Origin: Candidatus Komeilibacteria bacterium
GTDB lineage: Bacteria > Patescibacteriota > Patescibacteriia > UBA1558
Length of the DNA: 64,000 nt
Assembly: GCA_048538275.1 (NCBI GenBank)
Contig: JBLYPW010000001.1
Span: 299,924 to 363,923 of the forward strand
Direction of reading: 5' to 3'
A model generated the notes under the pieces. It saw only the letters and a list, made by a program, of their open reading frames with translations, was not told the origin of the DNA and ran no database searches. Positions within the stretch are counted from its first letter, which is position 1. The number at the start of each line of letters is the position of its first letter. Both the position numbers and the translations under genes were made by a program. This document shows, piece after piece, positions 1 through 64,000 of this stretch.

Positions 1-2
1 TA

Positions 3-359
3 GTGAAGGCTTTGGATTATTATTATCTACAAAATGGATCTTATCCAGCAGTTGTAGATGATGATAGTGATGGTTGGGATTATAGCAATGATACATCTCA
101 GGGTGGGGCAAATTTTTTGTCTTCATTAGTTAGCGCTGGTTATTTAAAGGCCGTACCTTTTGATCCGAAGAACGATGAAGTTTATTATTATCGCTATAAA
201 AAATTTGACGCTGGTGAATATGGTTGCGCAAAGCCTTTTTATGTTTTTCAGGTGGTGCGTTTTGAGGGTGATAATGTGTCCCATGGTAATGGCAGTTGCC
301 CTAATTTGGACTGGACCAAACTTGCACCAAATGGCTATACAGCTTTAGAACAGGAATAG
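3..359 (+). CDS. Pilin/pseudopilin-like protein, C-terminal portion (gene continues upstream of window)
   Basis: ORF open at window edge; C-terminal motifs (GYL..VPFDP...YYY) resemble type IV pilin/GspG-like C-termini; followed by hairpin+T-run. Confidence 0.4.
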   Translation: MKALDYYYLQNGSYPAVVDDDSDGWDYSNDTSQGGANFLSSLVSAGYLKAVPFDPKNDEVYYYRYKKFDAGEYGCAKPFYVFQVVRFEGDNVSHGNGSCPNLDWTKLAPNGYTALEQE

Positions 360-381
360 AAAAAGTATAGAGAAAAATAAG

Positions 382-406
382 ACTCCTAAAACACGGGAGT
401 TTTTTG
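382..406 (+). terminator. Rho-independent terminator (actcc..ggagt stem + T-run)
   Basis: 5-bp stem 382-386/396-400 followed by TTTTT. Confidence 0.45.
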
Positions 407-501
407 TTATTTATAGCTGGCCTTGACAGAAATATATAAATGTGTTATTATTGAATAATTGTTATTTAAAAAAATCGTTTTAACCTAAAAAAGGAGGGGA
501 A

Positions 502-1260
502 ATGAAACGTTTGATCGCTCTGGTTGTTCTATTGAGTGGTGTTAGTAGCGCCATAGCGCAGTCTTTTTATGGCTATGCGGCTATGGATGTGCCCACTACC
601 CAGGGTCAGCAGTTTACAGTGCTCCGGGCGCGTATTGGCATGTTTCAACAAATGCAGCAAAGTAAAGTTGCATTTGAGTACGATGCGGCTAGCCAGGTCA
701 TGACTTATGCCAATCTGACGTTATCATATGACTTTGGCTGGAGTAATCTGGATGTGGTGGCTGGTAAATACTTGGCGCCAGTGGCTTATCTGTACGATAG
801 CCAGAAATTACTTCATGCCACTCGTTATGCATCTACGTTAAACGGGTTTTCTGTTTATGGCACGGGTGCGATGGTAAAAGTCTCAACCGGTAAGTGGCTA
901 TCGCGTCTGGCCTATTATGGTCAAGAGCAGATGGCTGCGACCATTGGTTATGGTCCAGTGGCTGTATTTTGGGAAAAGGATGCCGGTCAGGGTCTCATGT
1001 TTAATTATATGAAGATCTACGCCGATCGTCATTTCCGATTTTGCGCTGGCCTGGCTAATCGTAGTAGCTTAGCCAATAGCACTGCGCTGTTGGAGATTGA
1101 ACTATTCCCCAATGTTTACTGGTGGAATCAAGTTGACTATGAGGGACGAGTGCATTGTTTAAATGGCTTTACTTGGCAATATGCCAAGCAGTCTTTTGCC
1201 AAGTTGTATTATGACAGCATGGCAAAAATGGCAAAAATTCAGCTTACTTTCACCATGTAG
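502..1260 (+). CDS. Secreted hypothetical protein (N-terminal signal peptide, beta-rich alternating pattern)
   Basis: MKRLIALVVLLSGVSSAIAQ signal-peptide-like N-terminus; RBS aaggagggg upstream; strong terminator downstream. Confidence 0.5.
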   Translation: MKRLIALVVLLSGVSSAIAQSFYGYAAMDVPTTQGQQFTVLRARIGMFQQMQQSKVAFEYDAASQVMTYANLTLSYDFGWSNLDVVAGKYLAPVAYLYDSQKLLHATRYASTLNGFSVYGTGAMVKVSTGKWLSRLAYYGQEQMAATIGYGPVAVFWEKDAGQGLMFNYMKIYADRHFRFCAGLANRSSLANSTALLEIELFPNVYWWNQVDYEGRVHCLNGFTWQYAKQSFAKLYYDSMAKMAKIQLTFTM

Positions 1261-1278
1261 GCTGTATAAAAAAAATCA

Positions 1279-1314
1279 CCCCCGATCGTTGTTAAGATGA
1301 TCGGGGGTTTTTTA
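1279..1314. terminator. Bidirectional rho-independent terminator
   Basis: 9-bp GC stem cccccgatc/gatcggggg flanked by A-run upstream and T-run downstream; sits between convergent genes. Confidence 0.65.
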
Positions 1315-1315
1315 T

Positions 1316-1654
1316 TTAAGTAGTTTGTTTGATTCTTTGTTCTGCTATTGCTTTGGGAGTAAATAGCATTGATTGAATATCTGCCAAGGGGATTGTTTCT
1401 ACTTGGATACTTTTGTGTGTTGTTTTAGCCATCAGATCGGGGAGAATAATTTTAAATCGGACGGTAGTGGCTATAAATTCTGGTTCGCTGGCAACGCCGC
1501 CGACTATAAAACGTTGGCCTTGTTTTTTGTCAGTGATGACTAGTCGTAGATAATAGGGTAATGCGTCATTATATTCTTCAATCTTGTCTTTGATTTTTTG
1601 CAAGCTAGGCGGCAAAGAATCGGTTGGTTTGCGATTGTTCATGTGCGCCTCCAT
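1316..1654 (-). CDS. Hypothetical protein
   Basis: 112-aa ORF, no recognisable motif. Confidence 0.35.
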   Translation of the reverse strand: MEAHMNNRKPTDSLPPSLQKIKDKIEEYNDALPYYLRLVITDKKQGQRFIVGGVASEPEFIATTVRFKIILPDLMAKTTHKSIQVETIPLADIQSMLFTPKAIAEQRIKQTT

Positions 1655-1696
1655 AGCGTATTATACGCTGGTTGTATAGTTAGCGTATAGATAAAT

Positions 1697-2554
1697 TTAA
1701 GGCTTGTCAAATTTTATTTTCAAAAGGCGCGGCTGGCCGACTAAGTCCTTAATAATATCAATAGTAATGCCCGGGAATAATTTAGTGACAGTCGTGCATA
1801 ATTGCTTGTTTTGTCTGGGGTCAATTTCTATGAATAAATATTGCGGTAAGGTGGCCAGCGCTTTGATTTGGACTAGTAGCTGATGATAAAGCATAAGGCC
1901 AGCCGCGCCGCCATAAAGAGCTTGGCGTGGTTCGTATTTGATAGTTGGCTCGTCCAATTGCTCGGCGGTGAGATAGGGTAAATTGGCGATGATAATGGCT
2001 TGAGATATTATTTTATGATTGATCTTCGCCAGTAAATCACTTGATATAAAATTTATATTGACTTTATGTAGTCCGGCATTTTGTTTAGCTATTTTTAGAG
2101 TTTGAGTTGATATATCAGTGGCAAAAAAATTATTGTCAGGTAGCTCTTGGGCGGCGCTTATGATAAGACAGCCGGAGCCAGTACCAATATCTATAATATT
2201 GGTTTTTTTTGGATTAATTTTTTTTAATTCATCAATAAATAATTCAGATTCCGGACGGGGGATGAGAGTATGCTTATTAACTAGAAAATCTCTACCATAG
2301 AATTCTTGCCTACCTAATAAATAAGCTAGTGGCTTGCCTTTTGCTCTTTGTTTTAGTAGGTAATAAAAAAAACAGCTCTGTAAAAAATTTAGCTGATTTT
2401 CTGTATGCGTCAGTACATAGCTGCGCGGTTTCTTGATAATTTTGCTTAAAATAAGCTCGGCATCTAAGCCATATTTTGGGCTGGTCAAATTTTTGTTGGC
2501 ATAGCGTAATGCTTTAGTTATTGTCAGAGGCATGGTCAGCTTGGTAAAGGGCAT
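1697..2554 (-). CDS. prmC: Release factor glutamine N5-methyltransferase PrmC/HemK (true start possibly at 2533)
   Basis: SAM-binding [12 protein letters not shown] motif and NLPY (NPPY-type) catalytic motif; overlaps and follows prfA as in the conserved prfA-prmC operon. Confidence 0.8.
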
Positions 2555-3575
2555 CTATTATTTCATCCAGATTGCCGTCTAGGATATTATTTAGATTATG
2601 TACAGTTAATTTTATACGATGGTCAGTGACACGATCCTGCGGCCAGTTATAGGTACGTATTTTTTCTGAGCGATCGCCGCTGCCAACTTGAGATTTGCGC
2701 GAGGCAGCTTCAGCTTGATGTTTGTCATCTTCTATTTTTTTTAATAAACGAGAACGTAGTACTTGCATTGCTTTCAGTTTATTTTGTTGTTGACTACGTT
2801 CGTCTTGACAAGAAACAACTATATTGGTGGGTAGGTGAGTAATGCGAATTGCTGAATAAGTAGTATTGACGCTTTGACCACCGTGTCCACCGGCGCAAAA
2901 GGTATCAATGCGCAAATCTTTGGGATTGATTTCTATGTCTATCTCTTCTGCCTCCGGCAAAACCGCCACAGTAGCTGCAGAGGTGTGAATACGTCCAGAT
3001 TTTTCTGTTTCGGGTACGCGTTGCACACGATGAACCCCACTTTCATATTTGAGACGACCATAAGCACCATTGCCAATAATTTCGACAATGATTTCTTTGT
3101 AGCCATTTAATTCTGTACGATTGGCAGCTACAATGTGTGTTTTCCAGCTGTGCTTTTCCGCATAGCGACTATACATGCGCCAAAGGTCAGCGGCAAATAA
3201 GGCAGATTCATCTCCTCCAGTACCGGCACGAATTTCTATAATGGCATTTTTTTTATCCATTGGATCTGATGGAATTAGCATTTGGTTAATCTCTGCTGCT
3301 AGCCTGGGTAATTCTTTGTGTAGTTTTTCCAATTCATCATTGATCATGGCTTTCATTTCTTCATCTGGTTCGGAATTGACTTGCTTTTCTAGATCACTTT
3401 GAGCTGCTTGTTTTTCAAAATAAGTAGATAGTGCAGCACTGATCTCTTTGCTTCTGCCATACTCTTGGGATAATTCTGCCAATTTTGCGCTATCATTAAC
3501 ATTGTCTGGATTTTGTAGATCAGCTTCCAGTTTCTTTATTTTTGTTTGGTATTCGGTGAGTAATTTTTTATCCAT
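2514..3575 (-). CDS. prfA: Peptide chain release factor 1
   Basis: GGQ motif ([10 protein letters not shown]), conserved RF1 core [21 protein letters not shown]; tripeptide reads PET rather than PAT/PVT. Confidence 0.9.
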
Positions 3576-3594
3576 AATTTTATTATAAAATAAA

Positions 3595-3629
3595 AAACCC
3601 TGTTGGCCAACGAGGGTTTTTTAGATAGT
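3595..3629 (-). terminator. Rho-independent terminator downstream of rpmE
   Basis: Palindrome ccctgttggccaacgaggg flanked by A-run/T-run. Confidence 0.5.
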
Positions 3630-3634
3630 AAAAG

Positions 3635-3925
3635 TTATTTTTCTTTAGCTTCTTCAGCGGCACGCTTGGCAGCTATTCTAATTTTCTTGGCTTTTTTACC
3701 TTTTCTTTCTTTAGCAACATCTGTTTGGCGAGCAATGCGTTTTTTAAATTTATCAACCCGACCAGCCGTATCTACTAGATTTTGTTTACCAGTATAGAAA
3801 GGATGACAGTTAGAACAAATTTCTACATGGATTGCTTTGATAGTAGAGCCAACAGTAAAACTATTGCCACAAGCACAAGTGACCTTAGCATTAGGATAAT
3901 ATTCTGGATGGATATCTTTTTTCAT
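3635..3925 (-). CDS. rpmE: 50S ribosomal protein L31 (Zn-ribbon form) with Lys-rich C-terminal extension
   Basis: [10 protein letters not shown]...CxC...[13 protein letters not shown]31 signature; ~30-aa K/A/E-rich tail. Confidence 0.85.
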
Positions 3926-4217
3926 AAAATAATGGTTAAATTAGATATTCGTGCAAGCGTCGCCAGTATAACAGAGGTGGGGCATAGTGTCAAGGGTTGT
4001 TTATTTAAGTAGTAAGTTTATTTAGTTTTGAGGATTGAGATTGGCCTGAGCATTGAATTATCGCTGATTAACAAAATTCAGCAGGCTCCAAAAATTTGTC
4101 AGCTATTTCCAAAAAAAAAGATTTTGATGATTTAGCATGTTCATAGTTTAACAAATTAGAGTGGTTTAGTCCACGCTATTATGTTATATTAGAGTTGTTC
4201 AATATTAGCGTCTTTCT

Positions 4218-4799
4218 ATGATAAAACGTTGTCCTTGGTGTGAGATAAATGATGAAATGATAGCTTATCATGATAAAATTTGGGGCGTGCCGGTGCGGCG
4301 CGATCGTGATATTTTTAAATTTTTTGTGCTGGATACTTTTCAAGCTGGTTTAAGCTGGAATATTATATGGCGTAAGCGGCAGGGATTTGCTCGGGCATTT
4401 GCTGATTTTGATTTTAATAAAGTGGCCCAGTTTAAGCAACGCAAAATAGAGTCAATGTTAAAAGATACCGGTATCATACGCAATCGCTTGAAAATTCAAG
4501 CTACCATTAATAATGCCCAGCGCTTTTTGGATATAAGACAAGAATTTAATACTTTTAGTCGTTATATCTGGCAATTTACCGGCGGTCAACCTAAGATAAA
4601 TAAATGGCAAAATATGAAGCTGATACCGACGTATAGTTCAGAATCTGATGCCATGAGCAGAGATTTAAAAGCGCGTGGTTTTAAATTTGTTGGTACTACC
4701 ATTTGTTATGCTTTTATGCAGGGCATAGGTATGGTAAATGATCACATTGTGAGTTGTCACCGCTATTCCGACCTTCAAGGTCTAAACCTTGAAGGTTGA
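4218..4799 (+). CDS. tag: DNA-3-methyladenine glycosylase I
   Basis: CPWC...YHDKIWGVP...QAGLSWNIIWRKR...IRNRLKI motifs typical of Tag. Confidence 0.8.
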   Translation: MIKRCPWCEINDEMIAYHDKIWGVPVRRDRDIFKFFVLDTFQAGLSWNIIWRKRQGFARAFADFDFNKVAQFKQRKIESMLKDTGIIRNRLKIQATINNAQRFLDIRQEFNTFSRYIWQFTGGQPKINKWQNMKLIPTYSSESDAMSRDLKARGFKFVGTTICYAFMQGIGMVNDHIVSCHRYSDLQGLNLEG

Positions 4800-4947
4800 A
4801 ATTCGAGCATCTTGCCAAAAATATAATATTATGTTAGCATAGCTGTGCTAATTAATTCACACATTTTGGCCAGCGACCATCCTCGGTCCAAGCTTGACTT
4901 GGTTCGCGGCCGCAAACAGTGTCAAAATGGCGGTAAAAAGGAAAAAT

Positions 4948-5685
4948 ATGACAACTAAACAAATGCCCGTAGTAGAGCTTATTGATCTACTTAAGGCCGG
5001 GGTACATTTCGGCCACACCAAGTCCAAGCGCCATCCAAATATGGAGCCTTATATTTTTGGGGTAAAACAGGGGATTAGCATTATTGACTTGGAAAAGACC
5101 CAACAAAAGTTGGGCGAAGCATTACGCTTTGTTCAAGACATAACTTCACGCAATGGAGTTGTGCTTTTTGTTTCTAGTAAACAACAAGCACAGGCTATCA
5201 TCAAAGAAGCGGCACAAAAGGCGGAGATGCCTTATATTAATACCCGTTGGCTGGGTGGTACTTTCACAAATTTTGATAATATTGTGAATTTGCCCAAGAA
5301 GTTAAAGCGTATGGAAGAGGAGCGGGCTAGTGGCCAATGGTCTCGTTATACCAAAAAAGAAGCTTTGGAAAAAGAAAGAGAAATGGAAAGATTGCGCGAA
5401 ATGGTAGAAGGCATTAAGAATTTGGAAAAATTACCTCAGGCTGTATTTATTGCTGATATCAAGAAAGACCAAACTGCTTTATACGAAGCTAATAAGATGA
5501 GAATCCCGGTTATTGCTATTTGTGATACTAATGTCAATCCAGTTAAAATAGATTGGCCAATACCAGGAAATGACGATGCGGTAAAATCAATTGATTTATT
5601 AACAAATTTAGTAGCGGATGCTTGTTTAGCGGGGAAGAAGAATGCAGTCCCGACCAGTGCTAAGAAAGCGGAGGATAGTAAATAA
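4948..5685 (+). CDS. rpsB: 30S ribosomal protein S2 (start chosen at MTTKQ; ORF track extends to 4894)
   Basis: LLKAGVHFGH...conserved S2 N-terminus; RBS aaaggaaaaat; rpsB-tsf-pyrH synteny. Confidence 0.9.
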   Translation: MTTKQMPVVELIDLLKAGVHFGHTKSKRHPNMEPYIFGVKQGISIIDLEKTQQKLGEALRFVQDITSRNGVVLFVSSKQQAQAIIKEAAQKAEMPYINTRWLGGTFTNFDNIVNLPKKLKRMEEERASGQWSRYTKKEALEKEREMERLREMVEGIKNLEKLPQAVFIADIKKDQTALYEANKMRIPVIAICDTNVNPVKIDWPIPGNDDAVKSIDLLTNLVADACLAGKKNAVPTSAKKAEDSK

Positions 5686-5760
5686 GTTAATCAGTTTGAA
5701 GATTTCTAATTTTCAATTTACAATTATAAATTTTGAATTCTAAACTTTAAATTTTTTATT

Positions 5761-6345
5761 ATGTCTATGGAATTGATAAAAAAATTACGCGCCGCTACTG
5801 GTGCCGGTATCAATGATTGTAGTCAGGCTTTGGCAGAAAATGATAATGATTATGATAAAGCCTTGGCTTGGTTACGAAAGAAGGGTCAAAAAATTGCCAG
5901 CAAAAAACAGGATAGAGAAATCAAAGAAGGATTGGTGGACGCATATATTCATCCCGGTGGCAAGGTCGGTGTATTATTAGAAGTGGGTTGTGAAACTGAT
6001 TTTGTCGCCAAGAACGAAGATTTTAAGAATTTTGTTCATGAGCTGGCTTTACAGATTGCCGCTACTGACCCGCAGTATATTTCTCCCCAGGATGTGCCAG
6101 AAGATGTGATTGCTAAAGAAAAGGATGTTTATATGGAGCAGCTTAAGAATGAAGGTAAGCCGGCGGAAATGATAGATAAAATAGTAGAAGGTAAATTGCA
6201 AAAATTTTATGCTGATGTTACTCTTTTAAAACAGCCTTATATCAAAGATGATACTCAAACTATAGAAAAGTTATTGACTGATAATATTGCTAAGATTGGT
6301 GAAAACATTCGCATTAATCGTTTCGTGCGTTATTCTCTAAGTTAA
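5761..6345 (+). CDS. tsf: Elongation factor Ts (short ~194-aa form)
   Basis: N-terminal UBA-like IKKLRAATGAGINDCSQAL motif; position after rpsB. Confidence 0.85.
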   Translation: MSMELIKKLRAATGAGINDCSQALAENDNDYDKALAWLRKKGQKIASKKQDREIKEGLVDAYIHPGGKVGVLLEVGCETDFVAKNEDFKNFVHELALQIAATDPQYISPQDVPEDVIAKEKDVYMEQLKNEGKPAEMIDKIVEGKLQKFYADVTLLKQPYIKDDTQTIEKLLTDNIAKIGENIRINRFVRYSLS

Positions 6346-6350
6346 AATTT

Positions 6351-7061
6351 ATGCCCTATGCGGCGCCACAAAATATTGTTATCAAGTTATCAGGTAAAAT
6401 GATGACTGATGATTGTCAGTGGAACTGGCCGCTTATAGCTGCTTTAGCAGCAGAATTTCAAACCCAAGCGCGCTTGGGTTTGTTTGCAGTTTTAGTGGTG
6501 GGTGGCGGTAATGTCATTCGGGGTAGAGAAAGTGATGCGAAGTATTTACCTCGCCAATTTGCTGATCAGATGGGCATGCTAGCCACTAATATCAATGCGC
6601 TGGCTTTAGCTGGTAGTTTGCAGGTGGCGGGTTTAGCTACTCAGGCAATGTCAGCTGTTTCTGTAGATGGCATGTTGCCTAAGATTAGTAAAGGCGCTTT
6701 ACGGCGTGCGCGTAAAAATGGTAGTTGGGTTGTTTGTGGCGGTGGTATAGGAAAAGTAGGGCACTCTACTGATTTGGCGGCCATGGCGCGCGCCGTGCAA
6801 ATTGATGCGGATTTAGTGATCAAATTAACTGATGTGGATGGCGTTTATGACAGCGACCCAGATACTAATCCCCAGGCTAAAAAAATAGCTCATCTAACTT
6901 ATGCGCAGGCGATAAGCCAGAATTTACAGGTCATGGATATAGAAGCTTGGCAATTGGCACAAAGTCATAAGATTCCTACCAGGGTCATACAGTGGTCGCC
7001 TGGTAATTTTACTCAACTAATGCAAGGTGAAAATATTGGCACTTTATTAACAGCCGCCTAA
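6351..7061 (+). CDS. pyrH: UMP kinase-like amino-acid-kinase family protein
   Basis: VIKLSGKMM...VVGGGNVIRG glycine-rich loop; synteny after tsf. Confidence 0.7.
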   Translation: MPYAAPQNIVIKLSGKMMTDDCQWNWPLIAALAAEFQTQARLGLFAVLVVGGGNVIRGRESDAKYLPRQFADQMGMLATNINALALAGSLQVAGLATQAMSAVSVDGMLPKISKGALRRARKNGSWVVCGGGIGKVGHSTDLAAMARAVQIDADLVIKLTDVDGVYDSDPDTNPQAKKIAHLTYAQAISQNLQVMDIEAWQLAQSHKIPTRVIQWSPGNFTQLMQGENIGTLLTAA

Positions 7062-7288
7062 AAATAGCTTTACAGATTTTAAGTTGCTGGCAATCTGGAG
7101 AAAACTAGATATGATTATGGTAAAGTAATAAGTTTATATTTCTTAGCGATAGATATCAAGCGCAGATAGAGCAATAAAGCGAAAATTATATTACACTATA
7201 AAGCCGGGCATTAGTTTTTATTAGGCTTTTTTTATTAAGCAAAAAAGTTTATAATAAAAATGTATAAATTATTATTAAATTGTTTTCT

Positions 7289-8299
7289 ATGGCAAAAAAT
7301 AAATTACGTGTGGCTATCAATGGCTTTGGTCGCATCGGGCGAGCGGCTTTTAAAATCGCTTTGCAGCATAAAAATATAGAAATTGTAGCTCTAAACGATT
7401 TAACCGATGCTCATACCCTAGCATATTTATTACAATATGATACTGCTTATGGCAAATATCATAAGTCGGTGAAGGTGCAAGGTAATAATTTGGTAGTTGG
7501 TCGCCAAAAGTATCCGGTCATAGCGGTATCTGACCCAGCTAAATTACCCTGGCGCAAGATGAAGGTGGATATTGTTTTAGAATGTACCGGACGTTTTCGT
7601 ACAGCGATAGACGCTGGTAAACATGTCAAGGCTGGTGCCAAGCGGGTTATAATTTCTGCTCCGGCTAAAGGCGGTGCAGTGAGCACTTATGTTTTGGGCG
7701 TTAATCATCATAATTATAAAAAGGAAAAGATTATTAACAATGCTTCTTGTACCACTAATTGTGTTTCGCCAGTAGCTCAAATTATGCATAGTAAATTTGG
7801 TGTAGCTAAGGCCGCTTTGACCACCATTCATTCTTATACGGCTGATCAACGTTTGCAAGATGCTCCGCATCGTGATTTGCGTCGGGCTCGGGCAGCAGCG
7901 GAAAATATTGTTCCTACCACTACGGGAGCTGCCATTGCTACTACAGAAGTTATTCCTGAGCTGAAAGGATTGTTTGACGGCATTGCCGTACGCGTACCTA
8001 CTATTTGCGGATCATTATCAGATTTTACTTTTTTATTAAATAAGAATGTTACCGTGGCGCAAGTAAATAATGTTTTTCGACAAGCTAGTCGTCAGTCGCG
8101 TTGGCGTGATATATTAGTGGTGACAGACGATCCTTTGGTCTCGTCCGATATTATTGGTAATGGCGCATCAGCCATTATAGATATGGGTATGACTCAAGTG
8201 ATTGGCGGTAATTTAGTAAAGATTATTGCTTGGTATGATAATGAGTGGGGTTATGCCAATCGTTTGGTGGAAATGGCGAAAGCAGTTAGCGTTGCCTAA
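7289..8299 (+). CDS. gap: Glyceraldehyde-3-phosphate dehydrogenase
   Basis: VAINGFGRIGR NAD-binding motif and active-site SCTTNC. Confidence 0.9.
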   Translation: MAKNKLRVAINGFGRIGRAAFKIALQHKNIEIVALNDLTDAHTLAYLLQYDTAYGKYHKSVKVQGNNLVVGRQKYPVIAVSDPAKLPWRKMKVDIVLECTGRFRTAIDAGKHVKAGAKRVIISAPAKGGAVSTYVLGVNHHNYKKEKIINNASCTTNCVSPVAQIMHSKFGVAKAALTTIHSYTADQRLQDAPHRDLRRARAAAENIVPTTTGAAIATTEVIPELKGLFDGIAVRVPTICGSLSDFTFLLNKNVTVAQVNNVFRQASRQSRWRDILVVTDDPLVSSDIIGNGASAIIDMGMTQVIGGNLVKIIAWYDNEWGYANRLVEMAKAVSVA

Positions 8300-8330
8300 T
8301 TTTGTTAGCTAATTATTTATATAATCATAT

Positions 8331-8525
8331 ATGTTTTTACCAGTAGTTATAGTAATACTGGGCGTGGTATTGCTTCTCAATAATTTGGGTATAGTTAGCG
8401 CTAATGTTTGGGATGTGGTGTGGCCAATATTGATCATTGCCATTGGCATTGCTATGATGTCAAAGCGTCATTGTGGGTGGCTGCGTCACTGGCAACAAAG
8501 TGATGATGCTTCAGACAAGCAATAG
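8331..8525 (+). CDS. Small membrane protein (hypothetical)
   Basis: 64-aa ORF with two hydrophobic helices; hairpin+T-run terminator downstream. Confidence 0.3.
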   Translation: MFLPVVIVILGVVLLLNNLGIVSANVWDVVWPILIIAIGIAMMSKRHCGWLRHWQQSDDASDKQ

Positions 8526-8635
8526 CATGTTTTCCACAGGCTGATTTGACAGTCTAAAAGCTTTGCGCTAAGTTAACAGTAGATAAAATAAATAAAGCAA
8601 CAGGGTCGCTATTTTGCGATCTTTTTGCTTATAAA

Positions 8636-8670
8636 TACAGGGTTTACCCTTTTTGGGGCCCTGTATTTTA
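8636..8670 (+). terminator. Rho-independent terminator
   Basis: tacaggg/ccctgta 7-bp stem followed by TTTT. Confidence 0.45.
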
Positions 8671-8750
8671 TTTTATCTGTTAAAAGCAACTAACTCGTCC
8701 TTTGAAAAGTTAGTGCAAGCCAGAAACCATAAAAGCAAAGGAGGCTTATC

Positions 8751-11135
8751 ATGAAACGCTGGCTAATTTTATTGTTTAGTACGGTTGTCTGGGCACAAAA
8801 CTGGCAACCAGTGTATGAATTGTTTAATCCCGCCATGGCTGATCATTTTTACACTATGAATCAGACAGAAGTGGAAAATGCTACCAATAATATGGATTAT
8901 ACTAATCACGGTATAATTTATTATTGGTCTTCAGTGCCATTTAGTGGCGGTATACCAATTTATCGCTTATGGCATAGTTATGATCATTTTTATACCACGT
9001 CTGTGGTAGAAAGAGATGCTTGCGTGTCTAATGGTTATACCGATGAAGGCATAGTAGGTTATTTAGCTACAACCAATAGTGGTAATTTATTTGGCTGGCA
9101 TCGTTATTATCATTCTGATTGGGATGACCACGCCTATCCTGTTAGTCAAAATGACCGTGATGTTTTGTTTGCGGCTGGTTATATTGACGAAGGTATACAT
9201 GGTTATGTCTGGATGGAATCAGGTGACACCGGCGGCGGTTCTAATCAGCCACCTGACGCTAGTTGGACTAGTGAATTGTATGATCAGTATAATTATCAGG
9301 AAATCAGTTTTTCTTGGCAAGGTAGTGACGACAGCACGGCCAGTACTGATCTTTGGTATTATGTTGATATGTCCGGTGAAGACGGTTTTGCTTATTGGAC
9401 GCCTAATAATTATATTGCTGCTTGGCCAGGCGTTGGCGAACATACCCTGACTATTACTACCCGTGATCTGAATAATCAGCTGGATCCAAGTCCGTTGACT
9501 CATGATTTTGAGACAGTGGGACATATTCCGATTGCACCAGTCAATGTGGCTGCTGTAGAGACGGACGATGGCGCTGTGCAGTTGACTTGGCAGAGCGATG
9601 ACCAGTGGAATGTTGGTTTTCGTATTTGGCGTGATTATGATCAACAGATTGCTGATTTGGGTAGCAATGCTCGTCAGTATTTGGATAGTGAGGTGGTCCC
9701 GGGTGGCGCTTATCGTTATACTGTCGTGGCTTATAATTATTATGCTCATACATCCAGCGATCCGGTTTATATCACAATCGGTGGTGGTCAAGATGATTAT
9801 CCTTGGGCTGATCGTTTTGATTATCCAGTTGGTTATCCTGATTTTGTTGGTGGTTGGTACGATGCGCAACCATTTGGTTCGGTCTTGGCTGATGCGGCGC
9901 GTTTTCATTCCGGCAATGATTTGAATAAATATGGTGGTGATCTTGGCGAGCCGATTTATGCACCAGCCAATGCTACTATTGTTTATAAAACCAATAGTGC
10001 TAATGGGTGGGGCAAGGCATTAGTTTTGTCTAGCCAAGCAGACAATGATCACTCTTTTCGTTGGCCGGATGGACATCGTAGTCGCCAGGTTTACTTTTTG
10101 TTGGCGCATTTACAGGATATTGTTGTTTATGGCGATGATCAGACTTTCACTTATGACGATATTGTGGTCGGCAGCACCACAGTACAGCGCGGTTGGCAGG
10201 TAGCTACAGTGGGTAGTCCACCGAGCAGTAATAGTCCTCATTTACATTTGGAATGTTGGTCTGAGTGGGATAGTGATAACCCTTTAGGTTTTGGTTATTA
10301 TAATGTTTTGCCTACTGAAAAGTATGACGCCATGGAGTTTATTGCCAATAATCGCCGTTTGGATAATAGTTATTATATTTGGTCTCATCCTTACAACCGA
10401 GTGTCTGATTATAATAATTGGTTCACTACTTTGTCGGATGGATGGCAGATGATAACTGGGTATGATTATGATCCTGATGTGCCGATTGGATATAGTAATT
10501 ACTTTTTGGCAGCCCCAGCTGATCAAGCAGTGAGCGCTATGTGGCAGTGGTATGTTCCAGAAGATGGTGATTATAACTTATCAGTTTTTATTCCCAGCCA
10601 ATTTTATACTGGTAGTGGCCAATATCAGTTGCAGATCTATGGTCAAGATAATCAGTTTTTCACAGTTAATGGCGGTAGCTATAGCAATCAGTGGGTGCAA
10701 ATTGGTGATTTCTCTTTGTCCAGTGATGGCCCCACTCGTTTATTACTGAGTGGCGGCGATGGTAATGCTAATGAGTGGTTGGCAGCTGACGCTATTCGTT
10801 TGTATCGGCAAGTGGATACTGGCGGCTATACTAATATTGATGAGGAGCGGGCAAGGACTCTAAGCTCTGGTTTACAAGTTTATCCCAATCCTTTTAATAA
10901 TACGGTTACAATAAATTTTATTGTGGCTCAAGCTGGTTTGGTTGGCTTGGACATTTATAATTTATTGGGACAATTAGTATATAGTTGGCCAGATGAATAT
11001 TTGTCAGTTGGTCAATATAGCTATCAATGGCAAGCTCAAAATCAGATTGGGCAAAGCTTGCCCAGCGGTATTTATTTGTTATTACAACAAGATACGCAAG
11101 GTAAGCACATTGTCAAATTGCATTATTTGCGTTAA
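8751..11135 (+). CDS. Secreted multidomain M23 (LytM-type) metallopeptidase with N-terminal HFYT..E..GY.EGI.GY repeats, FN3 domain and T9SS type-A-like C-terminal sorting domain
   Basis: Signal peptide MKRWLILLFSTVVWAQ; M23 motifs HSGND and PHLHLE; FN3-like segment (LTWQ...YRYTVVAYN); C-terminus VYPNPFNNTVTINF...IYNLLGQLV...SGIYLL...K matches Por-secretion CTD pattern; RBS aaaggagg. Confidence 0.75.
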   Translation: MKRWLILLFSTVVWAQNWQPVYELFNPAMADHFYTMNQTEVENATNNMDYTNHGIIYYWSSVPFSGGIPIYRLWHSYDHFYTTSVVERDACVSNGYTDEGIVGYLATTNSGNLFGWHRYYHSDWDDHAYPVSQNDRDVLFAAGYIDEGIHGYVWMESGDTGGGSNQPPDASWTSELYDQYNYQEISFSWQGSDDSTASTDLWYYVDMSGEDGFAYWTPNNYIAAWPGVGEHTLTITTRDLNNQLDPSPLTHDFETVGHIPIAPVNVAAVETDDGAVQLTWQSDDQWNVGFRIWRDYDQQIADLGSNARQYLDSEVVPGGAYRYTVVAYNYYAHTSSDPVYITIGGGQDDYPWADRFDYPVGYPDFVGGWYDAQPFGSVLADAARFHSGNDLNKYGGDLGEPIYAPANATIVYKTNSANGWGKALVLSSQADNDHSFRWPDGHRSRQVYFLLAHLQDIVVYGDDQTFTYDDIVVGSTTVQRGWQVATVGSPPSSNSPHLHLECWSEWDSDNPLGFGYYNVLPTEKYDAMEFIANNRRLDNSYYIWSHPYNRVSDYNNWFTTLSDGWQMITGYDYDPDVPIGYSNYFLAAPADQAVSAMWQWYVPEDGDYNLSVFIPSQFYTGSGQYQLQIYGQDNQFFTVNGGSYSNQWVQIGDFSLSSDGPTRLLLSGGDGNANEWLAADAIRLYRQVDTGGYTNIDEERARTLSSGLQVYPNPFNNTVTINFIVAQAGLVGLDIYNLLGQLVYSWPDEYLSVGQYSYQWQAQNQIGQSLPSGIYLLLQQDTQGKHIVKLHYLR

Positions 11136-11143
11136 AAACAAAG

Positions 11144-11187
11144 CCCGCCCCGTCAGCTGAAGCTGACGGGGCGGATTTCTTTTTTTA
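11144..11187 (+). terminator. Strong rho-independent terminator
   Basis: 14-bp GC-rich stem cccgccccgtcagc/gctgacggggcgg followed by T-run. Confidence 0.7.
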
Positions 11188-11192
11188 TAATT

Positions 11193-12275
11193 TTGTTATA
11201 TAATATAAACATGTCAACAGAACCAAAAGACAAAACATTGGTTATAGAAACCATAACTTGGTGGAAAAAAATATCTCGCCCTTTTAGTTTATCCGGAGAG
11301 CGTCAAGAAATTGTTGAACGCAACATTCGTGAAGAAGCTAAGGGGGATTTTGATTTTTTTACTTTATCTATATTGTCCGCCATTATTGTCACTCTGGGTT
11401 TGATTATTAATAGTGCAGCGGTCATTATTGGTGGTATGTTAATTGCACCATTGTTTTGGCCAATTTTGGCTTTATCACTCGGTATAGTTAAGGGGAGTGT
11501 GCGTTTATTAGAAACTTCTTTTTTTACTTTGGCTAAAGTAGCTGTTGTGATTTTATTGATCTCTTTTTTGATTGGTTGGTTGGCGCCAATTACTCAGTGG
11601 GATACAGAAATAATCAGCCGCACCCAGCCCACTCTTTTTGAATTAATAATTGCTTTAGTAGCGGGCTTTGCTGGTGCTTTTATTATTTCCTATCCAAAGT
11701 TAGAACAGGCAATTGCCGGCGTGGTAATTGCCGCAGCTTTGGTGCCACCTATTTGTGTATTGGGATTATCTTTGGCAGAGCAGAATTTAAATGCAGCCGG
11801 CGGTAGCATGTTATTGTTTATTGCTAACTTGATTGCAGTGACAGTGGCAGCTTCTATATATTTTCTTTTAGCACATTTTAAAACTTTGCAATATAGTGTG
11901 AGTAAGGAAAGACAAAGGCATAATTTGTTATGGTCAGCAGCTATTTTATTAATAATTTTTATTCCTTTATTGATTATTACCGGCAATACTATTCAAGATT
12001 ATCAACGTACATCGAAAGTAAAAAAAATAATGACTATGCAATTGCCCAATAGTGAGTTAGTAGATATGAACATCAGTCAAGTTGACAATGTTTATTATAT
12101 AAATACTACCATACGCTCTGCTCAAAATATTAGTCAGTATCGGATGGATTTGATAACCGATGCTTTGACCAAAGCTTTGGATTCGTCTGTACGTTTGCAA
12201 GTTTCTATTATCCCGGTATTACAGGGGGGTAAGGAAATAGATAATGGCAATACAAATTTCTTGCCCAATACATAG
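11193..12275 (+). CDS. DUF389-family integral membrane protein
   Basis: Repeated hydrophobic domain with GG.LIAPLF.PI and AGVVIAAALVPP motifs characteristic of DUF389/TIGR00341 proteins. Confidence 0.55.
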   Translation: MLYNINMSTEPKDKTLVIETITWWKKISRPFSLSGERQEIVERNIREEAKGDFDFFTLSILSAIIVTLGLIINSAAVIIGGMLIAPLFWPILALSLGIVKGSVRLLETSFFTLAKVAVVILLISFLIGWLAPITQWDTEIISRTQPTLFELIIALVAGFAGAFIISYPKLEQAIAGVVIAAALVPPICVLGLSLAEQNLNAAGGSMLLFIANLIAVTVAASIYFLLAHFKTLQYSVSKERQRHNLLWSAAILLIIFIPLLIITGNTIQDYQRTSKVKKIMTMQLPNSELVDMNISQVDNVYYINTTIRSAQNISQYRMDLITDALTKALDSSVRLQVSIIPVLQGGKEIDNGNTNFLPNT

Positions 12276-12475
12276 GCGAGTATTTTTTATAATAGTTTAT
12301 TCTTTGAGCACTTTATAAAAAGTGTTTTTTTTATAATTTAGCTAGACAAGGTGTTTTAGGGCACTATTTGATAGCTGTGATGAGCTATACTTGACAATAT
12401 TTGTATTGGGCGTTAAAGTGCTCTATTAACTATGAGCCGTCGCAATAGTAAGCGCCGTCTCTAATAATAGAGTAA

Positions 12476-13402
12476 ATGATAGCCAATAAACGCTATAAAG
12501 TATTATTTTTAGTCGTAGGTACGCCAAAATGGCAAGAGGCGGCTATTTTACCGACCAAACTTCCAGAGATTGAATTATTGGCTGATGTTACAACGCATTT
12601 TCTTCCGTCCATAACCGCATCAGCTAAACAAATTGAACAGTGGCGCGCAGTGAATCACTATTTGGCGGATAAATATGATGAGTTTGATGGCTTTGTTATT
12701 ATGCAAGAGCCGGATAGCTTGATTTATGGTGCGGTCGCCAGCGCCACCGCTTGGTTAAAAAATCGTAAGCCTATTATATATACCACCGCTCCGTGGCAGG
12801 ATGGTGATTTTGTTTTTGATGATAATTTATTTTCATTGGGTTGGCGAGCTAATATCATCAATGCTTTGCAAATGGTAGCCAAACAAGTACCGCTGGTTAT
12901 GATTTTGTATGGACAAAAAGTGATGGAAGCAACTTTGGCGCGCAAAGTTAATTTGTCCCAATTAAATGCATTTGTGAGTCGCAATAATAAGTATATTGCG
13001 CACCTTGATTGGGGATTGGAATTATCTAATAATATACCAATTATTGCTCAGGGAAAGAAAATTGCTAATCAGTGGTCAAATGAATTTTTGGTTATTTATT
13101 TACACCCGGGTTTTAATTGGAACAATTTTTCCCATGCTTGGAAGAAAGCGAGGGCGGTTATTATCAAAAGCAATAGGCAAACCGGTTTAACTGAGACTGA
13201 TAGAAAACAGCTGGCCAAATATTTCAACGATAAGCCAGTGATTATCTATAATCGTTTGGGTTTTATGATAGAAAATTCTTTACCGACCAATTTTGTGCTA
13301 GTGGATAATATGACTTGGGAAGAAACAATAGTGCGCACCAGCTGGGCATTAGCTCAGACTGATAATATTAGCAAATTTATAAAATTATTAACACGGTCAT
13401 GA
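12476..13402 (+). CDS. L-asparaginase-fold protein with degenerate catalytic motifs (possible pseudoenzyme)
   Basis: Layout matches asparaginase signatures but TGGT is replaced by VGTP and HGTDT by QEPDS (FDGFVIMQEPDSLIYGA...KPIIYTTAP...DG..N). Confidence 0.4.
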   Translation: MIANKRYKVLFLVVGTPKWQEAAILPTKLPEIELLADVTTHFLPSITASAKQIEQWRAVNHYLADKYDEFDGFVIMQEPDSLIYGAVASATAWLKNRKPIIYTTAPWQDGDFVFDDNLFSLGWRANIINALQMVAKQVPLVMILYGQKVMEATLARKVNLSQLNAFVSRNNKYIAHLDWGLELSNNIPIIAQGKKIANQWSNEFLVIYLHPGFNWNNFSHAWKKARAVIIKSNRQTGLTETDRKQLAKYFNDKPVIIYNRLGFMIENSLPTNFVLVDNMTWEETIVRTSWALAQTDNISKFIKLLTRS

Positions 13403-13956
13403 AATTATTTGTCTGTACCAATGGGAAAAATCATAATTTTATATCCGTTCCTAAACTATTGGAAGAAGCGGGCGTGATTGTGTTCTCCAATCAAACAGCG
13501 AAACCGAGCGGTGATCAGTTATCCTTCCAACAGCTAGATGGTTTGGTTATAGATGGCGCAAGTGATAATAATGAAGCCGGCTATATCAGCGCCTTGGCTA
13601 TTTCACAAAAAAGACCAATTTTGTATCTTTTACCAAAAGGCGCCATTTTGCCAACCGAGCTGGATTATCTGCGTAACAACAAAGAGGTGGCTAAATATTT
13701 ATTGGTGAAGTTTTATGATCAAAATAATTTATCTCAAAGGTTATCTGAATTTATTGATAGTTTGGAGCATGGCAAAGGTGATTGGGATAGCCCAACTATT
13801 AAATTTACTTGGCGGATTACTCCGCGCATTGAACGCTATCTACGTTGGCGTACCAATAATACTGGTAAAAGTAAGGCAGATTGGTTACGCGCTTATATTG
13901 AAGATGAACTTATTCAAAAAGATCAAGAATATAAAGATTTTCTCGGTAGTCTTTGA
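13399..13956 (+). CDS. Hypothetical protein co-transcribed with asparaginase-like gene (4-bp ATGA overlap)
   Basis: 185-aa ORF; Rossmann-like N-terminal pattern (LDGLVIDGASDNNEAGYISALAIS..RPILYLL), basic C-terminal region. Confidence 0.4.
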   Translation: MKLFVCTNGKNHNFISVPKLLEEAGVIVFSNQTAKPSGDQLSFQQLDGLVIDGASDNNEAGYISALAISQKRPILYLLPKGAILPTELDYLRNNKEVAKYLLVKFYDQNNLSQRLSEFIDSLEHGKGDWDSPTIKFTWRITPRIERYLRWRTNNTGKSKADWLRAYIEDELIQKDQEYKDFLGSL

Positions 13957-14167
13957 AGCGATATGAATGATATTAAAACTTTGTATAAATTATACGTCTG
14001 TTCTCCTTCCCATGGCCATGCTGGAGCAAACTTAAAAACTTATGAACTCAGAACCAATCAATTAAATTTACTATATTTGCGTTTATAAGTAATTTATACA
14101 GGCCTTGGTGGCTGGGCTTTTTTTTGTTATAATAATAGTGTAAATTTGATTATCAAATTCAATCATT

Positions 14168-14620
14168 ATGACAGAATTGTATAATTATAAGCAATCAGCC
14201 AGCCAACTGATGATTACCGCCTTTGTGGTCGGTTTTTTTGCTTTTGCTTATGCTGGATGGCAAGCTGTGGAAGCAGATAGATTATGGTATTGGCTAGGGG
14301 CCATTATTTTCATTTTTATTGGTTGGCAATTTTCTAGTCTGCGTATAGTTTTGACGCCAGAATATTTACGTTTTGGTTTTGGTTGGATGCGGCAGACAAT
14401 CAAGGTAGAGGATTTGATGTCTGTGGAAATCAGTCAATTTAAGTGGGGTAATTATTGGGGATTGGGCATTCGTCGTGGCCGTGACCGAACTTGGGGTTAT
14501 GTAGCAACTACCGGACCGGGACTATTATTAAAAACTACTAAGCATAAATTTTTTATCAGCTTGGACAATCCTGAACAATTAGCCGATTTGCTTAAAAATA
14601 GTTTTATTAAAAGTAAATGA
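14168..14620 (+). CDS. Membrane protein (two N-terminal TM helices; possible bacterial PH-like domain)
   Basis: 150-aa ORF, hydrophobic N-terminus; overlaps pgk start by 4 bp. Confidence 0.4.
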   Translation: MTELYNYKQSASQLMITAFVVGFFAFAYAGWQAVEADRLWYWLGAIIFIFIGWQFSSLRIVLTPEYLRFGFGWMRQTIKVEDLMSVEISQFKWGNYWGLGIRRGRDRTWGYVATTGPGLLLKTTKHKFFISLDNPEQLADLLKNSFIKSK

Positions 14621-15729
14621 AATCGGTCAAACAACTTTCTAAATTAAAAGGTAAAACCGTTTTGGTACGGGTAGATTTTAATGTAACTGTGTCGGCTGGT
14701 AAGGTGGTAGATGATTTTAAGATGCAAGCGGCTTTGCCTACTATTCAATATTTGCGACGACAAGGAGCGCGCGTAATTTTAGTATCTCATTTTGGTCGGC
14801 CGCTGGGTAAAGATAATAAATTTAGCCTCCGGCCAATAGCTCGGCATTTGAGCCAACTATTGCAGACAAAGGTTGAGTTTACAGTTGATTATAAAAAAGT
14901 ATCTGATAGTAAGGCCCAGTTGATACTGCTAGAAAACATTCGCTTTGATAAGCGTGAGCAGGCCGGTAGCAAAGCGTTGGCTAAAGAGTTGGCTGATTTA
15001 GCCGATGTTTATGTAAATGAAGCCTTTGCTGTTAGTCACAGAAAAGACACTTCGGTTTATTATTTACCCAATTATTTACCCAGCTATGCGGGTTTGAGAT
15101 TATTGCAAGAAGTGCATGAATTATCCACTTGGCACAAACCTAGCCCCGGTAGTGTGGCGGTGTTAGGCGGAGCTAAAATTTCTACCAAGCTAAAACTGGT
15201 TAAAGTCTTGGCTAAAAAAATGGACTATGTGTTGTTGGGTGGAGGCTTGGCTAATAATTATTTACAGGCGATAGATTTACCTATCGGTCAGTCGTTGGTT
15301 GAGCCAGGTATGAAAACAGCCGTTCGTAAGGATTTGGGTGCTAATATATTGGGGCCGATAGATGTGGTAGTACAGACGGACAAAGGCAAAAGAGTGATTA
15401 AGCCGGCTGCGGATGTGCAAAAGACAGACAAAATTTATGATATTGGACCGATTAGTATTGATATTTATAAGGACATTATTAAGCAGGCCAAACAAGTTTT
15501 ATGGAATGGTCCGATGGGTTTATTTGAGATAAAAGGTTTCCAATCCGGTACCTATGAGATTGCTATGGCGGTGGCTAATAGTAAACGATCCTTAGCCGGT
15601 GGGGGAGAAACAGTAACAGCTATTAATAATTTGCAATTAGCTAGTTATTATACTTTTATTTCCACTGGGGGCGGCGCTATGCTAAAATACTTAGAAGTTG
15701 GCAGTTTGCCGGCATTAGCAAAGTTATAA
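14617..15729 (+). CDS. pgk: Phosphoglycerate kinase
   Basis: VRVDFNV and SHFGRP motifs, full-length PGK. Confidence 0.9.
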   Translation: MKSVKQLSKLKGKTVLVRVDFNVTVSAGKVVDDFKMQAALPTIQYLRRQGARVILVSHFGRPLGKDNKFSLRPIARHLSQLLQTKVEFTVDYKKVSDSKAQLILLENIRFDKREQAGSKALAKELADLADVYVNEAFAVSHRKDTSVYYLPNYLPSYAGLRLLQEVHELSTWHKPSPGSVAVLGGAKISTKLKLVKVLAKKMDYVLLGGGLANNYLQAIDLPIGQSLVEPGMKTAVRKDLGANILGPIDVVVQTDKGKRVIKPAADVQKTDKIYDIGPISIDIYKDIIKQAKQVLWNGPMGLFEIKGFQSGTYEIAMAVANSKRSLAGGGETVTAINNLQLASYYTFISTGGGAMLKYLEVGSLPALAKL

Positions 15730-15756
15730 TTATGTTAATTATTTTATAAAAAAAAT

Positions 15757-17037
15757 ATGAAAGGCGATAAAATTGATAAAATTTATGCGCACGAAATTTT
15801 AGATTCGCGTGGTCATCCAACCGTGCAGGTGACTGTAACCTTGGATAATGGCATGTCCGCCAAGGCAGCGGTGCCTTCTGGCGCTTCTACTGGCGTACAC
15901 GAGGCTTTAGAACTGAGAGATAATGACCAGAGTCGTTTTCGTGGTAAAGGCGTATTACAAGCGGTACAGAATGTCAATACTATAATCAATGATTTATTGC
16001 ACGGCCATGAGATTGGGGATATAGAGGGTGTAGATAAAAAAATGATAGAAGCTGATGGTACTGAGAATAAAAGTAAATTGGGTGCTAATGCAATTTTGGG
16101 AGTTTCATTGGCGGTGGCTCGAGTAGGTGCTATTGCCTCTGGTTTGCCTTTGTACCAATATATTCGTGAAGTTTATAATTTGCAATATGATGGTTGGCGA
16201 TTGCCCACGCCTTTAGTAAACATTATCAATGGTGGTAAACATGCTGATAGTAATTTAGATTGGCAAGAGTTTTGGATAATACCGTCGGGCATCAAAAAAT
16301 ATCCTTTGGCTTTACGGGCGTGTTCAGAAATTTTTCATGCTTTAGGAAGCGAGTTAACCAAAAAAGGTTATGATACGGATTTTGGTGCTGAGGGTGGCTA
16401 TGCTCCTGATGTCAAAGATACTGCCGAAGTTTGGGATATGATTATAGCGGCTATAGCACAAGCCAACTATCAAATTGGTCAGGACATCTATTTGGGTATG
16501 GATGCGGGCGCTTCTACTTTTTATAATACCGGCACCGAGCGTTATCAACTGGATTTGGAAAATAAGTCTTTTACCGCTTCAGAATTGATTGAATATTATC
16601 ATACATGGTTGAATAAATATCCTATTTTAGCTTTGGAAGATGGTTTGGCGGAAGATGATTGGGTTGCTTGGCAAACCATGACGGCAGATAAAGAATTTGT
16701 TGATAAAAAAGTAATCCTGATCGGCGATGATTTGTTTACTACCAATACCAAACGCTTGCAACGTGGCATTGATGAGCATGTAGCTAATTCAATTTTGGTA
16801 AAGCCCAATCAAATTGGCACTTTGACGGAAACAATCGCGGCGGTAAAACTGGCACAAGCAAATAATTATCAAGTGGTTATTTCACATCGTAGTGGTGAAA
16901 CAACAGATGATTTTATCGCTGATTTGACAGTAGCTGTCAATGCTCCTTTTATTAAAACTGGTGCTACTTCTCGGGGCGAGCGGATAGTAAAATATAATAG
17001 ATTATTAGAAATAGCGGAGGAAGTAAATCATGAATAA
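15757..17037 (+). CDS. eno: Enolase
   Basis: Conserved enolase N-terminus (ILDSRGHPTV) and C-terminal SHRSGETTD motif. Confidence 0.9.
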   Translation: MKGDKIDKIYAHEILDSRGHPTVQVTVTLDNGMSAKAAVPSGASTGVHEALELRDNDQSRFRGKGVLQAVQNVNTIINDLLHGHEIGDIEGVDKKMIEADGTENKSKLGANAILGVSLAVARVGAIASGLPLYQYIREVYNLQYDGWRLPTPLVNIINGGKHADSNLDWQEFWIIPSGIKKYPLALRACSEIFHALGSELTKKGYDTDFGAEGGYAPDVKDTAEVWDMIIAAIAQANYQIGQDIYLGMDAGASTFYNTGTERYQLDLENKSFTASELIEYYHTWLNKYPILALEDGLAEDDWVAWQTMTADKEFVDKKVILIGDDLFTTNTKRLQRGIDEHVANSILVKPNQIGTLTETIAAVKLAQANNYQVVISHRSGETTDDFIADLTVAVNAPFIKTGATSRGERIVKYNRLLEIAEEVNHE

Positions 17038-18583
17038 TAAACGATCAAATACGCCATTATTATTAGCCATTCTAGATGGCTGGGGAATTGGTAAACCTAG
17101 CCGCGGCAATGCTATTACTTTAGGCAAAACCCCTAATTATGATAAATGGTGGCGTCATTATAGCCATACCAAGTTATTTACTTCTGGCCAATATGTTGGT
17201 TTGCCACGGGCGCAATTTGGCAATTCAGAAGCGGGGCATTTGAATTTGGGCGCGGGCCGGGTAGTTAAACAGGATTCAGTGCGGATCAGTGATGCAATTA
17301 AAGATGGGCGATTTGCCAAAAATCCCGCTTTTTTGACTGGCCTCCAACACTTACAAAAATATAAAGGTAGAGCTCATGTTATGGGTTTATTATCCGGTAG
17401 CGAGTCGGCTCATGCCGAACGAGGACATTTGTTGGCGGTATTGCAATTGTTAGCCGATCACAAGATTCGGGAGGTTTATTTACATTTATTTACTGATGGT
17501 CGTGATGCGCCTCAACATGATGCTATTAAATTTGTGCGAGAAGTACAAAAAGGTTTTTGTAATGGTGAGCGGATTGTATCCATTGTGGGACGTTATTATG
17601 CCATGGATCGCAATAAACGTTGGGGTAATACTGAGCGAGCATATGAATTATTAACACGTGGTAAAGGATATTGGGCACCTAATCCAGAAGAGGCTATTAT
17701 GCAGGCTTATAATCGCAAAGAGACAGATGAGTTTATAGAGCCGACTAGTATTCGTCCTAAAGAATCAGATAAGCCGATAGTGATTAAAGATAATGATATA
17801 ATTATATTTTATAATTTACGTTCAGATAGAGCACGGCAATTAGCTAAAACATTTGTACAGTCTGATTTTAATAAAAGTAATCTTGGATCTTTTATTCGCA
17901 AGCCGGTATTATCCAATATTAAATTTATTGCCATGACAGATTTTGGTCCAGATTTGGATGAGATTATTACTGCTTTTCCCAGTGAAGATCTCAAAGAAAC
18001 TTTGCCGATGATGCTAAAAGATTTAAGACAGCTGTATATTGCTGAAAGTGAAAAATTTGCCCATGTCACTTATTTTTTTAATGGCGGTTATGCTAATCCG
18101 GTTAATAATGAAAAACGCAGTTTAATTCCATCACCTCATTTGAAGTCTTATGCTGACAAACCAGCCATGTCTATAAATCATTTGGCAGACACTTTATTGT
18201 CTAATATTAAAGAAGATAAGTTTGATTTTTATTGTGTTAATTTTGCTAATCCAGATATGATTGGTCATACCGGTGATTTGGAAGCGGCTATACAAGCCGT
18301 AGAAGTGGTAGATGAAGTTATCGGCAAGATACAGTCAGCTTTGGCGGCTGTGGGAGGTACCATGATTATTACCGCTGACCATGGCAATATTGAAGCCATG
18401 ATTGATTTGAAAACAGGCGAAGTAAATACCGAGCACACAGACAATCCCGTTCCTTTCATTATTATCAATGAACATAAATATCGTTTGCGACGAGGAGGTA
18501 GTCTCGCCAATGTCGCGCCGACTATTTTAGATTTATTGGATTTACCCAAGAGCAAGCTGATGACTAAGTCTTTGTTAAAATAA
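17030..18583 (+). CDS. gpmI: 2,3-bisphosphoglycerate-independent phosphoglycerate mutase (copy 1)
   Basis: LAILDGWG, catalytic Ser context FGNSEAGHLNLGAGR, TDGRD, TADHGN motifs. Confidence 0.85.
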   Translation: MNNKRSNTPLLLAILDGWGIGKPSRGNAITLGKTPNYDKWWRHYSHTKLFTSGQYVGLPRAQFGNSEAGHLNLGAGRVVKQDSVRISDAIKDGRFAKNPAFLTGLQHLQKYKGRAHVMGLLSGSESAHAERGHLLAVLQLLADHKIREVYLHLFTDGRDAPQHDAIKFVREVQKGFCNGERIVSIVGRYYAMDRNKRWGNTERAYELLTRGKGYWAPNPEEAIMQAYNRKETDEFIEPTSIRPKESDKPIVIKDNDIIIFYNLRSDRARQLAKTFVQSDFNKSNLGSFIRKPVLSNIKFIAMTDFGPDLDEIITAFPSEDLKETLPMMLKDLRQLYIAESEKFAHVTYFFNGGYANPVNNEKRSLIPSPHLKSYADKPAMSINHLADTLLSNIKEDKFDFYCVNFANPDMIGHTGDLEAAIQAVEVVDEVIGKIQSALAAVGGTMIITADHGNIEAMIDLKTGEVNTEHTDNPVPFIIINEHKYRLRRGGSLANVAPTILDLLDLPKSKLMTKSLLK

Positions 18584-18589
18584 ATTTTT

Positions 18590-20176
18590 ATGTTTGAAGA
18601 CAGACCAAAACCAGTTGTGTTGCTTATTTTAGATGGCTGGGGAGTAGCGCCAGCTTCCAAGGCCAATGCTGTGACTTTGGCGGATACCAAAAATTTAGAT
18701 AGCTATATTTTGCAGTATCCGACAGTAACCTTGCAGGCGGCAGGAGAAGCTGTGGGTTTGTCTTGGGGAGAGATGGGTAATTCTGAAGTTGGACATTTAT
18801 CTTTGGGCAGCGGTAAGATTATTTATCAAAGTTTACCTCGTATTACTCGGGCCATTTCTGATCACTCTTTTTTTACCAATGAAGGGTTTATTAATGCCAC
18901 CAAGCATGTCAAAGAAAATAACAGTGCCTTACACTTAATGGGATTACTTTCAGATGGTAGCGTACATAGTTATAATGAGCATCTTTATGCTTTGGTAGAA
19001 ATGGCCAAGGAGCAGGAAGTCAGTAATGTATTTATACATATTTTCTTAGATGGCAGAGACACGGCCTATAATGCGGGTATAAAATTTGTTAAAAAATTGG
19101 AAGATAAGCTCAAGCAAATTGGCTTGGGCAGGATTGCTACTGTATCTGGTCGATATTATGCTATGGATAGAGATAATCATTGGGAGCGTATCGCGAAAAC
19201 TTATTGGGCTATGACTGAAGGGGAGTCAGATAAGCAATATAACAATGCCACAGACGCTATTCAAGCTTCTTATGATGCGGGTGTTTATGATGAAGAATTT
19301 GTGCCAGTAGTGATTAGCGATAATAATAAACCGGTAGCTATTGTAGGCGAAAAAGACGCCATAATATTTTTTAATTATAGATCGGATAGAGCACGGCAAT
19401 TGACCAAGGCCTTTGTTTTACCCAGTTTTGATAAGTTTGATAAGCCGCGACCTTATTTAAAGGATTTATATTTTGTCACTATGACAGAATATGAGAAAGA
19501 TTTACCGGTTAAGATCGCTTTTCCTCCTATACAGGTAGAAGCGTCTTTAGCAAAAGTTATTTCTCAAGCAGGATTAAGCCAATTACATATAGCGGAAACT
19601 GAAAAATACGCCCATGTTACATTTTTTTTCAATGGGGGCAGAGAAGAAAAATTTGCAAATGAAGATAGGATTTTGATTCCATCGCCTCGTATTCCAGCCT
19701 ATAATGCGCAGCCAGAAATGAGCGCCGGTCAGGTGACTAATAAGATAGTAGAGGCGGTCAAACAGAATAAATATGATTTTATAGTGGCAAATTTTGCTAA
19801 TCCAGATATGGTGGCTCACACCGGTGATATAAAAGCTACCATCATCGCTTTACAATTTATTGATCAGTCAGTTGGTCGTATAGTAGAGGCGGTCTTGGAA
19901 CGTAATGGAGTGATATTGATAACTGCTGATCATGGTAATGCTGAAGAGTTGTTTAAATTACAGACCGGAGAAATAGACAAAGAACATTCTACTAATCCCG
20001 TGCCACTCTATATTATTGCTAATGAATTGAAGGACAAAACTATTATTCCCGGAGTTAATCCTCAAAATCTATGCCAGCAAACGCCAGTAGGTATTTTGTC
20101 CGATGTAGCGCCAACTATTTTGCATATTATGGGATTAAAAAAACCCGCTACCATGACAGGCACGAGTTTGATTTAG
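18590..20176 (+). CDS. gpmI: 2,3-bisphosphoglycerate-independent phosphoglycerate mutase (copy 2, divergent tandem paralog)
   Basis: LLILDGWG, MGNSEVGHLSLGSGK, LDGRD, TADHGN motifs; immediately downstream of copy 1. Confidence 0.85.
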   Translation: MFEDRPKPVVLLILDGWGVAPASKANAVTLADTKNLDSYILQYPTVTLQAAGEAVGLSWGEMGNSEVGHLSLGSGKIIYQSLPRITRAISDHSFFTNEGFINATKHVKENNSALHLMGLLSDGSVHSYNEHLYALVEMAKEQEVSNVFIHIFLDGRDTAYNAGIKFVKKLEDKLKQIGLGRIATVSGRYYAMDRDNHWERIAKTYWAMTEGESDKQYNNATDAIQASYDAGVYDEEFVPVVISDNNKPVAIVGEKDAIIFFNYRSDRARQLTKAFVLPSFDKFDKPRPYLKDLYFVTMTEYEKDLPVKIAFPPIQVEASLAKVISQAGLSQLHIAETEKYAHVTFFFNGGREEKFANEDRILIPSPRIPAYNAQPEMSAGQVTNKIVEAVKQNKYDFIVANFANPDMVAHTGDIKATIIALQFIDQSVGRIVEAVLERNGVILITADHGNAEELFKLQTGEIDKEHSTNPVPLYIIANELKDKTIIPGVNPQNLCQQTPVGILSDVAPTILHIMGLKKPATMTGTSLI

Positions 20177-20191
20177 TTTTTTTAAATTTTA

Positions 20192-20611
20192 TTATAATAG
20201 CCAAAGCATGAGGCTGAAGACAATACCCCATAAAGTACCAGCCATTACTTCTTTGATAGTGTGACCTAAGCGTTCATTTAGTAAAGGATATTTATATTCT
20301 TGTTTATCTGGTAATTCTTTAATCAATTTATTGAGAATATTACCATGGTAACCTAATTGCCAGCGAGTAGTAAAGGCATCCCAAATAATAACCATGGCAA
20401 AGCTTAAGGCAATAGCAAAACTCAATGAGTTTAGCCCAGCCGTTAGGTAGCTGATAGTAGCGATACTAGCTGCGAAAGCTGAGTGGGATGAGGGCATGCC
20501 GCCATTACTTAATAAATGATTCCAGCTGAAATTACCATGTCGGCTTTCAAAGAATAATTTTAAAAGCTGGGTGCTGGCTAATACTATAAGGGGGTAGAGA
20601 AACAAAGGCAT
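20192..20611 (-). CDS. Divergent PAP2-family (DUF212/YuiD-like) membrane phosphatase-like protein
   Basis: GGMPSSHSA motif typical of acid phosphatase/vanadium-haloperoxidase-related family. Confidence 0.6.
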   Translation of the reverse strand: MPLFLYPLIVLASTQLLKLFFESRHGNFSWNHLLSNGGMPSSHSAFAASIATISYLTAGLNSLSFAIALSFAMVIIWDAFTTRWQLGYHGNILNKLIKELPDKQEYKYPLLNERLGHTIKEVMAGTLWGIVFSLMLWLL

Positions 20612-20630
20612 AAATAATTAATAAAGGTTA

Positions 20631-21431
20631 ATGCATTTATTATACATTATAATCAGCTCTATAATCCAGAGCTTAACAGAATTTATTCCAGTTTCCAGTT
20701 CTGGGCACTTGGTTATTTGGCATAGTGTGTGGTCAGCGCCACTGAATAGTTTGCAGCTGGATATCGTTTTACATCTCGGTTCTTTACTGGCTTTAATAGT
20801 TTATTTTCGTAAAGATATCATTCGGTTGTTTATTGCCTGGCTATATACTTGGCGCAAGCAGTGGACAGCGACGGGTAAATTGGCATGGTGGTTAATTTTG
20901 TCTACTGTACCAGCCGCTATGGTTGGCGTTTTGGCGGGACAGTGGGTGACAGATAATTTACGAAGTGATAGTACGGTGATAGCTATGCTTATTATTGTTG
21001 CTTTGTTGTTTTTATTGACTGAGAAAATAGCTCAGGGCAAACGTGATTTACAGCAATTAAATTGGCGCGATGCTTTATTGATTGGTATTGCTCAGTGTTT
21101 AGCATTTGTGCCTGGTACTTCTCGTAGCGGTATCACCATCGTGGCTGCGATGTTGTTAAAAATAAAAAGAGCGGAAGCCGCTCGCTATTCTTTTTTATTA
21201 GCAATTCCAACCTTGCTAGGAGCTAGTTTGAGTGGTGTAAGCATGATGGTTGACCAGGGGATAGATAGAGCTAGTATGATTATGGCAGGTATTGGATTGG
21301 TCATAACTTTTGTTTTATCTTGGGGGGTTATAAGATTTTTCTTACGCTATTTGCGTCAACATAGCCTCGTTCCTTTTGCTTTATATCGTATTGTTTTAGC
21401 GCTGGTACTTTGGCTAATATTATATTATTGA
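20631..21431 (+). CDS. uppP: Undecaprenyl-diphosphatase (BacA/UppP)
   Basis: LTEFIPVSSSGHL and PGTSRSGITI motifs. Confidence 0.85.
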   Translation: MHLLYIIISSIIQSLTEFIPVSSSGHLVIWHSVWSAPLNSLQLDIVLHLGSLLALIVYFRKDIIRLFIAWLYTWRKQWTATGKLAWWLILSTVPAAMVGVLAGQWVTDNLRSDSTVIAMLIIVALLFLLTEKIAQGKRDLQQLNWRDALLIGIAQCLAFVPGTSRSGITIVAAMLLKIKRAEAARYSFLLAIPTLLGASLSGVSMMVDQGIDRASMIMAGIGLVITFVLSWGVIRFFLRYLRQHSLVPFALYRIVLALVLWLILYY

Positions 21432-22085
21432 TAGTGTGATAGGTAGGGTACGAAAGGCTTGATAGCTATTATTGTAATCCGACATCATTTCCGATAATTT
21501 TAATTTGCGAGGACTACCAAAAATTTGTACTACTACCACCTGTTGTTGTCCCTGCAGTTTACCCATGATCACGGCTAGGCCAATTTCACGGTATTTGTCA
21601 TTTAAGATATTAGCACGGTGTCCGCTAGAATCCATCCATGCCTTCATTACATCTTTGTTGGTTGTAAAACCAGCTGCTAAATTTTCGCCGATAATCTGAT
21701 AGTCATAGCCAACATCATCTATCCAGCTACTGAAAAAACTGCCATCGGGAGCATTATGAGAAAAAAAATTATTCGCTATTAAATCAGTCGCCTTAGCTTG
21801 TGCGGCGGCGTTTAATTTATCGTTCACAGTCAATGGTTGTAATTGCTTGATGTCACGTATCTCATTGGTTAGCATAATCAAGTCATTGGCAGCTATACTG
21901 CTATCCAATAAGCTGGGTGATTGAGAGGTGGCACTTGGTACAAAAAAAAGTAAGCAACCAGAGCCTACTATTATTAATACAGCTATAGACAACCAAAAAA
22001 TAGCTTGGTGTTTATTTATTGACATTTGGACCCTCGTTTTTGTTTTTGTGGCTAATTTTGGCCACTTATATATACAGTATATCAT
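21420..22085 (-). CDS. CAP/SCP (PR-1-like, YkwD-type) domain protein with N-terminal TM anchor (start possibly at 22025)
   Basis: ATDLIANNFFSHN...GENLAAGF...AWMDSSGHRANIL CAP-domain motifs. Confidence 0.65.
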   Translation of the reverse strand: MIYCIYKWPKLATKTKTRVQMSINKHQAIFWLSIAVLIIVGSGCLLFFVPSATSQSPSLLDSSIAANDLIMLTNEIRDIKQLQPLTVNDKLNAAAQAKATDLIANNFFSHNAPDGSFFSSWIDDVGYDYQIIGENLAAGFTTNKDVMKAWMDSSGHRANILNDKYREIGLAVIMGKLQGQQQVVVVQIFGSPRKLKLSEMMSDYNNSYQAFRTLPITLSII

Positions 22086-22308
22086 ATTCTTTGGTAAAAG
22101 TCAAGGTTAATAAATATCATGCCAGATTTTAGAATCAGTCGTTGAGGATGATTGATTATCTAATCATTTAAACTATTGATTGTCAAGGCAAATAAAATAG
22201 GCTCAATCATTTGATGGAGCCTTTTGCCAACCTGTTTGGTGACCATGCATCCGATGCGGTTGTCCCGTAGATGCATTATTCCTTAGCAGGAATAAGGTCA
22301 ATGCTTCG

Positions 22309-22611
22309 CTACAGCCTGGTGATTAAAAAGATATCATAGCCTTGTGCCTTGATTTCTTCGAGACTATGCTCGCAGTATCCAGACAAGCGACCACGTACCT
22401 TGATTACCAGAGCTTCATCGTAGCCTTTACAGACATGACGTTCTGTAACAGGCTCAATGCCAAGCAACCTAACCGTGTCGTGACCGACAAAATTTTCGGC
22501 GACTTGGGCGAAAGCCTTGGCCTGGTCCAGGTCAATACGCCTCATCTGCCAATTGCCACATTCCAGCAACATGGTAGTAGAGAGTATGACCTTGCGGTTA
22601 ATGGTTTCCAT
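22309..22611 (-). CDS. Small DUF1874 (STIV B116-like) family protein, tentative
   Basis: 100-aa ORF in a locally GC-rich segment; pattern VILSTTMLL...VGHDTV..LLG....YDEALVIKV...LS.EEI resembles DUF1874 recalled from memory; overlapping + strand ORF judged a shadow. Confidence 0.4.
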   Translation of the reverse strand: METINRKVILSTTMLLECGNWQMRRIDLDQAKAFAQVAENFVGHDTVRLLGIEPVTERHVCKGYDEALVIKVRGRLSGYCEHSLEEIKAQGYDIFLITRL

Positions 22612-22876
22612 GTTTGAACTTCACTGGCTAAGCGGCTGCGCCTGGAGCCCTATTAGCCTGTATGGTAACCGTTTTTGGAAACCTAACCTTAAAAAGAACG
22701 ATAGCGTACCTTAGCATAGGATATTTTTTTTGTCAAGCCCCTGTACTTGATGACCACCTTTCGGGCACTTTCATATATTTTTAGTTGATTTGTAGACTTG
22801 TGAGGTGGGGTTTGTATTAATGTTACAGATTTTTTTAACATTCTTGATATTAATAGTTTATTATCTACATATTAAA

Positions 22877-22903
22877 TTGACAATTGTTAGGGGGGGGTAT
22901 AAT
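22877..22903 (+). promoter_or_regulatory. Sigma70-like promoter (TTGACA-15 nt-TATAAT) with G8 homopolymer tract in the spacer
   Basis: TTGACA at 22877-22882, TATAAT at 22898-22903, spacer contains gggggggg (22890-22897); 80 bp upstream of repeat-protein gene. Confidence 0.45.
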
Positions 22904-22985
22904 TAAGATGAAGCTAGATGTTTATTTTTACTATAATATAATTCAGTCTAGTCTAAATCTATTATTTAACACTTAATTAAATTCT

Positions 22986-24734
22986 ATGAGTATTGAAAAA
23001 AATGGTGGTTTTAAGTCTCCAGAATTTAGCTCAACACCTTCAATAGAACAAAAAGAGCAAGCAAAAGAAAAACTTTTACAAGAAGCATTGCAAGAGAGCT
23101 ATGAGTTAAATTTAAATGCGGGTCATATTGTACATGCAGAAAAAATTAGCGAAGACAGAGGAATAAGTTTAAACTCAGAAATATTCCAGATAGCGTATGA
23201 TGCACAAATAAATAAGGGTGATATATATACCGCTACTAGGGTAGCTAAGTTAGCCGAAGGCAAGGGATTGAAATTAACCCCCAAAGCTGAAAGTTTGCAA
23301 TTAGGCTATGAAAAAGCAATGGAAATGGGAAAAAAATACGATATTGAAAAAATAAAACAGTTTGCCCAAGAAAAAGGCATTAAACTAACAGTAAATAAGG
23401 ATGCTATCCAAAAATGGTGCGATTATGCGCTTGAGAACGGTGATAGTGGCATATTAAAAGAAATAAAAAAAATTGCCAAAAAAGAAAGAATAGAATTAGA
23501 AGTAAAAAAAGAAGTGTTGCAAAAGACTTATGATAAAAAACTTAATGAGTTAGAAGATTTGATCTCATTAACAGAAATTGAACAATTTGCTAAACAGAAT
23601 GACATTGATTTGGAAGTTAATAAAAAGATTCTGCAACAAGGGCTTGAAAATTATATAGAGTATGCAGCACCTAGAGAACCATATGAAAACTTGTTAGCTG
23701 ATGTTAAAAAAATTATAAATTTTGCCACTAAGAAGGGTGTTAAGATAAATATAGATGATATAGATGACAAAAAGGTACAAGAACTATATGAGAAAGGGTT
23801 AATAAATGGGGACAGTAGAATGATCAAAGGGATGAAAAATCTTGCCAGTGAGAAAGGCATAGATTTGGATATTCAAAAGTTAGATTTACAGGAATTATAC
23901 GATAAGTTTTTTACAGATGGGGAAATATATATAGCGCAACAGATAAAAGAAATAGGTGACGAAAATGGTTTAGAAGTTAAAGTCCCGAGTAAAGAAAAAA
24001 TACAAAAAAATTATGATATACTGTTAGCTTCGGGTAATCAATATGGAGCACTTAAAATACAACAATTTAGTGGTGATAATGGAATAGCGATTGAAATAAA
24101 AAAGGATATGTTACAAAAGGCGTATGAGACAATTTGTAATGGTAACATGGAGAGTGTGAACCTTAATTATATGTCCGACCTTGAAGAAATGGCTAAAGAT
24201 AATGGATATGAGATTGAAAACGCTAAAGAGCTAATTGAAAAAACTTATATTGAAGTTATTCATAATTTGAATATGGGCCATGCTGGTGCCAAAAGGGAGG
24301 GGCTAATAAAAAAACTAAAGGAACTAGGCTCTGATCTAACCTATGAAGATGTTATCAAGATGGATTATCTTGATTATTTAAAAGTACCAGAAGAGCAAAG
24401 ATTGAGCATACAAAAGACAATGGAAATAGATGGTGCGCCCATAAGGGTTAGCTTTTATGGTCAGAAGCAAGAAGCTCCGGTACATGGTAAGTTTATCATC
24501 GGCACAAGTACAGATAATGGTTTAGAGTTTGTTTTCGATAGTACATTAGGAGAACATGGGGATATTGGCAACAAATATAATTTAGAAGTGATTGGTGGTG
24601 GTTGGTTGGAAATAGATGAAATAAACAAGAAAATAAAGATTCACAGAAATAGTGAGGATTATGGTTATGAACCGAGGTCTATATCTAAAAGAGTGATAGC
24701 TGATACTTTCTCTGATTACGAGATTATAGTGTAG
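22986..24734 (+). CDS. Tandem-repeat protein (~9 helical repeats of ~38-40 aa) with distinct C-terminal beta-rich domain; no signal peptide; strongly AT-rich
   Basis: Repeating I..FA...GI.L.V.K..LQ..Y.....NG pattern through residues ~100-420; composition ~30% GC versus ~40% in neighbours. Confidence 0.6.
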   Translation: MSIEKNGGFKSPEFSSTPSIEQKEQAKEKLLQEALQESYELNLNAGHIVHAEKISEDRGISLNSEIFQIAYDAQINKGDIYTATRVAKLAEGKGLKLTPKAESLQLGYEKAMEMGKKYDIEKIKQFAQEKGIKLTVNKDAIQKWCDYALENGDSGILKEIKKIAKKERIELEVKKEVLQKTYDKKLNELEDLISLTEIEQFAKQNDIDLEVNKKILQQGLENYIEYAAPREPYENLLADVKKIINFATKKGVKINIDDIDDKKVQELYEKGLINGDSRMIKGMKNLASEKGIDLDIQKLDLQELYDKFFTDGEIYIAQQIKEIGDENGLEVKVPSKEKIQKNYDILLASGNQYGALKIQQFSGDNGIAIEIKKDMLQKAYETICNGNMESVNLNYMSDLEEMAKDNGYEIENAKELIEKTYIEVIHNLNMGHAGAKREGLIKKLKELGSDLTYEDVIKMDYLDYLKVPEEQRLSIQKTMEIDGAPIRVSFYGQKQEAPVHGKFIIGTSTDNGLEFVFDSTLGEHGDIGNKYNLEVIGGGWLEIDEINKKIKIHRNSEDYGYEPRSISKRVIADTFSDYEIIV

Positions 24735-25000
24735 AATTAGTTGATAATTTTTAGCACATCAGTTCAGACACTCTAATTTAAATTTATTATCATCAAACAT
24801 AAATTTAATATGTTTGGTTAATTTCACAATTTCTAATTCTAATATAATTTGTGAAAACAGGGGTGTCCGAAAGGTATCTCATCTTTTGCAGCCCATTATC
24901 AGGAATAATTATACAAACAAATATTTTGTTCACTCGGGTATAATAAGTTTTGTAGTTAGTTGGTTTTTAGTTTATAATAAAAAAAGAATAATTATTTTTT

Positions 25001-25633
25001 ATGGCTTACCAAAATATTGATCAGCTAATAGACTACCTCAAGGGCAAAAGTGTTTTGCATTCACCCCGTCTGGAGCAAGCCTTACGTATAGTTGATAGAG
25101 GTGATTTTGTGCGTCCGGAAACAAGGCCTTGGGCCTATTGGGATGAGCCTTTGTCTATTGGTTATGGCCAAACAATATCACAGCCGGCAGTAGTAGTATT
25201 TATGTTAGAATTATTGGCTCCGCAAATGGGGGAGAATGTTTTAGACGTGGGTTGTGGTTCTGGATGGCAAACGGCTTTATTGGCCTATTTGGTTGGTCGA
25301 GAAGGTAAGGTGACTGGTTTAGAAATAAAGCCACCTTTAGTACAACAAGCCAAGGTTAATTTAGTACCTTATGAATTTAGTAATATTGAAATTTTATTAG
25401 CTGATGGTCACGAGGGGTTTAGCTTGGGCGCGCCGTATGACAAAATTATTATAGCGGCGGCTACGGAAGAGTTGCCAGAGGTTTTGTGGCAACAATTGAA
25501 ACCGGATGGTGTGATGGTATATCCTGAGGGTAAAGGTGCCCAATCTATTGTCCGTTTGCGGAAAAATCTGGATGGCACTAGAGAACGTTCTAGTTGGCCA
25601 GGATATTTATTTGTACCATTTGTGCGACAATGA
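25001..25633 (+). CDS. pcm: Protein-L-isoaspartate O-methyltransferase
   Basis: LDVGCGSGWQTALLAYLVG SAM motif and PIMT-family architecture. Confidence 0.8.
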   Translation: MAYQNIDQLIDYLKGKSVLHSPRLEQALRIVDRGDFVRPETRPWAYWDEPLSIGYGQTISQPAVVVFMLELLAPQMGENVLDVGCGSGWQTALLAYLVGREGKVTGLEIKPPLVQQAKVNLVPYEFSNIEILLADGHEGFSLGAPYDKIIIAAATEELPEVLWQQLKPDGVMVYPEGKGAQSIVRLRKNLDGTRERSSWPGYLFVPFVRQ

Positions 25634-26721
25634 AGATAAAGAATAAAAATTTATATGCGGTTATATTAGCCGGCGGTATTGGTAGCCGACTATGGCCTTT
25701 ATCACGTCGCTTGCGACCTAAGCAAGTGCAGTCAATTTTGTCTGGGCCTACATTGTTGCAACAGACTTTTAAGCTGTTACGACGGGGGTTACCACCTAGT
25801 CATATATATTTGGTGACTACTAGAGATCAGCTTTCTATTATTCGTAAGCAACTACCTGAATTAGCTGCTAAAAATTTTATTGTAGAACCACAACGTCGGC
25901 ACACGGCAGCAGCTATTGCCTTGGCCAATAAGGTGATTTCTCTTCAAAATCCACAAGCTATTATCGTGACTACCAATACTGATGGCTATATTCCGCAGGC
26001 AGATAAATATTGGCAAGCCATTGACATGGCCACTCGGGCGGTGATGCGGAATACTGATTGTGTAGTTGCGATTGGCATCAGACCGACTTATCCGGAAACC
26101 GGCTATGGCTATATACATTTGTCCAATAAGCTATTTGGCAATTTGTATCAGGTAAAAAGCTTTAAAGAAAAACCATCATTATCACGAGCTAAATATTTTG
26201 TTTCTCGATCAGATTATTTATGGAATAGCGGAATCTATATTTTCAAGGCAGTGACTATGCAATCCCAGTTGGCTAAGTATTTGCCTCTGCATGACAAAGT
26301 ATTATCAGCTTGGCAGGCTCATACCAATAGCAAAAATCGTTGGGCCAAGTTATCCTACTATTATCATCGTCTCCCTATGATTTCTATTGACGTGGGCATT
26401 ATAGAAAAACAAAAAAATTTATTGTCACTGAGTGCTGATTTTATTTGGCAAGACATTGGACATTGGCGAGCGGTCAGAGATATTATTGCCAGTTTGCCGG
26501 ATGAGCTAACCGATAAGAGCGGTGGTAAGGTTTTGAACTTGACTGGTAAGAATAATTTGGTAAAAAATTTGTCCGATAAATTAGTGGTGACAATTGATTT
26601 GCAAGATATGATCGTGGTAAATATGGATGACGTGGTATTGGTTTGTCCTAGTAGTAGTGCGCAAAAGATAAAACAAGTAGTGAGTAGACTAGAGAAAAAT
26701 GGTTGGGAAGAATATTTGTAG
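25630..26721 (+). CDS. Mannose-1-phosphate guanylyltransferase-like nucleotidyltransferase (start chosen at MKIKNK, 4-bp overlap with pcm)
   Basis: YAVILAGGIGSRLWPLSR...PKQ nucleotidyltransferase N-terminus. Confidence 0.7.
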   Translation: MKIKNKNLYAVILAGGIGSRLWPLSRRLRPKQVQSILSGPTLLQQTFKLLRRGLPPSHIYLVTTRDQLSIIRKQLPELAAKNFIVEPQRRHTAAAIALANKVISLQNPQAIIVTTNTDGYIPQADKYWQAIDMATRAVMRNTDCVVAIGIRPTYPETGYGYIHLSNKLFGNLYQVKSFKEKPSLSRAKYFVSRSDYLWNSGIYIFKAVTMQSQLAKYLPLHDKVLSAWQAHTNSKNRWAKLSYYYHRLPMISIDVGIIEKQKNLLSLSADFIWQDIGHWRAVRDIIASLPDELTDKSGGKVLNLTGKNNLVKNLSDKLVVTIDLQDMIVVNMDDVVLVCPSSSAQKIKQVVSRLEKNGWEEYL

Positions 26722-26757
26722 CTTGCCTAAGACGTTTAAATTTGGCATAATGGGTGA

Positions 26758-27786
26758 GTGAGTAGTTATCAGTTTAACATGATTGAAGTCTATCAAAAAT
26801 ATAGCCTGAAACGGCGTTTTATTTTTAGCATCATTATTATAATTTTAGTCATTGGTGCTATTTTTTATTTATCTGGTGATGCCATTGATGATAATGTTAT
26901 TATTGTGACTATTCCTGCACAAGCTTCCTTGCCTGAGGTAACGGATTTATTGGTTGGTGAGAATATTATTAGCCATCCCGTATTATTTGGTTGGTATTTA
27001 CGCATCAGTGGACAAGCTGAGCAAATAAAAGCTGGTCAACATAAATTGTCTGCTGCTATGAGTTGGTCAGAGATGGTACATGAATTAACAATAACCACGT
27101 CTGCCAAGGAGAAGCAAATTACCATTATTGAAGGCTGGACAAATAATCAAATTGGTCAGTATTTAGTGAACAGTAATCTAGTTAATTATGATGAATGGCA
27201 ACAGGCTATGGCAGCTGCTTATGATTATAATTGGTTACCCAAGCGGACAGATGATTATTTACAAGGTTATTTATTTCCAGATACTTACCGTGTATATTTT
27301 GATAGCAGTGCTGAGCAGATAGTAAATAAGCTGTTGGCCAATTTTGCCAATAAAGTTGACACTGATTTACAAGCAGAGATTGAAGCACGGGGTTATAGCT
27401 TAAGACAAGTCATTACCTTAGCTTCTATTGTGGAAAGGGAAGTAAGAGCAGATCAGGACAGGGCATTGGTAGCGGATATTTTTTGGCGCCGCTTGGCCGA
27501 TAATTATCCCTTACAGTCAGATGCTACCGTGACTTATATTACACAAAAGAAACATCCACAGGCTACTTTTGCAGATACTAAAATTGATTCTCCTTATAAT
27601 ACTTATAAATATGCTGGTTTACCTCCCGGGCCAATAAGCAACCCGTCCTTATCGGCAATTAAGGCGGTGATTTATCCGCAAGCCAATGATTATTATTTCT
27701 TTTTAACTACCAACGATGACGGACGTGTCATTTATAGCCGTACCTATGAGGAACATTTACGTAATAAAGCTAAATATTTGGATTAA
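26758..27786 (+). CDS. mltG: Endolytic murein transglycosylase MltG (YceG family)
   Basis: N-terminal TM, YceG-like core with C-terminal YYFFLTTNDDGRVIYSRTYEEH. Confidence 0.75.
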   Translation: MSSYQFNMIEVYQKYSLKRRFIFSIIIIILVIGAIFYLSGDAIDDNVIIVTIPAQASLPEVTDLLVGENIISHPVLFGWYLRISGQAEQIKAGQHKLSAAMSWSEMVHELTITTSAKEKQITIIEGWTNNQIGQYLVNSNLVNYDEWQQAMAAAYDYNWLPKRTDDYLQGYLFPDTYRVYFDSSAEQIVNKLLANFANKVDTDLQAEIEARGYSLRQVITLASIVEREVRADQDRALVADIFWRRLADNYPLQSDATVTYITQKKHPQATFADTKIDSPYNTYKYAGLPPGPISNPSLSAIKAVIYPQANDYYFFLTTNDDGRVIYSRTYEEHLRNKAKYLD

Positions 27787-27792
27787 GGATTT

Positions 27793-28716
27793 ATGTTAAA
27801 GATATATCATAATAGCAAAGTGAATAGAAAATGGAAACGGAGCAAACAATGGTTAAGATCAGCCTGGGTAGCAGCCATCGCCCCTGCGGATGCCGAGCTA
27901 GAAGATTTGAGTAAGCATTTACAATTGCCGGTTGATATTTTGCAAGACAGTTTAGACGAATATGAATTACCTCGTTTACGCGTAGTGGGTAAAAATTTGG
28001 TGGTGATATTGCGCGCTGCTTGGCAGGAAGAAGGTGAGTATGGCACTACGCCTTTAACTATTATTGTAGCGCCTCAGCAAATCATTACCATTACGCGCGA
28101 TAAAACTCAGATTATTGATGATTTTATTGCTGGCGTGGTGCCGACTTTAAGTACGCAGCGATCAAACTTTTTGATCAAAATGTGTTTGCGCATGATTTAT
28201 TATTATGAGGAATATATTAATGGCCTCAGTCGCCAAGTTGATTCTAAGCAGCGTTTATTGAGACAGATTGATAAAGAAGATATCATTGCTCTGGTGGAGA
28301 TTGAGGAAATTTTGAATTCTTATATAGATGCTTTGACACGCAACTTGTCAGTGGTGAATAAAATTTTATTACAAAAACATATTGATTTATATGATCAAGA
28401 CAAGCAATTGATTGATGATTTAGTCATTGATGGAGAGCAAGTATTAGATTTAGCGAAAACAAATTTGAAAACCATTTCCAATATCCGAGAGGGTTATACC
28501 ACAGTTTTATCCTTGCGTTTGGAACAGATTATGAAAGTTTTGACGTATGTGACAGCATTTTTTACTATCCCGATGTTGGTTACTAGTTTGTACGGTATGA
28601 ATGTCAGTTTGCCCTGGGCAAGTGAGCCTCATGCTTTTACTTTAATTGTGGGTATTATTATTATTTCTTTGCTGGCTGCTTGGTTACTATTTGCCACTTT
28701 TAAAAAACATTTATAA
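27793..28716 (+). CDS. corA: CorA-family Mg2+/Co2+ transporter
   Basis: C-terminal two TM helices with YGMN motif (LYGMNVSLPW). Confidence 0.75.
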   Translation: MLKIYHNSKVNRKWKRSKQWLRSAWVAAIAPADAELEDLSKHLQLPVDILQDSLDEYELPRLRVVGKNLVVILRAAWQEEGEYGTTPLTIIVAPQQIITITRDKTQIIDDFIAGVVPTLSTQRSNFLIKMCLRMIYYYEEYINGLSRQVDSKQRLLRQIDKEDIIALVEIEEILNSYIDALTRNLSVVNKILLQKHIDLYDQDKQLIDDLVIDGEQVLDLAKTNLKTISNIREGYTTVLSLRLEQIMKVLTYVTAFFTIPMLVTSLYGMNVSLPWASEPHAFTLIVGIIIISLLAAWLLFATFKKHL

Positions 28717-28723
28717 TAAATTT

Positions 28724-29185
28724 ATGAAGTGGAGTTATATTATTATCGTCGCTTTAGTGCTATTAATGAGTGTGAGCGGTAGTTTGATTACTAATGGTGG
28801 TATGAATTGGTATGACTCTATTAACTTGCCCACTTTTACGCCACCGGGTAGCGTGATTGGTGGAGTCTGGACAATTATATTTATTTTATTTGCCATTATA
28901 AGTATACTGATGTGGCGACAAGGCAAATCAGCATGGCGACGTCGTATCAGTTGTTTATTTATCATGAATGCTATATTAAATATTGGTTGGAGTGCGGTGT
29001 TTTTCGGTTGGCACCAAATTGGTTGGGCGGTAGTGGTAGCTGTTCTGTTAGAAATATCTGTATTATCTTTGATTATTAGTATGTGGTCGCGTTTGCATTA
29101 TTGGACGATATTATTATGGCCATATGCGGCTTGGGTATTATTTGCTACTTATTTGACTTATAGGGTGTGGTTATTAAATGTTTAG
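28724..29185 (+). CDS. tspO: TspO/MBR family tryptophan-rich membrane protein (start chosen at MKWSY)
   Basis: 5-TM ~150-aa protein, Trp-rich, WY..L.KP..TPPG..FG.VW pattern. Confidence 0.6.
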   Translation: MKWSYIIIVALVLLMSVSGSLITNGGMNWYDSINLPTFTPPGSVIGGVWTIIFILFAIISILMWRQGKSAWRRRISCLFIMNAILNIGWSAVFFGWHQIGWAVVVAVLLEISVLSLIISMWSRLHYWTILLWPYAAWVLFATYLTYRVWLLNV

Positions 29186-29316
29186 AAACTGATCAAAGAA
29201 TGAAAAAGTTATTATATTCCTACATTGCAAATCCTTTAGCCAATAAATTTTGTATTGCTGAAGCGATGATGAGCTTCATATTAGCAGAAGAAAATTTTAC
29301 AGATTAGCATTTTTTT

Positions 29317-30069
29317 ATGTCCCAATATTATCAAGCGCGTCGGACGCGTAATTTATATAGCCCCAATGCTCGTGAAGCTTTTAAGCTCAGTCGTTCTAAA
29401 CTGGAGTTGTTTATAGAATGTCCCCGTTGTTTTTATCTTGACCGAGTACTAGGTGTAGGGCGTCCGCCTGGCTTTCCTTTTAATCTCAATAGTGCCGTTG
29501 ACGCTTTATTAAAAAAAGAATTTGATATTCATCGTGTCCAGCAAAGCAGCCATCCTTTGCAAAAAGCTTATGGTTTGGATTTGCTACCATGGCAAGATCC
29601 GCGCATGGATCAGTGGCGAGAAAATTTTGTGGGCGTGCAATATCTACACCAGCCTACAAATTTATTAATCTTTGGCGCTGTGGATGACATCTGGGTAGAT
29701 AAGCAAGGTGTGCTTTATGTAGTGGATTATAAATCTACCAGTAAAAATGAAAAAATTGAGGCCTTGGACAAGACCTGGCAAGATAGCTATAAACGGCAGA
29801 TGGAAATATATCAGTGGTTATTGCGACATAATGATCTGACAGTATCAGACACAGGATATTTTGTTTACTGTAATGGTGATAGAGACAAACAAGCCTTTGA
29901 TGCTAAATTGGAATTTGATATTACTTTGATTCCTTATGAGGGCAAAGCTGATTGGGTAGAGGATTTGATTGGGCAGGTTTATACTTGTTTGCAAGCGGAT
30001 GACATACCGCCGGTTAACAAAGATTGTGATTATTGTGCTTATCGCCAAGCGGCTGAAGAGGTTTTATAG
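29317..30069 (+). CDS. Standalone Cas4-like PD-(D/E)xK nuclease with predicted Fe-S cysteines
   Basis: N-terminal CPRC, GAVDD...VVDYKS (D...D-x-K), QMEIY (QhxxY) motif and C-terminal C...CDYC cysteines. Confidence 0.6.
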   Translation: MSQYYQARRTRNLYSPNAREAFKLSRSKLELFIECPRCFYLDRVLGVGRPPGFPFNLNSAVDALLKKEFDIHRVQQSSHPLQKAYGLDLLPWQDPRMDQWRENFVGVQYLHQPTNLLIFGAVDDIWVDKQGVLYVVDYKSTSKNEKIEALDKTWQDSYKRQMEIYQWLLRHNDLTVSDTGYFVYCNGDRDKQAFDAKLEFDITLIPYEGKADWVEDLIGQVYTCLQADDIPPVNKDCDYCAYRQAAEEVL

Positions 30070-30071
30070 CT

Positions 30072-30536
30072 ATGTTGGATATTATTTTATTGACAGTGGG
30101 TAAGACTAAGACGCCTTATTATCAGGCGGCGATATCTGACTATGTAAAGAGAATCAAACCATATGCGCGCTGGCAGCAGCAGATAGTGAAGGCGGTGCCT
30201 TGGCATTCTATTCATCAACAACAGCAGGTCCGCCAGGAAGAAGGGGAGCGGTTAAAAAAAGTTTTGGCTAAAATGCAGGGTCGTCGCATTGTTCTATTGG
30301 ATGAAAAGGGCACGGCCATGACCTCTTTGCAATGGGCGCAGGAGATTCAGCCAATGCAAGGGATCTGTTTTGTCATTGGTGGGGCTTTAGGATTAGCGCA
30401 AGATATTTTGCAGGCTTATCCGGAACATTGGTCTTTGTCAGATTTGACGCTGCCGCATGAATTGGCGCAGCTAGTATTGGTAGAGCAGCTTTATCGGGTA
30501 GCTACTATTTTGCAGGAAAAAACTTATCATTTTTAA
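30072..30536 (+). CDS. rlmH: 23S rRNA (pseudouridine1915-N3)-methyltransferase RlmH (SPOUT)
   Basis: YbeA-family length and motifs (VLLDEKG...FVIGGALGL...ELAQLVLVEQLYRV). Confidence 0.8.
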   Translation: MLDIILLTVGKTKTPYYQAAISDYVKRIKPYARWQQQIVKAVPWHSIHQQQQVRQEEGERLKKVLAKMQGRRIVLLDEKGTAMTSLQWAQEIQPMQGICFVIGGALGLAQDILQAYPEHWSLSDLTLPHELAQLVLVEQLYRVATILQEKTYHF

Positions 30537-30544
30537 ACTAGCCC

Positions 30545-30573
30545 TTGACATATTTTTTTTATTTATATATACT
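30545..30573 (+). promoter_or_regulatory. Candidate sigma70 promoter upstream of rplJ leader (TTGACA-17-TATACT)
   Basis: TTGACA 30545-30550, TATACT 30568-30573. Confidence 0.3.
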
Positions 30574-30843
30574 GTTTTATAGCCGTAGACAGTAGGCGAG
30601 CACCAGCTCTTAAAATATCAGCCTATCGAGGTAACAGATTTTTTTGTTTACGGCCTAAATAGCCGTATTTTTTATTAAAATAATTTATGGACAAGCAAGA
30701 AAAGATTATATTTGGCTCAATTTTGATTAGTTATACTTTGTTGGTAATAGGAGTTTGGGAATACATAGCCAAGCCGATTATCACCTTTGCCCAGGAAATT
30801 ATTCATTTGTATTAATTTATATAAGTAATTATTAATCAGGTTT

Positions 30844-31380
30844 ATGGCTAAAAATAAAGAACAAAAGCAAGCTGAAGTCAAAGCTTTGCAAGCCAAGCTA
30901 GAAAAAGCTAAGAGCGTTGTATTTACTGCCTATGCGGGTTTAAGCGTTGGTGATATGGAGTCCTTAAGAGGAGAATATCGTACAGCTGACGTTGAGTACA
31001 AGGCGGCAAAAAAGCGTTTATTGGATTTGGCTTTGACGGCAAATAAAGTTGATCACGAATCAATTGTTGATATGGAAGGTAGTATTGCTACCGCCTTTGG
31101 TATGGAGGATGAAGTTGCTCCAGCTCGTGTATCACAGGAGTTTGCTAAAAAACATGATAATTTTTCCATTCGCGCTGGTCTTTTAAAAGTTGGCGAGGAT
31201 TGGAAATTTTTATCAGCCGAAGAGGTGATAGCAATGGCCAGTCTACCTAGCCGAGAAGAGCTTTTGGCTAAGGTGGTCGGTTCTATCAATGCACCGGTTA
31301 GCGGATTTGTGAAACTGTTGGCCGGAAATGTTCGTAGTTTATTGAATGTTTTAAATGCCATTCAAGAGACAAAATCCTAA
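30844..31380 (+). CDS. rplJ: 50S ribosomal protein L10
   Basis: L10 family N-terminus and adjacency to rplL. Confidence 0.85.
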   Translation: MAKNKEQKQAEVKALQAKLEKAKSVVFTAYAGLSVGDMESLRGEYRTADVEYKAAKKRLLDLALTANKVDHESIVDMEGSIATAFGMEDEVAPARVSQEFAKKHDNFSIRAGLLKVGEDWKFLSAEEVIAMASLPSREELLAKVVGSINAPVSGFVKLLAGNVRSLLNVLNAIQETKS

Positions 31381-31415
31381 TTTGTTTATAATTATTAATT
31401 AAAGAAGATAAAAAT

Positions 31416-31862
31416 ATGTCTGACGAAGAAAAAAAAGAGGCTGCCGAAGCTACCACTGACGCTAAGGAGTCTAAGGAAGTAGAAGTCCCCGCTAAGTTTA
31501 AAAGCTTGGTTGAGGAAATTGAAAAGATGTCTGTCTTGGATTTATCCGAGCTGGTCAAAATTTTAGAAGATAAGTTTGGTGTTTCAGCGGCTGCTCCAAT
31601 GATGGCAATGGCTGCTGGCCCTGCAGCAGCTACCGAAGCTGCTGAAGAAAAGAGTGAATTTACCGTAGAGTTAACTGCAGCTGGTGAAAACAAAATTAAT
31701 GTTATTAAAGCTGTGCGTGAGATTACTCAGTTGGGCTTAAAAGAAGCCAAGGATATGGTAGATAGCGCTCCTACTGCTATAAAGGAAGGTGTGAAGAAAG
31801 AGGAAGCCGAGGAAATGAAGAAGAAGATTGAAGAAGCTGGTGGTCAGGTTACTTTGAAGTAA
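31416..31862 (+). CDS. rplL: 50S ribosomal protein L7/L12 (long, 148 aa, E/A-rich hinge)
   Basis: Conserved C-terminal domain [26 protein letters not shown]...GVKKEEAEE...AGG.V.LK. Confidence 0.9.
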
Positions 31863-31883
31863 TATTGATTTATTTTAAAAAAA

Positions 31884-31913
31884 ACGGCCGAGTTTGAACT
31901 CGACCGTTTTTTT
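31884..31913. terminator. Rho-independent terminator between convergent rplL and downstream minus-strand gene
   Basis: acggccgag/ctcgaccgt stem (one mismatch) flanked by A-run and T-run. Confidence 0.55.
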
Positions 31914-31926
31914 GTTTATTGAAATA

Positions 31927-34068
31927 TTATAGAGGAATGACGAATAGGGTATGAGGTGTTATTAGGAAGGCGCGTTGCTGATCTTCTTGAATGCTCATAG
32001 CTTGTAGGTCAATGAATTTGTCGGAATGGTATTGTTTGATCAATTTGCCATTTTTATCCAGTACTATTAAACGATTATTCTCTGGATCCAGTAAATAAAT
32101 ATTAGCACTTTCGGGAGAGGTAAATAGTTGGCTGGGATTATTAAGCGGCGGGTATATGTTGATAGCTGGGAAATCTATTTGTCTGCCAGCGCTGAGTTTG
32201 ATAATTTTATTATTTTGTAAAATATAAATATTACCGTCAATGGCCAGATCCTTGGCATCAGTAAGATCAATATTGTCTTTTAGCCATAAATCGGGCGATT
32301 GAAAAGCATTGCCGACTAGGCGATGACGATAAACTTGATCGGTTTCATTATCTAATACATATAAGCGATTGAAAAAGCTAGTGGCTGATGAGACATTTTT
32401 TAATCCAGCACTATATGATATGGGCATGGGTTGCAGAGCATCATTGTTTACTTGGAAAATATTATTATTTTGATCAAAAATAATTATGCTATCATCCGGG
32501 GCTATGGTAGTAAATTTAATTTTTTGCATATTGGCAGGATAGGGAGTGGTGCTGAATTCTTTTTGTGTAAAATTATAATTTACCCAATCATTGCCATTGG
32601 TAAAAAGATAAATATTATCTTCTTGAGCCATAACTTTTTGCCAACTTATTGTTTGGTTTAGTTGATCACTACTTATGATCGCTACTGGCTCTGCTATATC
32701 CATAATATTCCAAATACGCTCGGTCAAAATATTAAGCTGTTGTCGCCAACCATCAATAGCATTTTGGTAATTTTTATCTGTCACAGGAAATTGATCGCGT
32801 AAAATAATCAGATCGTCTAGTAAAGTTTGAGCGCGTAGACGGTCACCATATATTAAAGCAGCTTCTATATTTTCACTTTTGTTGGTAAATTCATTATTGA
32901 TAGTAGTGAATTGTTCTTCCGTTAATCCCTGCGGGCCTTTAGATAAGAGGATAATAACTATTATTATGATAGCCGCAGCAATTAAGCCAGTGGCGACCAA
33001 CTTTTGTTTTAGGTTTATATGTTTTAGCCATTGCCAGCTCCAAGCACGACGGCGATGAATATTATCTGGATGGATAAGATTGACTATGATATTTTTTAGC
33101 TGCAATGCTATCCAGAGAAGTCCTATGCCTAGATTACGTAGTAACCACCATATTTTTTTTCCTAGCCAATGAAAAAATCTGATTAATAAAGGCATTATAT
33201 TGGATTGGCTGAAAGCGTCTTTCAAATTACTTAAAGTAGAGGTAAATGCTTGCCAACTGGATGGCACGGTCATAATTTGTTGGGTTTGTTTTTGCGTTAC
33301 TATTAACTGGTCTAAAGAAGCTTTGGATTTAACAGTAGTGGCATTATCATGCGGCCTGTTGATTGGCTCCATCGGTGTAATGTCTGGCGTAGACCTGTAT
33401 TCTTCTTCCGCTACGCTATTTTTTATAATAACACTTAAAAAAGAAACATGATCAGAAACCTCTGCCACCATATTTTGAAATTGGGCGGCAGCGGAGAGCG
33501 CCGGTATGGTGGTGATTATTTTTCGTACTTTGTCTAAAGATAAATAGTCAAGGAGAGAATCATTGGTTAACAAAAAAGCAAATCCTGGTTGTAATTGGCC
33601 AGTGATCACATTGGCAAATATTTTTACTGGATTAATAGGTCCATTGTCCTTACCGACAACATCTATAGCTTTTAACGGATGTAGTAAATAACCTTGCCAT
33701 TGACCGAGTAGAGAGATGTTTATAATATTATCTTTAATATTGCCTATGCCAATATTAAGATTTTGAAGAATTTTTTTATTGTGGGGCAAGTTTTGTGGTA
33801 GCCACTGATTTATTTCATTTAAGGAGTATTCTAAAATTTTAGTAGAATCTTCTAATACTGAGCTATAATAGAAATGGTGAATTTTTTCTAAAAATGCTCC
33901 AATAAATTTATCATAATCATTTTCCGGATTATTGATATTGATTAAAACAAAAAGACAGCCATTTTTAGCTAGCTGAGCAGGATCATTTTCCACGTATATA
34001 TCGCCGATGGAATCGGCGTGTACAGGGTCTTGTATAAAAATTTTAGCTGTTTGGATATTGGCTGCCAT
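31927..34068 (-). CDS. Membrane protein: N-terminal cytoplasmic domain, 2 TM helices, C-terminal beta-propeller-like extracytoplasmic repeat domain
   Basis: 713-aa ORF; TM segments in the middle; C-terminal repeated IYLLDPENNRLIVLDKNG / LYVLDNETDQVY / IYILQNNKII blade-like motifs. Confidence 0.5.
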   Translation of the reverse strand: MAANIQTAKIFIQDPVHADSIGDIYVENDPAQLAKNGCLFVLININNPENDYDKFIGAFLEKIHHFYYSSVLEDSTKILEYSLNEINQWLPQNLPHNKKILQNLNIGIGNIKDNIINISLLGQWQGYLLHPLKAIDVVGKDNGPINPVKIFANVITGQLQPGFAFLLTNDSLLDYLSLDKVRKIITTIPALSAAAQFQNMVAEVSDHVSFLSVIIKNSVAEEEYRSTPDITPMEPINRPHDNATTVKSKASLDQLIVTQKQTQQIMTVPSSWQAFTSTLSNLKDAFSQSNIMPLLIRFFHWLGKKIWWLLRNLGIGLLWIALQLKNIIVNLIHPDNIHRRRAWSWQWLKHINLKQKLVATGLIAAAIIIIVIILLSKGPQGLTEEQFTTINNEFTNKSENIEAALIYGDRLRAQTLLDDLIILRDQFPVTDKNYQNAIDGWRQQLNILTERIWNIMDIAEPVAIISSDQLNQTISWQKVMAQEDNIYLFTNGNDWVNYNFTQKEFSTTPYPANMQKIKFTTIAPDDSIIIFDQNNNIFQVNNDALQPMPISYSAGLKNVSSATSFFNRLYVLDNETDQVYRHRLVGNAFQSPDLWLKDNIDLTDAKDLAIDGNIYILQNNKIIKLSAGRQIDFPAINIYPPLNNPSQLFTSPESANIYLLDPENNRLIVLDKNGKLIKQYHSDKFIDLQAMSIQEDQQRAFLITPHTLFVIPL

Positions 34069-34128
34069 ACTTTACAAAAAATACTTAATTTTATTATACT
34101 ATATTTACCTTTGCCAGTAAAACTGCTT

Positions 34129-34692
34129 ATGTTAGAACAATTATTTAGTTCGCGCACCAGAGAAAAGCTATTAAAGCTGTTTCTTTTTAATCCTGATAAA
34201 CGTTATTATGTACGGGAAATAACTCGTTTGATAGGGGAGCGCTTAAATTCGGTGCGACGTGAGTTAGCCAATTTGGAGAATTTTGATTTGATTGGCACGG
34301 AAGATTTTGAACGGCGTAAATATTATTTTCTTAACAAAGACTTTGTTTTGTTGAAAGAAATGACTGATTTGTTTATTAAGGCTCGCCTTTTGTGGGAGAA
34401 ACGCATTGCTGATAAGATAATAAAGTATGACGGTGTCAAATATTTATCATTATTAGGTTTTTTCGTCAATGATCAAGAGGCTAAGACAGATATGTTGTTG
34501 ATTGGTCGTATTAATAAGAAAGATTTAGCCGCTTTCGTGCGCGAAGTAGAAAAGTTGACCAACCAACCCTTGCGTTATACACATTTTACTATGAATGAAT
34601 ATAGTTATCGTCAATCCATGACCGATCGTTTTTTGTATGATCTGCTCAATCGCCAGTCTATCGTCTTATTGAATAAATTAACTAAACGCTAG
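34129..34692 (+). CDS. Winged-helix transcriptional regulator-like protein (start chosen at MLEQLF; ORF track extends to 34018)
   Basis: N-terminal wHTH-like segment SRTREKLLKLFLFNPDKRYYVREITRLIGERLNSVRRELANLENFDLI. Confidence 0.4.
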   Translation: MLEQLFSSRTREKLLKLFLFNPDKRYYVREITRLIGERLNSVRRELANLENFDLIGTEDFERRKYYFLNKDFVLLKEMTDLFIKARLLWEKRIADKIIKYDGVKYLSLLGFFVNDQEAKTDMLLIGRINKKDLAAFVREVEKLTNQPLRYTHFTMNEYSYRQSMTDRFLYDLLNRQSIVLLNKLTKR

Positions 34693-34693
34693 T

Positions 34694-35074
34694 ATGATTT
34701 TAGCTTTTTTATTAAAAGAGAGTAGTGTGCAGGTAAGGTTATTGCGTCCTGCTAGTATGATTACTGATGAATGGCAAGCTGATCGTAATAACCTTTTAGC
34801 GAAATTGGACAAGTTTATCAATGATAACAATATTAAGTTAACTGCTCTGGAGGCAATAGTGATGAATTATAGTCCAGCGCCATTTTCTTGGTCACGAACG
34901 GTAACAAGTATGGCCAATGCCTTGGCTTGGTCTTTACAAATACCTATTTTTAAAATCAAAGGTGAGCTGGATGATCCAGTAATATTAGCCAAGACTATCA
35001 AGAAAACAAGTGCTGGCAAAACTAAAACCAGTTTTATCGTACCGGAATATTATAAAGAACCAAATATTACATAA
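34694..35074 (+). CDS. Short TsaB/YeaZ-like protein (N-terminal domain only), tentative
   Basis: ILAF...SAPFSWSRTVTSMANALAWSLQIPIF resembles the YeaZ/TsaB N-terminal region (GPGSFTGLRIG..A.GLA.....P). Confidence 0.4.
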   Translation: MILAFLLKESSVQVRLLRPASMITDEWQADRNNLLAKLDKFINDNNIKLTALEAIVMNYSPAPFSWSRTVTSMANALAWSLQIPIFKIKGELDDPVILAKTIKKTSAGKTKTSFIVPEYYKEPNIT

Positions 35075-35205
35075 TCTTCACTTTCAGGGTCTAAAGTCTG
35101 GAAGGTTCAATTATTTTATAACCAGTAGTCAAAATTGACTATTTTTTTGTTTTATTGCTTGATAAAAATAGTAAAGATGTGGTTGCCAAGTTGGTTATGG
35201 TGGTG

Positions 35206-35244
35206 TATAATGAATTTGAGAGGTGAAAAGTGGGAAAATGTGGG
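35206..35244 (+). promoter_or_regulatory. Pmra-like promoter -10 (TATAAT 35206-35211) followed by two GTGGG direct repeats spaced 10 bp (candidate MraZ boxes)
   Basis: GTGGG at 35230-35234 and 35240-35244; additional GTGG/GGTGG at 35179 and 35199 upstream. Confidence 0.4.
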
Positions 35245-35279
35245 GATAACCTCTGAAATCTGTGTATAAGTATATAAAT

Positions 35280-35711
35280 ATGCTAATTGGTGAATATAGT
35301 TATAACCTTGATATAAAAAAACGTCTGGCTTTGCCAGCCAAATTTAGAACGGTTTTTAAGCAAGGAGCGGTTATTACCCGTGGTTTGGATAATTGTTTAT
35401 TTGTTTATCCACGTAAAGACTGGGAAGTATTAGCCGATAAATTGATCAAACTACCTATTAGTCAGGCGAAAAATCGTGCTTTTGCTCGTTTGATGTTGGC
35501 TGGTGCTATGGATGTTAGTTTGGATAAACAGGGACGCATAAATGTACCAGAGTATTTAACTCGTTATGCTCAGCTTAACAAAAAAGTTATAGTTACTGGT
35601 TTGTACAACCGTTTGGAAATTTGGGATGAGACTATCTGGAATAAGTATAAGCAAAATACTGAGGCTAGTAGTACAGAAATCGCCGAGGCCTTGGGTGAGC
35701 TAGGGGTTTAA
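35280..35711 (+). CDS. mraZ: Transcriptional regulator MraZ
   Basis: MLIGEYSYNLDIKKRLALPAKFR and second MraZ repeat; first gene of dcw cluster. Confidence 0.8.
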   Translation: MLIGEYSYNLDIKKRLALPAKFRTVFKQGAVITRGLDNCLFVYPRKDWEVLADKLIKLPISQAKNRAFARLMLAGAMDVSLDKQGRINVPEYLTRYAQLNKKVIVTGLYNRLEIWDETIWNKYKQNTEASSTEIAEALGELGV

Positions 35712-35718
35712 AACAACT

Positions 35719-36654
35719 ATGACCGAGCATGTACCCGTATTATTGTCTGAAGTGATAGCCGGACTGCAAGTGAAGCCCAATCGTGATTATATAGATTGTA
35801 CCTTGGGAGCGGGTGGTCATGCCCGCGCCGTATTAAAGCTCAATGGACCGCAAGGATTATTATACGGTATAGACGCTGATAAAAAAGCTCTCTCTCTGGC
35901 TCAGCACAATTTGCAGGAATTTGGTAGCCGAGTCATATATATAGAAGCAAATTATCGTACTTTAGAAAATATTGTCCAACAATATAAAATCGCTAATTTA
36001 AATTTAGGGGGTATTTATGTAGATTTAGGCTTGTCTTCTATGCAATTGGCCGCGAGTGATCGTGGTTTTAGTTTCCAAATTGACGCGCCATTAGATATGA
36101 GCTTTGGTAAGACTACTAATTTAACAGCCGCCGAAATTATAAATTATTGGTCGGAAGAAGAAATTGCTAATATTTTGCATAATTATGGTGAAGAAAAAGC
36201 CGGACGATCTATTGCCAAAGCCATAGTAAAAGCCAGAGGCAATGAATTGATTCAGACTACCGGGCAATTAGTTGCGATTGTATCTCAGGTTAAGGGTGCT
36301 AGACGACGACACAAGATTCATCCGGCAACCAAAACTTTCCAGGCTTTACGCATAGCGGTGAATGATGAGCTGAATGGTTTACGGGATTTTCTTCCCCAAG
36401 CCATTAATCTACTTCCTAGTAGAGCTAGGTTAGCAGTTATTGCTTACCATTCATTAGAAGACAGGATAGTTAAAAATTGGTTTAGGCAGGAAACGCGTGA
36501 TTGTATTTGTCCACCCAGCTTACCACAGTGTATTTGTGGTCATCAGCGCTCAGTTAAACTTATTACCAAAAAACCAATTATGCCCAGTGCAGAGGAGATA
36601 GGGCTGAATCCGCGAAGCCGTAGTGCTAAATTGAGAATAGTTGAAAAAATTTAA
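35719..36654 (+). CDS. rsmH: 16S rRNA (cytosine1402-N4)-methyltransferase RsmH
   Basis: HVPVLL...DCTLGAGGHA motif; follows mraZ. Confidence 0.85.
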   Translation: MTEHVPVLLSEVIAGLQVKPNRDYIDCTLGAGGHARAVLKLNGPQGLLYGIDADKKALSLAQHNLQEFGSRVIYIEANYRTLENIVQQYKIANLNLGGIYVDLGLSSMQLAASDRGFSFQIDAPLDMSFGKTTNLTAAEIINYWSEEEIANILHNYGEEKAGRSIAKAIVKARGNELIQTTGQLVAIVSQVKGARRRHKIHPATKTFQALRIAVNDELNGLRDFLPQAINLLPSRARLAVIAYHSLEDRIVKNWFRQETRDCICPPSLPQCICGHQRSVKLITKKPIMPSAEEIGLNPRSRSAKLRIVEKI

Positions 36655-36693
36655 TTTTAATGTAAAAAATAAATAATTAAATAAAAATTTAAT

Positions 36694-36999
36694 ATGCGAG
36701 GGCCAAAAACAAAGATAAATTTTAATTTTTCATATCTCCGTATTTTATTATTATTATTGGTAGTGGGATCATTATTTGGTTATTTGATGGCCATTAATAA
36801 TTCTGCGACCATTGGTATAGAGATATCGGGCTTGCAACAAAATATTTATCAGTTGCAAGAGCAAAATCGTGAATTGGAGTTACAAATTTCTCATTTACGC
36901 TCTATTTCGCGAATTGAAAATCTAGCTGGCGAACTTAATATGGTAGCAGTAGATAATTATGCATATGTTGGCGGCGATACAGCCGTGGCAGTAAAATAA
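36694..36999 (+). CDS. ftsL: FtsL-like cell division protein (single TM + coiled coil)
   Basis: 101-aa bitopic protein with leucine-zipper-like segment, positioned between rsmH and ftsI. Confidence 0.5.
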   Translation: MRGPKTKINFNFSYLRILLLLLVVGSLFGYLMAINNSATIGIEISGLQQNIYQLQEQNRELELQISHLRSISRIENLAGELNMVAVDNYAYVGGDTAVAVK

Positions 37000-37051
37000 C
37001 CCCCATGCCGGAGTTAGAGTAAGTTTATTCTGAGTCCTCAGAACATTTATT

Positions 37052-38824
37052 GTGAAGAGGGCTCAAATTTTTTTCTTTATGAACAATCGTAAAGCAAATA
37101 ATTGGTGGGAAAACCGCCTTGCAGTTATGATGGTAATAATAGTTTTTTTTGCCGCTCTTTTATTGGCTAAATTAGCATTGATGCAACTGTGGCAACATGA
37201 TGATTATTTAGCGCGGGCGGAGGGACAGCATCAGACTAGTGAAAAGCTGACGCCTAAAAGGGGAGAAATATTTTTACAGGATTATAAGGAGCCTCAACAT
37301 TATTATCCTTTTGCTACTAATCGCAAATTTTATTTGGTCTATGCTAATACCAATGAGGTCAAATATCCGCATGATACCATGGATAAGTTAGCCGCTATTT
37401 TTAATATTGCTGAAGATGATCAAGAATCCCGTGATATTTTATTAGGCCGTTTAATCAAATCAAATGATATTTATGAACCGTTGCAGAATAAAGTAACGGA
37501 AGAGCAAAGGTTGCAATTGGATGAGCTGGCATTGCCCGGTATTTATTATAATGATGAGGTGATGCGTTATTATCCAGAAGGACGTGTTGGTAGCCAGGTA
37601 GTTGGTTTTGTTGGCTATACTGACGATGGTTATCAGGGACAATACGGTTTAGAAGGTTATTTTAACAAGGAGTTAAGTGGTCAGAGTGGATATTTATCCT
37701 CAGATGTAGATGGTATTGGGCGCATTATAGCAACTGCCGAGCGTAATTATAAAAGGGCGGAAAATGGTTTTGATCTTATATTAACAATTGATCGCGCTAT
37801 TCAATTTCACACTTGTTCTTTATTGCAAAAAGATGTCTTAAAGTATGGTGCAGAAAGCGGTACCGTTATTATAATGGATCCTAATACCGGTGCTATCATG
37901 GCAATGTGTTCTTATCCTGATTTTGATCCTAATATTTATAATAAAGTAGAATCAATGTCGGTTTATAATAATCCGGCAATTTTTGAAGCTTATGAACCTG
38001 GTTCGGTATTTAAGGCAATCACCATGGCGGCTGGGCTGGATATGGGGCTTTTGACGCCCGAAACTACTTTTGAAGATACGGGCGAGGTAAAAATTGCTGA
38101 TTATACTATTCGTAATGCAGAAAACAAGAAATACGGTAAACAAAATATGACGCAAGTCTTAGAAAAATCAATTAATACTGGAGCTATTTGGGTGGCGCAA
38201 CAAGTTGGTAATCAAAAGTGGCGCGACTATGTAGAAAATTTTGGTTTTGGTCAGCCGACCGGTATTAGTTTGGACTCAGAAGTGGCGGGGAACATTTCCG
38301 CTTTAAATAAAAGAGGGGAAATATATTTGGCTACTAGTTCGTATGGGCAAGGTATCACAGCTACACCCATACAATTAGTTACAGCTTTTGGCGCGATTGC
38401 CAATGGCGGCAAATTAGTAAAACCATATATTGTAGATAAAGTAAAATTTTCTTCCGGTTTAGAAGAGCAAAATCAGCCAACAGTTGTTCGTCAAGTGATT
38501 TCTTCTAAGACTAGTATTACTTTGGCTGCTATGCTGGGCTCTGTAGTAGAATCAGGACACGCTCAATCGGCTGGAGTAGACGGTTATTATATCGCTGGTA
38601 AAACCGGTACTGCGCAAAGCGTTATTAGTGGAGGAGAATATGACAAAACTAAAACCGTTCATACTTTTGTTGGTTTTGCTCCGCTGGCTAGTCCTCGTTT
38701 TGTGATGTTGACTAAGTTTGATCATCCAACTAATGTAGAATTCGCCGCCTCGTCAGCTGCTCCATTATTTGGAGAGATTGCTAAATATTTGTTAAATTAT
38801 TTACAAATACCAGTGGAAAAATAA
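37052..38824 (+). CDS. ftsI: Class B penicillin-binding protein (FtsI-type transpeptidase)
   Basis: N-terminal TM; SxxK (GSVFKAIT), SxN (KSINTGA), KTGT motifs. Confidence 0.8.
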   Translation: MKRAQIFFFMNNRKANNWWENRLAVMMVIIVFFAALLLAKLALMQLWQHDDYLARAEGQHQTSEKLTPKRGEIFLQDYKEPQHYYPFATNRKFYLVYANTNEVKYPHDTMDKLAAIFNIAEDDQESRDILLGRLIKSNDIYEPLQNKVTEEQRLQLDELALPGIYYNDEVMRYYPEGRVGSQVVGFVGYTDDGYQGQYGLEGYFNKELSGQSGYLSSDVDGIGRIIATAERNYKRAENGFDLILTIDRAIQFHTCSLLQKDVLKYGAESGTVIIMDPNTGAIMAMCSYPDFDPNIYNKVESMSVYNNPAIFEAYEPGSVFKAITMAAGLDMGLLTPETTFEDTGEVKIADYTIRNAENKKYGKQNMTQVLEKSINTGAIWVAQQVGNQKWRDYVENFGFGQPTGISLDSEVAGNISALNKRGEIYLATSSYGQGITATPIQLVTAFGAIANGGKLVKPYIVDKVKFSSGLEEQNQPTVVRQVISSKTSITLAAMLGSVVESGHAQSAGVDGYYIAGKTGTAQSVISGGEYDKTKTVHTFVGFAPLASPRFVMLTKFDHPTNVEFAASSAAPLFGEIAKYLLNYLQIPVEK

Positions 38825-38868
38825 TTAGGTCAAATGTGTTTTTCAGTATATGCTAAGAGCATAATTTT

Positions 38869-40155
38869 ATGAAAAAAGTAATACTATACAAAATATTATA
38901 TTGGTTAAGTCAACTTATATTACATAAATATAAGCCTGATATAATTGGCATCACTGGCAGTGTGGGAAAGACCAGTACTAAAGAAGCAATTTTTACAGTA
39001 TTAAAAAATAGTATTTCGGTTCGTCAAAGTGCTAAAAATTATAATAATGAATTAGGCGTTCCCTTAACCATTTTGGGTAGTGAGTCGGCTAGCAATTCTT
39101 GGTGGGGTTGGTTTATTATTATCATGCGTGCCCTGTTTTTATGGTTGCAAAAGAATCCTCAGTATCCGCACGTATTAGTTTTGGAAATGGGCGCTGATCA
39201 TATTGGTGATATTGAGTATTTAGTAAACATGGCACCTTGCAAGGTAGGAGTACTAACGGCCGTTTCGGAAAGTCATTTAGAATTTTTTGGTGATTTAGCG
39301 ACAGTAGCTAAGGAAAAAGGTATGATTATTAGTCATTTAGCTGATTCAAATTGGGCTATAATTAATCGTGATAATGAAATGGCTTGGCAACAACGGAGCA
39401 GGACTAAAGCGCAAGTTATTAGTTATGGTATAAAAAAACAAGCTGATTTTCGGGCCAGCGATATAAATATAAGTTGGCGCCAGGGGAAAATTGGTTTAAG
39501 TTTTAAATTAAGTTATCAAGGTACAATTTTACCGATTTTTGTACCGGAAATTATAAGTGAACAACAAGTATATGCTTTATTAGCGGCCGCCGCGATTGGT
39601 ATTATATATGATATGAATTTAGTTGAGATTGGACAAGCTCTTCAGGATTATCATGGTATAGCGGGTAGAACTCGTTGGTTACCGGGTATCAAAAATACTC
39701 AAGTGATTGATGATACTTACAATTCTTCACCGCTAGCTGCAGAAGCCGCTTTAGAATTATTGGTTAAAATTGACTTTTTATCTGAGAAAGAGAAGGGTAG
39801 GCGTTGGGCGATATTAGGTGACATGTTGGAATTGGGGGATCAAAGCGAAGTCGCTCATCGTACTTTAGGGCATAAAGTAGCTGAACTGGGAATTGATTAT
39901 TTAGTCAGTTTTGGCGAGCGAGCCAGAGATATTGCCCGTGGTGCCAAAGAAGCTGGCATGTTAGATGATTATATCTTTACTTTTTCTGATCATGATCGGG
40001 CTGGTCATTTTATACAAAATAAGATCAAGGAAAATGATATTATTTTAATTAAAGGATCACAGGGCGTACGTATGGAAAAGTTGGTCAAAGAAATAATGGC
40101 TGAGCCGCAACGAGCCAATGAATTATTAGTACGACAGACAAAAGAGTGGCAATAA
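38869..40155 (+). CDS. murF: UDP-N-acetylmuramoyl-tripeptide--D-alanyl-D-alanine ligase MurF-like, with very short N-terminal domain
   Basis: GITGSVGKTSTKE P-loop, IDDTYNSSPLAAEAAL MurF-type C-terminal motif. Confidence 0.7.
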   Translation: MKKVILYKILYWLSQLILHKYKPDIIGITGSVGKTSTKEAIFTVLKNSISVRQSAKNYNNELGVPLTILGSESASNSWWGWFIIIMRALFLWLQKNPQYPHVLVLEMGADHIGDIEYLVNMAPCKVGVLTAVSESHLEFFGDLATVAKEKGMIISHLADSNWAIINRDNEMAWQQRSRTKAQVISYGIKKQADFRASDINISWRQGKIGLSFKLSYQGTILPIFVPEIISEQQVYALLAAAAIGIIYDMNLVEIGQALQDYHGIAGRTRWLPGIKNTQVIDDTYNSSPLAAEAALELLVKIDFLSEKEKGRRWAILGDMLELGDQSEVAHRTLGHKVAELGIDYLVSFGERARDIARGAKEAGMLDDYIFTFSDHDRAGHFIQNKIKENDIILIKGSQGVRMEKLVKEIMAEPQRANELLVRQTKEWQ

Positions 40156-40300
40156 GTATTGATGAGAGCTGCGGTCTATCAACAAATTTACTTGATAAAT
40201 AATATACAAAAAATCAGTTAAAGAACATTTAACTTTCAAGAAAAGTTGATTTTATCGATGAGCTTTGTTAATATATTTCTGCCGTATTTTTTATCTATTA

Positions 40301-40375
40301 GCCGCCTTCGTCTAGTGGTTAGGACGCCAGGTTCTCATCCTGGTAACAGGGGTTCGACTCCCCTAGGCGGTACCA
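40301..40375 (+). tRNA. tRNA-Glu (anticodon CUC)
   Basis: Manually folded cloverleaf: acceptor GCCGCCT/AGGCGGT (G1-U72 wobble), D-arm GTCT/GGAC with 8-nt loop, anticodon stem CCAGG/CCTGG, loop TTCTCAT, 4-nt variable, T-arm AGGGG-TTCGACT-CCCCT, encoded CCA. Confidence 0.8.
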
Positions 40376-40386
40376 CGTCGTAGTCG

Positions 40387-40458
40387 GGTTTCGCCACTGC
40401 GTGCGACAGATCAAGTCTGTCTCACTGCGTTTGACTCAACCACGCCTACTCCTTGCTG
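40387..40458. repeat. 72-bp perfect direct repeat, copy 1 (GC-rich, contains 10-bp-stem hairpin)
   Basis: Identical to 40524-40595; internal hairpin gtgcgacaga-tcaag-tctgtctcac. Confidence 0.75.
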
Positions 40459-40523
40459 GTCGTGACTTAACCATTCACTTCGTTCATGGCCCAAGTCACT
40501 CCCAGTTTTTTTCAGTTTGATCT

Positions 40524-40595
40524 GGTTTCGCCACTGCGTGCGACAGATCAAGTCTGTCTCACTGCGTTTGACTCAACCACGCCTACTCCTTGCTG
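40524..40595. repeat. 72-bp perfect direct repeat, copy 2
   Basis: Identical to 40387-40458 (period 137 bp). Confidence 0.75.
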
Positions 40596-40707
40596 CTCAC
40601 CTCGTCATATGAGGTTCGTTCCTTACCCTTCGCCTTTCTCTGTTTATTCAGAATCAAGATTTATTTTAATGTCAGTTTTTTTTAGATAAAATTGTTATAA
40701 TAGATTT

Positions 40708-41164
40708 ATGTCTACTGATATAAAGAAGATAATAGTCGCCTCCGGCCCAGTGATTATTGAAAACGGGGAAGTCTTGTTAAACAAACATGGGGATGATAAA
40801 TTTTGGAAATTTTTAGGTGGTAAAGTACAGGTCAGTGATTCAATCAATCTTTGGACGCCTTGGAACATGCTTGTCGGCGTGAGGTAAGAGAGGAAAACGG
40901 GATTGAATTGAGATTATTTGCGCTTTGCAACCCATGATGGTAGCTAAGCCAAAGGAGCCCGGCGTGTATGTTGTATTGATTCATTGGTTAGCGCGACGCA
41001 AGGGTGATATTGTTTTAGGGGTAGATATTGAAAATTATAAAACTTTTGTTGTGGATAAATTATTGTCCGGAAAATATAGAGGTGAACAATTTGCGCCTAA
41101 TATTAAGCCAGTATTACGTAATTATCAGTATTTGTTAAAGAGGGGAATATTAGCAAAACTTTAG
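40708..41164 (+). pseudogene. NUDIX hydrolase pseudogene (at least two frameshifts)
   Basis: N-terminus MSTDIKKIIVASGPVIIENGEVLL...KFLGGKVQ in frame 1, Nudix-box remainder LEHACRREVREENGIEL in a second frame ending RLFALCNP*, C-terminal part (ORF 40925-41164) in the third frame. Confidence 0.55.
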
Positions 41165-41250
41165 GATAGATAATGCCAGTTAGCATTATTTTTTATTTAT
41201 TGCTATAATACCTATACCATAGGTATAGGTTTAAATAATTAGTTAAATTT

Positions 41251-41523
41251 ATGACTAAAGCAGATAAAGATATTTTAATTTCTTTAAAGAAAGCGCAAAG
41301 TAGCTTAGCCAAGGTACAGGAGATGATAGAAGGCGGTAGTTATTGCGTCAAAGTGATGCAACAAACTTTGGCTGCTATTGGTTTGCTAAAAAGTGTAAAT
41401 ACTAAGTTGATGAAACGACATTTGGATAGTTGCTTTACTACGGCCGTGAAAGGTTCTAATAAACAAAAGGTCAGCGATATGATTGAGGAGATTATTCAAG
41501 TTAATAAATTGGCTAATAAGTAA
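41251..41523 (+). CDS. csoR: CsoR/RcnR-family metal-sensing transcriptional repressor
   Basis: ~90-aa helical protein with C-x(24)-H-x3-C spacing (YCVKV...KRHLDSC); upstream of copA. Confidence 0.6.
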   Translation: MTKADKDILISLKKAQSSLAKVQEMIEGGSYCVKVMQQTLAAIGLLKSVNTKLMKRHLDSCFTTAVKGSNKQKVSDMIEEIIQVNKLANK

Positions 41524-41534
41524 AGTATCTAAAT

Positions 41535-41861
41535 ATGAAAAATCATTTTCTAATTTTTTTTATGGCTTTAGTTAGTTTGTGGGCACTACCAATGATTACT
41601 TTGGCTGATTATGACCATATGATGATGGGTGGAGAAAATGTTTCTGCTAGTGCTTATCCCATGGGATGTCATTATTATGGTCTGGGTTGGCATTGGTTGG
41701 GCTGGTTAGTTGTAGCCTCAGTTGTTGTATTATTGCTTATTAAATTTTGGCAGGCGCCTGGTTATCAAGATGATGCCATGAAATTATTACGTGCACGTTA
41801 TGTCAAAGGTGAAATAAATGATGATGAATTTATACGTATGAAAAAAGCTTTACGAGATTAA
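41535..41861 (+). CDS. Small membrane protein with C-terminal SHOCT domain
   Basis: TM helices plus C-terminal LLRARYVKGEINDDEFIRMKKAL (SHOCT-like); His/Met-rich segment DYDHMMMGG. Confidence 0.5.
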   Translation: MKNHFLIFFMALVSLWALPMITLADYDHMMMGGENVSASAYPMGCHYYGLGWHWLGWLVVASVVVLLLIKFWQAPGYQDDAMKLLRARYVKGEINDDEFIRMKKALRD

Positions 41862-41864
41862 ACA

Positions 41865-44039
41865 ATGCACGATGTAGCCAATTACCAATCTCATCAACAG
41901 TCAGTTTATAAAGTGCAGGGCATGCATTGTGCTAATTGTGCGGTGACTATTCGTAAACAGCTGGAAAAAATACCTGGTGTCAATCAGGCAGCGGTTAATG
42001 CTGTGACAGAAGAAGCCACCGTTCATTGGCATGATCAAGTTAATCATCAGGCGGCGTTGCAAGCTGTCAAACAGAGCGGTTATCAGGCAACACCCATGCC
42101 AGCAAATCATAATGGACGTCATCAGCATGAACATGGTGGTACTGCCAGTCAGGAACAAGGCTGGTTTATTTTGAGTGTGTTATTAGCCGTGCCGGTGGTG
42201 ATTTTAAGCATGGTATTACATAATGACAGCCTATTAAGCCAAATTATCCAATTTTTTATAGCTTCAATAGTTCAATTTTATATTGGGGCACGTTTTTATC
42301 GGGGCGCCTGGCACGCTTTGAAAAATAAAACGACCAATATGGACACCTTGGTTGTTTTAGGCACCAGCGCCGCTTATTTTTATAGCTTGGTTAATACTTG
42401 GTGGCTATCTGGACCAGTGTTTTATGATACGGTAGTTTTGTTGATTACTTTTATTATAATTGGTAAGTGGCTGGAAGCCAGAGCCAAACAAAAGGCTAGC
42501 CAGGCGATTGGTAAGCTTTTACAATTACAACCTAATGAGGCTATTAGATTGCGAGATGGTAAGCAGGAAATAGTAGCGGTTGATAAAATTTTAGTAGGTG
42601 ATATTTTATTAGTTAAGCCTGGTGCTCAAATACCTATGGACGGCTTGGTGGTAAAAGGTGCCAGTAGCGTAGATGAATCCATGATTTCAGGTGAAAATTT
42701 ACCAATTGAGAAGCAGGCGGGTGACACAGTAATTGGTGCTACTATAAATCAAACCGGTAGTTTAGAAATAAAAGTAACGCGGGTAGGAGAGGATACTACA
42801 TTGTCAAAAATTGTAAGAATAGTACGTCAGGCACAGAATCGGCCGGTGCCCATTCAGGCTTTAGCCGATAAAATATCCAGCTATTTTGTTCCCCTAGTTA
42901 TTGTCATTGCTGGAGTGACTTTTTTGGCTTGGTTGGTGTGGGCGCAGGCTGGATTTACCATCGCTTTGTTGAATATGGCGGCGGTTTTATTAATTGCTTG
43001 CCCTTGCGCTTTGGGATTAGCGACTCCTACCGCTTTAGTCGTTGGCGTGGGTAAGGGAGCGCGCCATGGTATATTGTTACGTGGCGGAAAAGCTTTGGAA
43101 AGAATGAATAAAATAAAAGTTATTGTTTTTGATAAAACCGGTACTATCACTACGGGCCATCCTAGCGTCCGAGAGGCGGTGGAATATCAGCCTGATTTTA
43201 GCATTATCAGTAGAGCATTGGAGTTGCCGTCAGAGCATCCCTTAGCCCAAGCAATAGTAGAGTATATTGGAGACTTGCCCGAGCTGAAATTAGTGGCTTG
43301 GCAATCGCATAGTGGTGTTGGTGTGGAAGCAAAATTAGGTAAAAGTGTGATTAGATTAGGTCAACCAGACTGGATAATAAATAAGCATATTAATTTATCT
43401 ACCAAAATTAAACAGCAAATCAATATTTGGCAGAAACAAGGTTGGACGGTTGTTTTAACAACCAAGGATGATGAAGTGATAGGCATGTTTGCCCTTAGCG
43501 ATACGATTAAAGCTAATGCCAGTCAGGTTGTACAGCGATTGCATTTATTCGGCATTAAAACTGTGATGCTGAGTGGTGATAATCAAAGAGCCGCGCAGTC
43601 AGTGGCAAAACAAATTGGTATTAATGAGGTCATAGCGGGAGTACCCCCCACAGATAAGGCGGAGGTGATAGCTAATTTACAGAGGCAGCATGGTTTAGTT
43701 GCAATGGTTGGTGATGGTATCAACGACGCACCGGCTTTAGCGCAAGCTGATATTGGCATTGCTATGGGTGGCGGTACTGATATTGCCATTGCCAGCGGGG
43801 ATATTGTCTTAGTAAAGAATGATCTGCGTGATGTGATCAGGTCTTATGAGTTGGGTAGGCAAACCATTGATAAAATTAAACAGAATCTTTTTTGGGCTTT
43901 GTTTTATAATGTGATTGCCATACCTATAGCCGCCCTGGGTTGGTTGCGTCCGGAAATTGCCGGTCTAGCTATGGCACTGAGCAGTGTTACGGTAGTGGCC
44001 AATTCACTATTATTACGAAATAAAAAGTTGGCTATTTGA
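41865..44039 (+). CDS. copA: Copper-translocating P1B-type ATPase
   Basis: N-terminal HMA GMHCANC, CPC transmembrane motif, DKTGTIT phosphorylation site, GDGINDAP. Confidence 0.9.
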
Positions 44040-44100
44040 TCAAAATTTATGTATAATAAGTGATATTTAAATCACGATTTAATTATTAAGTAAAAAAATT

Positions 44101-44865
44101 ATGTTAAATGAGCATAAAAAAAAGTCTGGCTTCTTGCATAACTTGCAACCTAGCTCCGCTTTTTGGTTGGGATTAGTTGCTGGCATAGCCGCAATGTTTG
44201 TAGTCGGCTTTTTCATTTTATTGGGGTATATAGTGAAGGGTGGTGATTTGCCGGTGGGTAATGACAGGGTCGCTAATCAGCCAACAGCTGCCGCTCCCAA
44301 CGGTAATCAGCCAGCTGACATTACTTTACAGCCGATCACTAAGGATGATTGGATCAAGGGTGACGTCAATGCGCCGATTAGTATTGTGGAGTTTTCTGAT
44401 TTAGAATGTCCTTACTGCAAACGTTTTCATGATACTTTAACTCAAGTATTGGCGGATAATCCACAAGTCAATTTAGTGTATCGTCATTTCCCTTTAAGCT
44501 CTTTACATTCCAAAGCGCCAAAGGAAGCAGAAGCGGCTGAATGTGCCGGCGAACTGGGAGGTGATGCTGGTTTTTGGAAATTTGTGGACAGGCTATTTGC
44601 TATAACGCCATCTAATAATGGATTAGATTTGGACCAATTACCAGAAATTGCTAGTTATGCAGGATTAGATAAAAATGCATTTAATGATTGTTTGGATTCT
44701 GGTAAGTACGCTGATAAGGTTCAGGATCATTATCAGCAAGCAGTAGCTGCTGGTGGTCAAGGCACGCCTTATTCTGTCATTGTATCAGGTGATCAGAAAG
44801 TTCCAGTTTCCGGCTCAGTTAGCGCCACGCAATTACAAAGTATCATTGATTCTTTGAGTAAATAA
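44101..44865 (+). CDS. Membrane-anchored DsbA-like thioredoxin-fold protein
   Basis: N-terminal TM, CPYC active site within DsbA-like fold. Confidence 0.65.
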   Translation: MLNEHKKKSGFLHNLQPSSAFWLGLVAGIAAMFVVGFFILLGYIVKGGDLPVGNDRVANQPTAAAPNGNQPADITLQPITKDDWIKGDVNAPISIVEFSDLECPYCKRFHDTLTQVLADNPQVNLVYRHFPLSSLHSKAPKEAEAAECAGELGGDAGFWKFVDRLFAITPSNNGLDLDQLPEIASYAGLDKNAFNDCLDSGKYADKVQDHYQQAVAAGGQGTPYSVIVSGDQKVPVSGSVSATQLQSIIDSLSK

Positions 44866-45431
44866 TGTCAATTTTTTTTGCTGTCAATAAAGCTATAAAA
44901 GTAGTCTTTAGCCGGCCAGGATATATTATCCTGGCCGGTCTGGCTGCTGTTTTTATGTATTTATTAATGCTATCTATTCACATTGGTCCGTTTGTATCGG
45001 AAGTATTGCGTTCGCCCTATTTCAGCGGTTGGTTGAAGCTTAAGCTGATTAGTCAATCAGTGTTTTCCGTAGACACTAATTATATTACGCAGTGGGCTTT
45101 TTATTGGGCTTTGCTTTTAGCTTTATTGGCGGGAATTAATATAGCTTTGTTAATTTTTAATCTTCGCCAGCAATATAAGGCTCGTAGCGCTACTGGGGCT
45201 AGTGCCGTGGCGATTATTATTTCATTACTTGGTGTGGGTTGCGCGTCTTGTGGCAGTGTAGTATTGTCTTCAATTTTTGGATTAGGCTTTACGACCGCCG
45301 CTTTACATTATATACCGGGCGGCACAATAGGTGTAAATGGATTAGCCACGATATTATTGTTATTTTCTATTTGGTTATTAGCGAGAAAAATAGTTTTGCC
45401 TGATAATTGTGATTGGCAACCGATTAAATAA
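44865..45431 (+). CDS. Polytopic membrane protein with intramembrane CxxC (possible redox partner of adjacent DsbA-like protein)
   Basis: 188-aa, ~5 TM, GVGCASCGS motif; 1-bp overlap with upstream gene. Confidence 0.4.
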   Translation: MSIFFAVNKAIKVVFSRPGYIILAGLAAVFMYLLMLSIHIGPFVSEVLRSPYFSGWLKLKLISQSVFSVDTNYITQWAFYWALLLALLAGINIALLIFNLRQQYKARSATGASAVAIIISLLGVGCASCGSVVLSSIFGLGFTTAALHYIPGGTIGVNGLATILLLFSIWLLARKIVLPDNCDWQPIK

Positions 45432-45476
45432 AATTGCGTCGACAAAAGGCGCTATTTTTTTTATAATATAGTCATT

Positions 45477-46592
45477 ATGCAGAAGGATATTTTTTTTATT
45501 GAAGCGGCCGCTATTCTTATCGGCACCACCATTGGCGCCGGTATTTTAGCTATCCCTTATGTTATAGCGGAAGCCGGTTTTTTAAGCGGTTTAGTGATGG
45601 TGATAGTAGTGACACTCGTGATGTTGGTATTAAATTTAATGGTTGGGCAGCTGGCATTGGGTACCAAAGACTTGCATCAGCTACCGGGCTATGCGCGTAA
45701 GTATTTGGGTCGTACCGGAGAACGGCTAATGTTTGTATTGATGGTAGCCTCTATTTATGGAGCTTTGCTGGCATTTGTTATTGGTGAGGGTAGAGTATTA
45801 GCAGATTTGTTTGGTGGTAGCCCTATGTTAAGTAGTTTAATCTTTTTGGCGGTGGGCGCCATTATTTTATATTTTGGTCTGAGTATTATCAGGCGTTTAG
45901 AATTATTATTGACACTGGTCATTTTTTTTATAATATTATTGCTTTTTTGGTGGAGCAGGCCATTTATTGCCTGGGATAATTTAAAGGTTTTTTCTTGGCA
46001 AAATATATTATTGCCCTATGGAGCGGTATTCTTTGCCGGCATGGGCTTTTCTTCTATCGCCCAGATGCGAGAAGTTTTAATTGGTAGGGAAAAGTTATTG
46101 CGCAAAGCTATTGTGGTGGGTACTTTTGCACCAGCTATCATTTATGTCATTTTTTCTTTATTGGTAGTAGGTGTTAGCGGTAGCGCTACCAGCGAAGTCG
46201 CCACTATTAATTTGGGCCACATTATCGGACCGCAGATGATAATCTTTGGTAATATTTTTGCTTTTGTTACCATGGCCACCACTTTTCTTGCTTTAGGCTT
46301 GGCTTTGAAAAAAGCTTTTATCCAAGATTTGCGGCGTTCAGCTAATGTAGCTTGGTTATTAACCTGTTCTGTACCGGCAGTTGCTTTATTATTAGGTTTG
46401 AATAGTTTTGCTAATATTGTCAGTATTGTGGGGGCAGTAGCCGGCGGCTTACAAGGCGTGCTCATTGCATTGACCTGGTATTATATGCATCAGATGGAGC
46501 GTAATCCAGAATATCGTTTACCACATACTGTTTGGCTTTTATTGCCGGTGTTAATAGTCTTATTGGCGGGCTTGTTCAGCGTTTGGTGGTGA
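45477..46592 (+). CDS. Amino-acid permease-like transporter (Trp/Tyr permease-like fold)
   Basis: 11-TM-like 371-aa protein, N-terminal IGTTIGAGILAIPY motif. Confidence 0.45.
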   Translation: MQKDIFFIEAAAILIGTTIGAGILAIPYVIAEAGFLSGLVMVIVVTLVMLVLNLMVGQLALGTKDLHQLPGYARKYLGRTGERLMFVLMVASIYGALLAFVIGEGRVLADLFGGSPMLSSLIFLAVGAIILYFGLSIIRRLELLLTLVIFFIILLLFWWSRPFIAWDNLKVFSWQNILLPYGAVFFAGMGFSSIAQMREVLIGREKLLRKAIVVGTFAPAIIYVIFSLLVVGVSGSATSEVATINLGHIIGPQMIIFGNIFAFVTMATTFLALGLALKKAFIQDLRRSANVAWLLTCSVPAVALLLGLNSFANIVSIVGAVAGGLQGVLIALTWYYMHQMERNPEYRLPHTVWLLLPVLIVLLAGLFSVWW

Positions 46593-46648
46593 TTTGACTT
46601 TTGCCTTCTTTTTAGGTAAAATTTGGCTGTTAATCATAAATAACTTAT

Positions 46649-48310
46649 ATGAGCAAAGTAAAGATCATGGCAATTGTAGTAATAGCTATTTTAGTGACTA
46701 TTGCTATTTATAGAACTCAGACTCAGGGGGGAGATATTAGTAGTAAATATATTATGGAAGCGGCAGCGCGGCGTAGTTTAGTGAAGACTGTATCGGCTAC
46801 CGGCTCAGTACAGTCGGCAGATAAAATAGATTTAAATTTTTCCGTCAGTGGACGGTTGCAGCGGATTAATGTAGCAGTGGGCGACGAGGTAAAGTCGGGT
46901 GATGTTTTGGCTCGTTTAGACACTAGCACACCAGGAGCAGATGTAGCGCAGGCGCGCGCTAATGTTACGGCAGCACAAGCTGATTTGGATAAAATAGAAG
47001 CAGGCGCTTCAGCGGAGGATATTGCTGTCACTGAGCAAAGCATTAAACAGGCGCAAGCTGATTTAACCTTGGCACAAAATCAGTTAGCCAGTACTGAGAG
47101 TGAGCGAGACGATAAAATAAATTCTTATCGGCAGACAGCTTTGAATGTTTTGAATAGCAAAAATTTTTACGCTCAATCTGCTCTGGATGTAATTAATACT
47201 ATTTTAAGTGATACCGATGCCGCTCCTTTGCTGGGAGTAAAAAATTCTCAATATATCACTTTAGTTAATGATAGTTATGATTCTCTTTATCCGCGTTATA
47301 ATCAAATTAATCAGTTGATAACGGCTACGGACAATAGTACTGATAATACAGCTTTATTATCAGTTTTGGATAGTGTAATAAATTATCAAAAGGAAGTATT
47401 GAATTTATTATCCAATACCTATTTATTATTGGAGAATAGTTTGACAGATGCTCAGTTTACTACGACTGAATTGGATTCTTATAAAACCAGCGTGCGTACT
47501 CAACAAACCAACTTGGACGCAGCGGTGGCAGCCCTACAAACTGCTAAAAGTAATTTAAGTAGCAATATTATTTATTATGACAATCAAGTCAAGGCAGCGC
47601 AAGACACTGTTAATAGTCGTGAACAGGCTTATATTTTAGCACAAAAACAATTAGCTCTAAAAAAAGCCGGTCCGCGTGATTTTGATGTTTCTTTGTATCA
47701 AGCGCGTTTGCAGCAAGCACAAGCTAATCTTCAGACAGCTTTGGCAAATTTGAGTAAGTATCTAATTATTGCTCCATTGGACGGCACTATTACCCAAGTA
47801 AATAAAGAAGTGGGTGAACAGGCAAATGCCACCGACATAGTGGTGCAAATGATTGGTAAATCAAAACTTGAAATTGAGGTTGATATTCCTGAAGCTGATA
47901 TTGCCCAGGTGAATCTAGGCGATGAAGCTAAGATTACTTTGGATGCTTATGGCAGTGCTTTGGAATTTGGTGGACATGTATCTTTCATAGATCCAGCAGA
48001 GACTATAATCCAGGATGTTGTTTATTATAAGGTGAAAGTTCAGTTTGATTTGCCGGACGAGGCTATTAAGCCGGGTATGACAGCTAATATTGATATTCTG
48101 GTAGATAAAAAGGATGATGTTTTAGCGGTGCCCAGCAGATCAGTTTATAGAGTAGATGGGCGTAGTGAAGTAAAAATATTGGATGCTCAAAATATAGAAC
48201 AAGTAGTTTCCGTACAAACTGGTTTACAAAGTGATGATGGCTATACAGAGATTAAGGATGGTTTATCCAGCGGTCAAATGATAATCGTAGGAGAAAAAAA
48301 TGGCAACTAA
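46649..48310 (+). CDS. Efflux transporter periplasmic adaptor (HlyD/MacA-like membrane fusion protein) with very long coiled coil
   Basis: N-terminal TM, extended Q/A-rich coiled coil, C-terminal beta-barrel region LIIAPLDGTITQV; precedes ABC ATPase/permease genes. Confidence 0.6.
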   Translation: MSKVKIMAIVVIAILVTIAIYRTQTQGGDISSKYIMEAAARRSLVKTVSATGSVQSADKIDLNFSVSGRLQRINVAVGDEVKSGDVLARLDTSTPGADVAQARANVTAAQADLDKIEAGASAEDIAVTEQSIKQAQADLTLAQNQLASTESERDDKINSYRQTALNVLNSKNFYAQSALDVINTILSDTDAAPLLGVKNSQYITLVNDSYDSLYPRYNQINQLITATDNSTDNTALLSVLDSVINYQKEVLNLLSNTYLLLENSLTDAQFTTTELDSYKTSVRTQQTNLDAAVAALQTAKSNLSSNIIYYDNQVKAAQDTVNSREQAYILAQKQLALKKAGPRDFDVSLYQARLQQAQANLQTALANLSKYLIIAPLDGTITQVNKEVGEQANATDIVVQMIGKSKLEIEVDIPEADIAQVNLGDEAKITLDAYGSALEFGGHVSFIDPAETIIQDVVYYKVKVQFDLPDEAIKPGMTANIDILVDKKDDVLAVPSRSVYRVDGRSEVKILDAQNIEQVVSVQTGLQSDDGYTEIKDGLSSGQMIIVGEKNGN

Positions 48311-49019
48311 TCTTATCACAGTTAAAGATTTGTATAAATCTTATTGGAATGATGATGTTGAGACAAAAGTGCTGCGCGGTCTAAATTTTACTATTGCCGA
48401 AGGCGAATATGTGGCTATTATGGGTCCTTCTGGTTCTGGCAAATCTACGCTAATGCATATTTTGGGTTTTTTGGACAAGGCTAGCTCTGGTCAATATTTA
48501 TTTCGTGATAAAGATGTTAGTAAGTTTAAGGGTGATCAATTAGCCGCTTTACGTAATAGTGAAGTTGGTTTTGTGTTTCAGCAATTTAATCTTTTGTCCA
48601 AAACCAGTGTATTGGAAAATGTAGAATTGCCTTTATTATATAGTTCTGTAAAAGATAAAGTAGCCATGGCGCGACAAGCAATAGCCGCAGTTGGTTTGCA
48701 ACATCGTAGCGAATATTTATCCAATCAGTTATCTGGCGGTGAAAAGCAGCGGGTGGCTATAGCACGAGCCATTGTTAATCAGCCCAAAGTTATTTTTGCC
48801 GATGAACCAACTGGCAATCTGGATTCTCGTTCTGGTAATCAGATTATGAGCGTTTTTGAAGCCTTACATAAAGCCGGTCATACAGTTATTTTGGTAACCC
48901 ACGAACAAGATACGGCAAATCACGCTGCTCGTATTTTGCAGATCAAAGACGGTCTGCTGGAGCGTGATTATGTAGTAAGTCATCAACGGACGGTAGAATC
49001 CGGTATTTTGCATAAATAA
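48300..49019 (+). CDS. ABC transporter ATP-binding protein (MacB/LolD-type)
   Basis: Walker A GPSGSGKST, signature LSGGEKQRVAIARA, Walker B IFADEPTGNLD. Confidence 0.85.
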   Translation: MATNLITVKDLYKSYWNDDVETKVLRGLNFTIAEGEYVAIMGPSGSGKSTLMHILGFLDKASSGQYLFRDKDVSKFKGDQLAALRNSEVGFVFQQFNLLSKTSVLENVELPLLYSSVKDKVAMARQAIAAVGLQHRSEYLSNQLSGGEKQRVAIARAIVNQPKVIFADEPTGNLDSRSGNQIMSVFEALHKAGHTVILVTHEQDTANHAARILQIKDGLLERDYVVSHQRTVESGILHK

Positions 49020-49021
49020 TT

Positions 49022-50266
49022 ATGGCACTGCGAGATTTTATAAAATTAGCTTGGCGGAACTTGGCTCGTAATAAATGGCGAGCCTTTTTAACGATGCTAG
49101 GTATTATTATTGGTGTGGCTGGCGTGATAATGATTTTGTCTGTTGGTGCCGGGGCGCAAAGTTTGATTTTCAATCAAATTCAAGGCTTGGGCAGTGATCT
49201 GATTGGTATTTTACCGGGAGCAGCTGATGATAATGGACCACCTGCTTCTGTCATGGGGGTGGCGGTTACCACTTTGGTAGACGGTGATTTGCAGGCTATT
49301 ATGACGGACAGCTTGACTCAATCTTCATTGCTAGCTGGCGCCGGATATGTGAGCGGCGTAGCTAAAGTCACATGGGAGAATCAACAGCTCAACACCTCTT
49401 TTACCGGTGTATCAGCCAGCTATCCGCAAGTAGAATCTACTAGTTTGGAAAGGGGGCGTTTTTATACGGACGAAGAAGATAGTAGTTTAGCCAGGGTGGC
49501 GGTGCTGGGTAATTCAGTGGCTCATGATTTATTTGCTGGTTTTGATCCTATTGGACAAAAGATAAAAATAAATAATGATATTTTTCGGGTTATAGGTGTT
49601 CTGGTGGAAAGAGGAGGTAGTTTATTAGCACAACAGGATGATGAGGTTTTTATTCCTTTACATACGGCACAGAAAGTTATGCTTGGCATCAATCATTTGA
49701 GTTATGTGCGTATTAAAGTTCAGGAAAATGCTAATTTGGATCATGCTATTGCCGACATTGAGACTATATTAAGGCAGCGACACAATATTGCCGACAGTGG
49801 CACAGATGATTTTAGCGTACGTAGTCAGACCCAAGCATTGGATGTATTGGGCAATCTCACCAATGCCTTGCGTTTATTTTTAGCTGCTATTGCCGCCATT
49901 GCCTTATTAGTGGGTGGGATTGGCATTATGAATATCATGTTAGTGTCTGTGACCGAGCGTACGGCAGAAATCGGTCTGCGTAAGGCGGTGGGCGCGCCTC
50001 GGCATGTTATTGTTTGGCAATTTTTAACAGAAGCCATTTTTATCACATTAGCGGGCGGTATTATTGGTATTATAATCGGTGCATTATTATCTGCCTTGGT
50101 GGCTGTAATTGCTCATTACCTTGGTTATTATTGGGAATTTATCGTGAGTTGGCAATCTATTTTAATTTCTTGCGGCGTGGCCGTGGGTGTGGGATTATTT
50201 TTTGGTTATTATCCGGCGCGACAAGCAGCGCGTCTGGATCCGGTGGAGGCTTTGCGTTATGAATAG
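49022..50266 (+). CDS. ABC transporter permease, FtsX/MacB family (copy 1)
   Basis: MacB-type periplasmic domain between TM1 and TM2, conserved C-terminal GIMNIMLVSVTERTAEIGLRKAVGA...GYYPA. Confidence 0.75.
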   Translation: MALRDFIKLAWRNLARNKWRAFLTMLGIIIGVAGVIMILSVGAGAQSLIFNQIQGLGSDLIGILPGAADDNGPPASVMGVAVTTLVDGDLQAIMTDSLTQSSLLAGAGYVSGVAKVTWENQQLNTSFTGVSASYPQVESTSLERGRFYTDEEDSSLARVAVLGNSVAHDLFAGFDPIGQKIKINNDIFRVIGVLVERGGSLLAQQDDEVFIPLHTAQKVMLGINHLSYVRIKVQENANLDHAIADIETILRQRHNIADSGTDDFSVRSQTQALDVLGNLTNALRLFLAAIAAIALLVGGIGIMNIMLVSVTERTAEIGLRKAVGAPRHVIVWQFLTEAIFITLAGGIIGIIIGALLSALVAVIAHYLGYYWEFIVSWQSILISCGVAVGVGLFFGYYPARQAARLDPVEALRYE

Positions 50267-51509
50267 ATTATACTCTTTTAAAATAGCCTGGCAGGCCTTA
50301 CATAAGCATAAAGTTCGTACCGCTTTGACGGTGCTCGGCATTGTTATTGGTATTGCTGCGGTAGTGATGGTATTGGCGGCCGGCGAAGGGATAAAAGGTT
50401 TTGTAAATGATCAGATTTCTGCTTTTGGTTATGATATAGTGGAAATAGAAATCAAAACTCCCAATGTAGGTAAGACGTCTACACAAAACGCCACTTCTTT
50501 AGCGAGGGGTTTGTCTATTACTACTTTGAAAATTGATGATGCCAAAGCCTTAAAAAATTTTTCCTATGTGCGAGAAGTCAATGTTGGCTTGATTGATCAG
50601 GAGGTTTTAAATTATCAAGGCAATACCAAAACTAGTATGGTATTTGGTACGGATGAAAATTTTTCTAATCTGTATAATATGGAAATAGGCGAGGGTATTG
50701 ATTTAACCCCAGCCGACAATGAATCTCAGGCCAGGGTAGTAGTTTTAGGTTCAGTTTTAAAGGATAAGTTATTTGGTATTCGGCCGGCATTGGGTCAGCT
50801 GGTCAAGATTCGTAATAAAAATTTTAAAGTTATTGGTATCTACAAACCTAAGGGTATGAGTTTTTTTATGGATATGGATAGTATGGCGGTAGTACCGATA
50901 CGTACTTTACAAAAACAATTAATGGGCGTAGATCACATTTCATATATGATGGTAAAGTTGGCAGATAAGTCCTGGGTAGATCGCGCGGTGTTGGATTTTA
51001 CTGAAGTGTTGCGTAAGCGGCACAATATAATAGAACGTGATCCAGATAAATATGATTTTTCTGTTAATACTATGCAGGAGGCAGTTTCTATGGTCAATAA
51101 TATTTTAGGCGGAGTGACTTTATTATTATTAGCTATTGCTGGTATTTCCTTATTGGTTGGCGGCGTTGGTATTATGAATATTATGTATGTTTCAGTTACA
51201 GAACGCACTTATGAGATTGGTTTACGTAAAGCCGTTGGTGCTCGTCGCGAGGATATATTAAAACAATTTTTATGGGAAGCGGCTTTGATTACTTTTGGCG
51301 GTGCCGTGGTGGGGATTATTCTCGGTGGACTATTAGCTTATGTAGTGGCTTTGGTGGCTCGTAGTCAGGGTCTTGATTGGCCATTTGCCATGCCACCGCA
51401 AGCTGTCTTAACGGCTACTGCCATTGCCATTGCCATTGGTTTGATTTTCGGTTATTATCCGGCTCGGCGGGCGGCGCGTTTGGATCCTATAGACGCTTTA
51501 AGACAATAA
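50259..51509 (+). CDS. ABC transporter permease, FtsX/MacB family (copy 2; start chosen at MNRLYSF overlapping upstream stop by 8 bp)
   Basis: Same architecture; GIMNIMYVSVTERTYEIGLRKAVGA...GYYPA. Confidence 0.75.
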   Translation: MNRLYSFKIAWQALHKHKVRTALTVLGIVIGIAAVVMVLAAGEGIKGFVNDQISAFGYDIVEIEIKTPNVGKTSTQNATSLARGLSITTLKIDDAKALKNFSYVREVNVGLIDQEVLNYQGNTKTSMVFGTDENFSNLYNMEIGEGIDLTPADNESQARVVVLGSVLKDKLFGIRPALGQLVKIRNKNFKVIGIYKPKGMSFFMDMDSMAVVPIRTLQKQLMGVDHISYMMVKLADKSWVDRAVLDFTEVLRKRHNIIERDPDKYDFSVNTMQEAVSMVNNILGGVTLLLLAIAGISLLVGGVGIMNIMYVSVTERTYEIGLRKAVGARREDILKQFLWEAALITFGGAVVGIILGGLLAYVVALVARSQGLDWPFAMPPQAVLTATAIAIAIGLIFGYYPARRAARLDPIDALRQ

Positions 51510-51511
51510 TT

Positions 51512-52000
51512 ATGGCTATTAGCAAGCTAACAGTTAAAATAACCAACAAAACTCGCCTGCAGGCAAAAATAAAGCTTTTGGGCGCTCGTTTGCAGAAACG
51601 TGAACATCAGATTGACGTGTATTATCAAAAATCCGTTAAAGATAGGCCGATCAGAATACGAAAAAATTTGACTAGGGGTATAGCTAGTTTGGATTATCAG
51701 GCAGATAAGCAGTGGTCAGCACGTATCAATGATGGCAATATGCTGGATGTTATTTTTCAGCATTTACGTATTAAAGAAATAGCCACACTGGATAAGATGC
51801 GTAGTACTTATGTTTATAAAAATTTTATTTTTGATTTAGACGAAATTAAAAGCAAGGGTTCTTATCTTACCTTACGCAGTAGGGGAATGACGCCAAAGCG
51901 TGGGCACAAAGCTTTGACTGACATATTGGCAGACCTTGGTTTGTCTAAGCAGCCATTGATCAAACAAGATTATTGGCAATTGATAACACAAAAAAAATAA
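51512..52000 (+). CDS. CYTH-domain protein (class IV adenylyl cyclase/thiamine-triphosphatase-like), tentative
   Basis: ~160-aa; E.E.K pattern, R.R, L..LG spacing consistent with CYTH fold; ORF track start 51377 judged too early. Confidence 0.45.
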   Translation: MAISKLTVKITNKTRLQAKIKLLGARLQKREHQIDVYYQKSVKDRPIRIRKNLTRGIASLDYQADKQWSARINDGNMLDVIFQHLRIKEIATLDKMRSTYVYKNFIFDLDEIKSKGSYLTLRSRGMTPKRGHKALTDILADLGLSKQPLIKQDYWQLITQKK

Positions 52001-52030
52001 CCCAGCGCTGAATGAAGCTGGGTTATTAAA
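51999..52030. terminator. Bidirectional rho-independent terminator
   Basis: aacccagc/gctgggtt stem flanked by A-run and T-rich run, between convergent genes. Confidence 0.55.
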
Positions 52031-52048
52031 TTTACAATTTATTTCATT

Positions 52049-52297
52049 TTATACCGGGCGCATAGTCCGGCATGTCAAAATATCGTCCCAAGCGCAAACA
52101 AATGATGTCAGCACGCCGCTGCTCATACATTCATCATTGATGATATCCCCGAGGCACAATTTTTGGTCAGGATTGTTTTTTAATCCGGCTAGCAATGTGC
52201 GAATAAAGCTGTCTTTTGAAGATAAGTTTTCCAGCTCTGCTTGCTGCGAATTTGTCAGCTCGCTATAGCTGACTCTTTCATCTGTTAGATTTGTCAT
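52049..52297 (-). CDS. Small hypothetical protein with Cys-containing C-terminus
   Basis: 82-aa ORF, divergent from rarA. Confidence 0.35.
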   Translation of the reverse strand: MTNLTDERVSYSELTNSQQAELENLSSKDSFIRTLLAGLKNNPDQKLCLGDIINDECMSSGVLTSFVCAWDDILTCRTMRPV

Positions 52298-52405
52298 AAA
52301 ACCTCCTTATTTGTTTTATATTTCGCAGGTACTAATATAGTTATATATCACAAATTTTAAGACTTGTCAATGGTGAGGTAGCATAATAAGTGTTAATATA
52401 GATTT

Positions 52406-53650
52406 ATGGATTTATTTGATAAGAACTTAGATAGTGCTCGGCCTTTAGCCGATCGTATGCGTCCCCAAGATTGGACCCAGTTTTTTGGTCAGGCAGATAT
52501 TGTGGCTAAGGATAAAATTTTACGTCAGGCCATTGCTAATGATCAGCTTCCATCCATGATATTTTGGGGGCCTCCTGGTACGGGCAAGACTACTTTAGCA
52601 ACAATTATTGCTGAACAGACTAATTCTATTTTTGTTCAGCTATCGGCTGTGACCAGCGGCAAGAAAGATTTACAAACAGTGATTGAGCAGGCGCAACGCC
52701 AGCTAAAAGAGCAACAAACTCAGACGATTTTGTTTGTGGATGAAATTCATCGTTGGAATAAAGCTCAGCAAGATGCTTTATTGCCGTATGTAGAAAAGGG
52801 AGTTGTCACATTGATTGGCGCTACTACTGAAAATCCATCTTTTGAGATTATTTCCGCTTTATTATCTCGCTGCCGGGTATTTGTTTTGCATGCTTTGACA
52901 GAAGCGGACATTTTGAAGATTTTGCGTAAAGCTTTGCAAGATAAAGATCGTGGACTAGGCAAACTTGCTATTAAAGTCAGTGCCAAAGACTTGACTTATC
53001 TGGCTAGTTTATCGGCCGGTGATGCACGAGCGGCACTGAATGCTTTGGAGTTTGCTGTTTTGACTAAACTTAAGAAAAAAAGCAGCGGCGAGATCAATCG
53101 TAATGATATTGAACAAGCCATGCAAAGCAGTAGCTTGTATTATGATAAGGCAGGCGAAGAGCATTATAATATTATTTCCGCTCTCCATAAAAGTATGCGT
53201 GGTTCGGATGCTGATGCAGCTTTATATTATTTAGGAAGAATGTTAGAGGCGGGAGAAAGCCCTCTTTATGTGGCGCGACGTTTGATTCGTTTCGCTTCCG
53301 AGGATATTGGTTTGGCCAATTCACAGGCTTTGGTACAGGCAGTAGCGGCCTATCAGGCTTGCCATGATATTGGCATGCCGGAGTGTGAGTTGGCGCTTGC
53401 TCAGGCTGTAGTTTATATGGCAAAATGTAAGAAGAGTAATGAATTGTATCGTGCTTATGGTAAAGTAAAGCAGGATGTCAAAGCTACGATGCATTTACCA
53501 GTGCCTTTGCACTTACGCAATGCTGCAACCAAGTTAATGCAAGATGTCGGCTATGGTCAGGGTTATAAATATTCTCCGGATCATAATTATGAAGAAAAAC
53601 AAGAATATTTGCCGGAGGAGTTGAAGAATAAAAGGTATTTAGATCAGTAA
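52406..53650 (+). CDS. rarA: Replication-associated recombination protein A (RarA/MgsA AAA+ ATPase)
   Basis: MRPQ...FWGPPGTGKTTLATIIA Walker A, LFVDEIHRWNKAQQDALLP, C-terminal MgsA domains. Confidence 0.85.
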   Translation: MDLFDKNLDSARPLADRMRPQDWTQFFGQADIVAKDKILRQAIANDQLPSMIFWGPPGTGKTTLATIIAEQTNSIFVQLSAVTSGKKDLQTVIEQAQRQLKEQQTQTILFVDEIHRWNKAQQDALLPYVEKGVVTLIGATTENPSFEIISALLSRCRVFVLHALTEADILKILRKALQDKDRGLGKLAIKVSAKDLTYLASLSAGDARAALNALEFAVLTKLKKKSSGEINRNDIEQAMQSSSLYYDKAGEEHYNIISALHKSMRGSDADAALYYLGRMLEAGESPLYVARRLIRFASEDIGLANSQALVQAVAAYQACHDIGMPECELALAQAVVYMAKCKKSNELYRAYGKVKQDVKATMHLPVPLHLRNAATKLMQDVGYGQGYKYSPDHNYEEKQEYLPEELKNKRYLDQ

Positions 53651-53687
53651 ACGCATTTATCAATATTACAATTAAATAGTGTAAATT

Positions 53688-53918
53688 ATGTCCAATATAA
53701 AAATTGGAAAATATCGTCATTACAAAGGCAAAGATTATGAAGTCATCGGCGTAGCGCATCATAGCGAGACTTTAGAGGAGTTAGTAGTGTATCGGGCTTT
53801 GTATGATTCGGAAGAATTTGGTCCTCACGCTCTTTGGGTTAGACCAAAAGCAATGTTTATGGAGAATATTAGTATCGCCGGAGTGCTTAAGCCGCGCTTT
53901 AAGTATTTAAACGAGTAG
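53688..53918 (+). CDS. DUF1653 family protein
   Basis: KYRHYKGKDYEVIGVAHHSETLEELVVYRALY...WVRP motif typical of DUF1653. Confidence 0.55.
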   Translation: MSNIKIGKYRHYKGKDYEVIGVAHHSETLEELVVYRALYDSEEFGPHALWVRPKAMFMENISIAGVLKPRFKYLNE

Positions 53919-54040
53919 TGCTTATGTACTCCTGCGGCAGGGGGATGAGCAGGGTAGATTAAGGTTGTTTATAGTTTCTTATTATATGACACAAAAAATA
54001 GATTGGGTAAATTGATGAAAATAACTATTGACAGTAGAAG

Positions 54041-54071
54041 AAAACCGCCCCAATGGTTAGAGCGGTTTTTA
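54041..54071. terminator. Bidirectional rho-independent terminator
   Basis: aaccgc/gcggtt stem with 13-nt loop, A-run upstream and T-run downstream. Confidence 0.5.
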
Positions 54072-54086
54072 AATTTTCTTCTCGGT

Positions 54087-54338
54087 TCACTCCGTCGCTA
54101 GAGAATTAGCAATGTTTTCTAGATACTGAGCGACTTCATATTCACTACCTACCGGCATTAATTTTTGAGCCAAATCGCGCAAACAATCAATGACAGTTGG
54201 TTTATCTGCTTTGTCTAGTTGAGCGAGATGTATAATGTCGGCCAGATCTTTAATAAAAGTTAGTTTTTCTGGAGTTGTGTTTTGTAAAATTTTCTCCATT
54301 TTAAGAAAAACTAAAGTGATCCATATTTTCTTAGCCAT
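54087..54338 (-). CDS. Hypothetical protein
   Basis: 83-aa ORF. Confidence 0.35.
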   Translation of the reverse strand: MAKKIWITLVFLKMEKILQNTTPEKLTFIKDLADIIHLAQLDKADKPTVIDCLRDLAQKLMPVGSEYEVAQYLENIANSLATE

Positions 54339-54486
54339 AATAACCTCCTTGGCTAAATGTGCGATCTATTTATATCAAACCATTTATGCTTTATGAATGT
54401 CAACTTTCATATTGACTTTCTTTTGTTTTACACAAAGTTAAAAAATTGTTATAATTTAGTAGTTATTTTTATCACATTATATTACT

Positions 54487-54810
54487 ATGCAACCAGACAA
54501 ATGGGCAGAAATCAAAAATAAGATCAACAGCAGTTTTGAGGTGGTGGAAAACAATACAGAGGAGAATAAGGAGCAAAGGGAAACAATAGAAACGGTGGTT
54601 TTTAAGGGGCCTGCCGGTAAAATTCGTTTGGCTTATCGCACTCATCCGCGCGTTTTGGATAAGAAAACCACTTATTCAAATCGTATTGGTAGCGATGTAA
54701 AGGTGGATTATATTCTGTCTGATACAGAATACGCTCATGAGTTGACGGCTTGGCAATGGGATGAGGCTCAGGAGGAGTGGGTAGCCATGGACGCTAGTAC
54801 TTGGCAATAA
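54487..54810 (+). CDS. Hypothetical protein
   Basis: 107-aa ORF. Confidence 0.35.
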   Translation: MQPDKWAEIKNKINSSFEVVENNTEENKEQRETIETVVFKGPAGKIRLAYRTHPRVLDKKTTYSNRIGSDVKVDYILSDTEYAHELTAWQWDEAQEEWVAMDASTWQ

Positions 54811-54835
54811 AAATTATAATTAATTGATATAACAA

Positions 54836-55591
54836 ATGTATTATTTAAGCGCCGTAATATTGATTATTTTGATCAGTATTCGTCAAATCAATCAGTTTCA
54901 AAGAGGCGTTAAGTTTACCTTGGGGCGCTATACATCTACCTTGAAACCGGGCTGGCATTTAGTGTGGCCTATTTTTCAAAGCATGACACGCATTGATGTA
55001 CGCGTCAAAGCGGTAGATGTGCCCGATCAAGAAGCGATCACTAAAGATAATATTTCTACCACAATCAATGCGGTAATTTATTATAAAGTGGCAGATGTCG
55101 CTAAAGCGGTAATAGAAGTAGAAAATTTTTATTATGCTATTTCTCAGCTAGCGCAAACCACTATGCGTAATATAGTCGGTGAGGTAGATTTAGATGAATT
55201 ATTATCTGAGCGTGATAGAATATCAAATCGTATTAAAGAAATAGTGGATCAAGCTACTGATCCTTGGGGTATTAAGGTGGAAAATGTTGATTTGAAAGAC
55301 ATATCTTTACCTGAAGAGATGAAACGTACTATTGCTAAGCAAGCAGAAGCAGAACGAGAAAAACGGGCTGTCATTATAAAGGCGGAAGGAGAAAAGATAG
55401 CAGCGGAAAATATGTCGGCGGCAGCCAGACAGCTATCGGCAGCTCCAGGCGCTTTACATTTGCGTACCTTGCAATCTATTAATGATATGTCGTCAGACCA
55501 GTCTAATACAGTGGTGTTTGCAGTTCCTTTGGAAATATTGCGGGCATTAGATGGTTGGCAAAAAAATCAGGATAATAATAAGAAGGATTAA
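54836..55591 (+). CDS. SPFH/band-7 (stomatin/prohibitin-like) domain protein
   Basis: N-terminal TM followed by SPFH core (VDVRV...DQEAITKDNISTTINAVIYYKV...) and coiled-coil EAEREKRA tail. Confidence 0.8.
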   Translation: MYYLSAVILIILISIRQINQFQRGVKFTLGRYTSTLKPGWHLVWPIFQSMTRIDVRVKAVDVPDQEAITKDNISTTINAVIYYKVADVAKAVIEVENFYYAISQLAQTTMRNIVGEVDLDELLSERDRISNRIKEIVDQATDPWGIKVENVDLKDISLPEEMKRTIAKQAEAEREKRAVIIKAEGEKIAAENMSAAARQLSAAPGALHLRTLQSINDMSSDQSNTVVFAVPLEILRALDGWQKNQDNNKKD

Positions 55592-55593
55592 TT

Positions 55594-56043
55594 ATGCGTA
55601 GTACCAAGTTTGTTTTTTTCACCATTTTGCTGCTCTTAACAGCGGTTTTGATTTTTATTATTGTAGGAGAAAGTGATAATTTTGCGAGTGATAAAATGAT
55701 TGACAAATCGCCACAGTCCAATATTGCTGATAATACTGAGCCTATTGTGATGAGCGTAATTCATTATCAATCAACGGTGCGAGATATCTTACTTCGTTGG
55801 CAAGAGGCTTTGCAGACCGATGTAGTCACTCCGCCGGTGGCTATGGAGCAGTTACGTGAGCAATTATTGGCGCTTGATAATATTCCTATTGATTTAAAGG
55901 ACTTACATTTTATGTTGGTAGTGTCATTTAGTAGAGCTTTACAAGGAGAGATCGGACAGGCACAAAGCGTTTGGGAAGAATTAAGTAATACGTATACTTG
56001 GTTAGCAGATAGTTTGTCGTTTTTTATAAATTTATCTAAATGA
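55594..56043 (+). CDS. Hypothetical membrane-anchored protein
   Basis: 149-aa ORF with N-terminal TM; overlaps next ORF by 4 bp. Confidence 0.4.
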   Translation: MRSTKFVFFTILLLLTAVLIFIIVGESDNFASDKMIDKSPQSNIADNTEPIVMSVIHYQSTVRDILLRWQEALQTDVVTPPVAMEQLREQLLALDNIPIDLKDLHFMLVVSFSRALQGEIGQAQSVWEELSNTYTWLADSLSFFINLSK

Positions 56044-56720
56044 TTTTAGTTAATCGTTTTTTTACTTATTTTTTACCGGGTTTTTATTGGCTAAGCGCAT
56101 TGCTGTGGTTAGTGCATCCAGCTTGGGTATTTGCTTCTTTGGCTATTTTACTACTTTTATTGTTGTTATATGCTTTGCTCAATCGCCAGGATGATGGTAG
56201 GGACATTAGCATTTGGTTAACCTTGGGTCGTTCATTATTATTGCTACTGATTAGTGTTGGTATATTAATTTTATTACCTCAGGGCTGGGCTTATGTCGGC
56301 GTGGCCACGGTTTGGACGGGTTTATTTTATTTATTATTGAGTGATCATTGGGTTCGTAAACATCCTTTCTTACAACGTCGTTTATGGCTGACCGGCAATG
56401 CCGCTGTGTTGTATACCGCTTGGTTATTTTTTTCTGCTTTAGTAGTTGTTTATAATTTTATTTTATTGTTAAACTGGCCATTATGGCAGGCATTGTTGGT
56501 GATGGCAATATTGTGGTGGTTATTGTTATTATTGGCTCCAGAGTGGCTTTGGTCTGGCATTCATTGGCGCTGGTTACCGGTGCATTGGTTTATTAATTTA
56601 GAGTTGGTGGTGGTGTTGTATTATTTGCCAGCAGATATTTATATAAAAAGTTTTATTATAACCATTCATTGGTTAGCCCTAGCGCATTATAATAGAAAAA
56701 AATTATTAATTGTAAAATAA
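56040..56720 (+). CDS. Polytopic membrane protein (hypothetical)
   Basis: 226-aa, ~6 hydrophobic helices, Trp/Leu-rich. Confidence 0.4.
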   Translation: MILVNRFFTYFLPGFYWLSALLWLVHPAWVFASLAILLLLLLLYALLNRQDDGRDISIWLTLGRSLLLLLISVGILILLPQGWAYVGVATVWTGLFYLLLSDHWVRKHPFLQRRLWLTGNAAVLYTAWLFFSALVVVYNFILLLNWPLWQALLVMAILWWLLLLLAPEWLWSGIHWRWLPVHWFINLELVVVLYYLPADIYIKSFIITIHWLALAHYNRKKLLIVK

Positions 56721-56723
56721 TAT

Positions 56724-57986
56724 ATGCCAACAAAAAAGAAAACAACGACTACTAAGGCAGAAATTAAGAAAGCTGACAATAAAAAAGCCGAAACTATAAA
56801 AGAGATTTATGCTAGCGGCGAAGAAATTGTTTTACCAACTAAAACTTTGAATTGGCTAGCGGTGGTAATAGTGGCATTAGTAGCTGGTGCGGCAGCTGGT
56901 TGGTTTGGCGGCTGGTGGCAAGCTCAAATTAATGGTTTGGTGATTAATAATGAAGTAAAGGATAATAATGTTTCCAGTATTATTGATTTAGCAAATAATC
57001 AAAACGATAAATTAAAAAAAAGCTTTGATCAGGTTACTTTAGATAATTTAGCCACTCAGACTGTCGGTATTTATTTGGCGCCAGCTGGCGGTAGTCCCTT
57101 GCAAGAAATATATAAAGAATCCAACTTGGTAGGCCAGGCTTTGGTTATCACTAGTGATGGTTGGCTTTTGACCAATGATTCTGTATTGACCAATGATCCA
57201 GACAAATATCTTATTATTACCAGTTCACGTGCTGGTTATGGCATTGACCAAGTAGTGCGTGACGCTTTTAGCCATCTCGTATTTATCAAAATAGATGCAG
57301 ATAAGTTAAATCCGATTGCGATTAGTCGGGCGGATAATATTGAGTATAATGATGACTTGATTAGCATGCGTCAGAATGTTCGTTATAATCAACCGGACAT
57401 AAATTATATACGTTTGACTAATAAGCATTTTGTGGCTTGGCAAGAAGCGGCTGACTTTCTTCATACCACCGATATTAATGATGTTTATCTAAAGTTGAAT
57501 CAAGTTTTAGCAGCCAATAATGATGGTAGTATGCTGGCCACTCAAGCTGGCGAGGTAATTGGTATGTTATATCAAGGTGATGACGCGGGTATTATCAGAG
57601 CGGTACCAGGTTTTTATTTACAATTAGCGGTTAGTAATTTTTTAAGCGACCAGACAAGGGTGAATCATAATTCATTGGGAGTTAGTTATATTGATTTGGC
57701 GGAGACCGTCGGCCTTCCGCAAAGTATGCATCAAGGCTATAATCGCGGTAGTTTATTGTTTGGTACGGACGGTCAACCAGCTGTAGAGAAAGACAGTGTA
57801 GCAGACAAGGCAAAATTAGTAGCTGGGGATATTATTATCGCTGTGAATGATCAAGAGCTAAACGCTGCTACAGGATTGACACGTCTTTTGCAAGAATATC
57901 CTTTAGGTGCCACTGTAACTTTAACTGTAGTTCATGAAGATAATAGTACCGAAGATATTATAGTGACTTTGACCGCGCAGGAATAA
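56724..57986 (+). CDS. HtrA/DegP-like trypsin-fold protein with C-terminal PDZ domain; catalytic motifs degenerate
   Basis: N-terminal TM; G.ALVITSDGWLLTNDSVL (TNxHV with His replaced), PDZ-like VAGDIIIAVNDQELN...VTLTV. Confidence 0.5.
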   Translation: MPTKKKTTTTKAEIKKADNKKAETIKEIYASGEEIVLPTKTLNWLAVVIVALVAGAAAGWFGGWWQAQINGLVINNEVKDNNVSSIIDLANNQNDKLKKSFDQVTLDNLATQTVGIYLAPAGGSPLQEIYKESNLVGQALVITSDGWLLTNDSVLTNDPDKYLIITSSRAGYGIDQVVRDAFSHLVFIKIDADKLNPIAISRADNIEYNDDLISMRQNVRYNQPDINYIRLTNKHFVAWQEAADFLHTTDINDVYLKLNQVLAANNDGSMLATQAGEVIGMLYQGDDAGIIRAVPGFYLQLAVSNFLSDQTRVNHNSLGVSYIDLAETVGLPQSMHQGYNRGSLLFGTDGQPAVEKDSVADKAKLVAGDIIIAVNDQELNAATGLTRLLQEYPLGATVTLTVVHEDNSTEDIIVTLTAQE

Positions 57987-57996
57987 ATTATGTTTT

Positions 57997-60561
57997 ATGA
58001 AAAAAAGTAGCCAGCTTAATAATAAAAATCAGTCACCGGTAGATTTTGATTTGGCAGATTTTTATATTGCAGAAGAAGAGTTGGTAGAGGAGATTGCAAT
58101 TAAAGCTAAAGCAAAGCTTTTGACTCAGTATGAGCTTGATAAACTTATCAATCAATCAACGCAGCAAACCGCTTGGCCGATTCGCAAAAACAATTCTCAA
58201 TTATTACCAACTTCACCACATATTTTAGATTTGCGTCGGCGTCTCCAAGTCCAAGAACAAGAGTTAGCTGCGCTAGAGAAAGATTTGGTACGGCAACAGA
58301 ATGTTATCAGTTGGCGTCAACGTTGGTTGTCCTTGGTTCATTGGCAATGGCAATGGCCAGAATTTAGTTGGCGACCTGCTTTATGGCAAAAGTTATCAGC
58401 TGTTCAATTTTTGATCAGTTGTGGTCTTTTATTATTTATGATTCTCAAAAATCTTGGTCGACTTCTTAGATTTTCTTTGCGGCGGGTTGTTGATTTTATC
58501 TTACATGTTTGGTTGGGATTTCAGAAAATTAAGCGGCATATTAGAGAAGGTTTGACTAATGTACAAGAGGCGAGCTGGCGACGTGGTTTACGACCGGCCG
58601 CTATGTTTGCTGTTATTGCGACGCTATTATTATTGCCTTATGCTGTATTTGGTATTTATCGCGATGCTCGTATTACAGAGGGTAAGGTTATGGGTATTAG
58701 CCGGACGGCAATAGATGGTTGGCAATTGGGTGTGGATGCTTTAGTGCAAGGAGATTGGCAAGCCGCTTGGCAAGCATTTGATCGGGCCGGCACTGATTTT
58801 AGTGACGCCACGTCTTTGATTAACAATTATCAATCTGTTTTATTGAATATGTCACAAAATATGCCTGGTGCTTTGGGTAGAGCAGCAAGCGGTCAGAGAT
58901 TATTATCCTTAGGTGAAAAATTGTCGGCCACAGTAGCTGATATTAGTAGTACTATACAGTCTAGTCAGGACTCTGAAATGGTATTGACTGATAAGTTGAG
59001 TCTTTGGTCCGAACACTTATCCCAGTGGCGCGACGTTTATAATGATATTGGTCCTGACTTATTAGCTATTCAAGTTGATTTATTGCCCATGCAGTATCAG
59101 GCGCCTTTATTGTATTGGCAAAAAAACTATCATTTGATAGAAAATTTATTGAATGAAAGCCAGTTGACTTTAGATTGGTTGAAGGTCACTTTGGGCGCCA
59201 ATCAACCACAACGTTATTTGATTATGTTTCAAAATAGTAATGAACTAAGAGCCACGGGTGGCTTTATGGGCAGCTTTGCTTTATTGGATGTAGCACAAGG
59301 GGAAATAAGCAATATAGAAATACCGGGTGGTGGCATTTATGCTTTGCAAGGTCAACAAAAAGAGTTTGTCGCAGCACCTTATCCTATGCAGTTATTGAGC
59401 AGTCGTTGGCAGTGGTGGGATGCTAATTGGTGGCCTGACTGGCCCACCAGTGCGCAGAAGATAGCTTGGTTTTATGAGAGAGCGGGCGGTGCTACCGTAG
59501 ACGGCGTCATAGCGATCAATAGCCAAGTATTGAGTGATTGGATGAATTTAGTTGGTCCAATTTCATTGCCCAAGTATGATAAAGAATTAGATAGCGCTAA
59601 TGTTATATTAGCATTACAACATGCTGTTGAATTTGAATATGATAAACAAGCCAATCGTCCCAAGAGTATTATTGGTGATCTATTTCCGGTTTTGATGCAG
59701 AGGATTTATGATTTGCCAGCTGATAAGTATGCTACCGCCCTCGGTCTTGTCTTGGATGAATTCAATCGCTCTGATATACAATTTTATTTTACTAATGATG
59801 AACAGCAAAATTATGTTGCCAATCATCGCTGGGACGGCAGTATCAAAAAAATCAATGGTGATTATTTGAATGTGGTGGCTACGAATATCGGTGGCGGGAA
59901 AACAGACGCCGTTATTAAACAAAAAGTTGATTATCAAATAAGCTTGGGGCCAGATGATCATCTTATCGCTAAAGTAGCTATCACACGCAGTCATCATGGT
60001 GATCAGGAGGATGTATTTGAACGCCAACGTAATGTTTCCTTCTTGCGTCTTTATGTTCCCTTGGGGAGCGATCTTATTCAAGTAAACGGCGCTATGCCCC
60101 CTGATGATAAATTATTTGAGAGCGTGGGTAATGATTTAGCAGCTGATAAAAATTTAATTGCGTTTGATGGTTTGCATTATTATGCTCCATTTGAAAAGTA
60201 CTATAGCGTAGAACAGTTTGGTAAGCAGGTTTTTGGTCAATGGCTGATGGTGGACCCGGGAGAGAGTAAAACTATTACTTTTATTTATCGTTTGCCTATT
60301 GCCGTTGAGCAGGTGACAAATAAAACTGGTTGGCTGCCCTGGTCGCATAGCACTGCCCAGCGACTGGTGTATAGCTTATATGTGCAAAAGCAGTCGGGTG
60401 ATTTAAATACGGAGTTTAATTTTGCCACTAATTTAGATGATAGTTGGCAGATAGAGTGGGCCAAGGACAGTGATGGCAACTTAGTTAAGCTGGGGAATTG
60501 GTTATCGTCTAGTCAGCCGCTGCAGCGCGATTATCAGCTTGGTTTTATAATTACAAAGTAG
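57997..60561 (+). CDS. DUF4012 domain-containing membrane protein
   Basis: N-terminal TM region and conserved RYLIMFQNSNELRATGGFMGSFALLDV motif characteristic of DUF4012. Confidence 0.6.
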   Translation: MKKSSQLNNKNQSPVDFDLADFYIAEEELVEEIAIKAKAKLLTQYELDKLINQSTQQTAWPIRKNNSQLLPTSPHILDLRRRLQVQEQELAALEKDLVRQQNVISWRQRWLSLVHWQWQWPEFSWRPALWQKLSAVQFLISCGLLLFMILKNLGRLLRFSLRRVVDFILHVWLGFQKIKRHIREGLTNVQEASWRRGLRPAAMFAVIATLLLLPYAVFGIYRDARITEGKVMGISRTAIDGWQLGVDALVQGDWQAAWQAFDRAGTDFSDATSLINNYQSVLLNMSQNMPGALGRAASGQRLLSLGEKLSATVADISSTIQSSQDSEMVLTDKLSLWSEHLSQWRDVYNDIGPDLLAIQVDLLPMQYQAPLLYWQKNYHLIENLLNESQLTLDWLKVTLGANQPQRYLIMFQNSNELRATGGFMGSFALLDVAQGEISNIEIPGGGIYALQGQQKEFVAAPYPMQLLSSRWQWWDANWWPDWPTSAQKIAWFYERAGGATVDGVIAINSQVLSDWMNLVGPISLPKYDKELDSANVILALQHAVEFEYDKQANRPKSIIGDLFPVLMQRIYDLPADKYATALGLVLDEFNRSDIQFYFTNDEQQNYVANHRWDGSIKKINGDYLNVVATNIGGGKTDAVIKQKVDYQISLGPDDHLIAKVAITRSHHGDQEDVFERQRNVSFLRLYVPLGSDLIQVNGAMPPDDKLFESVGNDLAADKNLIAFDGLHYYAPFEKYYSVEQFGKQVFGQWLMVDPGESKTITFIYRLPIAVEQVTNKTGWLPWSHSTAQRLVYSLYVQKQSGDLNTEFNFATNLDDSWQIEWAKDSDGNLVKLGNWLSSSQPLQRDYQLGFIITK

Positions 60562-60586
60562 AAATAATATTAACGTATATTTATAA

Positions 60587-60610
60587 ATGCCTAATATTGG
60601 GCATTTTTTT
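60587..60610 (+). terminator. Weak rho-independent terminator
   Basis: atgcc/ggcat stem followed by T7. Confidence 0.35.
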
Positions 60611-60631
60611 CTATTTATGTGGATAAAGTCC

Positions 60632-60802
60632 TTGACAGATAGTACATAATAGTGTATATTACAGTATTAAATAAAATGTTTTTTTGAAAAATATTTGAAA
60701 TTGTATTAATATAGACTTCATAAGGAGAGAGTCAATATTAGTATCCTAAAGAGATATTAATATTGTTTTAGGAAAACGACCTACTCTCTCTGGGTCGTTT
60801 TT
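60632..60802 (+). ncRNA. Candidate small RNA: sigma70-like promoter (TTGACA-17-TATATT, 60632-60660) to intrinsic terminator (cgacc/ggtcg + T-run, 60777-60802)
   Basis: Consensus promoter spacing; ~135-nt transcript region with long-range pairing ggagagagt (60724-60732)/actctctct (60783-60791); no ORF. Confidence 0.3.
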
Positions 60803-61587
60803 CTTTAATTAGCTGTAGGGGGGAGAGTTATTTGTCGGTACTGACCGAGGATTGACGGTTGGGATCGGCGCGGTTTATGCCTTTTAGGCAATATCCGGCC
60901 AGTCACGTGTGACGTGATTGAACTGGATTTTACCTGGACATAATCCATCGTTTAGTGGGTTTTTTATAAAGCCAATGCTAAACCAACTCTTCTACCTATA
61001 GCTAGTTAGAGAGGATATTTATAAAATGGAAATTAAAGTCGGGCGTACATTATATATTTATTAAATTCTCCCATCGCTTTAGTTTCCAGCTTATAAATAT
61101 TCTAGTGAGATCAGCGTAGGTGGGGCTAATAAAATGGTTTGTTGTAGTCCGTGTGATAACCATCAAGCTATTTAGTCCCTCGTACATTGATTTTAAAAAA
61201 CAATATTTACGGCAGTGGTTATCCAAAAAAGTTGTTGGTACAACCCCGGTCACCCGGTGGGATAACAATAGGGTTCGATTCCCGACATTGCCACGCAAGG
61301 AGAGAGCAATCTCTCCTTTTATTACCAGCATAGTGATTGACAACAGAACAATAAGGTGTAGAATGAATTAGCTAAGAGTCATCTTGGCTAGAGAAAACTG
61401 CGCCCGAACTGAAGGCTGAATTACAGGATTCTTTATTCTTCAATAAAACGGAGAATAAACTCTCTCCTTTAAGAATACTGTAACTCATGCAATCCTCTCA
61501 GTCGGGCGCAGTTTTTTGCTTTGTATAATGATATTGCCTTATGGTATAATTTTATTAATACAGAATTTATAAATCCTATGAAAAATT
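60803..61587. other. Non-coding structured region: T-loop-like ggttcgattcc (61272-61282), terminator-like ggagagag-caat-ctctcc-TTTT (61299-61322), large nested inverted repeat 61398-61517 with T-run, tandem TATAAT boxes 61524-61550
   Basis: No credible ORF (two overlapping antiparallel ORFs with random-looking translations); multiple predicted stable hairpins. Confidence 0.3.
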
Positions 61588-63510
61588 ATGGAAAATCCAG
61601 ACTGGCTAAAAAATAAATATAATGATTTACACAATACAAAAGAAGTAAAGTCAGCTGTTCGAGCAGAAGAGCAGTTTACTGGTGAAAAAGTACCACAGAA
61701 TCCAGAACAACAGATTCAAAGCTATTTAGATCGTTTAGAAAAGTTAGTCCTTGATCCAGATAAAAAGCAATCAAGGAAAATGATGGGTAAAGAGCAAAGA
61801 CCAAGAGCCCTATCCTTACTTAGAGAAATGGTAATGAATGAATATATTCGTCCTAATAAAGAAAAACTAGCAGAAGGAGCAGCCAGAGTAGAAGAAAGAG
61901 CAGCTAGGAACTTAGGAATGGATATTGAATATGGAGAAGAACAATTAGAACAAAGAGGTGAAATAGCTATAGAAGATTTAGAAAAATCACTAGATAATTG
62001 GATTTCTTATCTTTCAGATGCTAATGAACCATATCCAACTTGGTTTAGATATTATGCTTTTAGAAATATATTAAAGCTAGGAGATTATGATAAAGACAAA
62101 AAAGAGTTTACCAAGAGAACTAAAGGTAGTACTAAACTATTCCCCGAAATAGATAGGGGAGCCTTAGCATATATACAGCAAAATATAGAAGCTTCTAAAG
62201 ATCCTAAAATACTTGCCAAGCTTCAAGAAGCACAAAAACAAGCAGCTAATGGTGATGTTCCAGAAGATCAGCTTATCACCAAAGAAAAGGTACAAAACTT
62301 TTCTAATCTTTCCTTTGCTAAGCAATATGCAGAAGGAATATCTAAAAATGGTGAAATAACCCCAGAGCTTAGAGCCATAACAGAAGGTAAATGGGTTAAG
62401 TATCAACAAGGTACAGAACCAACAGCTCTTTGGTCATCTCTACAAAACAAAGGCACAGCTTGGTGTACAAAAGGTTTTGCTACAGCCAAAACTCAACTTG
62501 AAGGTGGAGATTTTTATGTATATTACACATTAGATAAAAAAGGCAGTCCTACTATTCCTAGAATAGCTATAAGAATGCAAGGAGAGAATGTAGGAGAAGC
62601 CAGAGGAGTAGAAGACAGTGATCAGAATATGGAAGGTAATATGATAGCTATTGCCGAAGAAAAGCTAAGTACACTTCCAGGAGCTGAAAGCTATAAAGAA
62701 AAAACAGCTGACATGAAAATGCTTACTAGTATATATAACAGACATAAGCAAGGAGAAGAACTTATAAAAGAAGACCTTATCTTTTTATATGAAATAGATA
62801 AACCTATTCAAGGCTTTGGTTATAAAAAAGATCCGAGAATAGAAGAAATACGAGACAAAAGAGATGTAACCAAAGATGCATCAATTGTATTTGAATGCAC
62901 TCCAGATCAAATAGCTAAAAATATTAATGAAGTAAATGAAAATACAGTAGCATATATAGGGCAATGGAATATACCAGCTTTTCAAGTAATTAAAAACCAT
63001 CCCAATATTATTTACTTTTATGAATCTTTCCCAGATAAAAAGATATTCATGCAAACTCTAGAAACAGATCCTAGTATAGATTCACCTGATACAGCCAAAC
63101 AGTCTCTTAAAGATAAGAACATCTATCTTTCAGATTGGGGAAAGGATATTTTAGAAAAAACAGAGTTTAGTAAAGAAAAACAAGAATATGATTTAGTGAG
63201 ATTTACAGTAGAGCAATTAGGATTTCCAAATGGTGCTACTACTGATGAAATATATAATAAAGCTCAAGAGCTCGGACTTGAATTATGTCCAGCTGAAATT
63301 GGACCTCAATTAAGATTACAAAGTACTAGTAAGGAATGGATGCTTATTGCTATGAAACAGATTATAGACCGTGATGGCGCTCCGTCGCTGTTCGATCTGC
63401 GTGATGATGGTTATCAGCTGGTACTGAGCAGCGACGGTGCTTGGTCTGACGGCAGGTGGTTTTCGGACGGTAGGTTTGTGTTTCATTACCGCCCCAGTAG
63501 CAAAGCGTAG
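61588..63510 (+). CDS. Orphan 640-aa hypothetical protein; AT-rich body with abrupt GC-rich 3' end
   Basis: Long uninterrupted ORF, charged/low-complexity N-terminus, no signal peptide; composition shift at ~63360. Confidence 0.5.
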   Translation: MENPDWLKNKYNDLHNTKEVKSAVRAEEQFTGEKVPQNPEQQIQSYLDRLEKLVLDPDKKQSRKMMGKEQRPRALSLLREMVMNEYIRPNKEKLAEGAARVEERAARNLGMDIEYGEEQLEQRGEIAIEDLEKSLDNWISYLSDANEPYPTWFRYYAFRNILKLGDYDKDKKEFTKRTKGSTKLFPEIDRGALAYIQQNIEASKDPKILAKLQEAQKQAANGDVPEDQLITKEKVQNFSNLSFAKQYAEGISKNGEITPELRAITEGKWVKYQQGTEPTALWSSLQNKGTAWCTKGFATAKTQLEGGDFYVYYTLDKKGSPTIPRIAIRMQGENVGEARGVEDSDQNMEGNMIAIAEEKLSTLPGAESYKEKTADMKMLTSIYNRHKQGEELIKEDLIFLYEIDKPIQGFGYKKDPRIEEIRDKRDVTKDASIVFECTPDQIAKNINEVNENTVAYIGQWNIPAFQVIKNHPNIIYFYESFPDKKIFMQTLETDPSIDSPDTAKQSLKDKNIYLSDWGKDILEKTEFSKEKQEYDLVRFTVEQLGFPNGATTDEIYNKAQELGLELCPAEIGPQLRLQSTSKEWMLIAMKQIIDRDGAPSLFDLRDDGYQLVLSSDGAWSDGRWFSDGRFVFHYRPSSKA

Positions 63511-63550
63511 CTTGCTACGGGGCAAGCAAGTTAGAAACTTAGAAATTTTG

Positions 63551-63597
63551 CCTGCCTGCCGAAGCTTCGGCGTAGGCAGGATCCTTTGTTTTTTTAA
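63551..63597 (+). terminator. GC-rich rho-independent terminator
   Basis: Nested palindrome cctgcctgccgaagcttcggcgtaggcagg followed by TTTGTTTTTTT. Confidence 0.6.
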
Positions 63598-63739
63598 TTC
63601 TTTGATTTCTTTGACGCTTTGATACTTTGCCTGTCCATCGTAACAACTGTTCATGTTTCGCATACAGGTAGGTTGATGCAGGTGGGATTATTTTAGGTGG
63701 ACAAAATTGTAATTTTTCCCTATAATAATAGGGATTTTT

Positions 63740-64000
63740 ATGTGGCATAGATTGTGGCACAAATTAATAACAACCGTAACTGGTGGGGCAGTATTGATTG
63801 CCTTTTTTTCTATTATATCCAAGGTAATAGGTCTTTTTCGTGATCACTTATTAGCTAGTAATTTTGGCGCTGATCAAACTTTAGATATTTATTATGCCAG
63901 TTTTCGTTTACCTGATTTTATATTCAACACCTTGGTGTTGGGAGCATTGTCAGCGGCTTTTATACCTATATTTGTCAAACTATGGCACAACAATGAAGAA
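63740..64000 (+). CDS. murJ: Lipid II flippase MurJ (N-terminal 87 codons; continues beyond window)
   Basis: GLFRDHLLASNFGA...DIYYASFRLPDFIFNTLVLGALSAAFIPIF matches the conserved MurJ/MviN N-terminus; open to window end. Confidence 0.6.
   Translation, partial: MWHRLWHKLITTVTGGAVLIAFFSIISKVIGLFRDHLLASNFGADQTLDIYYASFRLPDFIFNTLVLGALSAAFIPIFVKLWHNNEE

Follow-up and report, generated by a model that had tools for sequence, protein, structure and literature searches.

[quoted passage not shown] According to PMC11205867, the system itself occurs only in the FCB superphylum, and a passage of PMC12421860 likewise gives it as restricted to that superphylum. Work on the translocon structure found that the conserved motifs of the CTD set its fold and not its contacts with the translocon; the single residue of the CTD for which a functionally important contact with PorV is reported is a lysine near the C-terminus (PMC10994853). 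An outer membrane has been proposed to be absent from Patescibacteria (PMC12102498), and a passage of PMC12206443 describes all cultivated Patescibacteria as obligate episymbionts. Our literature search found no paper discussing the CPR or Patescibacteria together with the T9SS or a Por sorting domain. Two further modules discussed below also have described precedents. DUF5648 is the three-bladed glycan-recognition propeller of O-antigen-targeting toxins, for which a glycan-binding role has been proposed (bioRxiv 10.1101/2025.01.06.631476), and it has also been found fused to a GH25 endolysin from an enterococcal prophage. A CBM6-CBM35-CBM36_like_2 domain, which we infer to be the same domain as Pfam Golvesin_C, is listed for two characterised proteins, including golvesin (PMC9166713).

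Here we describe a gene from a Candidatus Komeilibacteria bacterium whose product combines these modules. The window, the whole 64,000-nucleotide stretch of DNA that was analysed, carries on its + strand, from an ATG start at 8751 to 11135, an open reading frame for a predicted secreted multidomain M23 peptidase of 794 aa with a T9SS type-A-like domain at its C-terminus. The product runs from a signal peptide through DUF5648 with its three repeats, Ig-like and FN3 domains, the M23 domain and Golvesin_C to the type-A T9SS sorting domain. An identical protein (P0001), deposited as [quoted passage not shown], is encoded on a 487-kb contig. The transcription unit is closed by an intrinsic terminator hairpin (11145..11184, + strand) with a 13-14 bp stem containing 11 G-C pairs and a T-run directly behind it. 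Immediately upstream of the gene lies a small conserved membrane protein (8331..8525, + strand), 48% identical to the product of the gene at the same position in locus L001; it is a syntenic neighbour of the peptidase gene.

A type-A CTD in this setting would be ordinary if the contig had been misbinned from an FCB bacterium, or if other parts of the Komeilibacteria genome encoded a T9SS and an outer membrane, and with just ~13% of the 487-kb contig visible in the window, there is room for the latter. Against this, full-length homologues with 43-49% identity occupy the same syntenic position by GAPDH in other Komeilibacteria, and the gene stands among housekeeping genes in an order (rpsB-tsf-pyrH...GAPDH-small TM protein-gene) that is common to 487-kb and 860-kb Komeilibacteria contigs and to several MAGs. 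The neighbours across loci are GAPDH, the small TM protein and either DUF389 or a SpoU methylase, the downstream DUF389 being also common to other Komeilibacteria contigs. GC content stays even throughout the window (0.35-0.43), and the window genes, including glycolysis genes, PBP2, a Mur ligase, DUF4012 and CAP, fit a reduced genome. The larger window ORFs that we scanned include no T9SS or outer-membrane gene, nor were any found in the related loci (~60 kb of related genomes). Together with a literature that places the T9SS in the FCB superphylum only and proposes that Patescibacteria lack an outer membrane, these observations make the ordinary account extremely unlikely. The shared synteny and full-length Komeilibacteria homologues also make contamination or recent transfer unlikely; the gene is vertically inherited and conserved in Komeilibacteria. 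On the strength of the lineage literature, we assume that the Komeilibacteria genome probably lacks a T9SS, PorU/PorV and an outer membrane. An earlier note on this DNA had taken the genome to be monoderm or CPR-like and had seen no T9SS or outer-membrane machinery in the window. The lineage reading holds, the identical protein being deposited from Candidatus Komeilibacteria, which NCBI taxonomy places in the Parcubacteria group of Patescibacteria; the second point agrees with our scan of the larger window ORFs. The note's alternative of a wrong lineage assignment gives way before the conserved synteny. A functional link to the type IV pilus was considered and rejected: pilus genes follow the gene in L001 and L003 but are missing from the window and from L005.

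The protein begins with a Sec-type signal peptide (8751..8798, + strand), read by eye as MKRWLILLFSTVVWA followed by QNWQ. The hydrophobic N-terminus and the ensuing QNWQPVYEL are kept across the family alignment, and residues 2-16 form a low-confidence helix in the structure model. We infer that the peptidase is exported by Sec, and it would not be a lipoprotein, since the signal peptide contains no Cys. There follows a DUF5648 domain (8799..9218, + strand) that scores 99 bits against a cut-off of 25 with PF18885 over residues 16-105. Its three HFYT...GY.EG..GY repeats (residues ~32-59, 79-105 and 125-152) are modelled as three beta-beta-alpha-beta units spanning residues 18-154, forming a three-bladed propeller. 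DUF5648 has a mean pairwise identity of 62% within the family and, in line with the role proposed for it, probably binds glycans; when we traced the origin of the module through P0014, the context was uninformative. Beyond it, the model shows an Ig-like beta-sandwich spacer belonging to no Pfam family (9249..9518, + strand), with residues 169-256 all-beta at a pLDDT of ~80-90 and 53% mean identity in the family. The next domain (9519..9785, + strand; 43% mean pairwise identity within the family) has the fibronectin type III fold, although fn3 (PF00041) gave no match at E<=1 in a Pfam search of the 794-aa protein and matched the homologue P0004 only weakly.

The catalytic module is an M23 (LytM-type) metallopeptidase with an insertion (9804..10370, + strand). 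Peptidase_M23 (PF01551) matches it in two stretches split by the insertion, at 29.5 bits against a gathering cut-off of 28.7, a marginal pass just above the cut-off; relatives reach 44-49 bits with the same model. Of the two domains for which the earlier note had proposed a profile search alongside the CTD, M23 was thus recovered and FN3 was identified by fold but not by profile. The zinc and catalytic residues, H386-x3-D390 (HxxxD), H453 and H497-L-H499 (HxH), are invariant both in ten family members (alignment A1) and in relatives at ~30% identity (alignment A4). Stand-alone M23 peptidases of ~200 aa match the domain at E 1e-24, and a homologue search with the core alignment retrieved mainly such proteins and not multidomain relatives. 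Viral contigs gave just two weak M23 matches, and a phage origin is not supported. Directly downstream lies Golvesin_C (10371..10820, + strand; PF25275), a CBM6/35/36-like beta-sandwich that scores 45.4 bits against a cut-off of 31.6 over residues 582-685 and has a mean pairwise identity of 41% within the family. In CPR relatives, Golvesin_C follows M23 in every case, and it is probably carbohydrate-binding. Judging from these domains, the protein is most likely a glycan-targeted peptidoglycan endopeptidase.

By both sequence and fold, the last 85 residues of the protein (10878..11132, + strand; residues 710-794 of 794) truly belong to the T9SS type-A CTD family. Por_Secre_tail (PF18962) matches residues 710-789 at 32.5 bits (gathering cut-off 27), and TIGR04183, the NCBIfam model of the T9SS type A sorting domain, reaches 29.5 bits (cut-off 23); the homologues P0210 and P0004 match the CTD models as well. 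The earlier note had named a sub-threshold CTD score as refuting its reading, and both scores lie above their thresholds. The domain carries YPNPFN at 711-716, GIY at 773-775 and K789, and it was modelled at a pLDDT of 85.5 as an Ig-like beta-sandwich with six DSSP strands. We weighed the possibility that it is instead a generic Ig-like or FlgD-type beta-sandwich, with the T9SS label an HMM cross-hit. Foldseek searches with the CTD model returned FlgD-Ig domains first (TM 0.64), ahead of PorU (6za2) and PorZ (5m11), with the NucA CTD (8glk_D) also among the matches; FlgD_ig matches the domain weakly (21 bits), and one subclade (P0006-P0008) has FlgD_ig recorded alongside a weak Por_Secre_tail. 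However, both curated CTD models pass their cut-offs, whereas FlgD_ig and the type-B tail CHU_C (19 bits) fall below theirs, and a profile of the CTD and its nearest relatives retrieved solved T9SS substrate CTDs from the PDB (8glk_D and 8glj_D, mirolase being among those retrieved). The YPNPFN, G-x-Y and near-terminal lysine motifs, the extreme C-terminal position and the signal peptide of the cargo are moreover all present and invariant, and we consider a cross-hit highly improbable. Foldseek with the whole-protein model returned FN3 and Ig arrays alone, and a search of a 5.8-billion-protein database with the CTD alone returned short fragments only, which threw no light on cargo in the CPR. 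HMM scores, motifs and model agree with the domain reading of the earlier note, which had named a type-A CTD, a LytM-type M23 module and three DUF5648 repeats.

Within the family, the CTD is kept as consistently as the neighbouring folded domains. It terminates all nine members whose C-terminus is complete (9/9), as emerged from the comparison with related MAGs that the earlier note had called for, and the CTD has a mean pairwise identity of 40%, close to that of FN3 (43%) and Golvesin_C (41%), whereas the linkers reach 20-27%. Across the seven complete family CTDs that we aligned, both K789 and the PNPFN motif are invariant. Since the motifs set the fold (PMC10994853), their retention needs no T9SS and does not alone imply a sorting function; the invariance of K789, which corresponds to the PorV-contacting lysine, is a hint of selection on more than the fold. 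The suggestion that the CTD had been co-opted for another surface-anchoring route is accordingly not established by the motifs.

Our preferred explanation, held with moderate confidence, is that the protein is a Sec-exported, glycan-targeted M23 endopeptidase in which the CTD is a terminal beta-sandwich module that works independently of a T9SS. Sec would export the M23/LytM peptidase to the outside of the Komeilibacteria cell, where the DUF5648 propeller and the CBM-like Golvesin_C domain probably hold it on a glycan-bearing cell envelope, with the Ig-like and FN3 domains serving as spacers. Because there is probably neither an outer membrane nor a T9SS, the CTD is most likely not an outer-membrane export signal in Komeilibacteria, and it has probably been kept as a folded terminal beta-sandwich that helps the released enzyme to localise or adhere. 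We slightly favour a host's wall over the cell's own as the target, and a predatory or epibiotic role for the peptidase, raised in the earlier note, is plausible.

The CTD could instead be a working sorting or anchoring signal, by which an unrecognised T9SS-independent pathway attaches the enzyme to the Komeilibacteria surface (wall, S-layer or lipid), possibly cleaving the CTD. Its invariable place at the extreme C-terminus, the purifying selection on it and its retained, functionally important lysine speak in favour of such a signal, as do the C-termini of the relatives. A profile of the full-length alignment, searched against 1.84 billion representatives, returned mostly giant FN3-repeat proteins and few useful core relatives (P0098, P0149, P0154 and P0180), among which P0098 has a C-terminal sequence that we read as dockerin-like. 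Sister FN3-M23-Golvesin_C proteins occur in Parcubacteria, Uhrbacteria and Buchananbacteria MAGs (loci L009-L016). Like the Komeilibacteria protein, they have a signal peptide, the FN3-M23-Golvesin_C core and conserved catalytic residues; unlike it, they carry another N-terminal domain and neither DUF5648 nor the CTD. In place of the CTD stands a tripartite, Cys-containing transmembrane tail, in which an (F/L/W/V)GC motif is followed by a hydrophobic helix and basic residues; the tail looks like a membrane-anchor or sorting signal. The C-terminal module has thus been swapped between CPR lineages on the same core, in the manner of an exchangeable module for localisation, and the anchor-like tail at the same position suggests a localisation device and not a passive domain. 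An NJ tree built on M23 places the sister proteins next to the Komeilibacteria clade, as its sister group; the tree does not reveal which C-terminal module is ancestral.

Weighing against such a surface-sorting pathway is the number of its possible cargos. Dedicated sorting systems normally handle several, whereas our own CTD HMMs found no second CTD-bearing ORF in ~125 kb of Komeilibacteria DNA, leaving one tagged protein family, and none at all in ~104 kb of other CPR loci. The same models found two CTD-bearing ORFs in a single 22-kb locus with diderm-type genes (LolA). The best CTD match from outside the family, P0030, comes from a diderm-type locus (LolA, histidine and molybdopterin biosynthesis) and was set aside as uninformative on the CPR. 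Among the neighbours of the Komeilibacteria loci, no candidate sortase-like gene is conserved beside the peptidase gene, and fold alone accounts for the conserved CTD motifs. We therefore rate attachment to the producer's own surface as rather unlikely.

A further possibility is that the CTD and DUF5648, as an O-antigen-type lectin, dock the enzyme of an episymbiont on PorV, the attachment complex or the envelope of an FCB-group host. It draws on solved complexes in which the CTD binds PorV and the conserved lysine, invariant here, contacts PorV, on the role of DUF5648 as the receptor-binding domain of O-antigen-targeting Bacteroidales toxins, and on the obligate episymbiosis that a passage of PMC12206443 ascribes to all cultivated Patescibacteria. 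This support is entirely indirect; moreover, within the T9SS, PorV encounters the CTD on the side of the periplasm or translocon and not from outside the cell, and homologue and profile searches turned up neither a close full-length homologue nor a donor among FCB bacteria. We consider host docking very unlikely. Taken more broadly, the idea that the CTD is no relic but serves beyond the FCB superphylum as a working address label, through either a surface-attachment route of the single-membrane cell itself or docking on a Bacteroidota-type host, strikes us as unlikely, but if true, it would be the first CTD function independent of a T9SS of the producer's own.

Under the preferred T9SS-independent explanation, too, the CTD has been long and stably inherited in a lineage where the secretion machine and the membrane that it crosses should both be absent. 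A stable CTD in such a lineage would mean that the domain can persist without a T9SS, and it cautions that automatic CTD annotation should not be read as evidence of a secretion pathway. The peptidase family is among the few conserved, large, extracellular wall-active enzymes of these reduced, probably symbiotic bacteria, and the pairing of the same catalytic core with differing C-terminal localisation modules across the CPR offers a practical entry to how enzymes are placed on the producer's own or a host's surface.

Compared with the CTDs of known T9SS cargo, such as Flavobacterium johnsoniae NucA (PDB 8GLK chain D), and of the T9SS components PorU and PorZ of Porphyromonas gingivalis, the domain shares the passing of the CTD cut-offs, the extreme C-terminal position in a protein with a signal peptide, the beta-sandwich and the YPNPFN, G-x-Y and near-terminal Lys motifs; unlike Bacteroidota cargo, it resides in a CPR bacterium that, as far as known, has neither an outer membrane nor a T9SS, and the Komeilibacteria DNA read holds one CTD-tagged family, whereas the 22-kb diderm-type locus already holds two. 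For the catalytic half, the nearest sequence relatives found are stand-alone M23 proteins of ~200 aa from Leptospiraceae, Bacteroidia and Verrucomicrobiales MAGs, with 30-37% identity over that half and the HxxxD, H and HxH residues intact here; in contrast to them, the catalytic domain of the Komeilibacteria protein measures ~190 aa with an insertion, is always followed by Golvesin_C and is embedded in a Komeilibacteria-specific lectin/Ig/FN3 architecture of ~800 aa. As in the Bacteroidales toxins BSAP-2 and BSAP-3, where it is the receptor-binding domain, and in the GH25-DUF5648 endolysin, a three-bladed DUF5648 is here joined to an envelope-attacking catalytic or toxic domain; unlike in those toxins and lysins, the propeller of the Komeilibacteria protein is N-terminal and its partner is an M23 peptidase.

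The gene at window 8751..11135 (+), which has an ATG start, encodes a 794-aa protein in which Pfam identified DUF5648 (residues 16-105, 99 bits), Peptidase_M23 (in two stretches, 29.5 bits against a gathering score of 28.7), Golvesin_C (residues 582-685, 45 bits) and Por_Secre_tail (residues 710-789, 32.5 bits against 27). NCBIfam TIGR04183, the type IX secretion (T9SS) type A sorting domain, scored 29.5 bits against a cut-off of 23, so the T9SS type-A C-terminal domain (CTD) proposed in the earlier note lies above threshold on both profiles. FlgD_ig (21 bits) and CHU_C, the type-B tail (19 bits), fell under their Pfam cut-offs. We also recovered the three HFYT...GY.EG..GY repeats of that note at approximately residues 32-59, 79-105 and 125-152; the three DUF5648 repeats form three beta-beta-alpha-beta units in an AlphaFold model built on an alignment of ten sequences (mean pLDDT 70.9). 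Its LytM-type M23 module was likewise borne out by the Pfam match and by H386-x3-D390, H453 and H497-L-H499, which showed no variation across the family of full-length Komeilibacteria homologues, nor in relatives at ~30% identity; judged from these residues, the active site is intact. On inspection, the N-terminus, MKRWLILLFSTVVWA followed by QNWQ, resembles a Sec signal peptide and has no lipobox, and a hydrophobic stretch followed by QNWQPVYEL is conserved family-wide. A strong terminator hairpin (11145-11174) followed by a T-run ends the transcription unit.

The protein is already known, in that it has been deposited and automatically named, and every part comes from a known family: an identical NCBI entry on a 487-kb contig reads 'MAG: T9SS type A sorting domain-containing protein [Candidatus Komeilibacteria bacterium]'. 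In the NCBI taxonomy, Komeilibacteria belong to the Parcubacteria group of Patescibacteria (candidate phyla radiation, CPR). Nine further homologue clusters, full-length or partial (43-49% identity), share the architecture, and their named members are Komeilibacteria. The window order is adenine glycosylase, rpsB, tsf, pyrH, GAPDH, a small TM protein, the M23-CTD gene and DUF389; the upstream series is also present on an 860-kb Komeilibacteria contig (L001), and a further Komeilibacteria locus (L005) likewise has GAPDH upstream and DUF389 downstream of the homologue. The small TM protein of the window shares 48% identity with that of L001. It is a two-helix membrane protein of 64-79 aa with no family match, encoded directly upstream of the M23-CTD gene (window 8331-8525; L001 8999-9238). 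GC content is even throughout the window, whose other scanned genes include glycolysis enzymes, PBP2, a Mur ligase, YceG, UppP, a MacB/HlyD ABC system, DUF4012, a CAP-domain protein and HtrA. Given the identical Komeilibacteria deposit, the conserved gene order, the even GC and this gene content, misbinning of the contig and recent transfer of the gene are unlikely; the suggestion that the lineage assignment is wrong was rejected on the identical deposit and conserved synteny.

Several other features were observed at these loci. Directly after PGK and enolase, BPG-independent phosphoglycerate mutase is encoded twice, by neighbouring full-length paralogues (iPGM_N and Metalloenzyme; window 17030-18583 and 18590-20176). 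Three window ORFs, 31930-34068 (-, 713 aa), 61588-63510 (+, 640 aa) and 22986-24734 (+, 582 aa), matched no convincing Pfam or NCBIfam family, the last giving a weak Ocnus match and a chance-level match to the CTD HMM. The sole RNA family matches in the window were a ribosomal protein L10 leader (30565-30682; Rfam RF00557, 54 bits) and a single tRNA-Glu(CTC) (40301-40375). Downstream of the M23-CTD gene, at a distance of 2.5-8 kb, two Komeilibacteria loci (L001 14895-22316; L003 5585-12988) encode a PAS histidine kinase with a response regulator and then type IV pilus proteins: a PilB-like ATPase, a PilC-like platform and a pilin-like protein of ~980 aa that carries a Laminin_G/CBM domain. Neither the window nor L005 has this arrangement.

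Among the window ORFs scanned, there were zero family matches to T9SS or outer-membrane machinery, as the earlier note had claimed. We searched six-frame translations of all available loci with two HMMs of our own, one built from the CTDs of the family and the other from CTD hits in general. Across ~125 kb of non-redundant Komeilibacteria DNA, the M23-CTD family alone matched; ~104 kb of other CPR loci gave zero matches, and one 22-kb locus with diderm-type genes, which encodes LolA, contained two CTD proteins. Small as it is, this sample points away from the CTD as part of a multi-cargo sorting system. That Komeilibacteria lack an outer membrane and a T9SS is an assumption based on literature on the lineage, the genome being sampled in part: the outer membrane is proposed to be missing in Patescibacteria (PMC12102498), and T9SS is described as restricted to the FCB superphylum (PMC11205867; PMC12421860). 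In the literature searched, no paper connects CPR to sorting domains of the T9SS type. Misbinning or a hidden T9SS is extremely improbable, and a genuine, so far unknown CTD-dependent anchoring route in the producer rather improbable.

Modelled alone, the last 94 residues (19 sequences) gave a confident beta-sandwich (pLDDT 85.5). Foldseek against the PDB ranked FlgD Ig-like domains first (TM 0.64), then PorU, PorZ and translocon-bound NucA, which are T9SS proteins with type-A CTDs; the modelled fold by itself does not separate the two classes. A profile of the CTD and its nearest relatives recovered solved T9SS substrate CTDs (8glk_D, 8glj_D, mirolase) and also CTD-bearing enzymes. It is therefore very unlikely, despite the FlgD similarity, that the domain is a mislabelled generic Ig/FlgD module. 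Within the family CTD, P-N-P-F-N, G740, G754, W760, G-x-Y and K789 are invariant, and the CTD terminates 9/9 members with a complete C-terminus. Its mean pairwise identity is 40%, against 20-27% for the linkers, which shows that it is maintained as a folded domain; the other modules average 62% (DUF5648), 57% (M23), 53% (Ig-like), 43% (FN3) and 41% (Golvesin_C). Since conserved CTD motifs set the fold rather than translocon contacts, with a near-terminal lysine as a possible exception (PMC10994853), their retention requires no T9SS, and invariant K789 is the sole feature that hints at something beyond fold maintenance. Unusual here is that one protein family of a CPR lineage has kept a bona fide type-A CTD, stably and by vertical descent.

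In the BSAP toxins, which target O-antigen, DUF5648 serves as the receptor-binding domain (bioRxiv 10.1101/2025.01.06.631476), and a GH25 endolysin with a fused DUF5648 also occurs. Golvesin is named among carriers of a CBM6/35/36-like domain (PMC9166713), which we infer to be Pfam Golvesin_C. The protein thus combines two domains whose families are tied to glycan binding. We propose that Sec would carry it over a single membrane, that its lectin-like modules would hold envelope glycans while the M23 domain cuts peptidoglycan cross-links, and that the CTD would remain attached, a terminal beta-sandwich helping to position or stabilise the enzyme. The outward-reaching lectin architecture slightly favours the host's wall over the cell's own as target. 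Cultivated Patescibacteria are all described as episymbionts (PMC12206443), and peptidase and lysozyme homologues are reported to be essential for the epibiotic growth of a Saccharibacterium (cited in PMC12102498). Docking of the CTD onto a T9SS-bearing host would suit such a life and the hint from K789, but we consider it very unlikely. Taken together, the readings in which the CTD works as an address label in an organism that has no T9SS are unlikely.

An alignment of the M23-Golvesin_C core, run against the species genomes of GTDB, picked up 15 loci: three Komeilibacteria, Parcubacteria, Uhrbacteria and Buchananbacteria MAGs, four 'uncultured Gammaproteobacteria' and four Chloroflexi, the last with reversed order (Golvesin_C then M23). 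The Gammaproteobacteria label of at least one MAG (L010) is doubtful, because its ArgRS shares 62% identity, as well as synteny, with the ArgRS of a Parcubacteria locus (L009); judging from sequence, all four (L010, L012, L013, L015) are probably CPR genomes. The L015 protein is very like that of Buchananbacteria L016, and the two match in sequence at both the N- and the C-terminus. The M23 domains of Komeilibacteria formed one clade in an unsupported NJ tree, sister to the clade of the metagenomic P0098 plus Cys-tail proteins, with Chloroflexi outside. P0098 (ENA, 12.9-kb contig; 1184 aa) carries DUF5648, Big_7, three HYDIN/ASH Ig domains, M23, Golvesin_C and PKD, and its C-terminus might be read as dockerin-like by eye, though no HMM bears this out; it is the closest non-Komeilibacteria relative having the DUF5648 N-terminus in common.

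The non-Komeilibacteria CPR proteins (770-970 aa; L009 8927-11611; L011 451-3246; L014 7070-9979; L016 4000-6630; also L010, L012, L013 and L015) combine a signal peptide with the core, preceded by FN3 in all except L013; unlike the Komeilibacteria proteins, they have another N-terminal domain and lack the CTD. Their tails begin with (F/L/W/V)GC, in which the Cys is invariant; after ~12 residues come a hydrophobic helix and then basic residues. Tripartite C-terminal signals for sorting or anchoring are laid out in this way, and three metagenomic relatives (P0149, P0154, P0180) have similar tails. Against NCBIfam, nothing scored above cut-off, the sole match being JDVT-CTERM in L013 (14 bits against 27); the tail may represent a C-terminal sorting signal of CPR bacteria that has yet to be described. 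A conserved catalytic core is thus joined to different C-terminal modules in different lineages, and this swapping on a common wall-hydrolase core is also unusual. The T9SS-type CTD is the Komeilibacteria solution, and the Cys tails of the sister CPR proteins are ones we take to resemble MYXO-CTERM or JDVT-CTERM tails.

Follow-up and report, generated by a model that had tools for sequence, protein, structure and literature searches.

A probable phage-derived DUF1874 gene cassette in the chromosome of Candidatus Komeilibacteria

In a 64-kb stretch of a Candidatus Komeilibacteria chromosome (the window), we found a GC-rich islet of ~0.5 to 0.6 kb that we interpret, with a probability of roughly 60%, as a single-gene, phage-derived cassette of the "moron" type, inserted between a CAP-domain gene and the manC operon and encoding a divergent DUF1874 protein, a putative ring nuclease. 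It looks like a recent capture of a phage gene and not like part of a larger acquired module. The gene is foreign in composition, its product has the family fold and the conserved catalytic histidine, its nearest relatives are viral, and the equivalent interval of related genomes lacks it.

Composition and transcript signals of the islet

A 60-nt GC profile places the core of the islet, which is given no strand, at positions 22200 to 22690, with a tail reaching ~22780. It is made up of the DUF1874 gene, a minus-strand ORF of 100 aa (22309 to 22611), plus ~110 nt of 3′ flank and 80 to 170 nt of 5′ flank, and its GC content is 46 to 50% against an average of 38.4% over the window. A sequence-only reading of this DNA had singled out 22190 to 22760 as visibly GC-richer, at about 50%; sliding-window analysis confirmed the enrichment, with a lower overall value (46.1%) and a maximum of 50.7% in 300-nt windows. 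The raw GC of the islet is not unique in the window, since at the 570-nt scale (46 to 47% GC) it ranks only third (z ~ +2.5). The GC3 of the ORF, at 54.5%, is the highest among the 56 ORFs of the window (mean 34.2%, standard deviation 5.1, z = +4.0). The non-coding flanks are rich as well, with 47.7% GC at 22200 to 22308, 49.4% at 22612 to 22690, and 43 to 49% over the 5′ flank as a whole (22612 to 22780), while the remaining intergenic DNA of the window has 30.2 ± 7.0% and the DNA immediately beyond the islet 24 to 29%. These values support a foreign composition of the DUF1874 gene.

The 3′ region of the transcript (22186 to 22308, minus strand) is highly structured, with inverted repeat I9. 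It contains a Y-shaped two-hairpin element at 22241 to 22300, found once in the window, which includes the atgcatc/gatgcat and ttattcc/ggaataa stems, and beyond it a terminator-like hairpin (22199 to 22222) followed by a U-rich tail. The fold of 22186 to 22312 has a free energy of −43.7 kcal/mol (z = −4.4), a stability equaled by none of 200 shuffles. The hairpins noticed earlier were confirmed and belong to the 3′ untranslated region of the gene. At the other end, the 5′ leader or upstream flank (22612 to 22780, minus strand) showed no significant structure (fold z = +0.29) and no strong Shine-Dalgarno sequence, and its six-frame translation had no similarity to the genes neighboring the homologues; this GC-rich flank may be donor DNA. 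A candidate sigma-70-type promoter (TTGTCA-17-TAAACT, 22855 to 22883, minus strand), 240 nt upstream of the gene, matches the consensus at 9 of 12 positions, and its −35 box and that of a plus-strand promoter described below overlap in a back-to-back arrangement. Its assignment to the DUF1874 transcript is tentative, and the promoter scan and the fold of the 5′ region gave neither a convincing promoter nor a convincing ribosome-binding site for the gene.

Might the patch be native, shaped by codon selection related to expression or by an overlapping structured RNA? The next-highest GC3 genes, at 30072 to 30536 and 502 to 1260 (~47%), illustrate that native genes can be enriched in GC3, and the structure of the 3′ flank would suit an RNA. 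However, the GC3 of the DUF1874 gene exceeds that of every other gene, its non-coding flanks are equally GC-rich, the 5′ flank is unstructured, and Rfam gave no match, the 3′ region included. Moreover, homologues of the same clade are outliers in unrelated AT-rich contigs too, with GC3 values of 55% versus 36% (L001), 63% versus 40% (L016), and 44% versus 35% (L021), and in L001 and L016 the 3′ flanks are also GC-rich and hairpin-rich. We regard a native origin as extremely improbable.

A divergent member of the DUF1874 family

The minus-strand ORF of about 100 aa that had been described from the letters, with its LSTTMLL, VGHDT, YDEALVIKV, and EEI segments, is present exactly as quoted, and three assemblies from different runs give an identical protein, with no frameshifts or stops. 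The resemblance to DUF1874 suggested from this pattern proved right for the family, by profile and fold, although the direct Pfam score is that of a divergent member: PF08960 is matched along nearly its full length (profile positions 12 to 99 of 101, E = 0.0057) at 17.2 bits, under the GA threshold of 26. The closest homologue (P0002) has a precomputed PF08960 match, and a profile of P0002 and the window protein retrieves 81 representative relative clusters (33 of the 41 sampled match PF08960); within the subfamily, 19 of 24 members match at an E value of <0.01. Profiles A2 and A3 reach the known structures AFV3-109 (2j6b; 2.4e-18 and 3.3e-22, respectively) and AcrIII-1 (6scf; 2.5e-4 and 6.8e-8), as well as Csx1-Crn2 (8y7f; 3e-11) and STIV B116 (2j85; 5e-9), with 2x4i also among the matches, and AFV3-109 is the sole PDB match (1.2e-4) of the subfamily-only profile A5. 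An AF2 model, which may be biased by an input alignment dominated by canonical PF08960 sequences, has a pLDDT of 88.9 and a pTM of 0.81. Its first 17 Foldseek matches in the PDB are all DUF1874 structures (TM 0.51 to 0.72), 16 of them with a probability of 1.00 and TM of 0.60 to 0.72 and the last with 0.77 and 0.51; rank 18 has an E value of 2. Searches with the protein against PHROG, PADLOC, and NCBIfam, and by tblastn against 50,697 phage records, gave no match. The small protein is a divergent member of the DUF1874/STIV-B116 family, which includes AcrIII-1, Crn2, and YddF.

The predicted catalytic histidine, H44 (in G43-H44), aligns with the His of the GHES, GHQA, and GHDS motifs in Csx1-Crn2, AFV3-109, and B116, respectively (the crystallized H495A form of Csx1-Crn2 reads GAES at this column, the wild type GHES). 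It matches H47 of SIRV1 gp29 and is one of the five subfamily-invariant residues, S11, H44, A67, R75, and E86, all of which are kept. In gp29, the side chains that contact cyclic tetra-adenylate (cA4) are N8, S11, N13, S49, T50, R66, Q81, and R85 (10.1101/778746). Mapped through consensus columns, and not by an alignment to gp29 itself, the predicted ligand-binding residues R58, K71, and R75 are spaced like R66, Q81, and R85 (most of the bacterial and phage members have a K where K71 stands), T46 corresponds to S49, and T50 and N8 are replaced by V47 and S11. The subfamily also has a five-residue deletion directly after the catalytic GHxT, and the mobile or lid loop (residues 72 to 84) reads RLSGYCEH in the window protein, the only one in the subfamily to diverge here from the consensus RLEFGREY. 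Given the diverged lid, the activity or the substrate may differ or have been lost; by homology with its relatives the window protein is a putative cA4 ring nuclease.

The lid is also where the confidence of the model falls (pLDDT 70 at residues 71 to 80), which, together with the weak expression signals, would suit a decaying or repurposed relic that does not cleave cA4 and is either inert or acts by protein binding. For the latter there is a precedent: SIRV2 gp37 is reported to inhibit a host lysine methyltransferase, and roles other than anti-CRISPR have been reported for DUF1874 proteins (10.1101/2023.01.10.523387). Against such a relic, the reading frame is intact in all three assemblies, and the protein has kept its catalytic His as well as all three basic residues predicted to bind the ligand, so we consider it unlikely.

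Genomic context and synteny

The genome, that of a member of the Komeilibacteria (CPR), is small and AT-rich, and the host cell is described as episymbiotic. The neighbors of the DUF1874 gene in the window are housekeeping genes (DUF212, BacA, CAP, PCMT, ManC, YceG, and CorA). The two flanking genes named by the sequence-only reading were verified with Pfam. The CAP-domain gene (21420 to 22085, minus strand; PF00188, 3.9e-19), the left edge of the backbone, has its likely true start at 22025, backed by the gene call in another assembly of the locus (L005), and a candidate promoter at 22076 to 22104 (10 of 12 positions, with TG) in AT-rich, native-type DNA. To the right, pcm (25001 to 25633, plus strand), coding for a protein-L-isoaspartate O-methyltransferase (PF01135 [PCMT], 4.6e-52), has a native-looking composition (GC3 34.1%, z = −0.02) and overlaps manC through an ATGA at 25630 to 25633. 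The latter (25630 to 26721, plus strand), identified as a mannose-1-phosphate guanylyltransferase gene by the names of its homologues and by synteny in five contigs, is followed by yceG/mltG (YceG by Pfam).

The backbone PAP2/UppP–CAP–ManC–YceG is conserved in five contigs of distant relatives (L010, L011, L012, L014, and L015), in which CAP or UppP/PAP2 is followed directly by ManC-YceG, with a gap of only ~130 to 235 nt. In L010, L011, L012, and L015, CAP orthologues with 35 to 39% identity sit at the equivalent place and point the same way. Where the relatives have this gap, the window holds the DUF1874 gene, a gene for a 582-aa repeat protein, and pcm, none of which was found on the five contigs (pcm by tblastn against L010 to L015). 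The sequence-only reading is supported here in that related genomes lack the interval, but on the right the insertion is bounded by manC rather than by pcm, which is missing from the relatives' interval as well. These relatives are distant (ManC ≤42% identical, most at 60 to 62% GC); the pattern is compatible with a loss elsewhere as well as with an insertion here and gives no date for the event.

None of the usual marks of a classical genomic island or integrated element was seen. The interval contains no ORF for an integrase or recombinase, the only tRNA of the window is at 40301, away from the gene, and the flanking repeats are short and at chance level, with no att repeats and no significant direct repeats. 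We also found no CRISPR array or other interspaced or tandem repeat array in the window, and no cas10 or genes for a cyclic oligoadenylate (cOA) synthase or CARF/SAVED effectors, and PADLOC, run on its 56 proteins, gave no Cas10, Csm, Cmr, or true CARF protein among the matches listed (25 of 35 families). Consequently, no source of cA4 is seen in these 64 kb out of a 487-kb contig.

This bears on whether the gene is a host-domesticated regulator of the Crn2 type, resetting a cA4-based defense, be it type III CRISPR or a different cOA system, whose genes lie elsewhere in the genome, outside the window. The intact, full-length gene, its invariant residues, and the identity of the protein across the three assemblies would be expected of such a regulator, cells are documented to employ DUF1874 as Crn2 (10.1101/778746), and the window covers only part of the contig. 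However, by definition a Crn2 gene belongs to a type III locus or adjoins one, a rare arrangement with seven loci in a 2024 survey (10.1101/2024.09.24.614671), and no such locus lies within the ~22 kb upstream or the 41 kb downstream. In addition, the un-ameliorated GC3 argues for a recent arrival rather than a long domestication. We hold domestication of this kind to be quite unlikely.

The adjacent repeat-protein gene

Divergent from the DUF1874 gene, the repeat-protein gene (22986 to 24734, plus strand) is the stretch of lowest GC in the window at the 1,750-nt scale (32.5%, z = −3.6). The sequence-only reading had seen two opposite composition anomalies side by side; both are real, but the AT-rich one is largely an effect of the amino acids, since K, E, and I abound in the protein (GC2 0.25) and the GC3 of 26.6% is only 1.5 standard deviations under the mean. 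No signal peptide was recognized by eye. The protein has ~7 to 10 degenerate repeats of ~38 to 40 aa between residues ~45 and 440, with no tandem repeats found in the DNA, and its AF2 single-sequence model (pLDDT 43) is unusable. At the C terminus, residues 517 to 579 (24534 to 24722) match the PHPT1/Janus-Ocnus family (PF05005) above the Pfam threshold (27.7 bits, GA 23, E = 3e-6), over profile positions 48 to 108 only. Human PHPT1, the only and weak PDB sequence match (E = 0.26), aligns through a GGG...KKIxIH...DYE segment, and the EHGDI motif at residue 523 may correspond to YHADI of PHPT1. In contrast to PHPT1, the domain of ~65 residues is shorter and is fused to ~450 residues of degenerate, helical-looking repeats.

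Upstream of the gene, TTGACA and TATAAT hexamers (22877 to 22903, plus strand) are separated by a 15-nt spacer, 2 nt below the optimum, that carries a G8 tract (22890 to 22897). Perfect pairs of these hexamers occur twice in the 64 kb, against 0.09 expected. The G8 tract is the sole G/C run of at least 7 nt in the window, and a G8 run is unremarkable by itself (at least one in 43 of 100 shuffles). The phase-variable promoter proposed earlier is a conjecture from the sequence, a candidate for slipped-strand variation in which the tract lies between perfect hexamers; the only other assembly covering the tract (L005) also has G8. A terminator-like hairpin (24860 to 24880, plus strand) was found downstream by consensus scan.

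It had been proposed that 22.1 to 24.8 kb, with both genes and the G-tract promoter, forms one horizontally acquired module. The absence of the two genes, and of pcm, from the interval of the five relatives and the divergent arrangement with overlapping −35 boxes would fit. Nevertheless, the GC3 values of the two genes lie 28 percentage points apart (54.5% and 26.6%, with pcm at 34.1%), AT-rich DNA of the native type (24% GC) lies between them, and the repeat protein had no match beside DUF1874 homologues at 12 loci or in phage records. Neither an integrase nor a nearby tRNA was seen, nor any significant terminal repeats, and we judge a single functional module highly improbable. Under the preferred reading of a single-gene capture, the repeat/PHPT1-like gene and pcm would be separate additions at the same permissive intergenic spot and not partners of the ring nuclease.

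Viral relatives and comparison with known systems

All close homologues with usable context (32 to 55% identity) are in phage-like or IMG/VR viral DNA. One contig (L007) carries genes for an SNF2 helicase, PDDEXK/DUF2800, and an Enc34 ssDNA-binding protein; in the 131-kb IMG/VR contig L016, ribonucleotide reductase (RNR), thymidylate synthase, and topoisomerase II genes are found beside the homologue, and L017 to L019 are also IMG/VR contigs. These contexts support viral nearest relatives for the window protein. More generally, AcrIII-1 is far commoner in viruses and mobile elements than beside CRISPR loci (10.1101/778746; 10.1101/2024.09.24.614671).

The protein resembles viral AcrIII-1 (SIRV1 gp29, STIV B116, AFV3-109, and phage THSA-485A) in being a single domain of ~100 aa with the same fold (TM 0.64 to 0.72), in the catalytic His within a GH motif, in the Arg/Lys/Arg ligand positions, and in its virus-encoded closest relatives. 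It differs from the solved members in its low identity (15 to 20% in Foldseek structural alignments), in the deletion after GHxT and another of two residues before YDEA, in the Ser at the N8 position, and in the subfamily loop motif RLEFGxEY, which has diverged further here. Unlike AcrIII-1 genes borne by viruses or mobile elements, it is encoded among housekeeping genes of a bacterial chromosome and not in a recognizable virus. With Crn2 and Csx1-Crn2 it shares the domain, the equivalent of H495, and a chromosomal location, but it carries no fused effector, and the window has no type III locus, cas10, CARF effector, or array. YddF of the Bacillus subtilis ICEBs1, for which cA4 cleavage has been demonstrated (10.1101/778746), is likewise a stand-alone bacterial DUF1874 protein derived from a mobile element, and the canonical homologues that we retrieved carry the name "YddF family"; however, YddF lies within an identifiable integrative conjugative element, whereas the window cassette has no element genes.

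Phage morons sit between other genes as transcription units in their own right, with an atypical composition. The islet is similar in consisting of a single gene of atypical GC with its own terminator-like structure, in an intergenic insertion backed by synteny, and the same holds in the phage contigs L016 and L001. In contrast to a moron, it lies in a cellular chromosome and not in a prophage, with only a promoter candidate (the 9/12 match).

A further possibility is that the gene and its GC-rich, hairpin-dense flanks form a small, highly mobile cassette without a recombinase of its own, hopping between phages and AT-rich hosts including CPR, and co-opted here as a stand-alone cA4 sink, an off switch independent of CRISPR. 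This would account for the outlying GC of the gene in four or more unrelated AT-rich contexts, and the shortened helix and altered lid would then point to a possibly different cyclic-nucleotide specificity of the subfamily. We consider this doubtful and a long shot.

Proposed mechanism and significance

In the phage-capture reading that we favor, a cassette of phage origin with its own structured terminator region would have landed in the divergent CAP–manC intergenic region of the Candidatus Komeilibacteria chromosome, a direction and a recent date that we infer from the viral relatives and the composition, and would be expressed there. By homology with SIRV1 gp29 and the Marinitoga Csx1-Crn2, the protein would form a homodimer that buries one cA4 molecule at its interface, held by R58, K71, R75, and T46, with the mobile loop (residues 72 to 84) shutting over it. 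H44 would act as the general acid, and the ring would be cut twice to A2>P, switching off the effectors activated by cA4. In phages, such a ring nuclease would weaken type III CRISPR signaling; in the Komeilibacteria cell, the orphan gene may still be useful as a cA4 sink or may simply not have been lost yet.

The family has been described before, as have its chemistry and its mobility, and the window gene is an orphan member of it, probably a captured phage moron. No paper that we consulted linked AcrIII-1 to Patescibacteria or CPR. In CPR, mobile elements and the genes for defense and counterdefense are poorly charted, and the islet offers a clean, small case of gene capture from phage to cell in such a genome. 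It also draws attention to a divergent AcrIII-1/Crn2 branch of ~40 to 50 clusters at 50% identity, characterized by an RLEFGxEY lid and by the deletion that adjoins the catalytic His, to which none of the solved or assayed DUF1874 members that we encountered belongs. If this branch is active on cA4, it would widen the sequence definition by which anti-CRISPR ring nucleases are detected; if it has another substrate, a different signaling molecule would be its target.

A GC-rich islet between the CAP gene and pcm

Nearly all of the window is occupied by plus-strand housekeeping genes, with an overall GC content of 38.4%. Between 22190 and 22760, GC rises to 46.1%, peaking at 50 to 55% in windows of 60 to 300 nt, so that the GC-rich patch put at ca. 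50% in the sequence-only reading is real, although milder than claimed. Its raw GC is not exceptional by itself, since the patch ranks only third in the window at the 570-nt scale. The minus-strand ORF that it carries (22309-22611, 100 amino acids) has a GC3 of 54.5% against 34.2±5.1%, the highest among the 56 ORFs of the window and followed by two native genes with ca. 47%. Non-coding DNA within the islet has 48 to 49% GC, compared with 30.2±7.0% for intergenic DNA elsewhere in the window, and the DNA directly flanking it on the outside has 24 to 29%. The GC3 of this ORF and its GC-rich non-coding flanks therefore delimit a foreign-looking unit at ca. 22200-22690, with a tail to ca. 22780, that contains the ORF, a DUF1874 gene (see below), and short flanks.

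The hairpins pointed out earlier were confirmed and lie in the 3' untranslated region of the gene, where the RNA fold of 22186-22312 is well above shuffled sequences in stability (z = -4.4); its two hairpins are arranged in a Y shape, and behind them come a terminator-like stem and a U-tract. On the 5' side the flank is unstructured (z = +0.3), and Rfam gave no match across 22050-23000, either at the gathering threshold or at E <= 1. Around the islet we found neither a recombinase nor a tRNA nor significant terminal repeats; a search for terminal direct or inverted repeats and target-site duplications gave just matches of 11 to 20 nt at chance level, which were rejected as att sites. A basic ORF of 50 amino acids (22689-22841, minus strand, MLKKSVTLIQ...), with no Pfam match, begins ca. 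7 nt past the transcription start predicted on that strand, and its end lies 77 nt short of the start codon of the DUF1874 gene; it may be a leader peptide or due to chance.

Synteny of the interval

The gene order runs from two tandem gpmI genes through DUF212 (minus strand), BacA/UppP, and CAP (minus strand) to the 100-aa gene (minus strand), a 582-aa repeat-protein gene (22986-24734, plus strand), pcm, manC, yceG, corA, and tspO. The gpmI genes (17030-18583 and 18590-20176) are cofactor-independent phosphoglycerate mutase paralogues ca. 40% identical to each other's orthologues, and such a tandem pair is also present in contig L013. A close relative of the window is lacking, since the nearest ManC homologues are at most 42% identical. 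The backbone is nevertheless kept in five contigs, three of them (L010, L012, and L015) with the order PAP2, CAP (minus strand), ManC, and YceG, and L014 with DUF212 (minus strand), BacA, ManC, and YceG; in L011 the CAP gene was not called, and a tblastn match to the same CAP-like sequence occupies its place. ManC is preceded by a gap of ca. 130 to 235 nt in all five and of 3.5 kb in the window, where the gap holds the DUF1874, repeat-protein, and pcm genes. In tblastn searches of these contigs, orthologues of CAP, ManC, and MltG were present, while DUF1874, the repeat protein, and Pcm were all absent. The idea of an insertion at 22.1 to 24.8 kb is supported by synteny, its genes being missing from all five of these distant relatives.

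The pcm gene (25001-25633) has a native GC3 of 34.1% and shares an ATGA overlap with manC at 25630-25633, and for these reasons we regard it as an older resident, which appears to have been inserted earlier into the same CAP-manC intergenic site. A search of genome contigs for Pcm returned just two proteobacterial loci, irrelevant here. The DUF1874, repeat-protein, and pcm genes seem to be separate layers within a single divergent intergenic region of a permissive kind.

The 100-aa protein belongs to the DUF1874 superfamily

The Pfam model PF08960 aligned with the 100-aa protein over nearly its full length, below the gathering threshold (E = 0.0057; 17.2 versus 26 bits). A word-indexed search retrieved only the protein itself, annotated as hypothetical on a 487-kb contig of a Candidatus Komeilibacteria MAG, and one 58%-identical protein, and an exhaustive HMMER search with a two-sequence profile yielded 81 representative clusters, PF08960 being matched by 33 of the 41 sampled. 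Profiles from these relatives match the solved DUF1874 proteins AFV3-109, STIV B116, SIRV1 ORF114/gp29 (AcrIII-1), and Marinitoga Csx1-Crn2. When the profile was restricted to the subfamily, AFV3-109 was its sole match in the PDB (E = 1.2e-4), and phmmer with the single protein returned only noise from the same database (IL-2, E = 1.5). With an AlphaFold2 model (pLDDT of 88.9), the structure search placed DUF1874 structures at all of ranks 1 to 17 (TM <= 0.72), the next match having E = 2. The suggested DUF1874 affiliation therefore holds at the level of fold and superfamily, established by the agreement of profiles and predicted fold, whereas the PF08960 match itself stays under the Pfam threshold.

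Longer subfamily members, scanned with Pfam for informative fusions (CARF, HEPN, etc.), showed DUF1874 alone, apart from one HTH_17 fusion. This protein, P0008, carries an excisionase/AlpA-like HTH_17 domain at its C terminus, which fits with a mobile-element association of the branch.

Relatives in viral-type DNA

All close relatives with usable context reside in viral-type DNA. The homologue in L007 (55% identical) neighbors SNF2 helicase, DUF2800/PDDEXK, and Enc34-type ssDNA-binding genes; that of L016 (46% identical) has ribonucleotide reductase, thymidylate synthase, and topoisomerase II as neighbors on an IMG/VR contig of 131 kb; that of L001 (58% identical) is surrounded by small ORFs with weak PHROG matches; and those of L017 to L019 also come from IMG/VR contigs. 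A metagenome search with a five-sequence alignment recovered four loci, including one that is the same as L007. Viral contigs searched with a two-sequence alignment gave no match, and neither did 50,697 phage records searched with the protein and the islet (tblastn and blastn).

The GC anomaly recurs in these relatives. GC-rich islets with subfamily genes were found in unrelated phage-like contigs (L016, 5950-6850; L001, 1600-2050; L021, 1921-2202), the GC3 of the homologue exceeding the GC of its AT-rich contig in each (63 versus 40%, 55 versus 36%, and 44 versus 35%, respectively). The downstream flanks of the L001 and L016 homologues are GC-rich and strongly hairpinned (z down to -4.5), and L016 has in addition a GC-rich ORF of 93 amino acids at 6555-6836. 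Similarity by blastn was confined to the interior of the ORF. We detected no sequence similarity of the window's islet flanks to the L016, L001, and L021 loci, and a six-frame comparison of the flanks with the neighbors of the homologues in L001 and L007 was also negative. This recurrent GC-outlier pattern suggests a cassette often transferred from GC-richer sources, such as the L007 phage with 57% GC.

The repeat protein and its candidate promoter

The sequence-only reading had joined the DUF1874 and repeat-protein genes in a single acquired module, and the evidence says no. The two are separated by AT-rich DNA of native type, and no counterpart of the repeat protein adjoins a DUF1874 homologue in the 12 loci compared or was matched among the 50,697 phage records. 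The AT-rich anomaly described for its gene is the lowest-GC 1750-nt stretch in the window, but mostly an effect of protein composition (12% K, 11% E, and 11% I, with a GC2 of 0.25), GC3 being just 1.5 standard deviations under the mean. Elsewhere, GC3 reaches its minimum for the window (20.9%, z = -2.6) in a 640-aa ORF at 61588-63510, whose AT skew is high, as in the repeat protein.

The protein consists of ca. 7 to 10 degenerate repeats of 38 to 40 amino acids (about 450 amino acids) followed by a C-terminal domain (24393-24731) that matches Janus/Ocnus PF05005, the PHPT1 phosphohistidine-phosphatase family, above the Pfam threshold (27.7 bits versus a GA of 23). Its sole PDB sequence matches are to human PHPT1 and are weak, and a single-sequence AlphaFold2 model of the domain was unusable (pLDDT of 43). 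If, as would seem, PF05005 is mainly eukaryotic, a repeat-fused bacterial version, here in the CPR, would be unusual.

Upstream of the gene (22877-22903) are a perfect TTGACA and a perfect TATAAT separated by a 15-nt spacer containing a G8 tract, the -35 box overlapping a TTGTCA box of the minus strand in a back-to-back arrangement. Perfect pairs of this kind number two in the window versus 0.09 expected. The G8 tract itself is not improbable and is likewise G8 in L005, the sole other assembly covering it. A promoter that would be phase-variable by slipped-strand on/off switching is plausible for the repeat protein. The second perfect pair (45909-45934) has a T8 homopolymer in a short 14-nt spacer and falls within an ORF (45477-46592).

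No CRISPR association within 64 kb

The DUF1874 gene is without CRISPR association within 64 kb: the window has no CRISPR arrays and, among the PADLOC matches listed, no Cas10/Csm/Cmr or genuine CARF. Matches to mad2, mad8, and "CARF_LolE_TM" were set aside as probable cross-matches of ABC-transporter/permease proteins and methyltransferases; the window contains ABC transporter proteins of the MacB/LolCE type according to NCBIfam, and the single mad2 match assigned to an ORF belongs to a PrmC-like methyltransferase. Three sizeable ORFs had no Pfam match, at 61588-63510 (plus strand), 31927-34068 (minus strand), and 34018-34692 (plus strand). A weak Csa3 match of the last was discarded, since it covers the C-terminal portion of the model, outside CARF, and the ORF is without Pfam support; this 224-aa ORF also matches the PADLOC candidate family PDC-M05A (3.9e-20). 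One window protein, not among the ten candidate ORFs checked, matches PADLOC models for Cas4 (best E = 4.2e-10) and is probably a stand-alone PD-(D/E)XK nuclease, given that the window has no other cas genes or arrays.

A divergent member of a ring-nuclease family

H44 of the 100-aa protein is the counterpart of H47 in SIRV1 gp29, where this residue is the general acid and its loss drops the rate >2500-fold (10.1101/778746); the column of H44 reads GHES in wild-type Csx1-Crn2 and GAES in the H495A crystal sequence. Counting along the family consensus, R58, K71, R75, and T46 are equivalent to R66, Q81, R85, and S49 of gp29, with substitutions T50 -> V47 and N8 -> S11. The hallmarks of the branch are a 5-residue deletion directly after GHxT and the lid motif RLEFGxEY. 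All five branch-invariant residues (S11, H44, A67, R75, and E86) are kept in the window protein; its lid reads RLSGYCEH, and AlphaFold2 confidence falls there. No member of the branch is among the DUF1874 structures and assays compared. The conserved histidine and basic residues would point to catalysis on cyclic tetra-adenylate (cA4), although the deletion specific to the branch and the divergence of the lid make this uncertain. By analogy with a report on SIRV2 gp37 (10.1101/2023.01.10.523387), the protein may moonlight or have a non-catalytic role.

Most likely, the islet represents a single-gene cassette of phage derivation that was captured recently and encodes a divergent ring nuclease of the AcrIII-1/Crn2 family, an orphan in a CPR chromosome. 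The family is already known and the interest of the gene is modest; the value of the find lies in the uncharacterized subfamily, its location in the CPR, and its repeated occurrence as a GC-rich islet.

Follow-up and report, generated by a model that had tools for sequence, protein, structure and literature searches.

In several bacteria, slippage in a simple-sequence repeat within or beside the core promoter alters the spacing of the promoter elements. The repeats are TA units in the overlapping promoters of hifA and hifB in Haemophilus influenzae, a poly-A tract in the spacer of vlp in Mycoplasma hyorhinis, and a poly-C tract upstream of the -10 element of fim in Bordetella. Homopolymers of G or C that are prone to slippage are usually 7-9 nt long or longer. 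Homopolymer switches located in promoter spacers are classical in a small number of host-adapted pathogens. The poly-C promoter of opc and the poly-G promoter of Neisseria meningitidis porA are of one and the same kind. At porA, a run of G residues lies in the spacer that separates the -35 from the -10 element, and surface expression is high with 11G, 2-fold lower with 10G, and 13-fold lower with 9G (PMC3639595).

Here, we describe a candidate promoter of the porA type in an uncultured Komeilibacteria bacterium of the candidate phyla radiation (CPR). It was found in a stretch of 64,000 nt, hereafter called the window. The promoter, P1, shares with porA a G homopolymer in the -35/-10 spacer, and its expression would likewise be graded through spacing, with single-nucleotide states and no frameshift that turns a gene on or off. 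Tracts of G10, G9, and G8 correspond to P1 spacers of 17, 16, and 15 nt, and low expression is predicted for the state found in the assembly. P1 differs from porA in its shorter tract (8 versus 9-11 nt), in that no length variants were observed, in its uncultured CPR host, and in its product, which is a soluble repeat protein with a PHPT1-like domain rather than an outer-membrane porin. P1 resembles hifA/hifB, vlp, and fim in that a repeat could alter element spacing, but the type or position of the repeat is another one, and variation was shown experimentally in those systems, whereas P1 is known from sequence alone. The mechanism itself is familiar; the novelty is in the host, in the gene family, and in tracts that appear to be convergent. 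In the literature that we searched, no paper links phase variation to CPR or Patescibacteria, and the two terms appear together in a single paper only, on archaeal methylation.

Promoter geometry and spacer preference

Re-reading of the sequence gave TTGACA, a 15-nt spacer ending in G8, and TATAAT, exactly as the preliminary description of this DNA had stated (Table 1). Its observation that a G8 run is otherwise nearly absent from an AT-rich window also holds: there is no other G or C run longer than 6 nt in 64 kb, and the window is moderately AT-rich, at 38.4% GC. P1 lies in the 374 nt of intergenic DNA that separate a minus-strand gene for a 100-aa protein from a plus-strand open reading frame (ORF) of 582 aa. 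It is oriented toward the latter, with 82 nt between P1 and the ATG. From the usual 7-nt distance, transcription would start at about 22910-22911.

Table 1. Coordinates of the features discussed, in window positions unless another locus is named.
Feature	Position	Strand	Remark
-35 hexamer of P1, TTGACA	22877-22882	+	Direct read; part of the sole intergenic 12/12 pair in the window
Spacer of P1, ATTGTTAGGGGGGGG, 15 nt	22883-22897	+	2 nt under the 17-nt optimum of the genome
G8 homopolymer, candidate slippage tract	22890-22897	+	Abuts the -10 hexamer; sole G/C run >6 in 64 kb
-10 hexamer of P1, TATAAT	22898-22903	+	Direct read
P0, further promoter-like match, TTAACA-18-TATTAT, 10/12	22835-22864	+
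P2, alternative weak promoter, ATGAAG-18-TATAAT, 9/12	22908-22937	+	-10 at 22932-22937
Putatively P1-controlled gene, 582 aa: about ten 37-aa PPR-like helical-hairpin repeats and a C-terminal PHPT1/Janus-like domain	22986-24734	+
Nested inverted repeat, 12 nt, perfect	22867-22878 / 24802-24813
Nested inverted repeat, 13 nt, one mismatch	22756-22768 / 24863-24875
Terminator-like hairpin with T-rich tail, 3' of the 582-aa gene	24860-24880	+
Divergent neighbor gene, 100-aa protein, weak STIV_B116-like Pfam match	22309-22611	-
PCMT gene	25001-25633; L010/L011:1-78		Directly 3' of the family gene in the window; upstream of clpB and the family gene in L010/L011
L009 promoter, TTGCCC-15-TATAAT, extended -10 (TGtTATAAT)	L009:2939-2965		JGI 3300037810, contig Ga0376277_0004132; C7 tract at 2942-2948

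The window was scanned for sites that match TTGACA-N-TATAAT at 10 or more of the 12 positions, with spacers of 13-21 nt, and the matches were divided into intergenic and coding on the basis of crudely called genes. Intergenic matches number 14 at a spacer of 17 nt and 3-6 at each of the other spacers, while coding matches are spread evenly across spacers (10-23 each). Eight sites match at 11/12 and have a 17-nt spacer; one of them (63698) is in a doubtful 73-aa ORF, and the others are all located between called genes. Seven of these eight have a called gene directly downstream, and one stands immediately 5' of an Rfam L10 leader. We find that this genome uses canonical sigma-70-type promoters with a strong preference for a 17-nt spacer. 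Since intergenic matches peak at this length, the 15-nt spacer of P1 is sub-optimal. The proposal that one or two additional nucleotides would restore optimal spacing is therefore sound in its geometry, as G9 and G10 give 16 and 17 nt. With G10, P1 would be a perfect 12/12 promoter with a 17-nt spacer, closer to consensus than any other site in the window.

Three other readings of the region were tried and rejected. The window contains a single copy of the 43-nt P1 region, even with up to 3 mismatches allowed, and this region does not appear to be a repeated or mobile promoter element. For a structured RNA or riboswitch between the two genes, Rfam gave no match even at E ≤ 1, and folding of the putative leader was no better than that of shuffled sequences (z = 0.57). 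Two nested inverted repeats bracket the gene as they might in an invertible segment or transposon, but they are probably chance matches, and the aligned flanks carry no extended terminal repeat.

Recurrence of the tract at a homologous locus

The family to which the 582-aa protein belongs, with its PPR-like array and PHPT1-like domain, is very rare: 56 clusters were found at E ≤ 1e-3 among 1.84 billion representatives. DNA was recovered for seven further family members, representing six distinct gene contexts. One of these loci, L009, encodes a homologue (P0008) that is 42% identical to the window protein over matched stretches and is flanked by genes different from those in the window. Upstream of it, L009 reads TTG-CCCCCCC-AACAGGTATGT-TATAAT, 35 nt 5' of the P0008 ATG. 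This is the best and closest promoter-like site for the P0008 gene, and its C7 tract is the sole G/C run of at least 6 nt in the 7.8-kb locus. C9 would give a 17-nt spacer. Because the L009 tract is on the opposite strand and at the -35 end of the spacer, as against the -10 end in the window, it arose independently.

Homologues that have no tract have best promoter-like spacers close to the optimum: 17 nt at L001, L002 (TTGAAA-17-TATAAT), and L007, 16/18 nt at L008, and 17/18 nt at L012. The L001 and L002 proteins are 47-50% identical to the window protein. At L010/L011, the family gene is operonic and lies directly behind clpB.

The window and the seven family loci together span 99.5 kb, in which there are only two G/C runs of at least 7 nt. 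These are the window G8 and the L009 C7, and both lie in a promoter spacer, so that two of seven family promoters hold them. By our own arithmetic, the probability that two random runs both fall in the ~175 nt of family spacers is ~3e-6, or ~2e-4 if the calculation is restricted to intergenic DNA. A C7 tract at L009 with the same 15-nt result is the signature that would be expected if selection favors a mutable tract at this position. This recurrence is, in our reading of the sequences, the strongest argument that the tract exists for a reason. Such tracts are known to serve phase variation.

The homologues of L001 and L002, P0002 and P0003 (L001:1-2066 and L002:1-2046; ENA ERZ27315056), come from one metagenome and are encoded on contigs whose first 141 nt are the same, which is an assembly branch at k=141. 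Identity between the two proteins is 77% over their first 52 aligned residues, 28-50% in the repeats, and 90-100% in the PHPT1-like domain. About 40 nt past the stop codon, the DNA of the two contigs diverges completely. The repeat array thus appears to diversify fast and to be hypervariable between conserved ends, with P0002 and P0003 being alleles or paralogues. A hypervariable array joined to a conserved C-terminal domain would fit genes under conflict, which are typical contingency loci.

A second strain

An identical copy of the protein encoded by the divergent neighbor gene is present in the Logan runs SRR32315888 and SRR32315886, and an exact-protein look-up with it led to contigs L005 and L006. 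L005 (SRR32315888) spans 21739-23113. Over ~1,365 nt, five substitutions separate it from the window (21765, 22612, 22843, 22937, and 23099), three of them in the 374-nt intergenic region, and there is no indel. The substitution at 22937 turns the -10 hexamer of P2 into TATAAC, with loss of the final conserved T. This suggests that P2 is under no strong constraint.

Comparison of tract length with related genomes had been recommended, and here it brought no difference to light: the metagenome-assembled genome (MAG) and L005 both have G8 despite five SNPs, a comparison of two sequences that has little power to detect polymorphism. Truly hypermutable tracts often differ between strains this close. 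The identical tract length of the two strains is weak evidence (n = 2), and its direction is away from very high switching rates.

Wider searches returned no additional copy. Scans with protein patterns of GTDB genomes, JGI metagenomes, and IMG/VR gave no match to the same gene, and an exact DNA pattern of the promoter gave none in JGI metagenomes. The neighboring protein-L-isoaspartate methyltransferase (PCMT) retrieved unrelated proteobacteria only. Exact-protein look-ups gave no match for the repeat protein, the PCMT, or the CAP protein. A profile search of a word-indexed protein database returned the same three proteins only, probably because low-complexity K/E words saturated the candidates.

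The downstream gene and its neighborhood

In NCBI, the identical protein is entered as hypothetical, from a MAG of 'Candidatus Komeilibacteria bacterium'. A tandem-repeat protein had been proposed downstream of P1, and the AlphaFold2 model of the whole protein (pLDDT 75) agrees with this: about ten helix-turn-helix repeats with a period of ~37 aa are followed by a beta-rich domain. Among PDB structures, Foldseek ranks PPR proteins, both designed and natural, highest for the repeat array (E down to 7e-9, TM 0.16-0.23), and no Pfam PPR family was matched at E ≤ 0.01. The likeness to PPR proteins is structural only and consists in the tandem hairpins. PPR proteins have a period of 35 aa, as against ~37 aa here as judged from the helix starts of the model, and nothing points to RNA binding in the window protein.

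The C-terminal domain (residues ~470-582) is predicted to have the PHPT1 fold. Residues 517-579 match the Pfam Janus/Ocnus family (PF05005) at 27.7 bits, above the curated cut-off of 23. A family profile matched PHPT1 in the PDB at E = 2.3e-7, and hhalign gave a probability of 96%. For the model of the domain (pLDDT 93.3), the five top PDB matches are human PHPT1 chains (E = 4e-5 to 9e-5, TM 0.54-0.73, rmsd 2.3 Å), and the next match is at E ~0.1. H524 is near-invariant in the family within the motif H-x-D-I-x-x-K, of which D526 and K530 are invariant. It resembles what we take to be the motif of the catalytic His53 of human PHPT1, H53-A-D-I-Y-D-K, a segment that the HMM and hhalign alignments stop short of. 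Unlike human PHPT1, the window domain is fused to a ~450-aa helical repeat array. It is ~20% identical to the human protein, the loop that precedes its GGG motif is shorter, and its phosphatase activity is putative.

The preliminary description drew a parallel with surface and host-interaction genes, and the sequence gives no indication of such a role here. No signal peptide or membrane segment was found in the 582-aa protein, and it has no hydrophobic segment: in stretches of 19 residues, Kyte-Doolittle hydropathy peaks at 0.56. Nothing thus speaks for a classical surface location, and in this respect the protein differs from most classical phase-variable surface proteins. PADLOC annotation for anti-phage defense gave no match for this protein, its neighbor, or P0008.

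The view of the gene as acquired fares no better. Its GC content (32.5%) and GC3 (0.266) lie inside the range of the window. In three genomes that differ in GC content, family genes fall 5-7 GC points short of the sequence on either side, which points to an effect of amino-acid composition in these K/E/I/N-rich proteins. An acquired island, as judged by composition, was rejected for the repeat gene; the outlier is the divergent neighbor gene, whose GC3 of 0.545 exceeds that of every other gene in the window (median 0.34). This neighbor is likelier to be foreign than the repeat gene. It has a promoter-like site of its own, TTGACA-17-TAAGGT, starting at 22736 on the minus strand. A PCMT gene adjoins or is near the family gene in two genomes.

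Elsewhere in the window, an enolase gene (15757-17037) is directly followed by two tandem paralogues of cofactor-independent phosphoglycerate mutase (17030-18583 and 18590-20176, plus strand), which are 39% identical. A 794-aa protein (8751-11135, plus strand) combines DUF5648, Peptidase_M23, and Golvesin_C with a Por_Secre_tail, the sorting signal of type IX secretion; to our knowledge, this signal is unusual in a CPR genome. Two large ORFs have no Pfam match at E ≤ 1e-5: 31927-34068 (minus strand, 713 aa) and 61588-63510 (plus strand, 640 aa), the latter with a very low GC3 of 0.209.

Alternative explanations

That the sequence arose by chance and has no function, or that it reflects an error of sequencing or assembly, for example at poly-G, is very improbable. 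Singly, neither the G8 nor the perfect hexamer pair is very improbable. A G8 run is expected 0.2-0.6 times per 64 kb (0.33 at order 0, 0.59 at order 1, and ~0.25 from the empirical run-length decay of 81/16/4), and the other long runs in the window are four G6 (12224, 21322, 46726, and 60818) and one C6. The window holds 47 TTGACA and 174 TATAAT sites on both strands, and by our own arithmetic ~0.6 perfect pairs with spacers of 13-21 nt are expected per window by chance; a second one, with a spacer of 14 nt, lies at 45909 within a coding region. The non-random part is the conjunction of G8 and perfect pair, repeated independently at a homologous gene. That the sole G8 falls within the sole intergenic, correctly oriented 12/12 pair has a probability, again by our own arithmetic, of order 1e-5 to 1e-4 per window. 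An artefact is countered by the position of the tract midway in a 487-kb contig, away from any read or contig end, and by a separate assembly: because the independent Logan contig from SRR32315888, five SNPs apart, also reads G8, the tract is not an assembly artefact. We consider chance and artefact to be largely refuted.

Two rivals take the tract as real. In the smaller of them, which we hold to be improbable, P1 is not the working promoter, the gene is read from P2 or P0, and the TTGACA, G8, and TATAAT have little effect. MAFFT does place the -10 of P2 on that of the L001/L002 promoters, perfect pairs like that of P1 are expected by chance and one is found inside a gene, and promoter-like matches are only mildly enriched in the AT-rich DNA of the P0 region (38 found versus 28.3 expected). 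But P2 matches at 9 positions only and has a poor -35 element, its -10 shows no visible constraint in L005, and the upstream alignment with the homologues on which its placement depends shows little identity. In L009, the parallel promoter with C7 is the best and closest site for its gene, which speaks against P2 and P0 alike. The main rival, unlikely but to be taken seriously, is a fixed and deliberately weak promoter. Here the tract would act on evolutionary time only: after a longer run had shrunk, or a run had newly formed, the low 15-nt state was fixed, with no meaningful reversible switching. The identical G8 of two strains 5 SNPs apart, with no indel between them, is consistent with this, as are the 15-nt state shared by both tract-bearing family members and the tract lengths of 8 and 7 nt, which from general knowledge are short for slippage at a high rate. 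But a fixed promoter leaves unexplained why a homopolymer, and not just any sequence of 15 nt, should occupy family spacers twice independently when no other run of at least 7 nt occurs in 99.5 kb, and a comparison of two genomes has little power to detect variation. The common 15-nt state fits a gene that is mostly off and occasionally on, and equally a fixed, detuned promoter.

Discussion

We propose that P1 may be a promoter-spacer rheostat of the Neisseria porA type that was caught in its low state. Of the readings weighed here, this is the best supported; we consider the candidate plausible, and our judgment for and against it is evenly balanced. P1 (22877-22903) would be the sigma-70-type promoter of the 582-aa gene, in which the length of a slippage-prone G8 run determines the -35/-10 distance. 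As assembled, the spacer is 2 nt short and transcription from P1 would be low. Slipped-strand mispairing at replication would add one or two G residues and give 16 or 17 nt, with G10 making the perfect consensus promoter. Cells with high expression would thus arise at low frequency, and reversibly. We infer that P1 is in use as a promoter, that slippage alters the tract often enough to be useful, and that tract length governs expression.

Several of the features that characterize promoters of this class can be recognized at P1. The G8 run is a G/C homopolymer long enough to slip, at the borderline in length, and it lies between recognizable hexamers whose spacing it sets, as TTGACA-(7 nt + G8)-TATAAT. 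One or two units shift this spacing between the optimum of the organism and a non-optimum, and the C7 tract of L009 represents recurrence at a related locus above chance. In length, G8 and C7 barely reach the range regarded as phase-variable in Neisseria, Haemophilus, and Campylobacter. At L009, the extended -10 (TGt) may lessen the dependence on spacing. The original idea of a phase-variation switch is thus strengthened by the spacing geometry and by the recurrent tract at L009, while the uniform G8 of the MAG and L005 gives it no length polymorphism to draw on.

MutS and MutL, two mismatch-repair proteins, are absent in Saccharibacteria and present in other CPR groups (PMC8406219). Other simple-sequence repeats found in the window by TRF are short, low-copy, and AT-rich only, with no sign of a wider switchable set.

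A broader reading combines the fast diversification of the repeat array with stochastic switching by G/C tracts in separate lineages, and would make this a contingency-gene family of CPR/Patescibacteria. We offer this tentatively and regard it as doubtful. If true, the candidate phyla radiation would have in P1 its first described phase-variable locus, which would suggest that a phosphohistidine-directed factor takes part in conflict between symbiont and host or with phages. If the tract proves invariant, P1 is merely a detuned promoter of little interest. If its length varies, ultra-small and probably episymbiotic bacteria use contingency loci too, and an uncharacterized family that joins PPR-like repeats to a PHPT1-like domain would be a likely player in their interactions or conflicts.

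Follow-up and report, generated by a model that had tools for sequence, protein, structure and literature searches.

In the current analysis we have identified, in Candidatus Komeilibacteria, a 582-residue protein in which a helical array modelled as a PPR-like solenoid is followed by a C-terminal domain that is, judged from its profile matches, a member of the Janus/Ocnus (PHPT1) family of phosphohistidine phosphatases. This repeat-fused protein sets a known domain in a new architecture. On balance, and with somewhat better than even probability, it may be described as a soluble two-module enzyme, a phosphatase of the P-N bond of phosphohistidine that is targeted by its solenoid. The stretch of DNA analysed, referred to as the window, is 64 kb long, and the features of the locus are the following.

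22877..22903, + strand: candidate promoter, read straight from the sequence, with a putative function
22986..24734, + strand: coding sequence of 582 residues and a stop codon, an open reading frame with an ATG start
22986..23168, + strand: N-terminal region, residues 1-61, from the AF2 helices
23169..24338, + strand: array of 10 helix-turn-helix repeats, residues 62-451, from AF2 and repeat statistics
24246..24296, + strand: junction motif in the last repeat, Y421-x4-H426-x5-H432-x4-R437, from invariant alignment columns
24399..24731, + strand: PHPT1-like domain (Janus/Ocnus, PF05005), residues ~472-582, from Pfam, profile and model
24860..24880, + strand: terminator-like hairpin followed by a T-rich tail, from a consensus scan only

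The length of 582 residues given by the sequence-only reading is borne out by the open reading frame, whose product is identical to the NCBI MAG protein ACKKL5_01695, a hypothetical protein of Candidatus Komeilibacteria. The ATG start is backed by homologues with an identical N-terminal MSIEK. Residues 1-18 are hydrophilic and disordered (AF2 pLDDT <50), and the long helix 20-45 and the short helix 48-58 that follow form a degenerate cap repeat in the AF2 model; the repeat HMM matches residues 33-56 weakly. Neither a signal peptide nor a membrane segment is found, in agreement with the earlier claim on the former (Kyte-Doolittle maximum of 0.56 in a 19-residue window, first 40 residues hydrophilic), and the protein is therefore probably located in the cytoplasm.

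The proposal of a distinct beta-rich C-terminal domain is confirmed at residues ~472-582, but its supposed position outside the known families does not hold. PF05005 is matched with 27.7 bits by the whole protein and 30.8 bits by the domain alone, above the gathering cut-off of 23, and also by 50/51 family representatives (best E 4.8e-21). Comparison of the family profile with the PDB identifies human PHPT1 at E 2.2e-9. The model of the domain (pLDDT 95) is beta-rich, has the PHPT1-type alpha/beta fold and finds PHPT1 structures only. The conserved core comprises G501-K502, H524 (codon 24555-24557), G537-G538-G539-W540, S556, G560 and P563-R564, and the profile alignment places H524, S556, G560 and G537-539 at His53, Ser94, Gly98 and Gly75-77 of human PHPT1. 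Among the 51 representatives H524 is kept in 49, K502 in 47, S556 in 50 and the GGG loop in 49-51. Such retention of His, Lys, Ser and the GGG loop (92-100% of representatives) at an overall identity of ~30% is the pattern of a putative working active site. K502 is a candidate counterpart of Lys21 from its conservation and the strand pattern ('GKFIIG' here, 'FKYVLI' in PHPT1), the HMM alignment itself starting only at PHPT1 residue 51. Conservation is far stronger in the C-terminal module than in the repeats, which is what a constant enzyme coupled to an adaptable binding array would be expected to show.

About nine helical repeats of ~38-40 residues had been counted earlier. The repeats are real; their number is 10-11 in the AF2 model, as diverged two-helix units of mostly 37-38 residues (range 35-48). 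In addition to the N-terminal cap, the model shows 10 hairpins of the helix-turn-helix type from residue 64 to 446, with pLDDT ~80-93 across most of the array, and the family consensus of the repeat is EILQKAYEKLLEEGDIDDAKEIEEYAKEKGIELE. When one half of the array is aligned locally with the other, the score is 172, compared with 45.6 +/- 7.5 for 300 shuffles (z 16.8), and lag 37 is the sole positive lag between 30 and 45 in the autocorrelation. An HMM built from repeat-only proteins of other organisms matches the protein in 10 places with 102 bits (at most 7.8 bits in 200 shuffles).

The fold of the array is, in the model, a PPR-like α-solenoid. In a Foldseek search of the full model against the PDB, the 38 matches at E<=1e-3 consist entirely of PPR proteins, many of which have RNA bound. 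With hhalign against hand-written consensus repeats, the repeat matches the PPR consensus weakly (P 2e-4, probability 48%), whereas the TPR, ANK, Sel1, HEAT and TALE controls give P of 0.08-0.5. Identity with these other repeats is unsupported, as none has a Pfam match or appears among the significant Foldseek matches; for TPR, Sel1-like and ankyrin repeats, which form helical binding scaffolds of similar unit length, hhalign P is 0.08-0.3, at chance level, and the earlier statement that these families are not matched stands. The repeat and the PPR consensus align in register, with a G-to-G spacing of 16 in both and 'AKEKGIEL' opposite 'MKEKGIKP'.

PPR proteins such as PRORP and the PPR-DYW, PPR-SMR and PPR-TGM fusions share with the present protein, as modelled, a tandem solenoid of two-helix hairpins placed N-terminal to a small domain that is catalytic or, here, putatively so. 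They are its best structural match, with a similar helix-B/loop motif ('A.EKGI.L' here, 'M.EKGI.P' in PPR). An RNA-guided enzyme is therefore the first alternative to be weighed, in which the array would bind single-stranded RNA as do eukaryotic PPR tracts in PPR-enzyme fusions, and would guide a P-N hydrolase either to a phosphoprotein bound to RNA or to a nucleotidyl or phosphoramidate intermediate on RNA-processing enzymes. The combination of PPR and enzyme is a common eukaryotic architecture (PMC4029402), which together with the Foldseek matches and the shared register speaks for this possibility, as does a Gln found in 94% of 260 repeats at the position that aligns, in a register set by inspection, with PPR residue 5. 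The same residue also counts against it: positions 5 and 35 are the variable specificity positions of PPR, and a near-invariant Gln at the candidate position leaves no PPR-type combinatorial code. Moreover the unit here is of 37-38 residues and the PPR motif of 35, no Pfam PPR model is matched by the 582-residue protein even at E<=10 (PPR_2 is reached at E 0.074 in one distant repeat-only relative), the array is acidic with a net charge of -10, and we know of no RNA-linked substrate of PHPT1-type enzymes. Guidance by RNA is thus unlikely, though it is the alternative that survives best.

Related arrays also occur alone, and one precedes a different C-terminal region in locus L006, which is the behaviour of a module. 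In the targeted-phosphatase explanation that we prefer, the 10-11 PPR-like repeats would form an elongated solenoid that binds a macromolecular partner and so would restrict the phosphatase to one or few phospho-substrates, the variable positions and variable repeat number tuning the choice of partner. This targeting role of the array is inferred. The substrate would most simply be a phosphohistidine protein of the cell's own. The idea of a solenoid protein-binding scaffold is thus retained in its first part; the PHPT1 domain would make the protein an enzyme with a targeting array and not a pure scaffold.

The family is rare. Its PHPT1-like domain is found in ~60 clusters in 1.84 billion, and repeats together with this domain are seen in no more than a few dozen clusters of sequences, which come from ultra-small bacteria and archaea. 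All named repeat-fused members are from CPR bacteria (Komeilibacteria, Falkowbacteria, Saccharibacteria, unclassified) or DPANN archaea (Pacearchaeota, Woesearchaeota), a restriction that rests on few labels as most members carry no taxon name. The PHPT1-type domain also occurs as small stand-alone proteins in other bacteria; P0004 was rejected as such a short form, its frame being open to the contig end and the protein a truncated fragment. The number of repeats varies among relatives from 1 to 11, one 90% cluster holds both 632-aa and 666-aa members, one MAG carries paralogues, and recent duplication of repeats is seen in the family. No match is found by tblastn among phages (50,697 records) or plasmids (72,556 records), and IMG/VR likewise gives none. 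The sole PHROG match (phrog_6147, E 6.7e-6, a family with no assigned function) covers 29 residues of one repeat, and a phage or plasmid origin has been rejected.

The candidate promoter upstream of the gene consists of a perfect TTGACA (22877-22882) and a perfect TATAAT (22898-22903), one of only two such perfect -35/-10 pairs in the 64 kb. Its 15-nt spacer explains why it was missed by the consensus scan, which requires 16-18 nt. The spacer holds a run of eight G (22890-22897); no other G/C homopolymer in the window is longer than 6. Downstream, the terminator-like hairpin sits in the 266-nt gap before the PCMT gene (25001-25633), which also holds a further TATAAT-like site. No gene neighbourhood is conserved across the window and loci L001, L002 and L004-L008. 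Rfam has no match at E<=1 in 20000-27000, no tRNA lies within 15 kb of the gene and no secretion genes are found near it. A defence-system component was considered and rejected, PADLOC being without a match for the protein and its two upstream neighbours.

The description of the gene as strongly AT-rich holds in that it is the lowest-GC open reading frame in the window, at 32.5% and not the ~30% first given, against an average of 39.4% for the other 57 (z -2.3). Most of the deficit falls on codon position 2 (25.0% versus 36.0%, z -3.4), because the protein is rich in Lys (12%), Glu (11%) and Ile (11%). GC3 has a z of -1.4 against the open reading frames of the window, and in synonymous codon bias, measured against the remainder of the window, the gene is 36th among the 58 open reading frames. 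The low GC thus comes mainly from the Lys/Glu/Ile-rich composition and synonymous codon usage is unremarkable; horizontal acquisition, as suggested from the sequence, is therefore unsupported. Phase variation was also suggested; in the form of recombination between repeats it is rejected, since the gene has no tandem DNA repeat and the DNA of the units shows no more than 65-75% identity over 28-37 nt. The G8 run remains as the only contingency-like feature of the locus. In the same analysis of composition and codon usage, an adjoining ORF of 100 residues is atypical.

These observations bear on a second alternative, the host-directed effector already raised from the sequence alone, which would be exported non-classically from an episymbiont and erase histidine phosphorylation of the host (two-component or phosphorelay), with the G-tract of the promoter as a switch. 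CPR bacteria and DPANN archaea are largely episymbiotic, and the confinement of named repeat-fused members to them fits an effector, as do the paralogues, the duplicated and variable repeats, the loci without synteny, the suboptimal 15-nt spacing with its G8 run in an otherwise perfect -35/-10 pair, and the dephosphorylation of bacterial CheA by PHPT1 in vitro (PMC11277029). However, the promoter is not conserved upstream of the homologues in loci L001 and L002, and the G8 tract is absent from the homologous loci. The protein has no signal peptide, membrane anchor or nearby secretion genes, its codon usage is genome-typical, relatives in phages, plasmids and viral contigs are absent, and the CPR/DPANN-only claim depends on the few taxon labels mentioned above. 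An effector is unlikely, and slightly less probable than an RNA-guided enzyme.

The catalytic site of PHPT1 includes Lys21, His53, Ala54, Arg78, Ser94 and Ala96 (PMC4817053); His53, the general base, and His102 both matter for activity (PMC11277029). Human Arg78 is replaced here by W540 (W in 38/51 representatives) and His102 by R564 (R in 47/51), positions that lie outside Pfam's definition of PF05005 and bear on mechanism. The catalytic His is missing in 2/51 representatives, P0018 and P0025 (Pacearchaeota), and given these, non-catalytic roles do appear to exist in the family. At least 95% of 21 repeat-fused representatives carry the junction motif, beyond which Y453 is also conserved, and the stand-alone homologues of ~115 residues lack it. 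The two replacements, the His-less members and this extra Y/H/H/R motif adjoining the domain, suggestive of a remodelled site, would agree with a non-catalytic adaptor in which the PHPT1-like domain would bind phosphate or phosphoproteins, or be purely structural, and the protein as a whole would be a scaffold; the retention of His, Lys, Ser and the GGG loop argues against it, and we regard an adaptor as improbable, slightly more so than an effector.

For the targeted phosphatase we have counted the conserved H524/S556/GGG set, the modular array and the stronger conservation of the domain than of the repeats; against it, the changes of Arg78 to Trp540 and His102 to Arg564, the two His-less representatives and the absence of a conserved neighbourhood. 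Catalytic activity of the PHPT1-like domain is inferred from its residues. In animal PHPT1 no phospho-enzyme intermediate is formed: a histidine, as general base, activates the water that cleaves the P-N bond of phosphohistidine. H524 would likewise act as general base activating a water molecule for hydrolysis of this bond, and the phosphoryl group would be held by K502, the S556 hydroxyl and the backbone of the GGG loop.

The animal protein (14 kDa; PF05005; PDB 2ai6, 2hw4, 2nmm) is a stand-alone protein of 125 residues, whereas here the domain ends a 582-residue protein behind an array, in prokaryotic (CPR/DPANN) hosts. Identity is ~20%, and in addition to the Trp and Arg replacements the present protein has an extra N-terminal beta-hairpin and the conserved Y-H-H-R junction motif. 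SixA, a bacterial phosphohistidine phosphatase of the histidine-phosphatase superfamily, removes phosphate from phospho-His of signalling proteins. Its fold and mechanism are unrelated to the PHPT1 type, with a phospho-enzyme intermediate on the His of the RHG motif. The presumed chemistry is alike, in a prokaryote, but the 582-residue protein has no His_Phos Pfam match.

A bolder proposal, which we consider unlikely, is that the repeat-fused PHPT1 is an episymbiont-specific (CPR/DPANN) weapon or tool, in which a programmable PPR-like array delivers a P-N hydrolase to a host macromolecule under a switch by G8 slippage; the target would be histidine-kinase or phosphorelay proteins of the host, or else a complex bound to RNA. 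If this holds, prokaryotes would gain their first PHPT1-type phosphatase with a biological role, and a functional PPR-like targeting array of their own would likewise be described for the first time.

Signalling through phosphohistidine has a central place in prokaryotes, and the bacterial phosphohistidine phosphatases known to us have folds other than that of PHPT1. In the literature searched PHPT1 is treated as an animal enzyme (PMC11277029, PMC4817053) and PPR repeats as a class that prokaryotes 'do not typically possess' (PMC4029402); no paper was found that mentions prokaryotic PHPT1 members or describes the combination of repeats and PHPT1 domain. The present locus reveals a PHPT1-type domain with a seemingly intact catalytic set in CPR bacteria and DPANN archaea, fused in these ultra-small lineages to an expandable helical array that in structure comes closest to PPR proteins. 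If the domain is inactive, what remains would be a repeat protein that is rare, specific to its lineages and only modestly interesting. If the array does target, the family would supply a modular protein phosphatase that in nature is addressed by repeats, a means of learning what histidine phosphorylation does in organisms with minimal signalling repertoires, and a hint as to the ancestry of PHPT1 in prokaryotes.

The gene (ORF 22986..24734, plus strand, ATG start) encodes a 582-aa protein identical to the 'hypothetical protein' ACKKL5_01695 of a 487-kb contig in a Candidatus Komeilibacteria MAG, a lineage within the Parcubacteria/Patescibacteria (CPR) group. The ATG start is supported by the MSIEK N-terminus common to two homologues that are 47-50% identical. 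The analysis shows the protein to be a domain of the fold of PHPT1, the animal phosphohistidine phosphatase, joined to a modular helical solenoid.

The C-terminal domain, in which the sequence-only reading had recognised no family, is a member of the known PHPT1 family and has its fold. A PDB search with the single sequence found PHPT1 weakly (E 0.35), and a profile built from 51 C-terminal domains collected in an exhaustive search matched human PHPT1 (2ai6, 2nmm, 2hw4) at E 2-3e-9, the following PDB match being at E 0.06. PF05005 is matched individually by 50 of the 51 family members; sequence, fold and catalytic His all place the domain in the family. The catalytic site of PHPT1 comprises Lys21, His53, Ala54, Arg78, Ser94 and Ala96 (PMC4817053). 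His53, which activates water as general base, is important for activity, as is His102 (PMC11277029). The corresponding residues are listed with their human PHPT1 equivalents in the HMM alignment and their conservation among 51 representatives with a mutual identity of only ~30%.

K502: putatively Lys21, by our own assignment; kept in 47/51
H524: His53; kept in 49/51
G537-539: Gly75-77; GGG loop kept in 49-51 of 51
W540: Arg78
S556: Ser94; kept in 50/51
G560: Gly98
R564: His102; kept in 47/51
Y421-x4-H426-x5-H432-x4-R437 (24246-24296), in the last repeat, with Y453: junction motif

Purifying selection acts on the catalytic His, Lys and Ser and on the Gly loop. Where human PHPT1 has Arg78 and His102, this protein has Trp and Arg, and the site is therefore related to that of PHPT1 but not identical. 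Of 21 representatives fused to repeats, at least 95% keep the junction motif with Y453, which stand-alone homologues lack; it may enlarge or reshape the active site and perhaps offset the lost equivalents of Arg78 and His102.

The internal repeats ahead of this domain are real. Residues 62-255 align with residues 256-451 with a score of 172 (shuffles 45.6 +/- 7.5, z 16.8), positive autocorrelation is seen at lag 37 only, and an HMM from repeat-only proteins of other organisms finds ten matches totalling 102 bits, 200 shuffles giving at most 7.8 bits. The AlphaFold2 model, from an alignment of three sequences only, has ten helix(13)-turn-helix(13)-loop(8) hairpins at residues 64-446 (pLDDT ~80-93 across most of the array) behind a degenerate N-terminal cap; the array suspected earlier is thus borne out, its count of about nine repeats being revised. 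The consensus of 260 family repeats is EILQKAYEKLLEEGDIDDAKEIEEYAKEKGIELE, in which Gln (94%) is the most conserved position, followed by Ala25 (87%), Leu32, Ile30 and Gly29, and variability is greatest at the end of helix A and in the turn. Hydropathy reveals neither signal peptide nor membrane segment, in agreement with the lack of a secretion signal noted before.

The best explanation, held with modest confidence, is a solenoid-targeted cytoplasmic P-N bond hydrolase of PHPT1 type. The solenoid would bind a macromolecule and so pick the substrate, and the PHPT1-like domain would hydrolyse P-N bonds (phosphohistidine, possibly phospholysine) in the cytoplasm by the PHPT1 mechanism.

The array has a likeness to pentatricopeptide repeats (PPR); an RNA-guided role based on this likeness is considered unlikely. 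No Pfam repeat family is matched even at E<=10, as the earlier failure to recognise one had anticipated; the PPR likeness emerges by Foldseek, where all 38 PDB matches of the full model at E<=1e-3 are PPR proteins (designed PPRs, PPR10, mitoribosomal and plastid proteins; top match 5i9f, E 7e-9). Their TM-scores are low (0.13-0.23), as is expected where superhelical pitch differs. Against hand-written consensus sequences, the single-repeat profile scores P 2e-4 (probability 48%) with cPPR and 2e-3 to 4e-3 with two further PPR sequences, whereas the TPR, ankyrin, Sel1, HEAT and TALE controls give 0.08-0.5. In the aligned register the Gly-to-Gly spacing agrees with that of the PPR consensus, 'AKEKGIEL' pairing with 'MKEKGIKP'. 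PPR proteins are regarded in the review literature as essentially absent from prokaryotes (PMC4029402). One repeat (residues 241-269, nt 23706-23792) has a 29-residue match to phrog_6147, of unknown function (E 6.7e-6), and the 'A.KKG[IV].[IL]' helix-loop motif may be present in phage proteins too.

A host-directed effector with expression under promoter phase variation appears rather improbable. The surroundings of the gene are as follows.

22877-22903: perfect TTGACA/TATAAT pair (spacer of 15 nt, which is short), 83 nt ahead of the start codon
Upstream neighbours: iPGM, PAP2-like DUF212 protein, UppP/BacA, CAP-domain protein
Downstream neighbours: PCMT, mannose-1-phosphate guanylyltransferase-like protein, MltG/YceG, CorA

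The spacer contains a G8 run (22890-22897), the longest G/C homopolymer of the 64-kb window, every other being at most 6. Lengthening the tract by two G would bring the spacer to the optimal 17 nt, and the tract is therefore a candidate slipped-strand expression switch; the arrangement is not kept upstream of the homologues in two other loci (L001, L002). The sole further perfect pair in the window (45909-45934, plus strand; 14-nt spacer with a T8 run) falls inside ORF 45477-46592 and is probably due to chance.

The neighbours are housekeeping genes, as had been stated. The low GC content, previously read as a sign of horizontal acquisition, is confirmed (32.5%, z -2.3 relative to the mean of 39.4%; lowest among 58 window ORFs tabulated), but a foreign origin of the gene is not. 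Codon position 2 bears most of the deficit (25.0% vs 36.0%, z -3.4) because the protein is rich in Lys, Glu, Ile, Leu, Asp and Asn; GC3 is 26.6% vs 34.2% (z -1.4), and a Karlin-type measure of synonymous codon bias, taken relative to the remainder of the window, puts the gene 36th of 58 ORFs and 8th of 26 genes of at least 300 codons. Composition therefore gives no evidence of foreign origin. No tRNA was found near the gene, nor relatives in phage, plasmid or IMG/VR collections.

The true compositional outlier of the window is the adjoining 100-aa ORF 22309-22611 (minus strand; GC 47.9%, GC3 54.5%, top codon-bias score 0.627). Its one Pfam match, to STIV_B116-like (PF08960, E 0.0056), is sub-threshold; PHROG and PADLOC give none, and the ORF may be a mobile-element remnant. 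Among long genes, ORFs 61588-63510 (plus, 640 aa; GC3 0.209, strong AT skew) and 31927-34068 (minus, 713 aa) have the most deviant codon usage; lacking Pfam matches at E<=0.001, they are further uncharacterised lineage-specific proteins.

The most doubtful reading is a non-catalytic adaptor. In two homologues, P0025 (Candidatus Pacearchaeota, 590 aa) and P0018, the catalytic His is replaced by Val and Cys, P0025 having likewise lost Lys and Ser; these are likely pseudo-enzymes retaining the repeat array.

A word-index search of 5.8 billion proteins yielded only three full-length family proteins, and an exhaustive scan with HMMER, over 1.84 billion representatives, yielded 96 at E<=1e-3. By local re-analysis ~60 have the PHPT1-like domain, ~35-40 of them behind 1-11 repeats and ~20 stand-alone (~110-130 aa); ~30 of the 96 are repeat-only. 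Most are unnamed, existing names being 'hypothetical' or evidently transferred labels. The minority with taxon labels places repeat-fused members in Candidatus Komeilibacteria (n=2), Falkowbacteria, Saccharibacteria, unclassified 'bacterium' MAGs and the DPANN archaea Pacearchaeota and Woesearchaeota. Every locus examined has a different gene neighbourhood. A stand-alone PHPT1-like gene (113 aa) of a Candidatus Solibacter MAG (L008, 6001-6342) shares 4 nt with the end of a hemC/hemD-like fusion gene, itself after a hemA-like gene (identities read from translations), a possible operon with tetrapyrrole synthesis genes.

Repeat number, whose variation had been proposed as a check, does vary: members of a single 90%-identity cluster are 632 or 666 aa long, a difference of exactly one 34-aa repeat, and two paralogues of MAG USPA_maxbin.021 have near-identical, recently duplicated repeats. 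In some lineages the number of repeats is thus still changing, in contrast to the gene in the window, where repeat units are only 65-75% identical in DNA and Tandem Repeats Finder detects no array. Plastic repeats are found in:

L004, 17-2017
L006, 10-1989
Homologous proteins P0005 and P0100

No description of a PPR-like array with a PHPT1 domain, of the junction motif or of the CPR/DPANN setting was found in the literature, in which PHPT1 is treated as an animal enzyme (review PMC11277029). The family of the catalytic domain is itself known. Directly downstream of one USPA_maxbin.021 paralogue (L006, 2016-4499) is an 827-aa protein whose ~38-aa repeat array ('IEIKEEFNVPEEIVQQAAKQGMINLLS') is similar though not the same, and whose ~450-aa C-terminal region has no significant Pfam match; this suggests that the array serves as a module that is combined with other domains as well.
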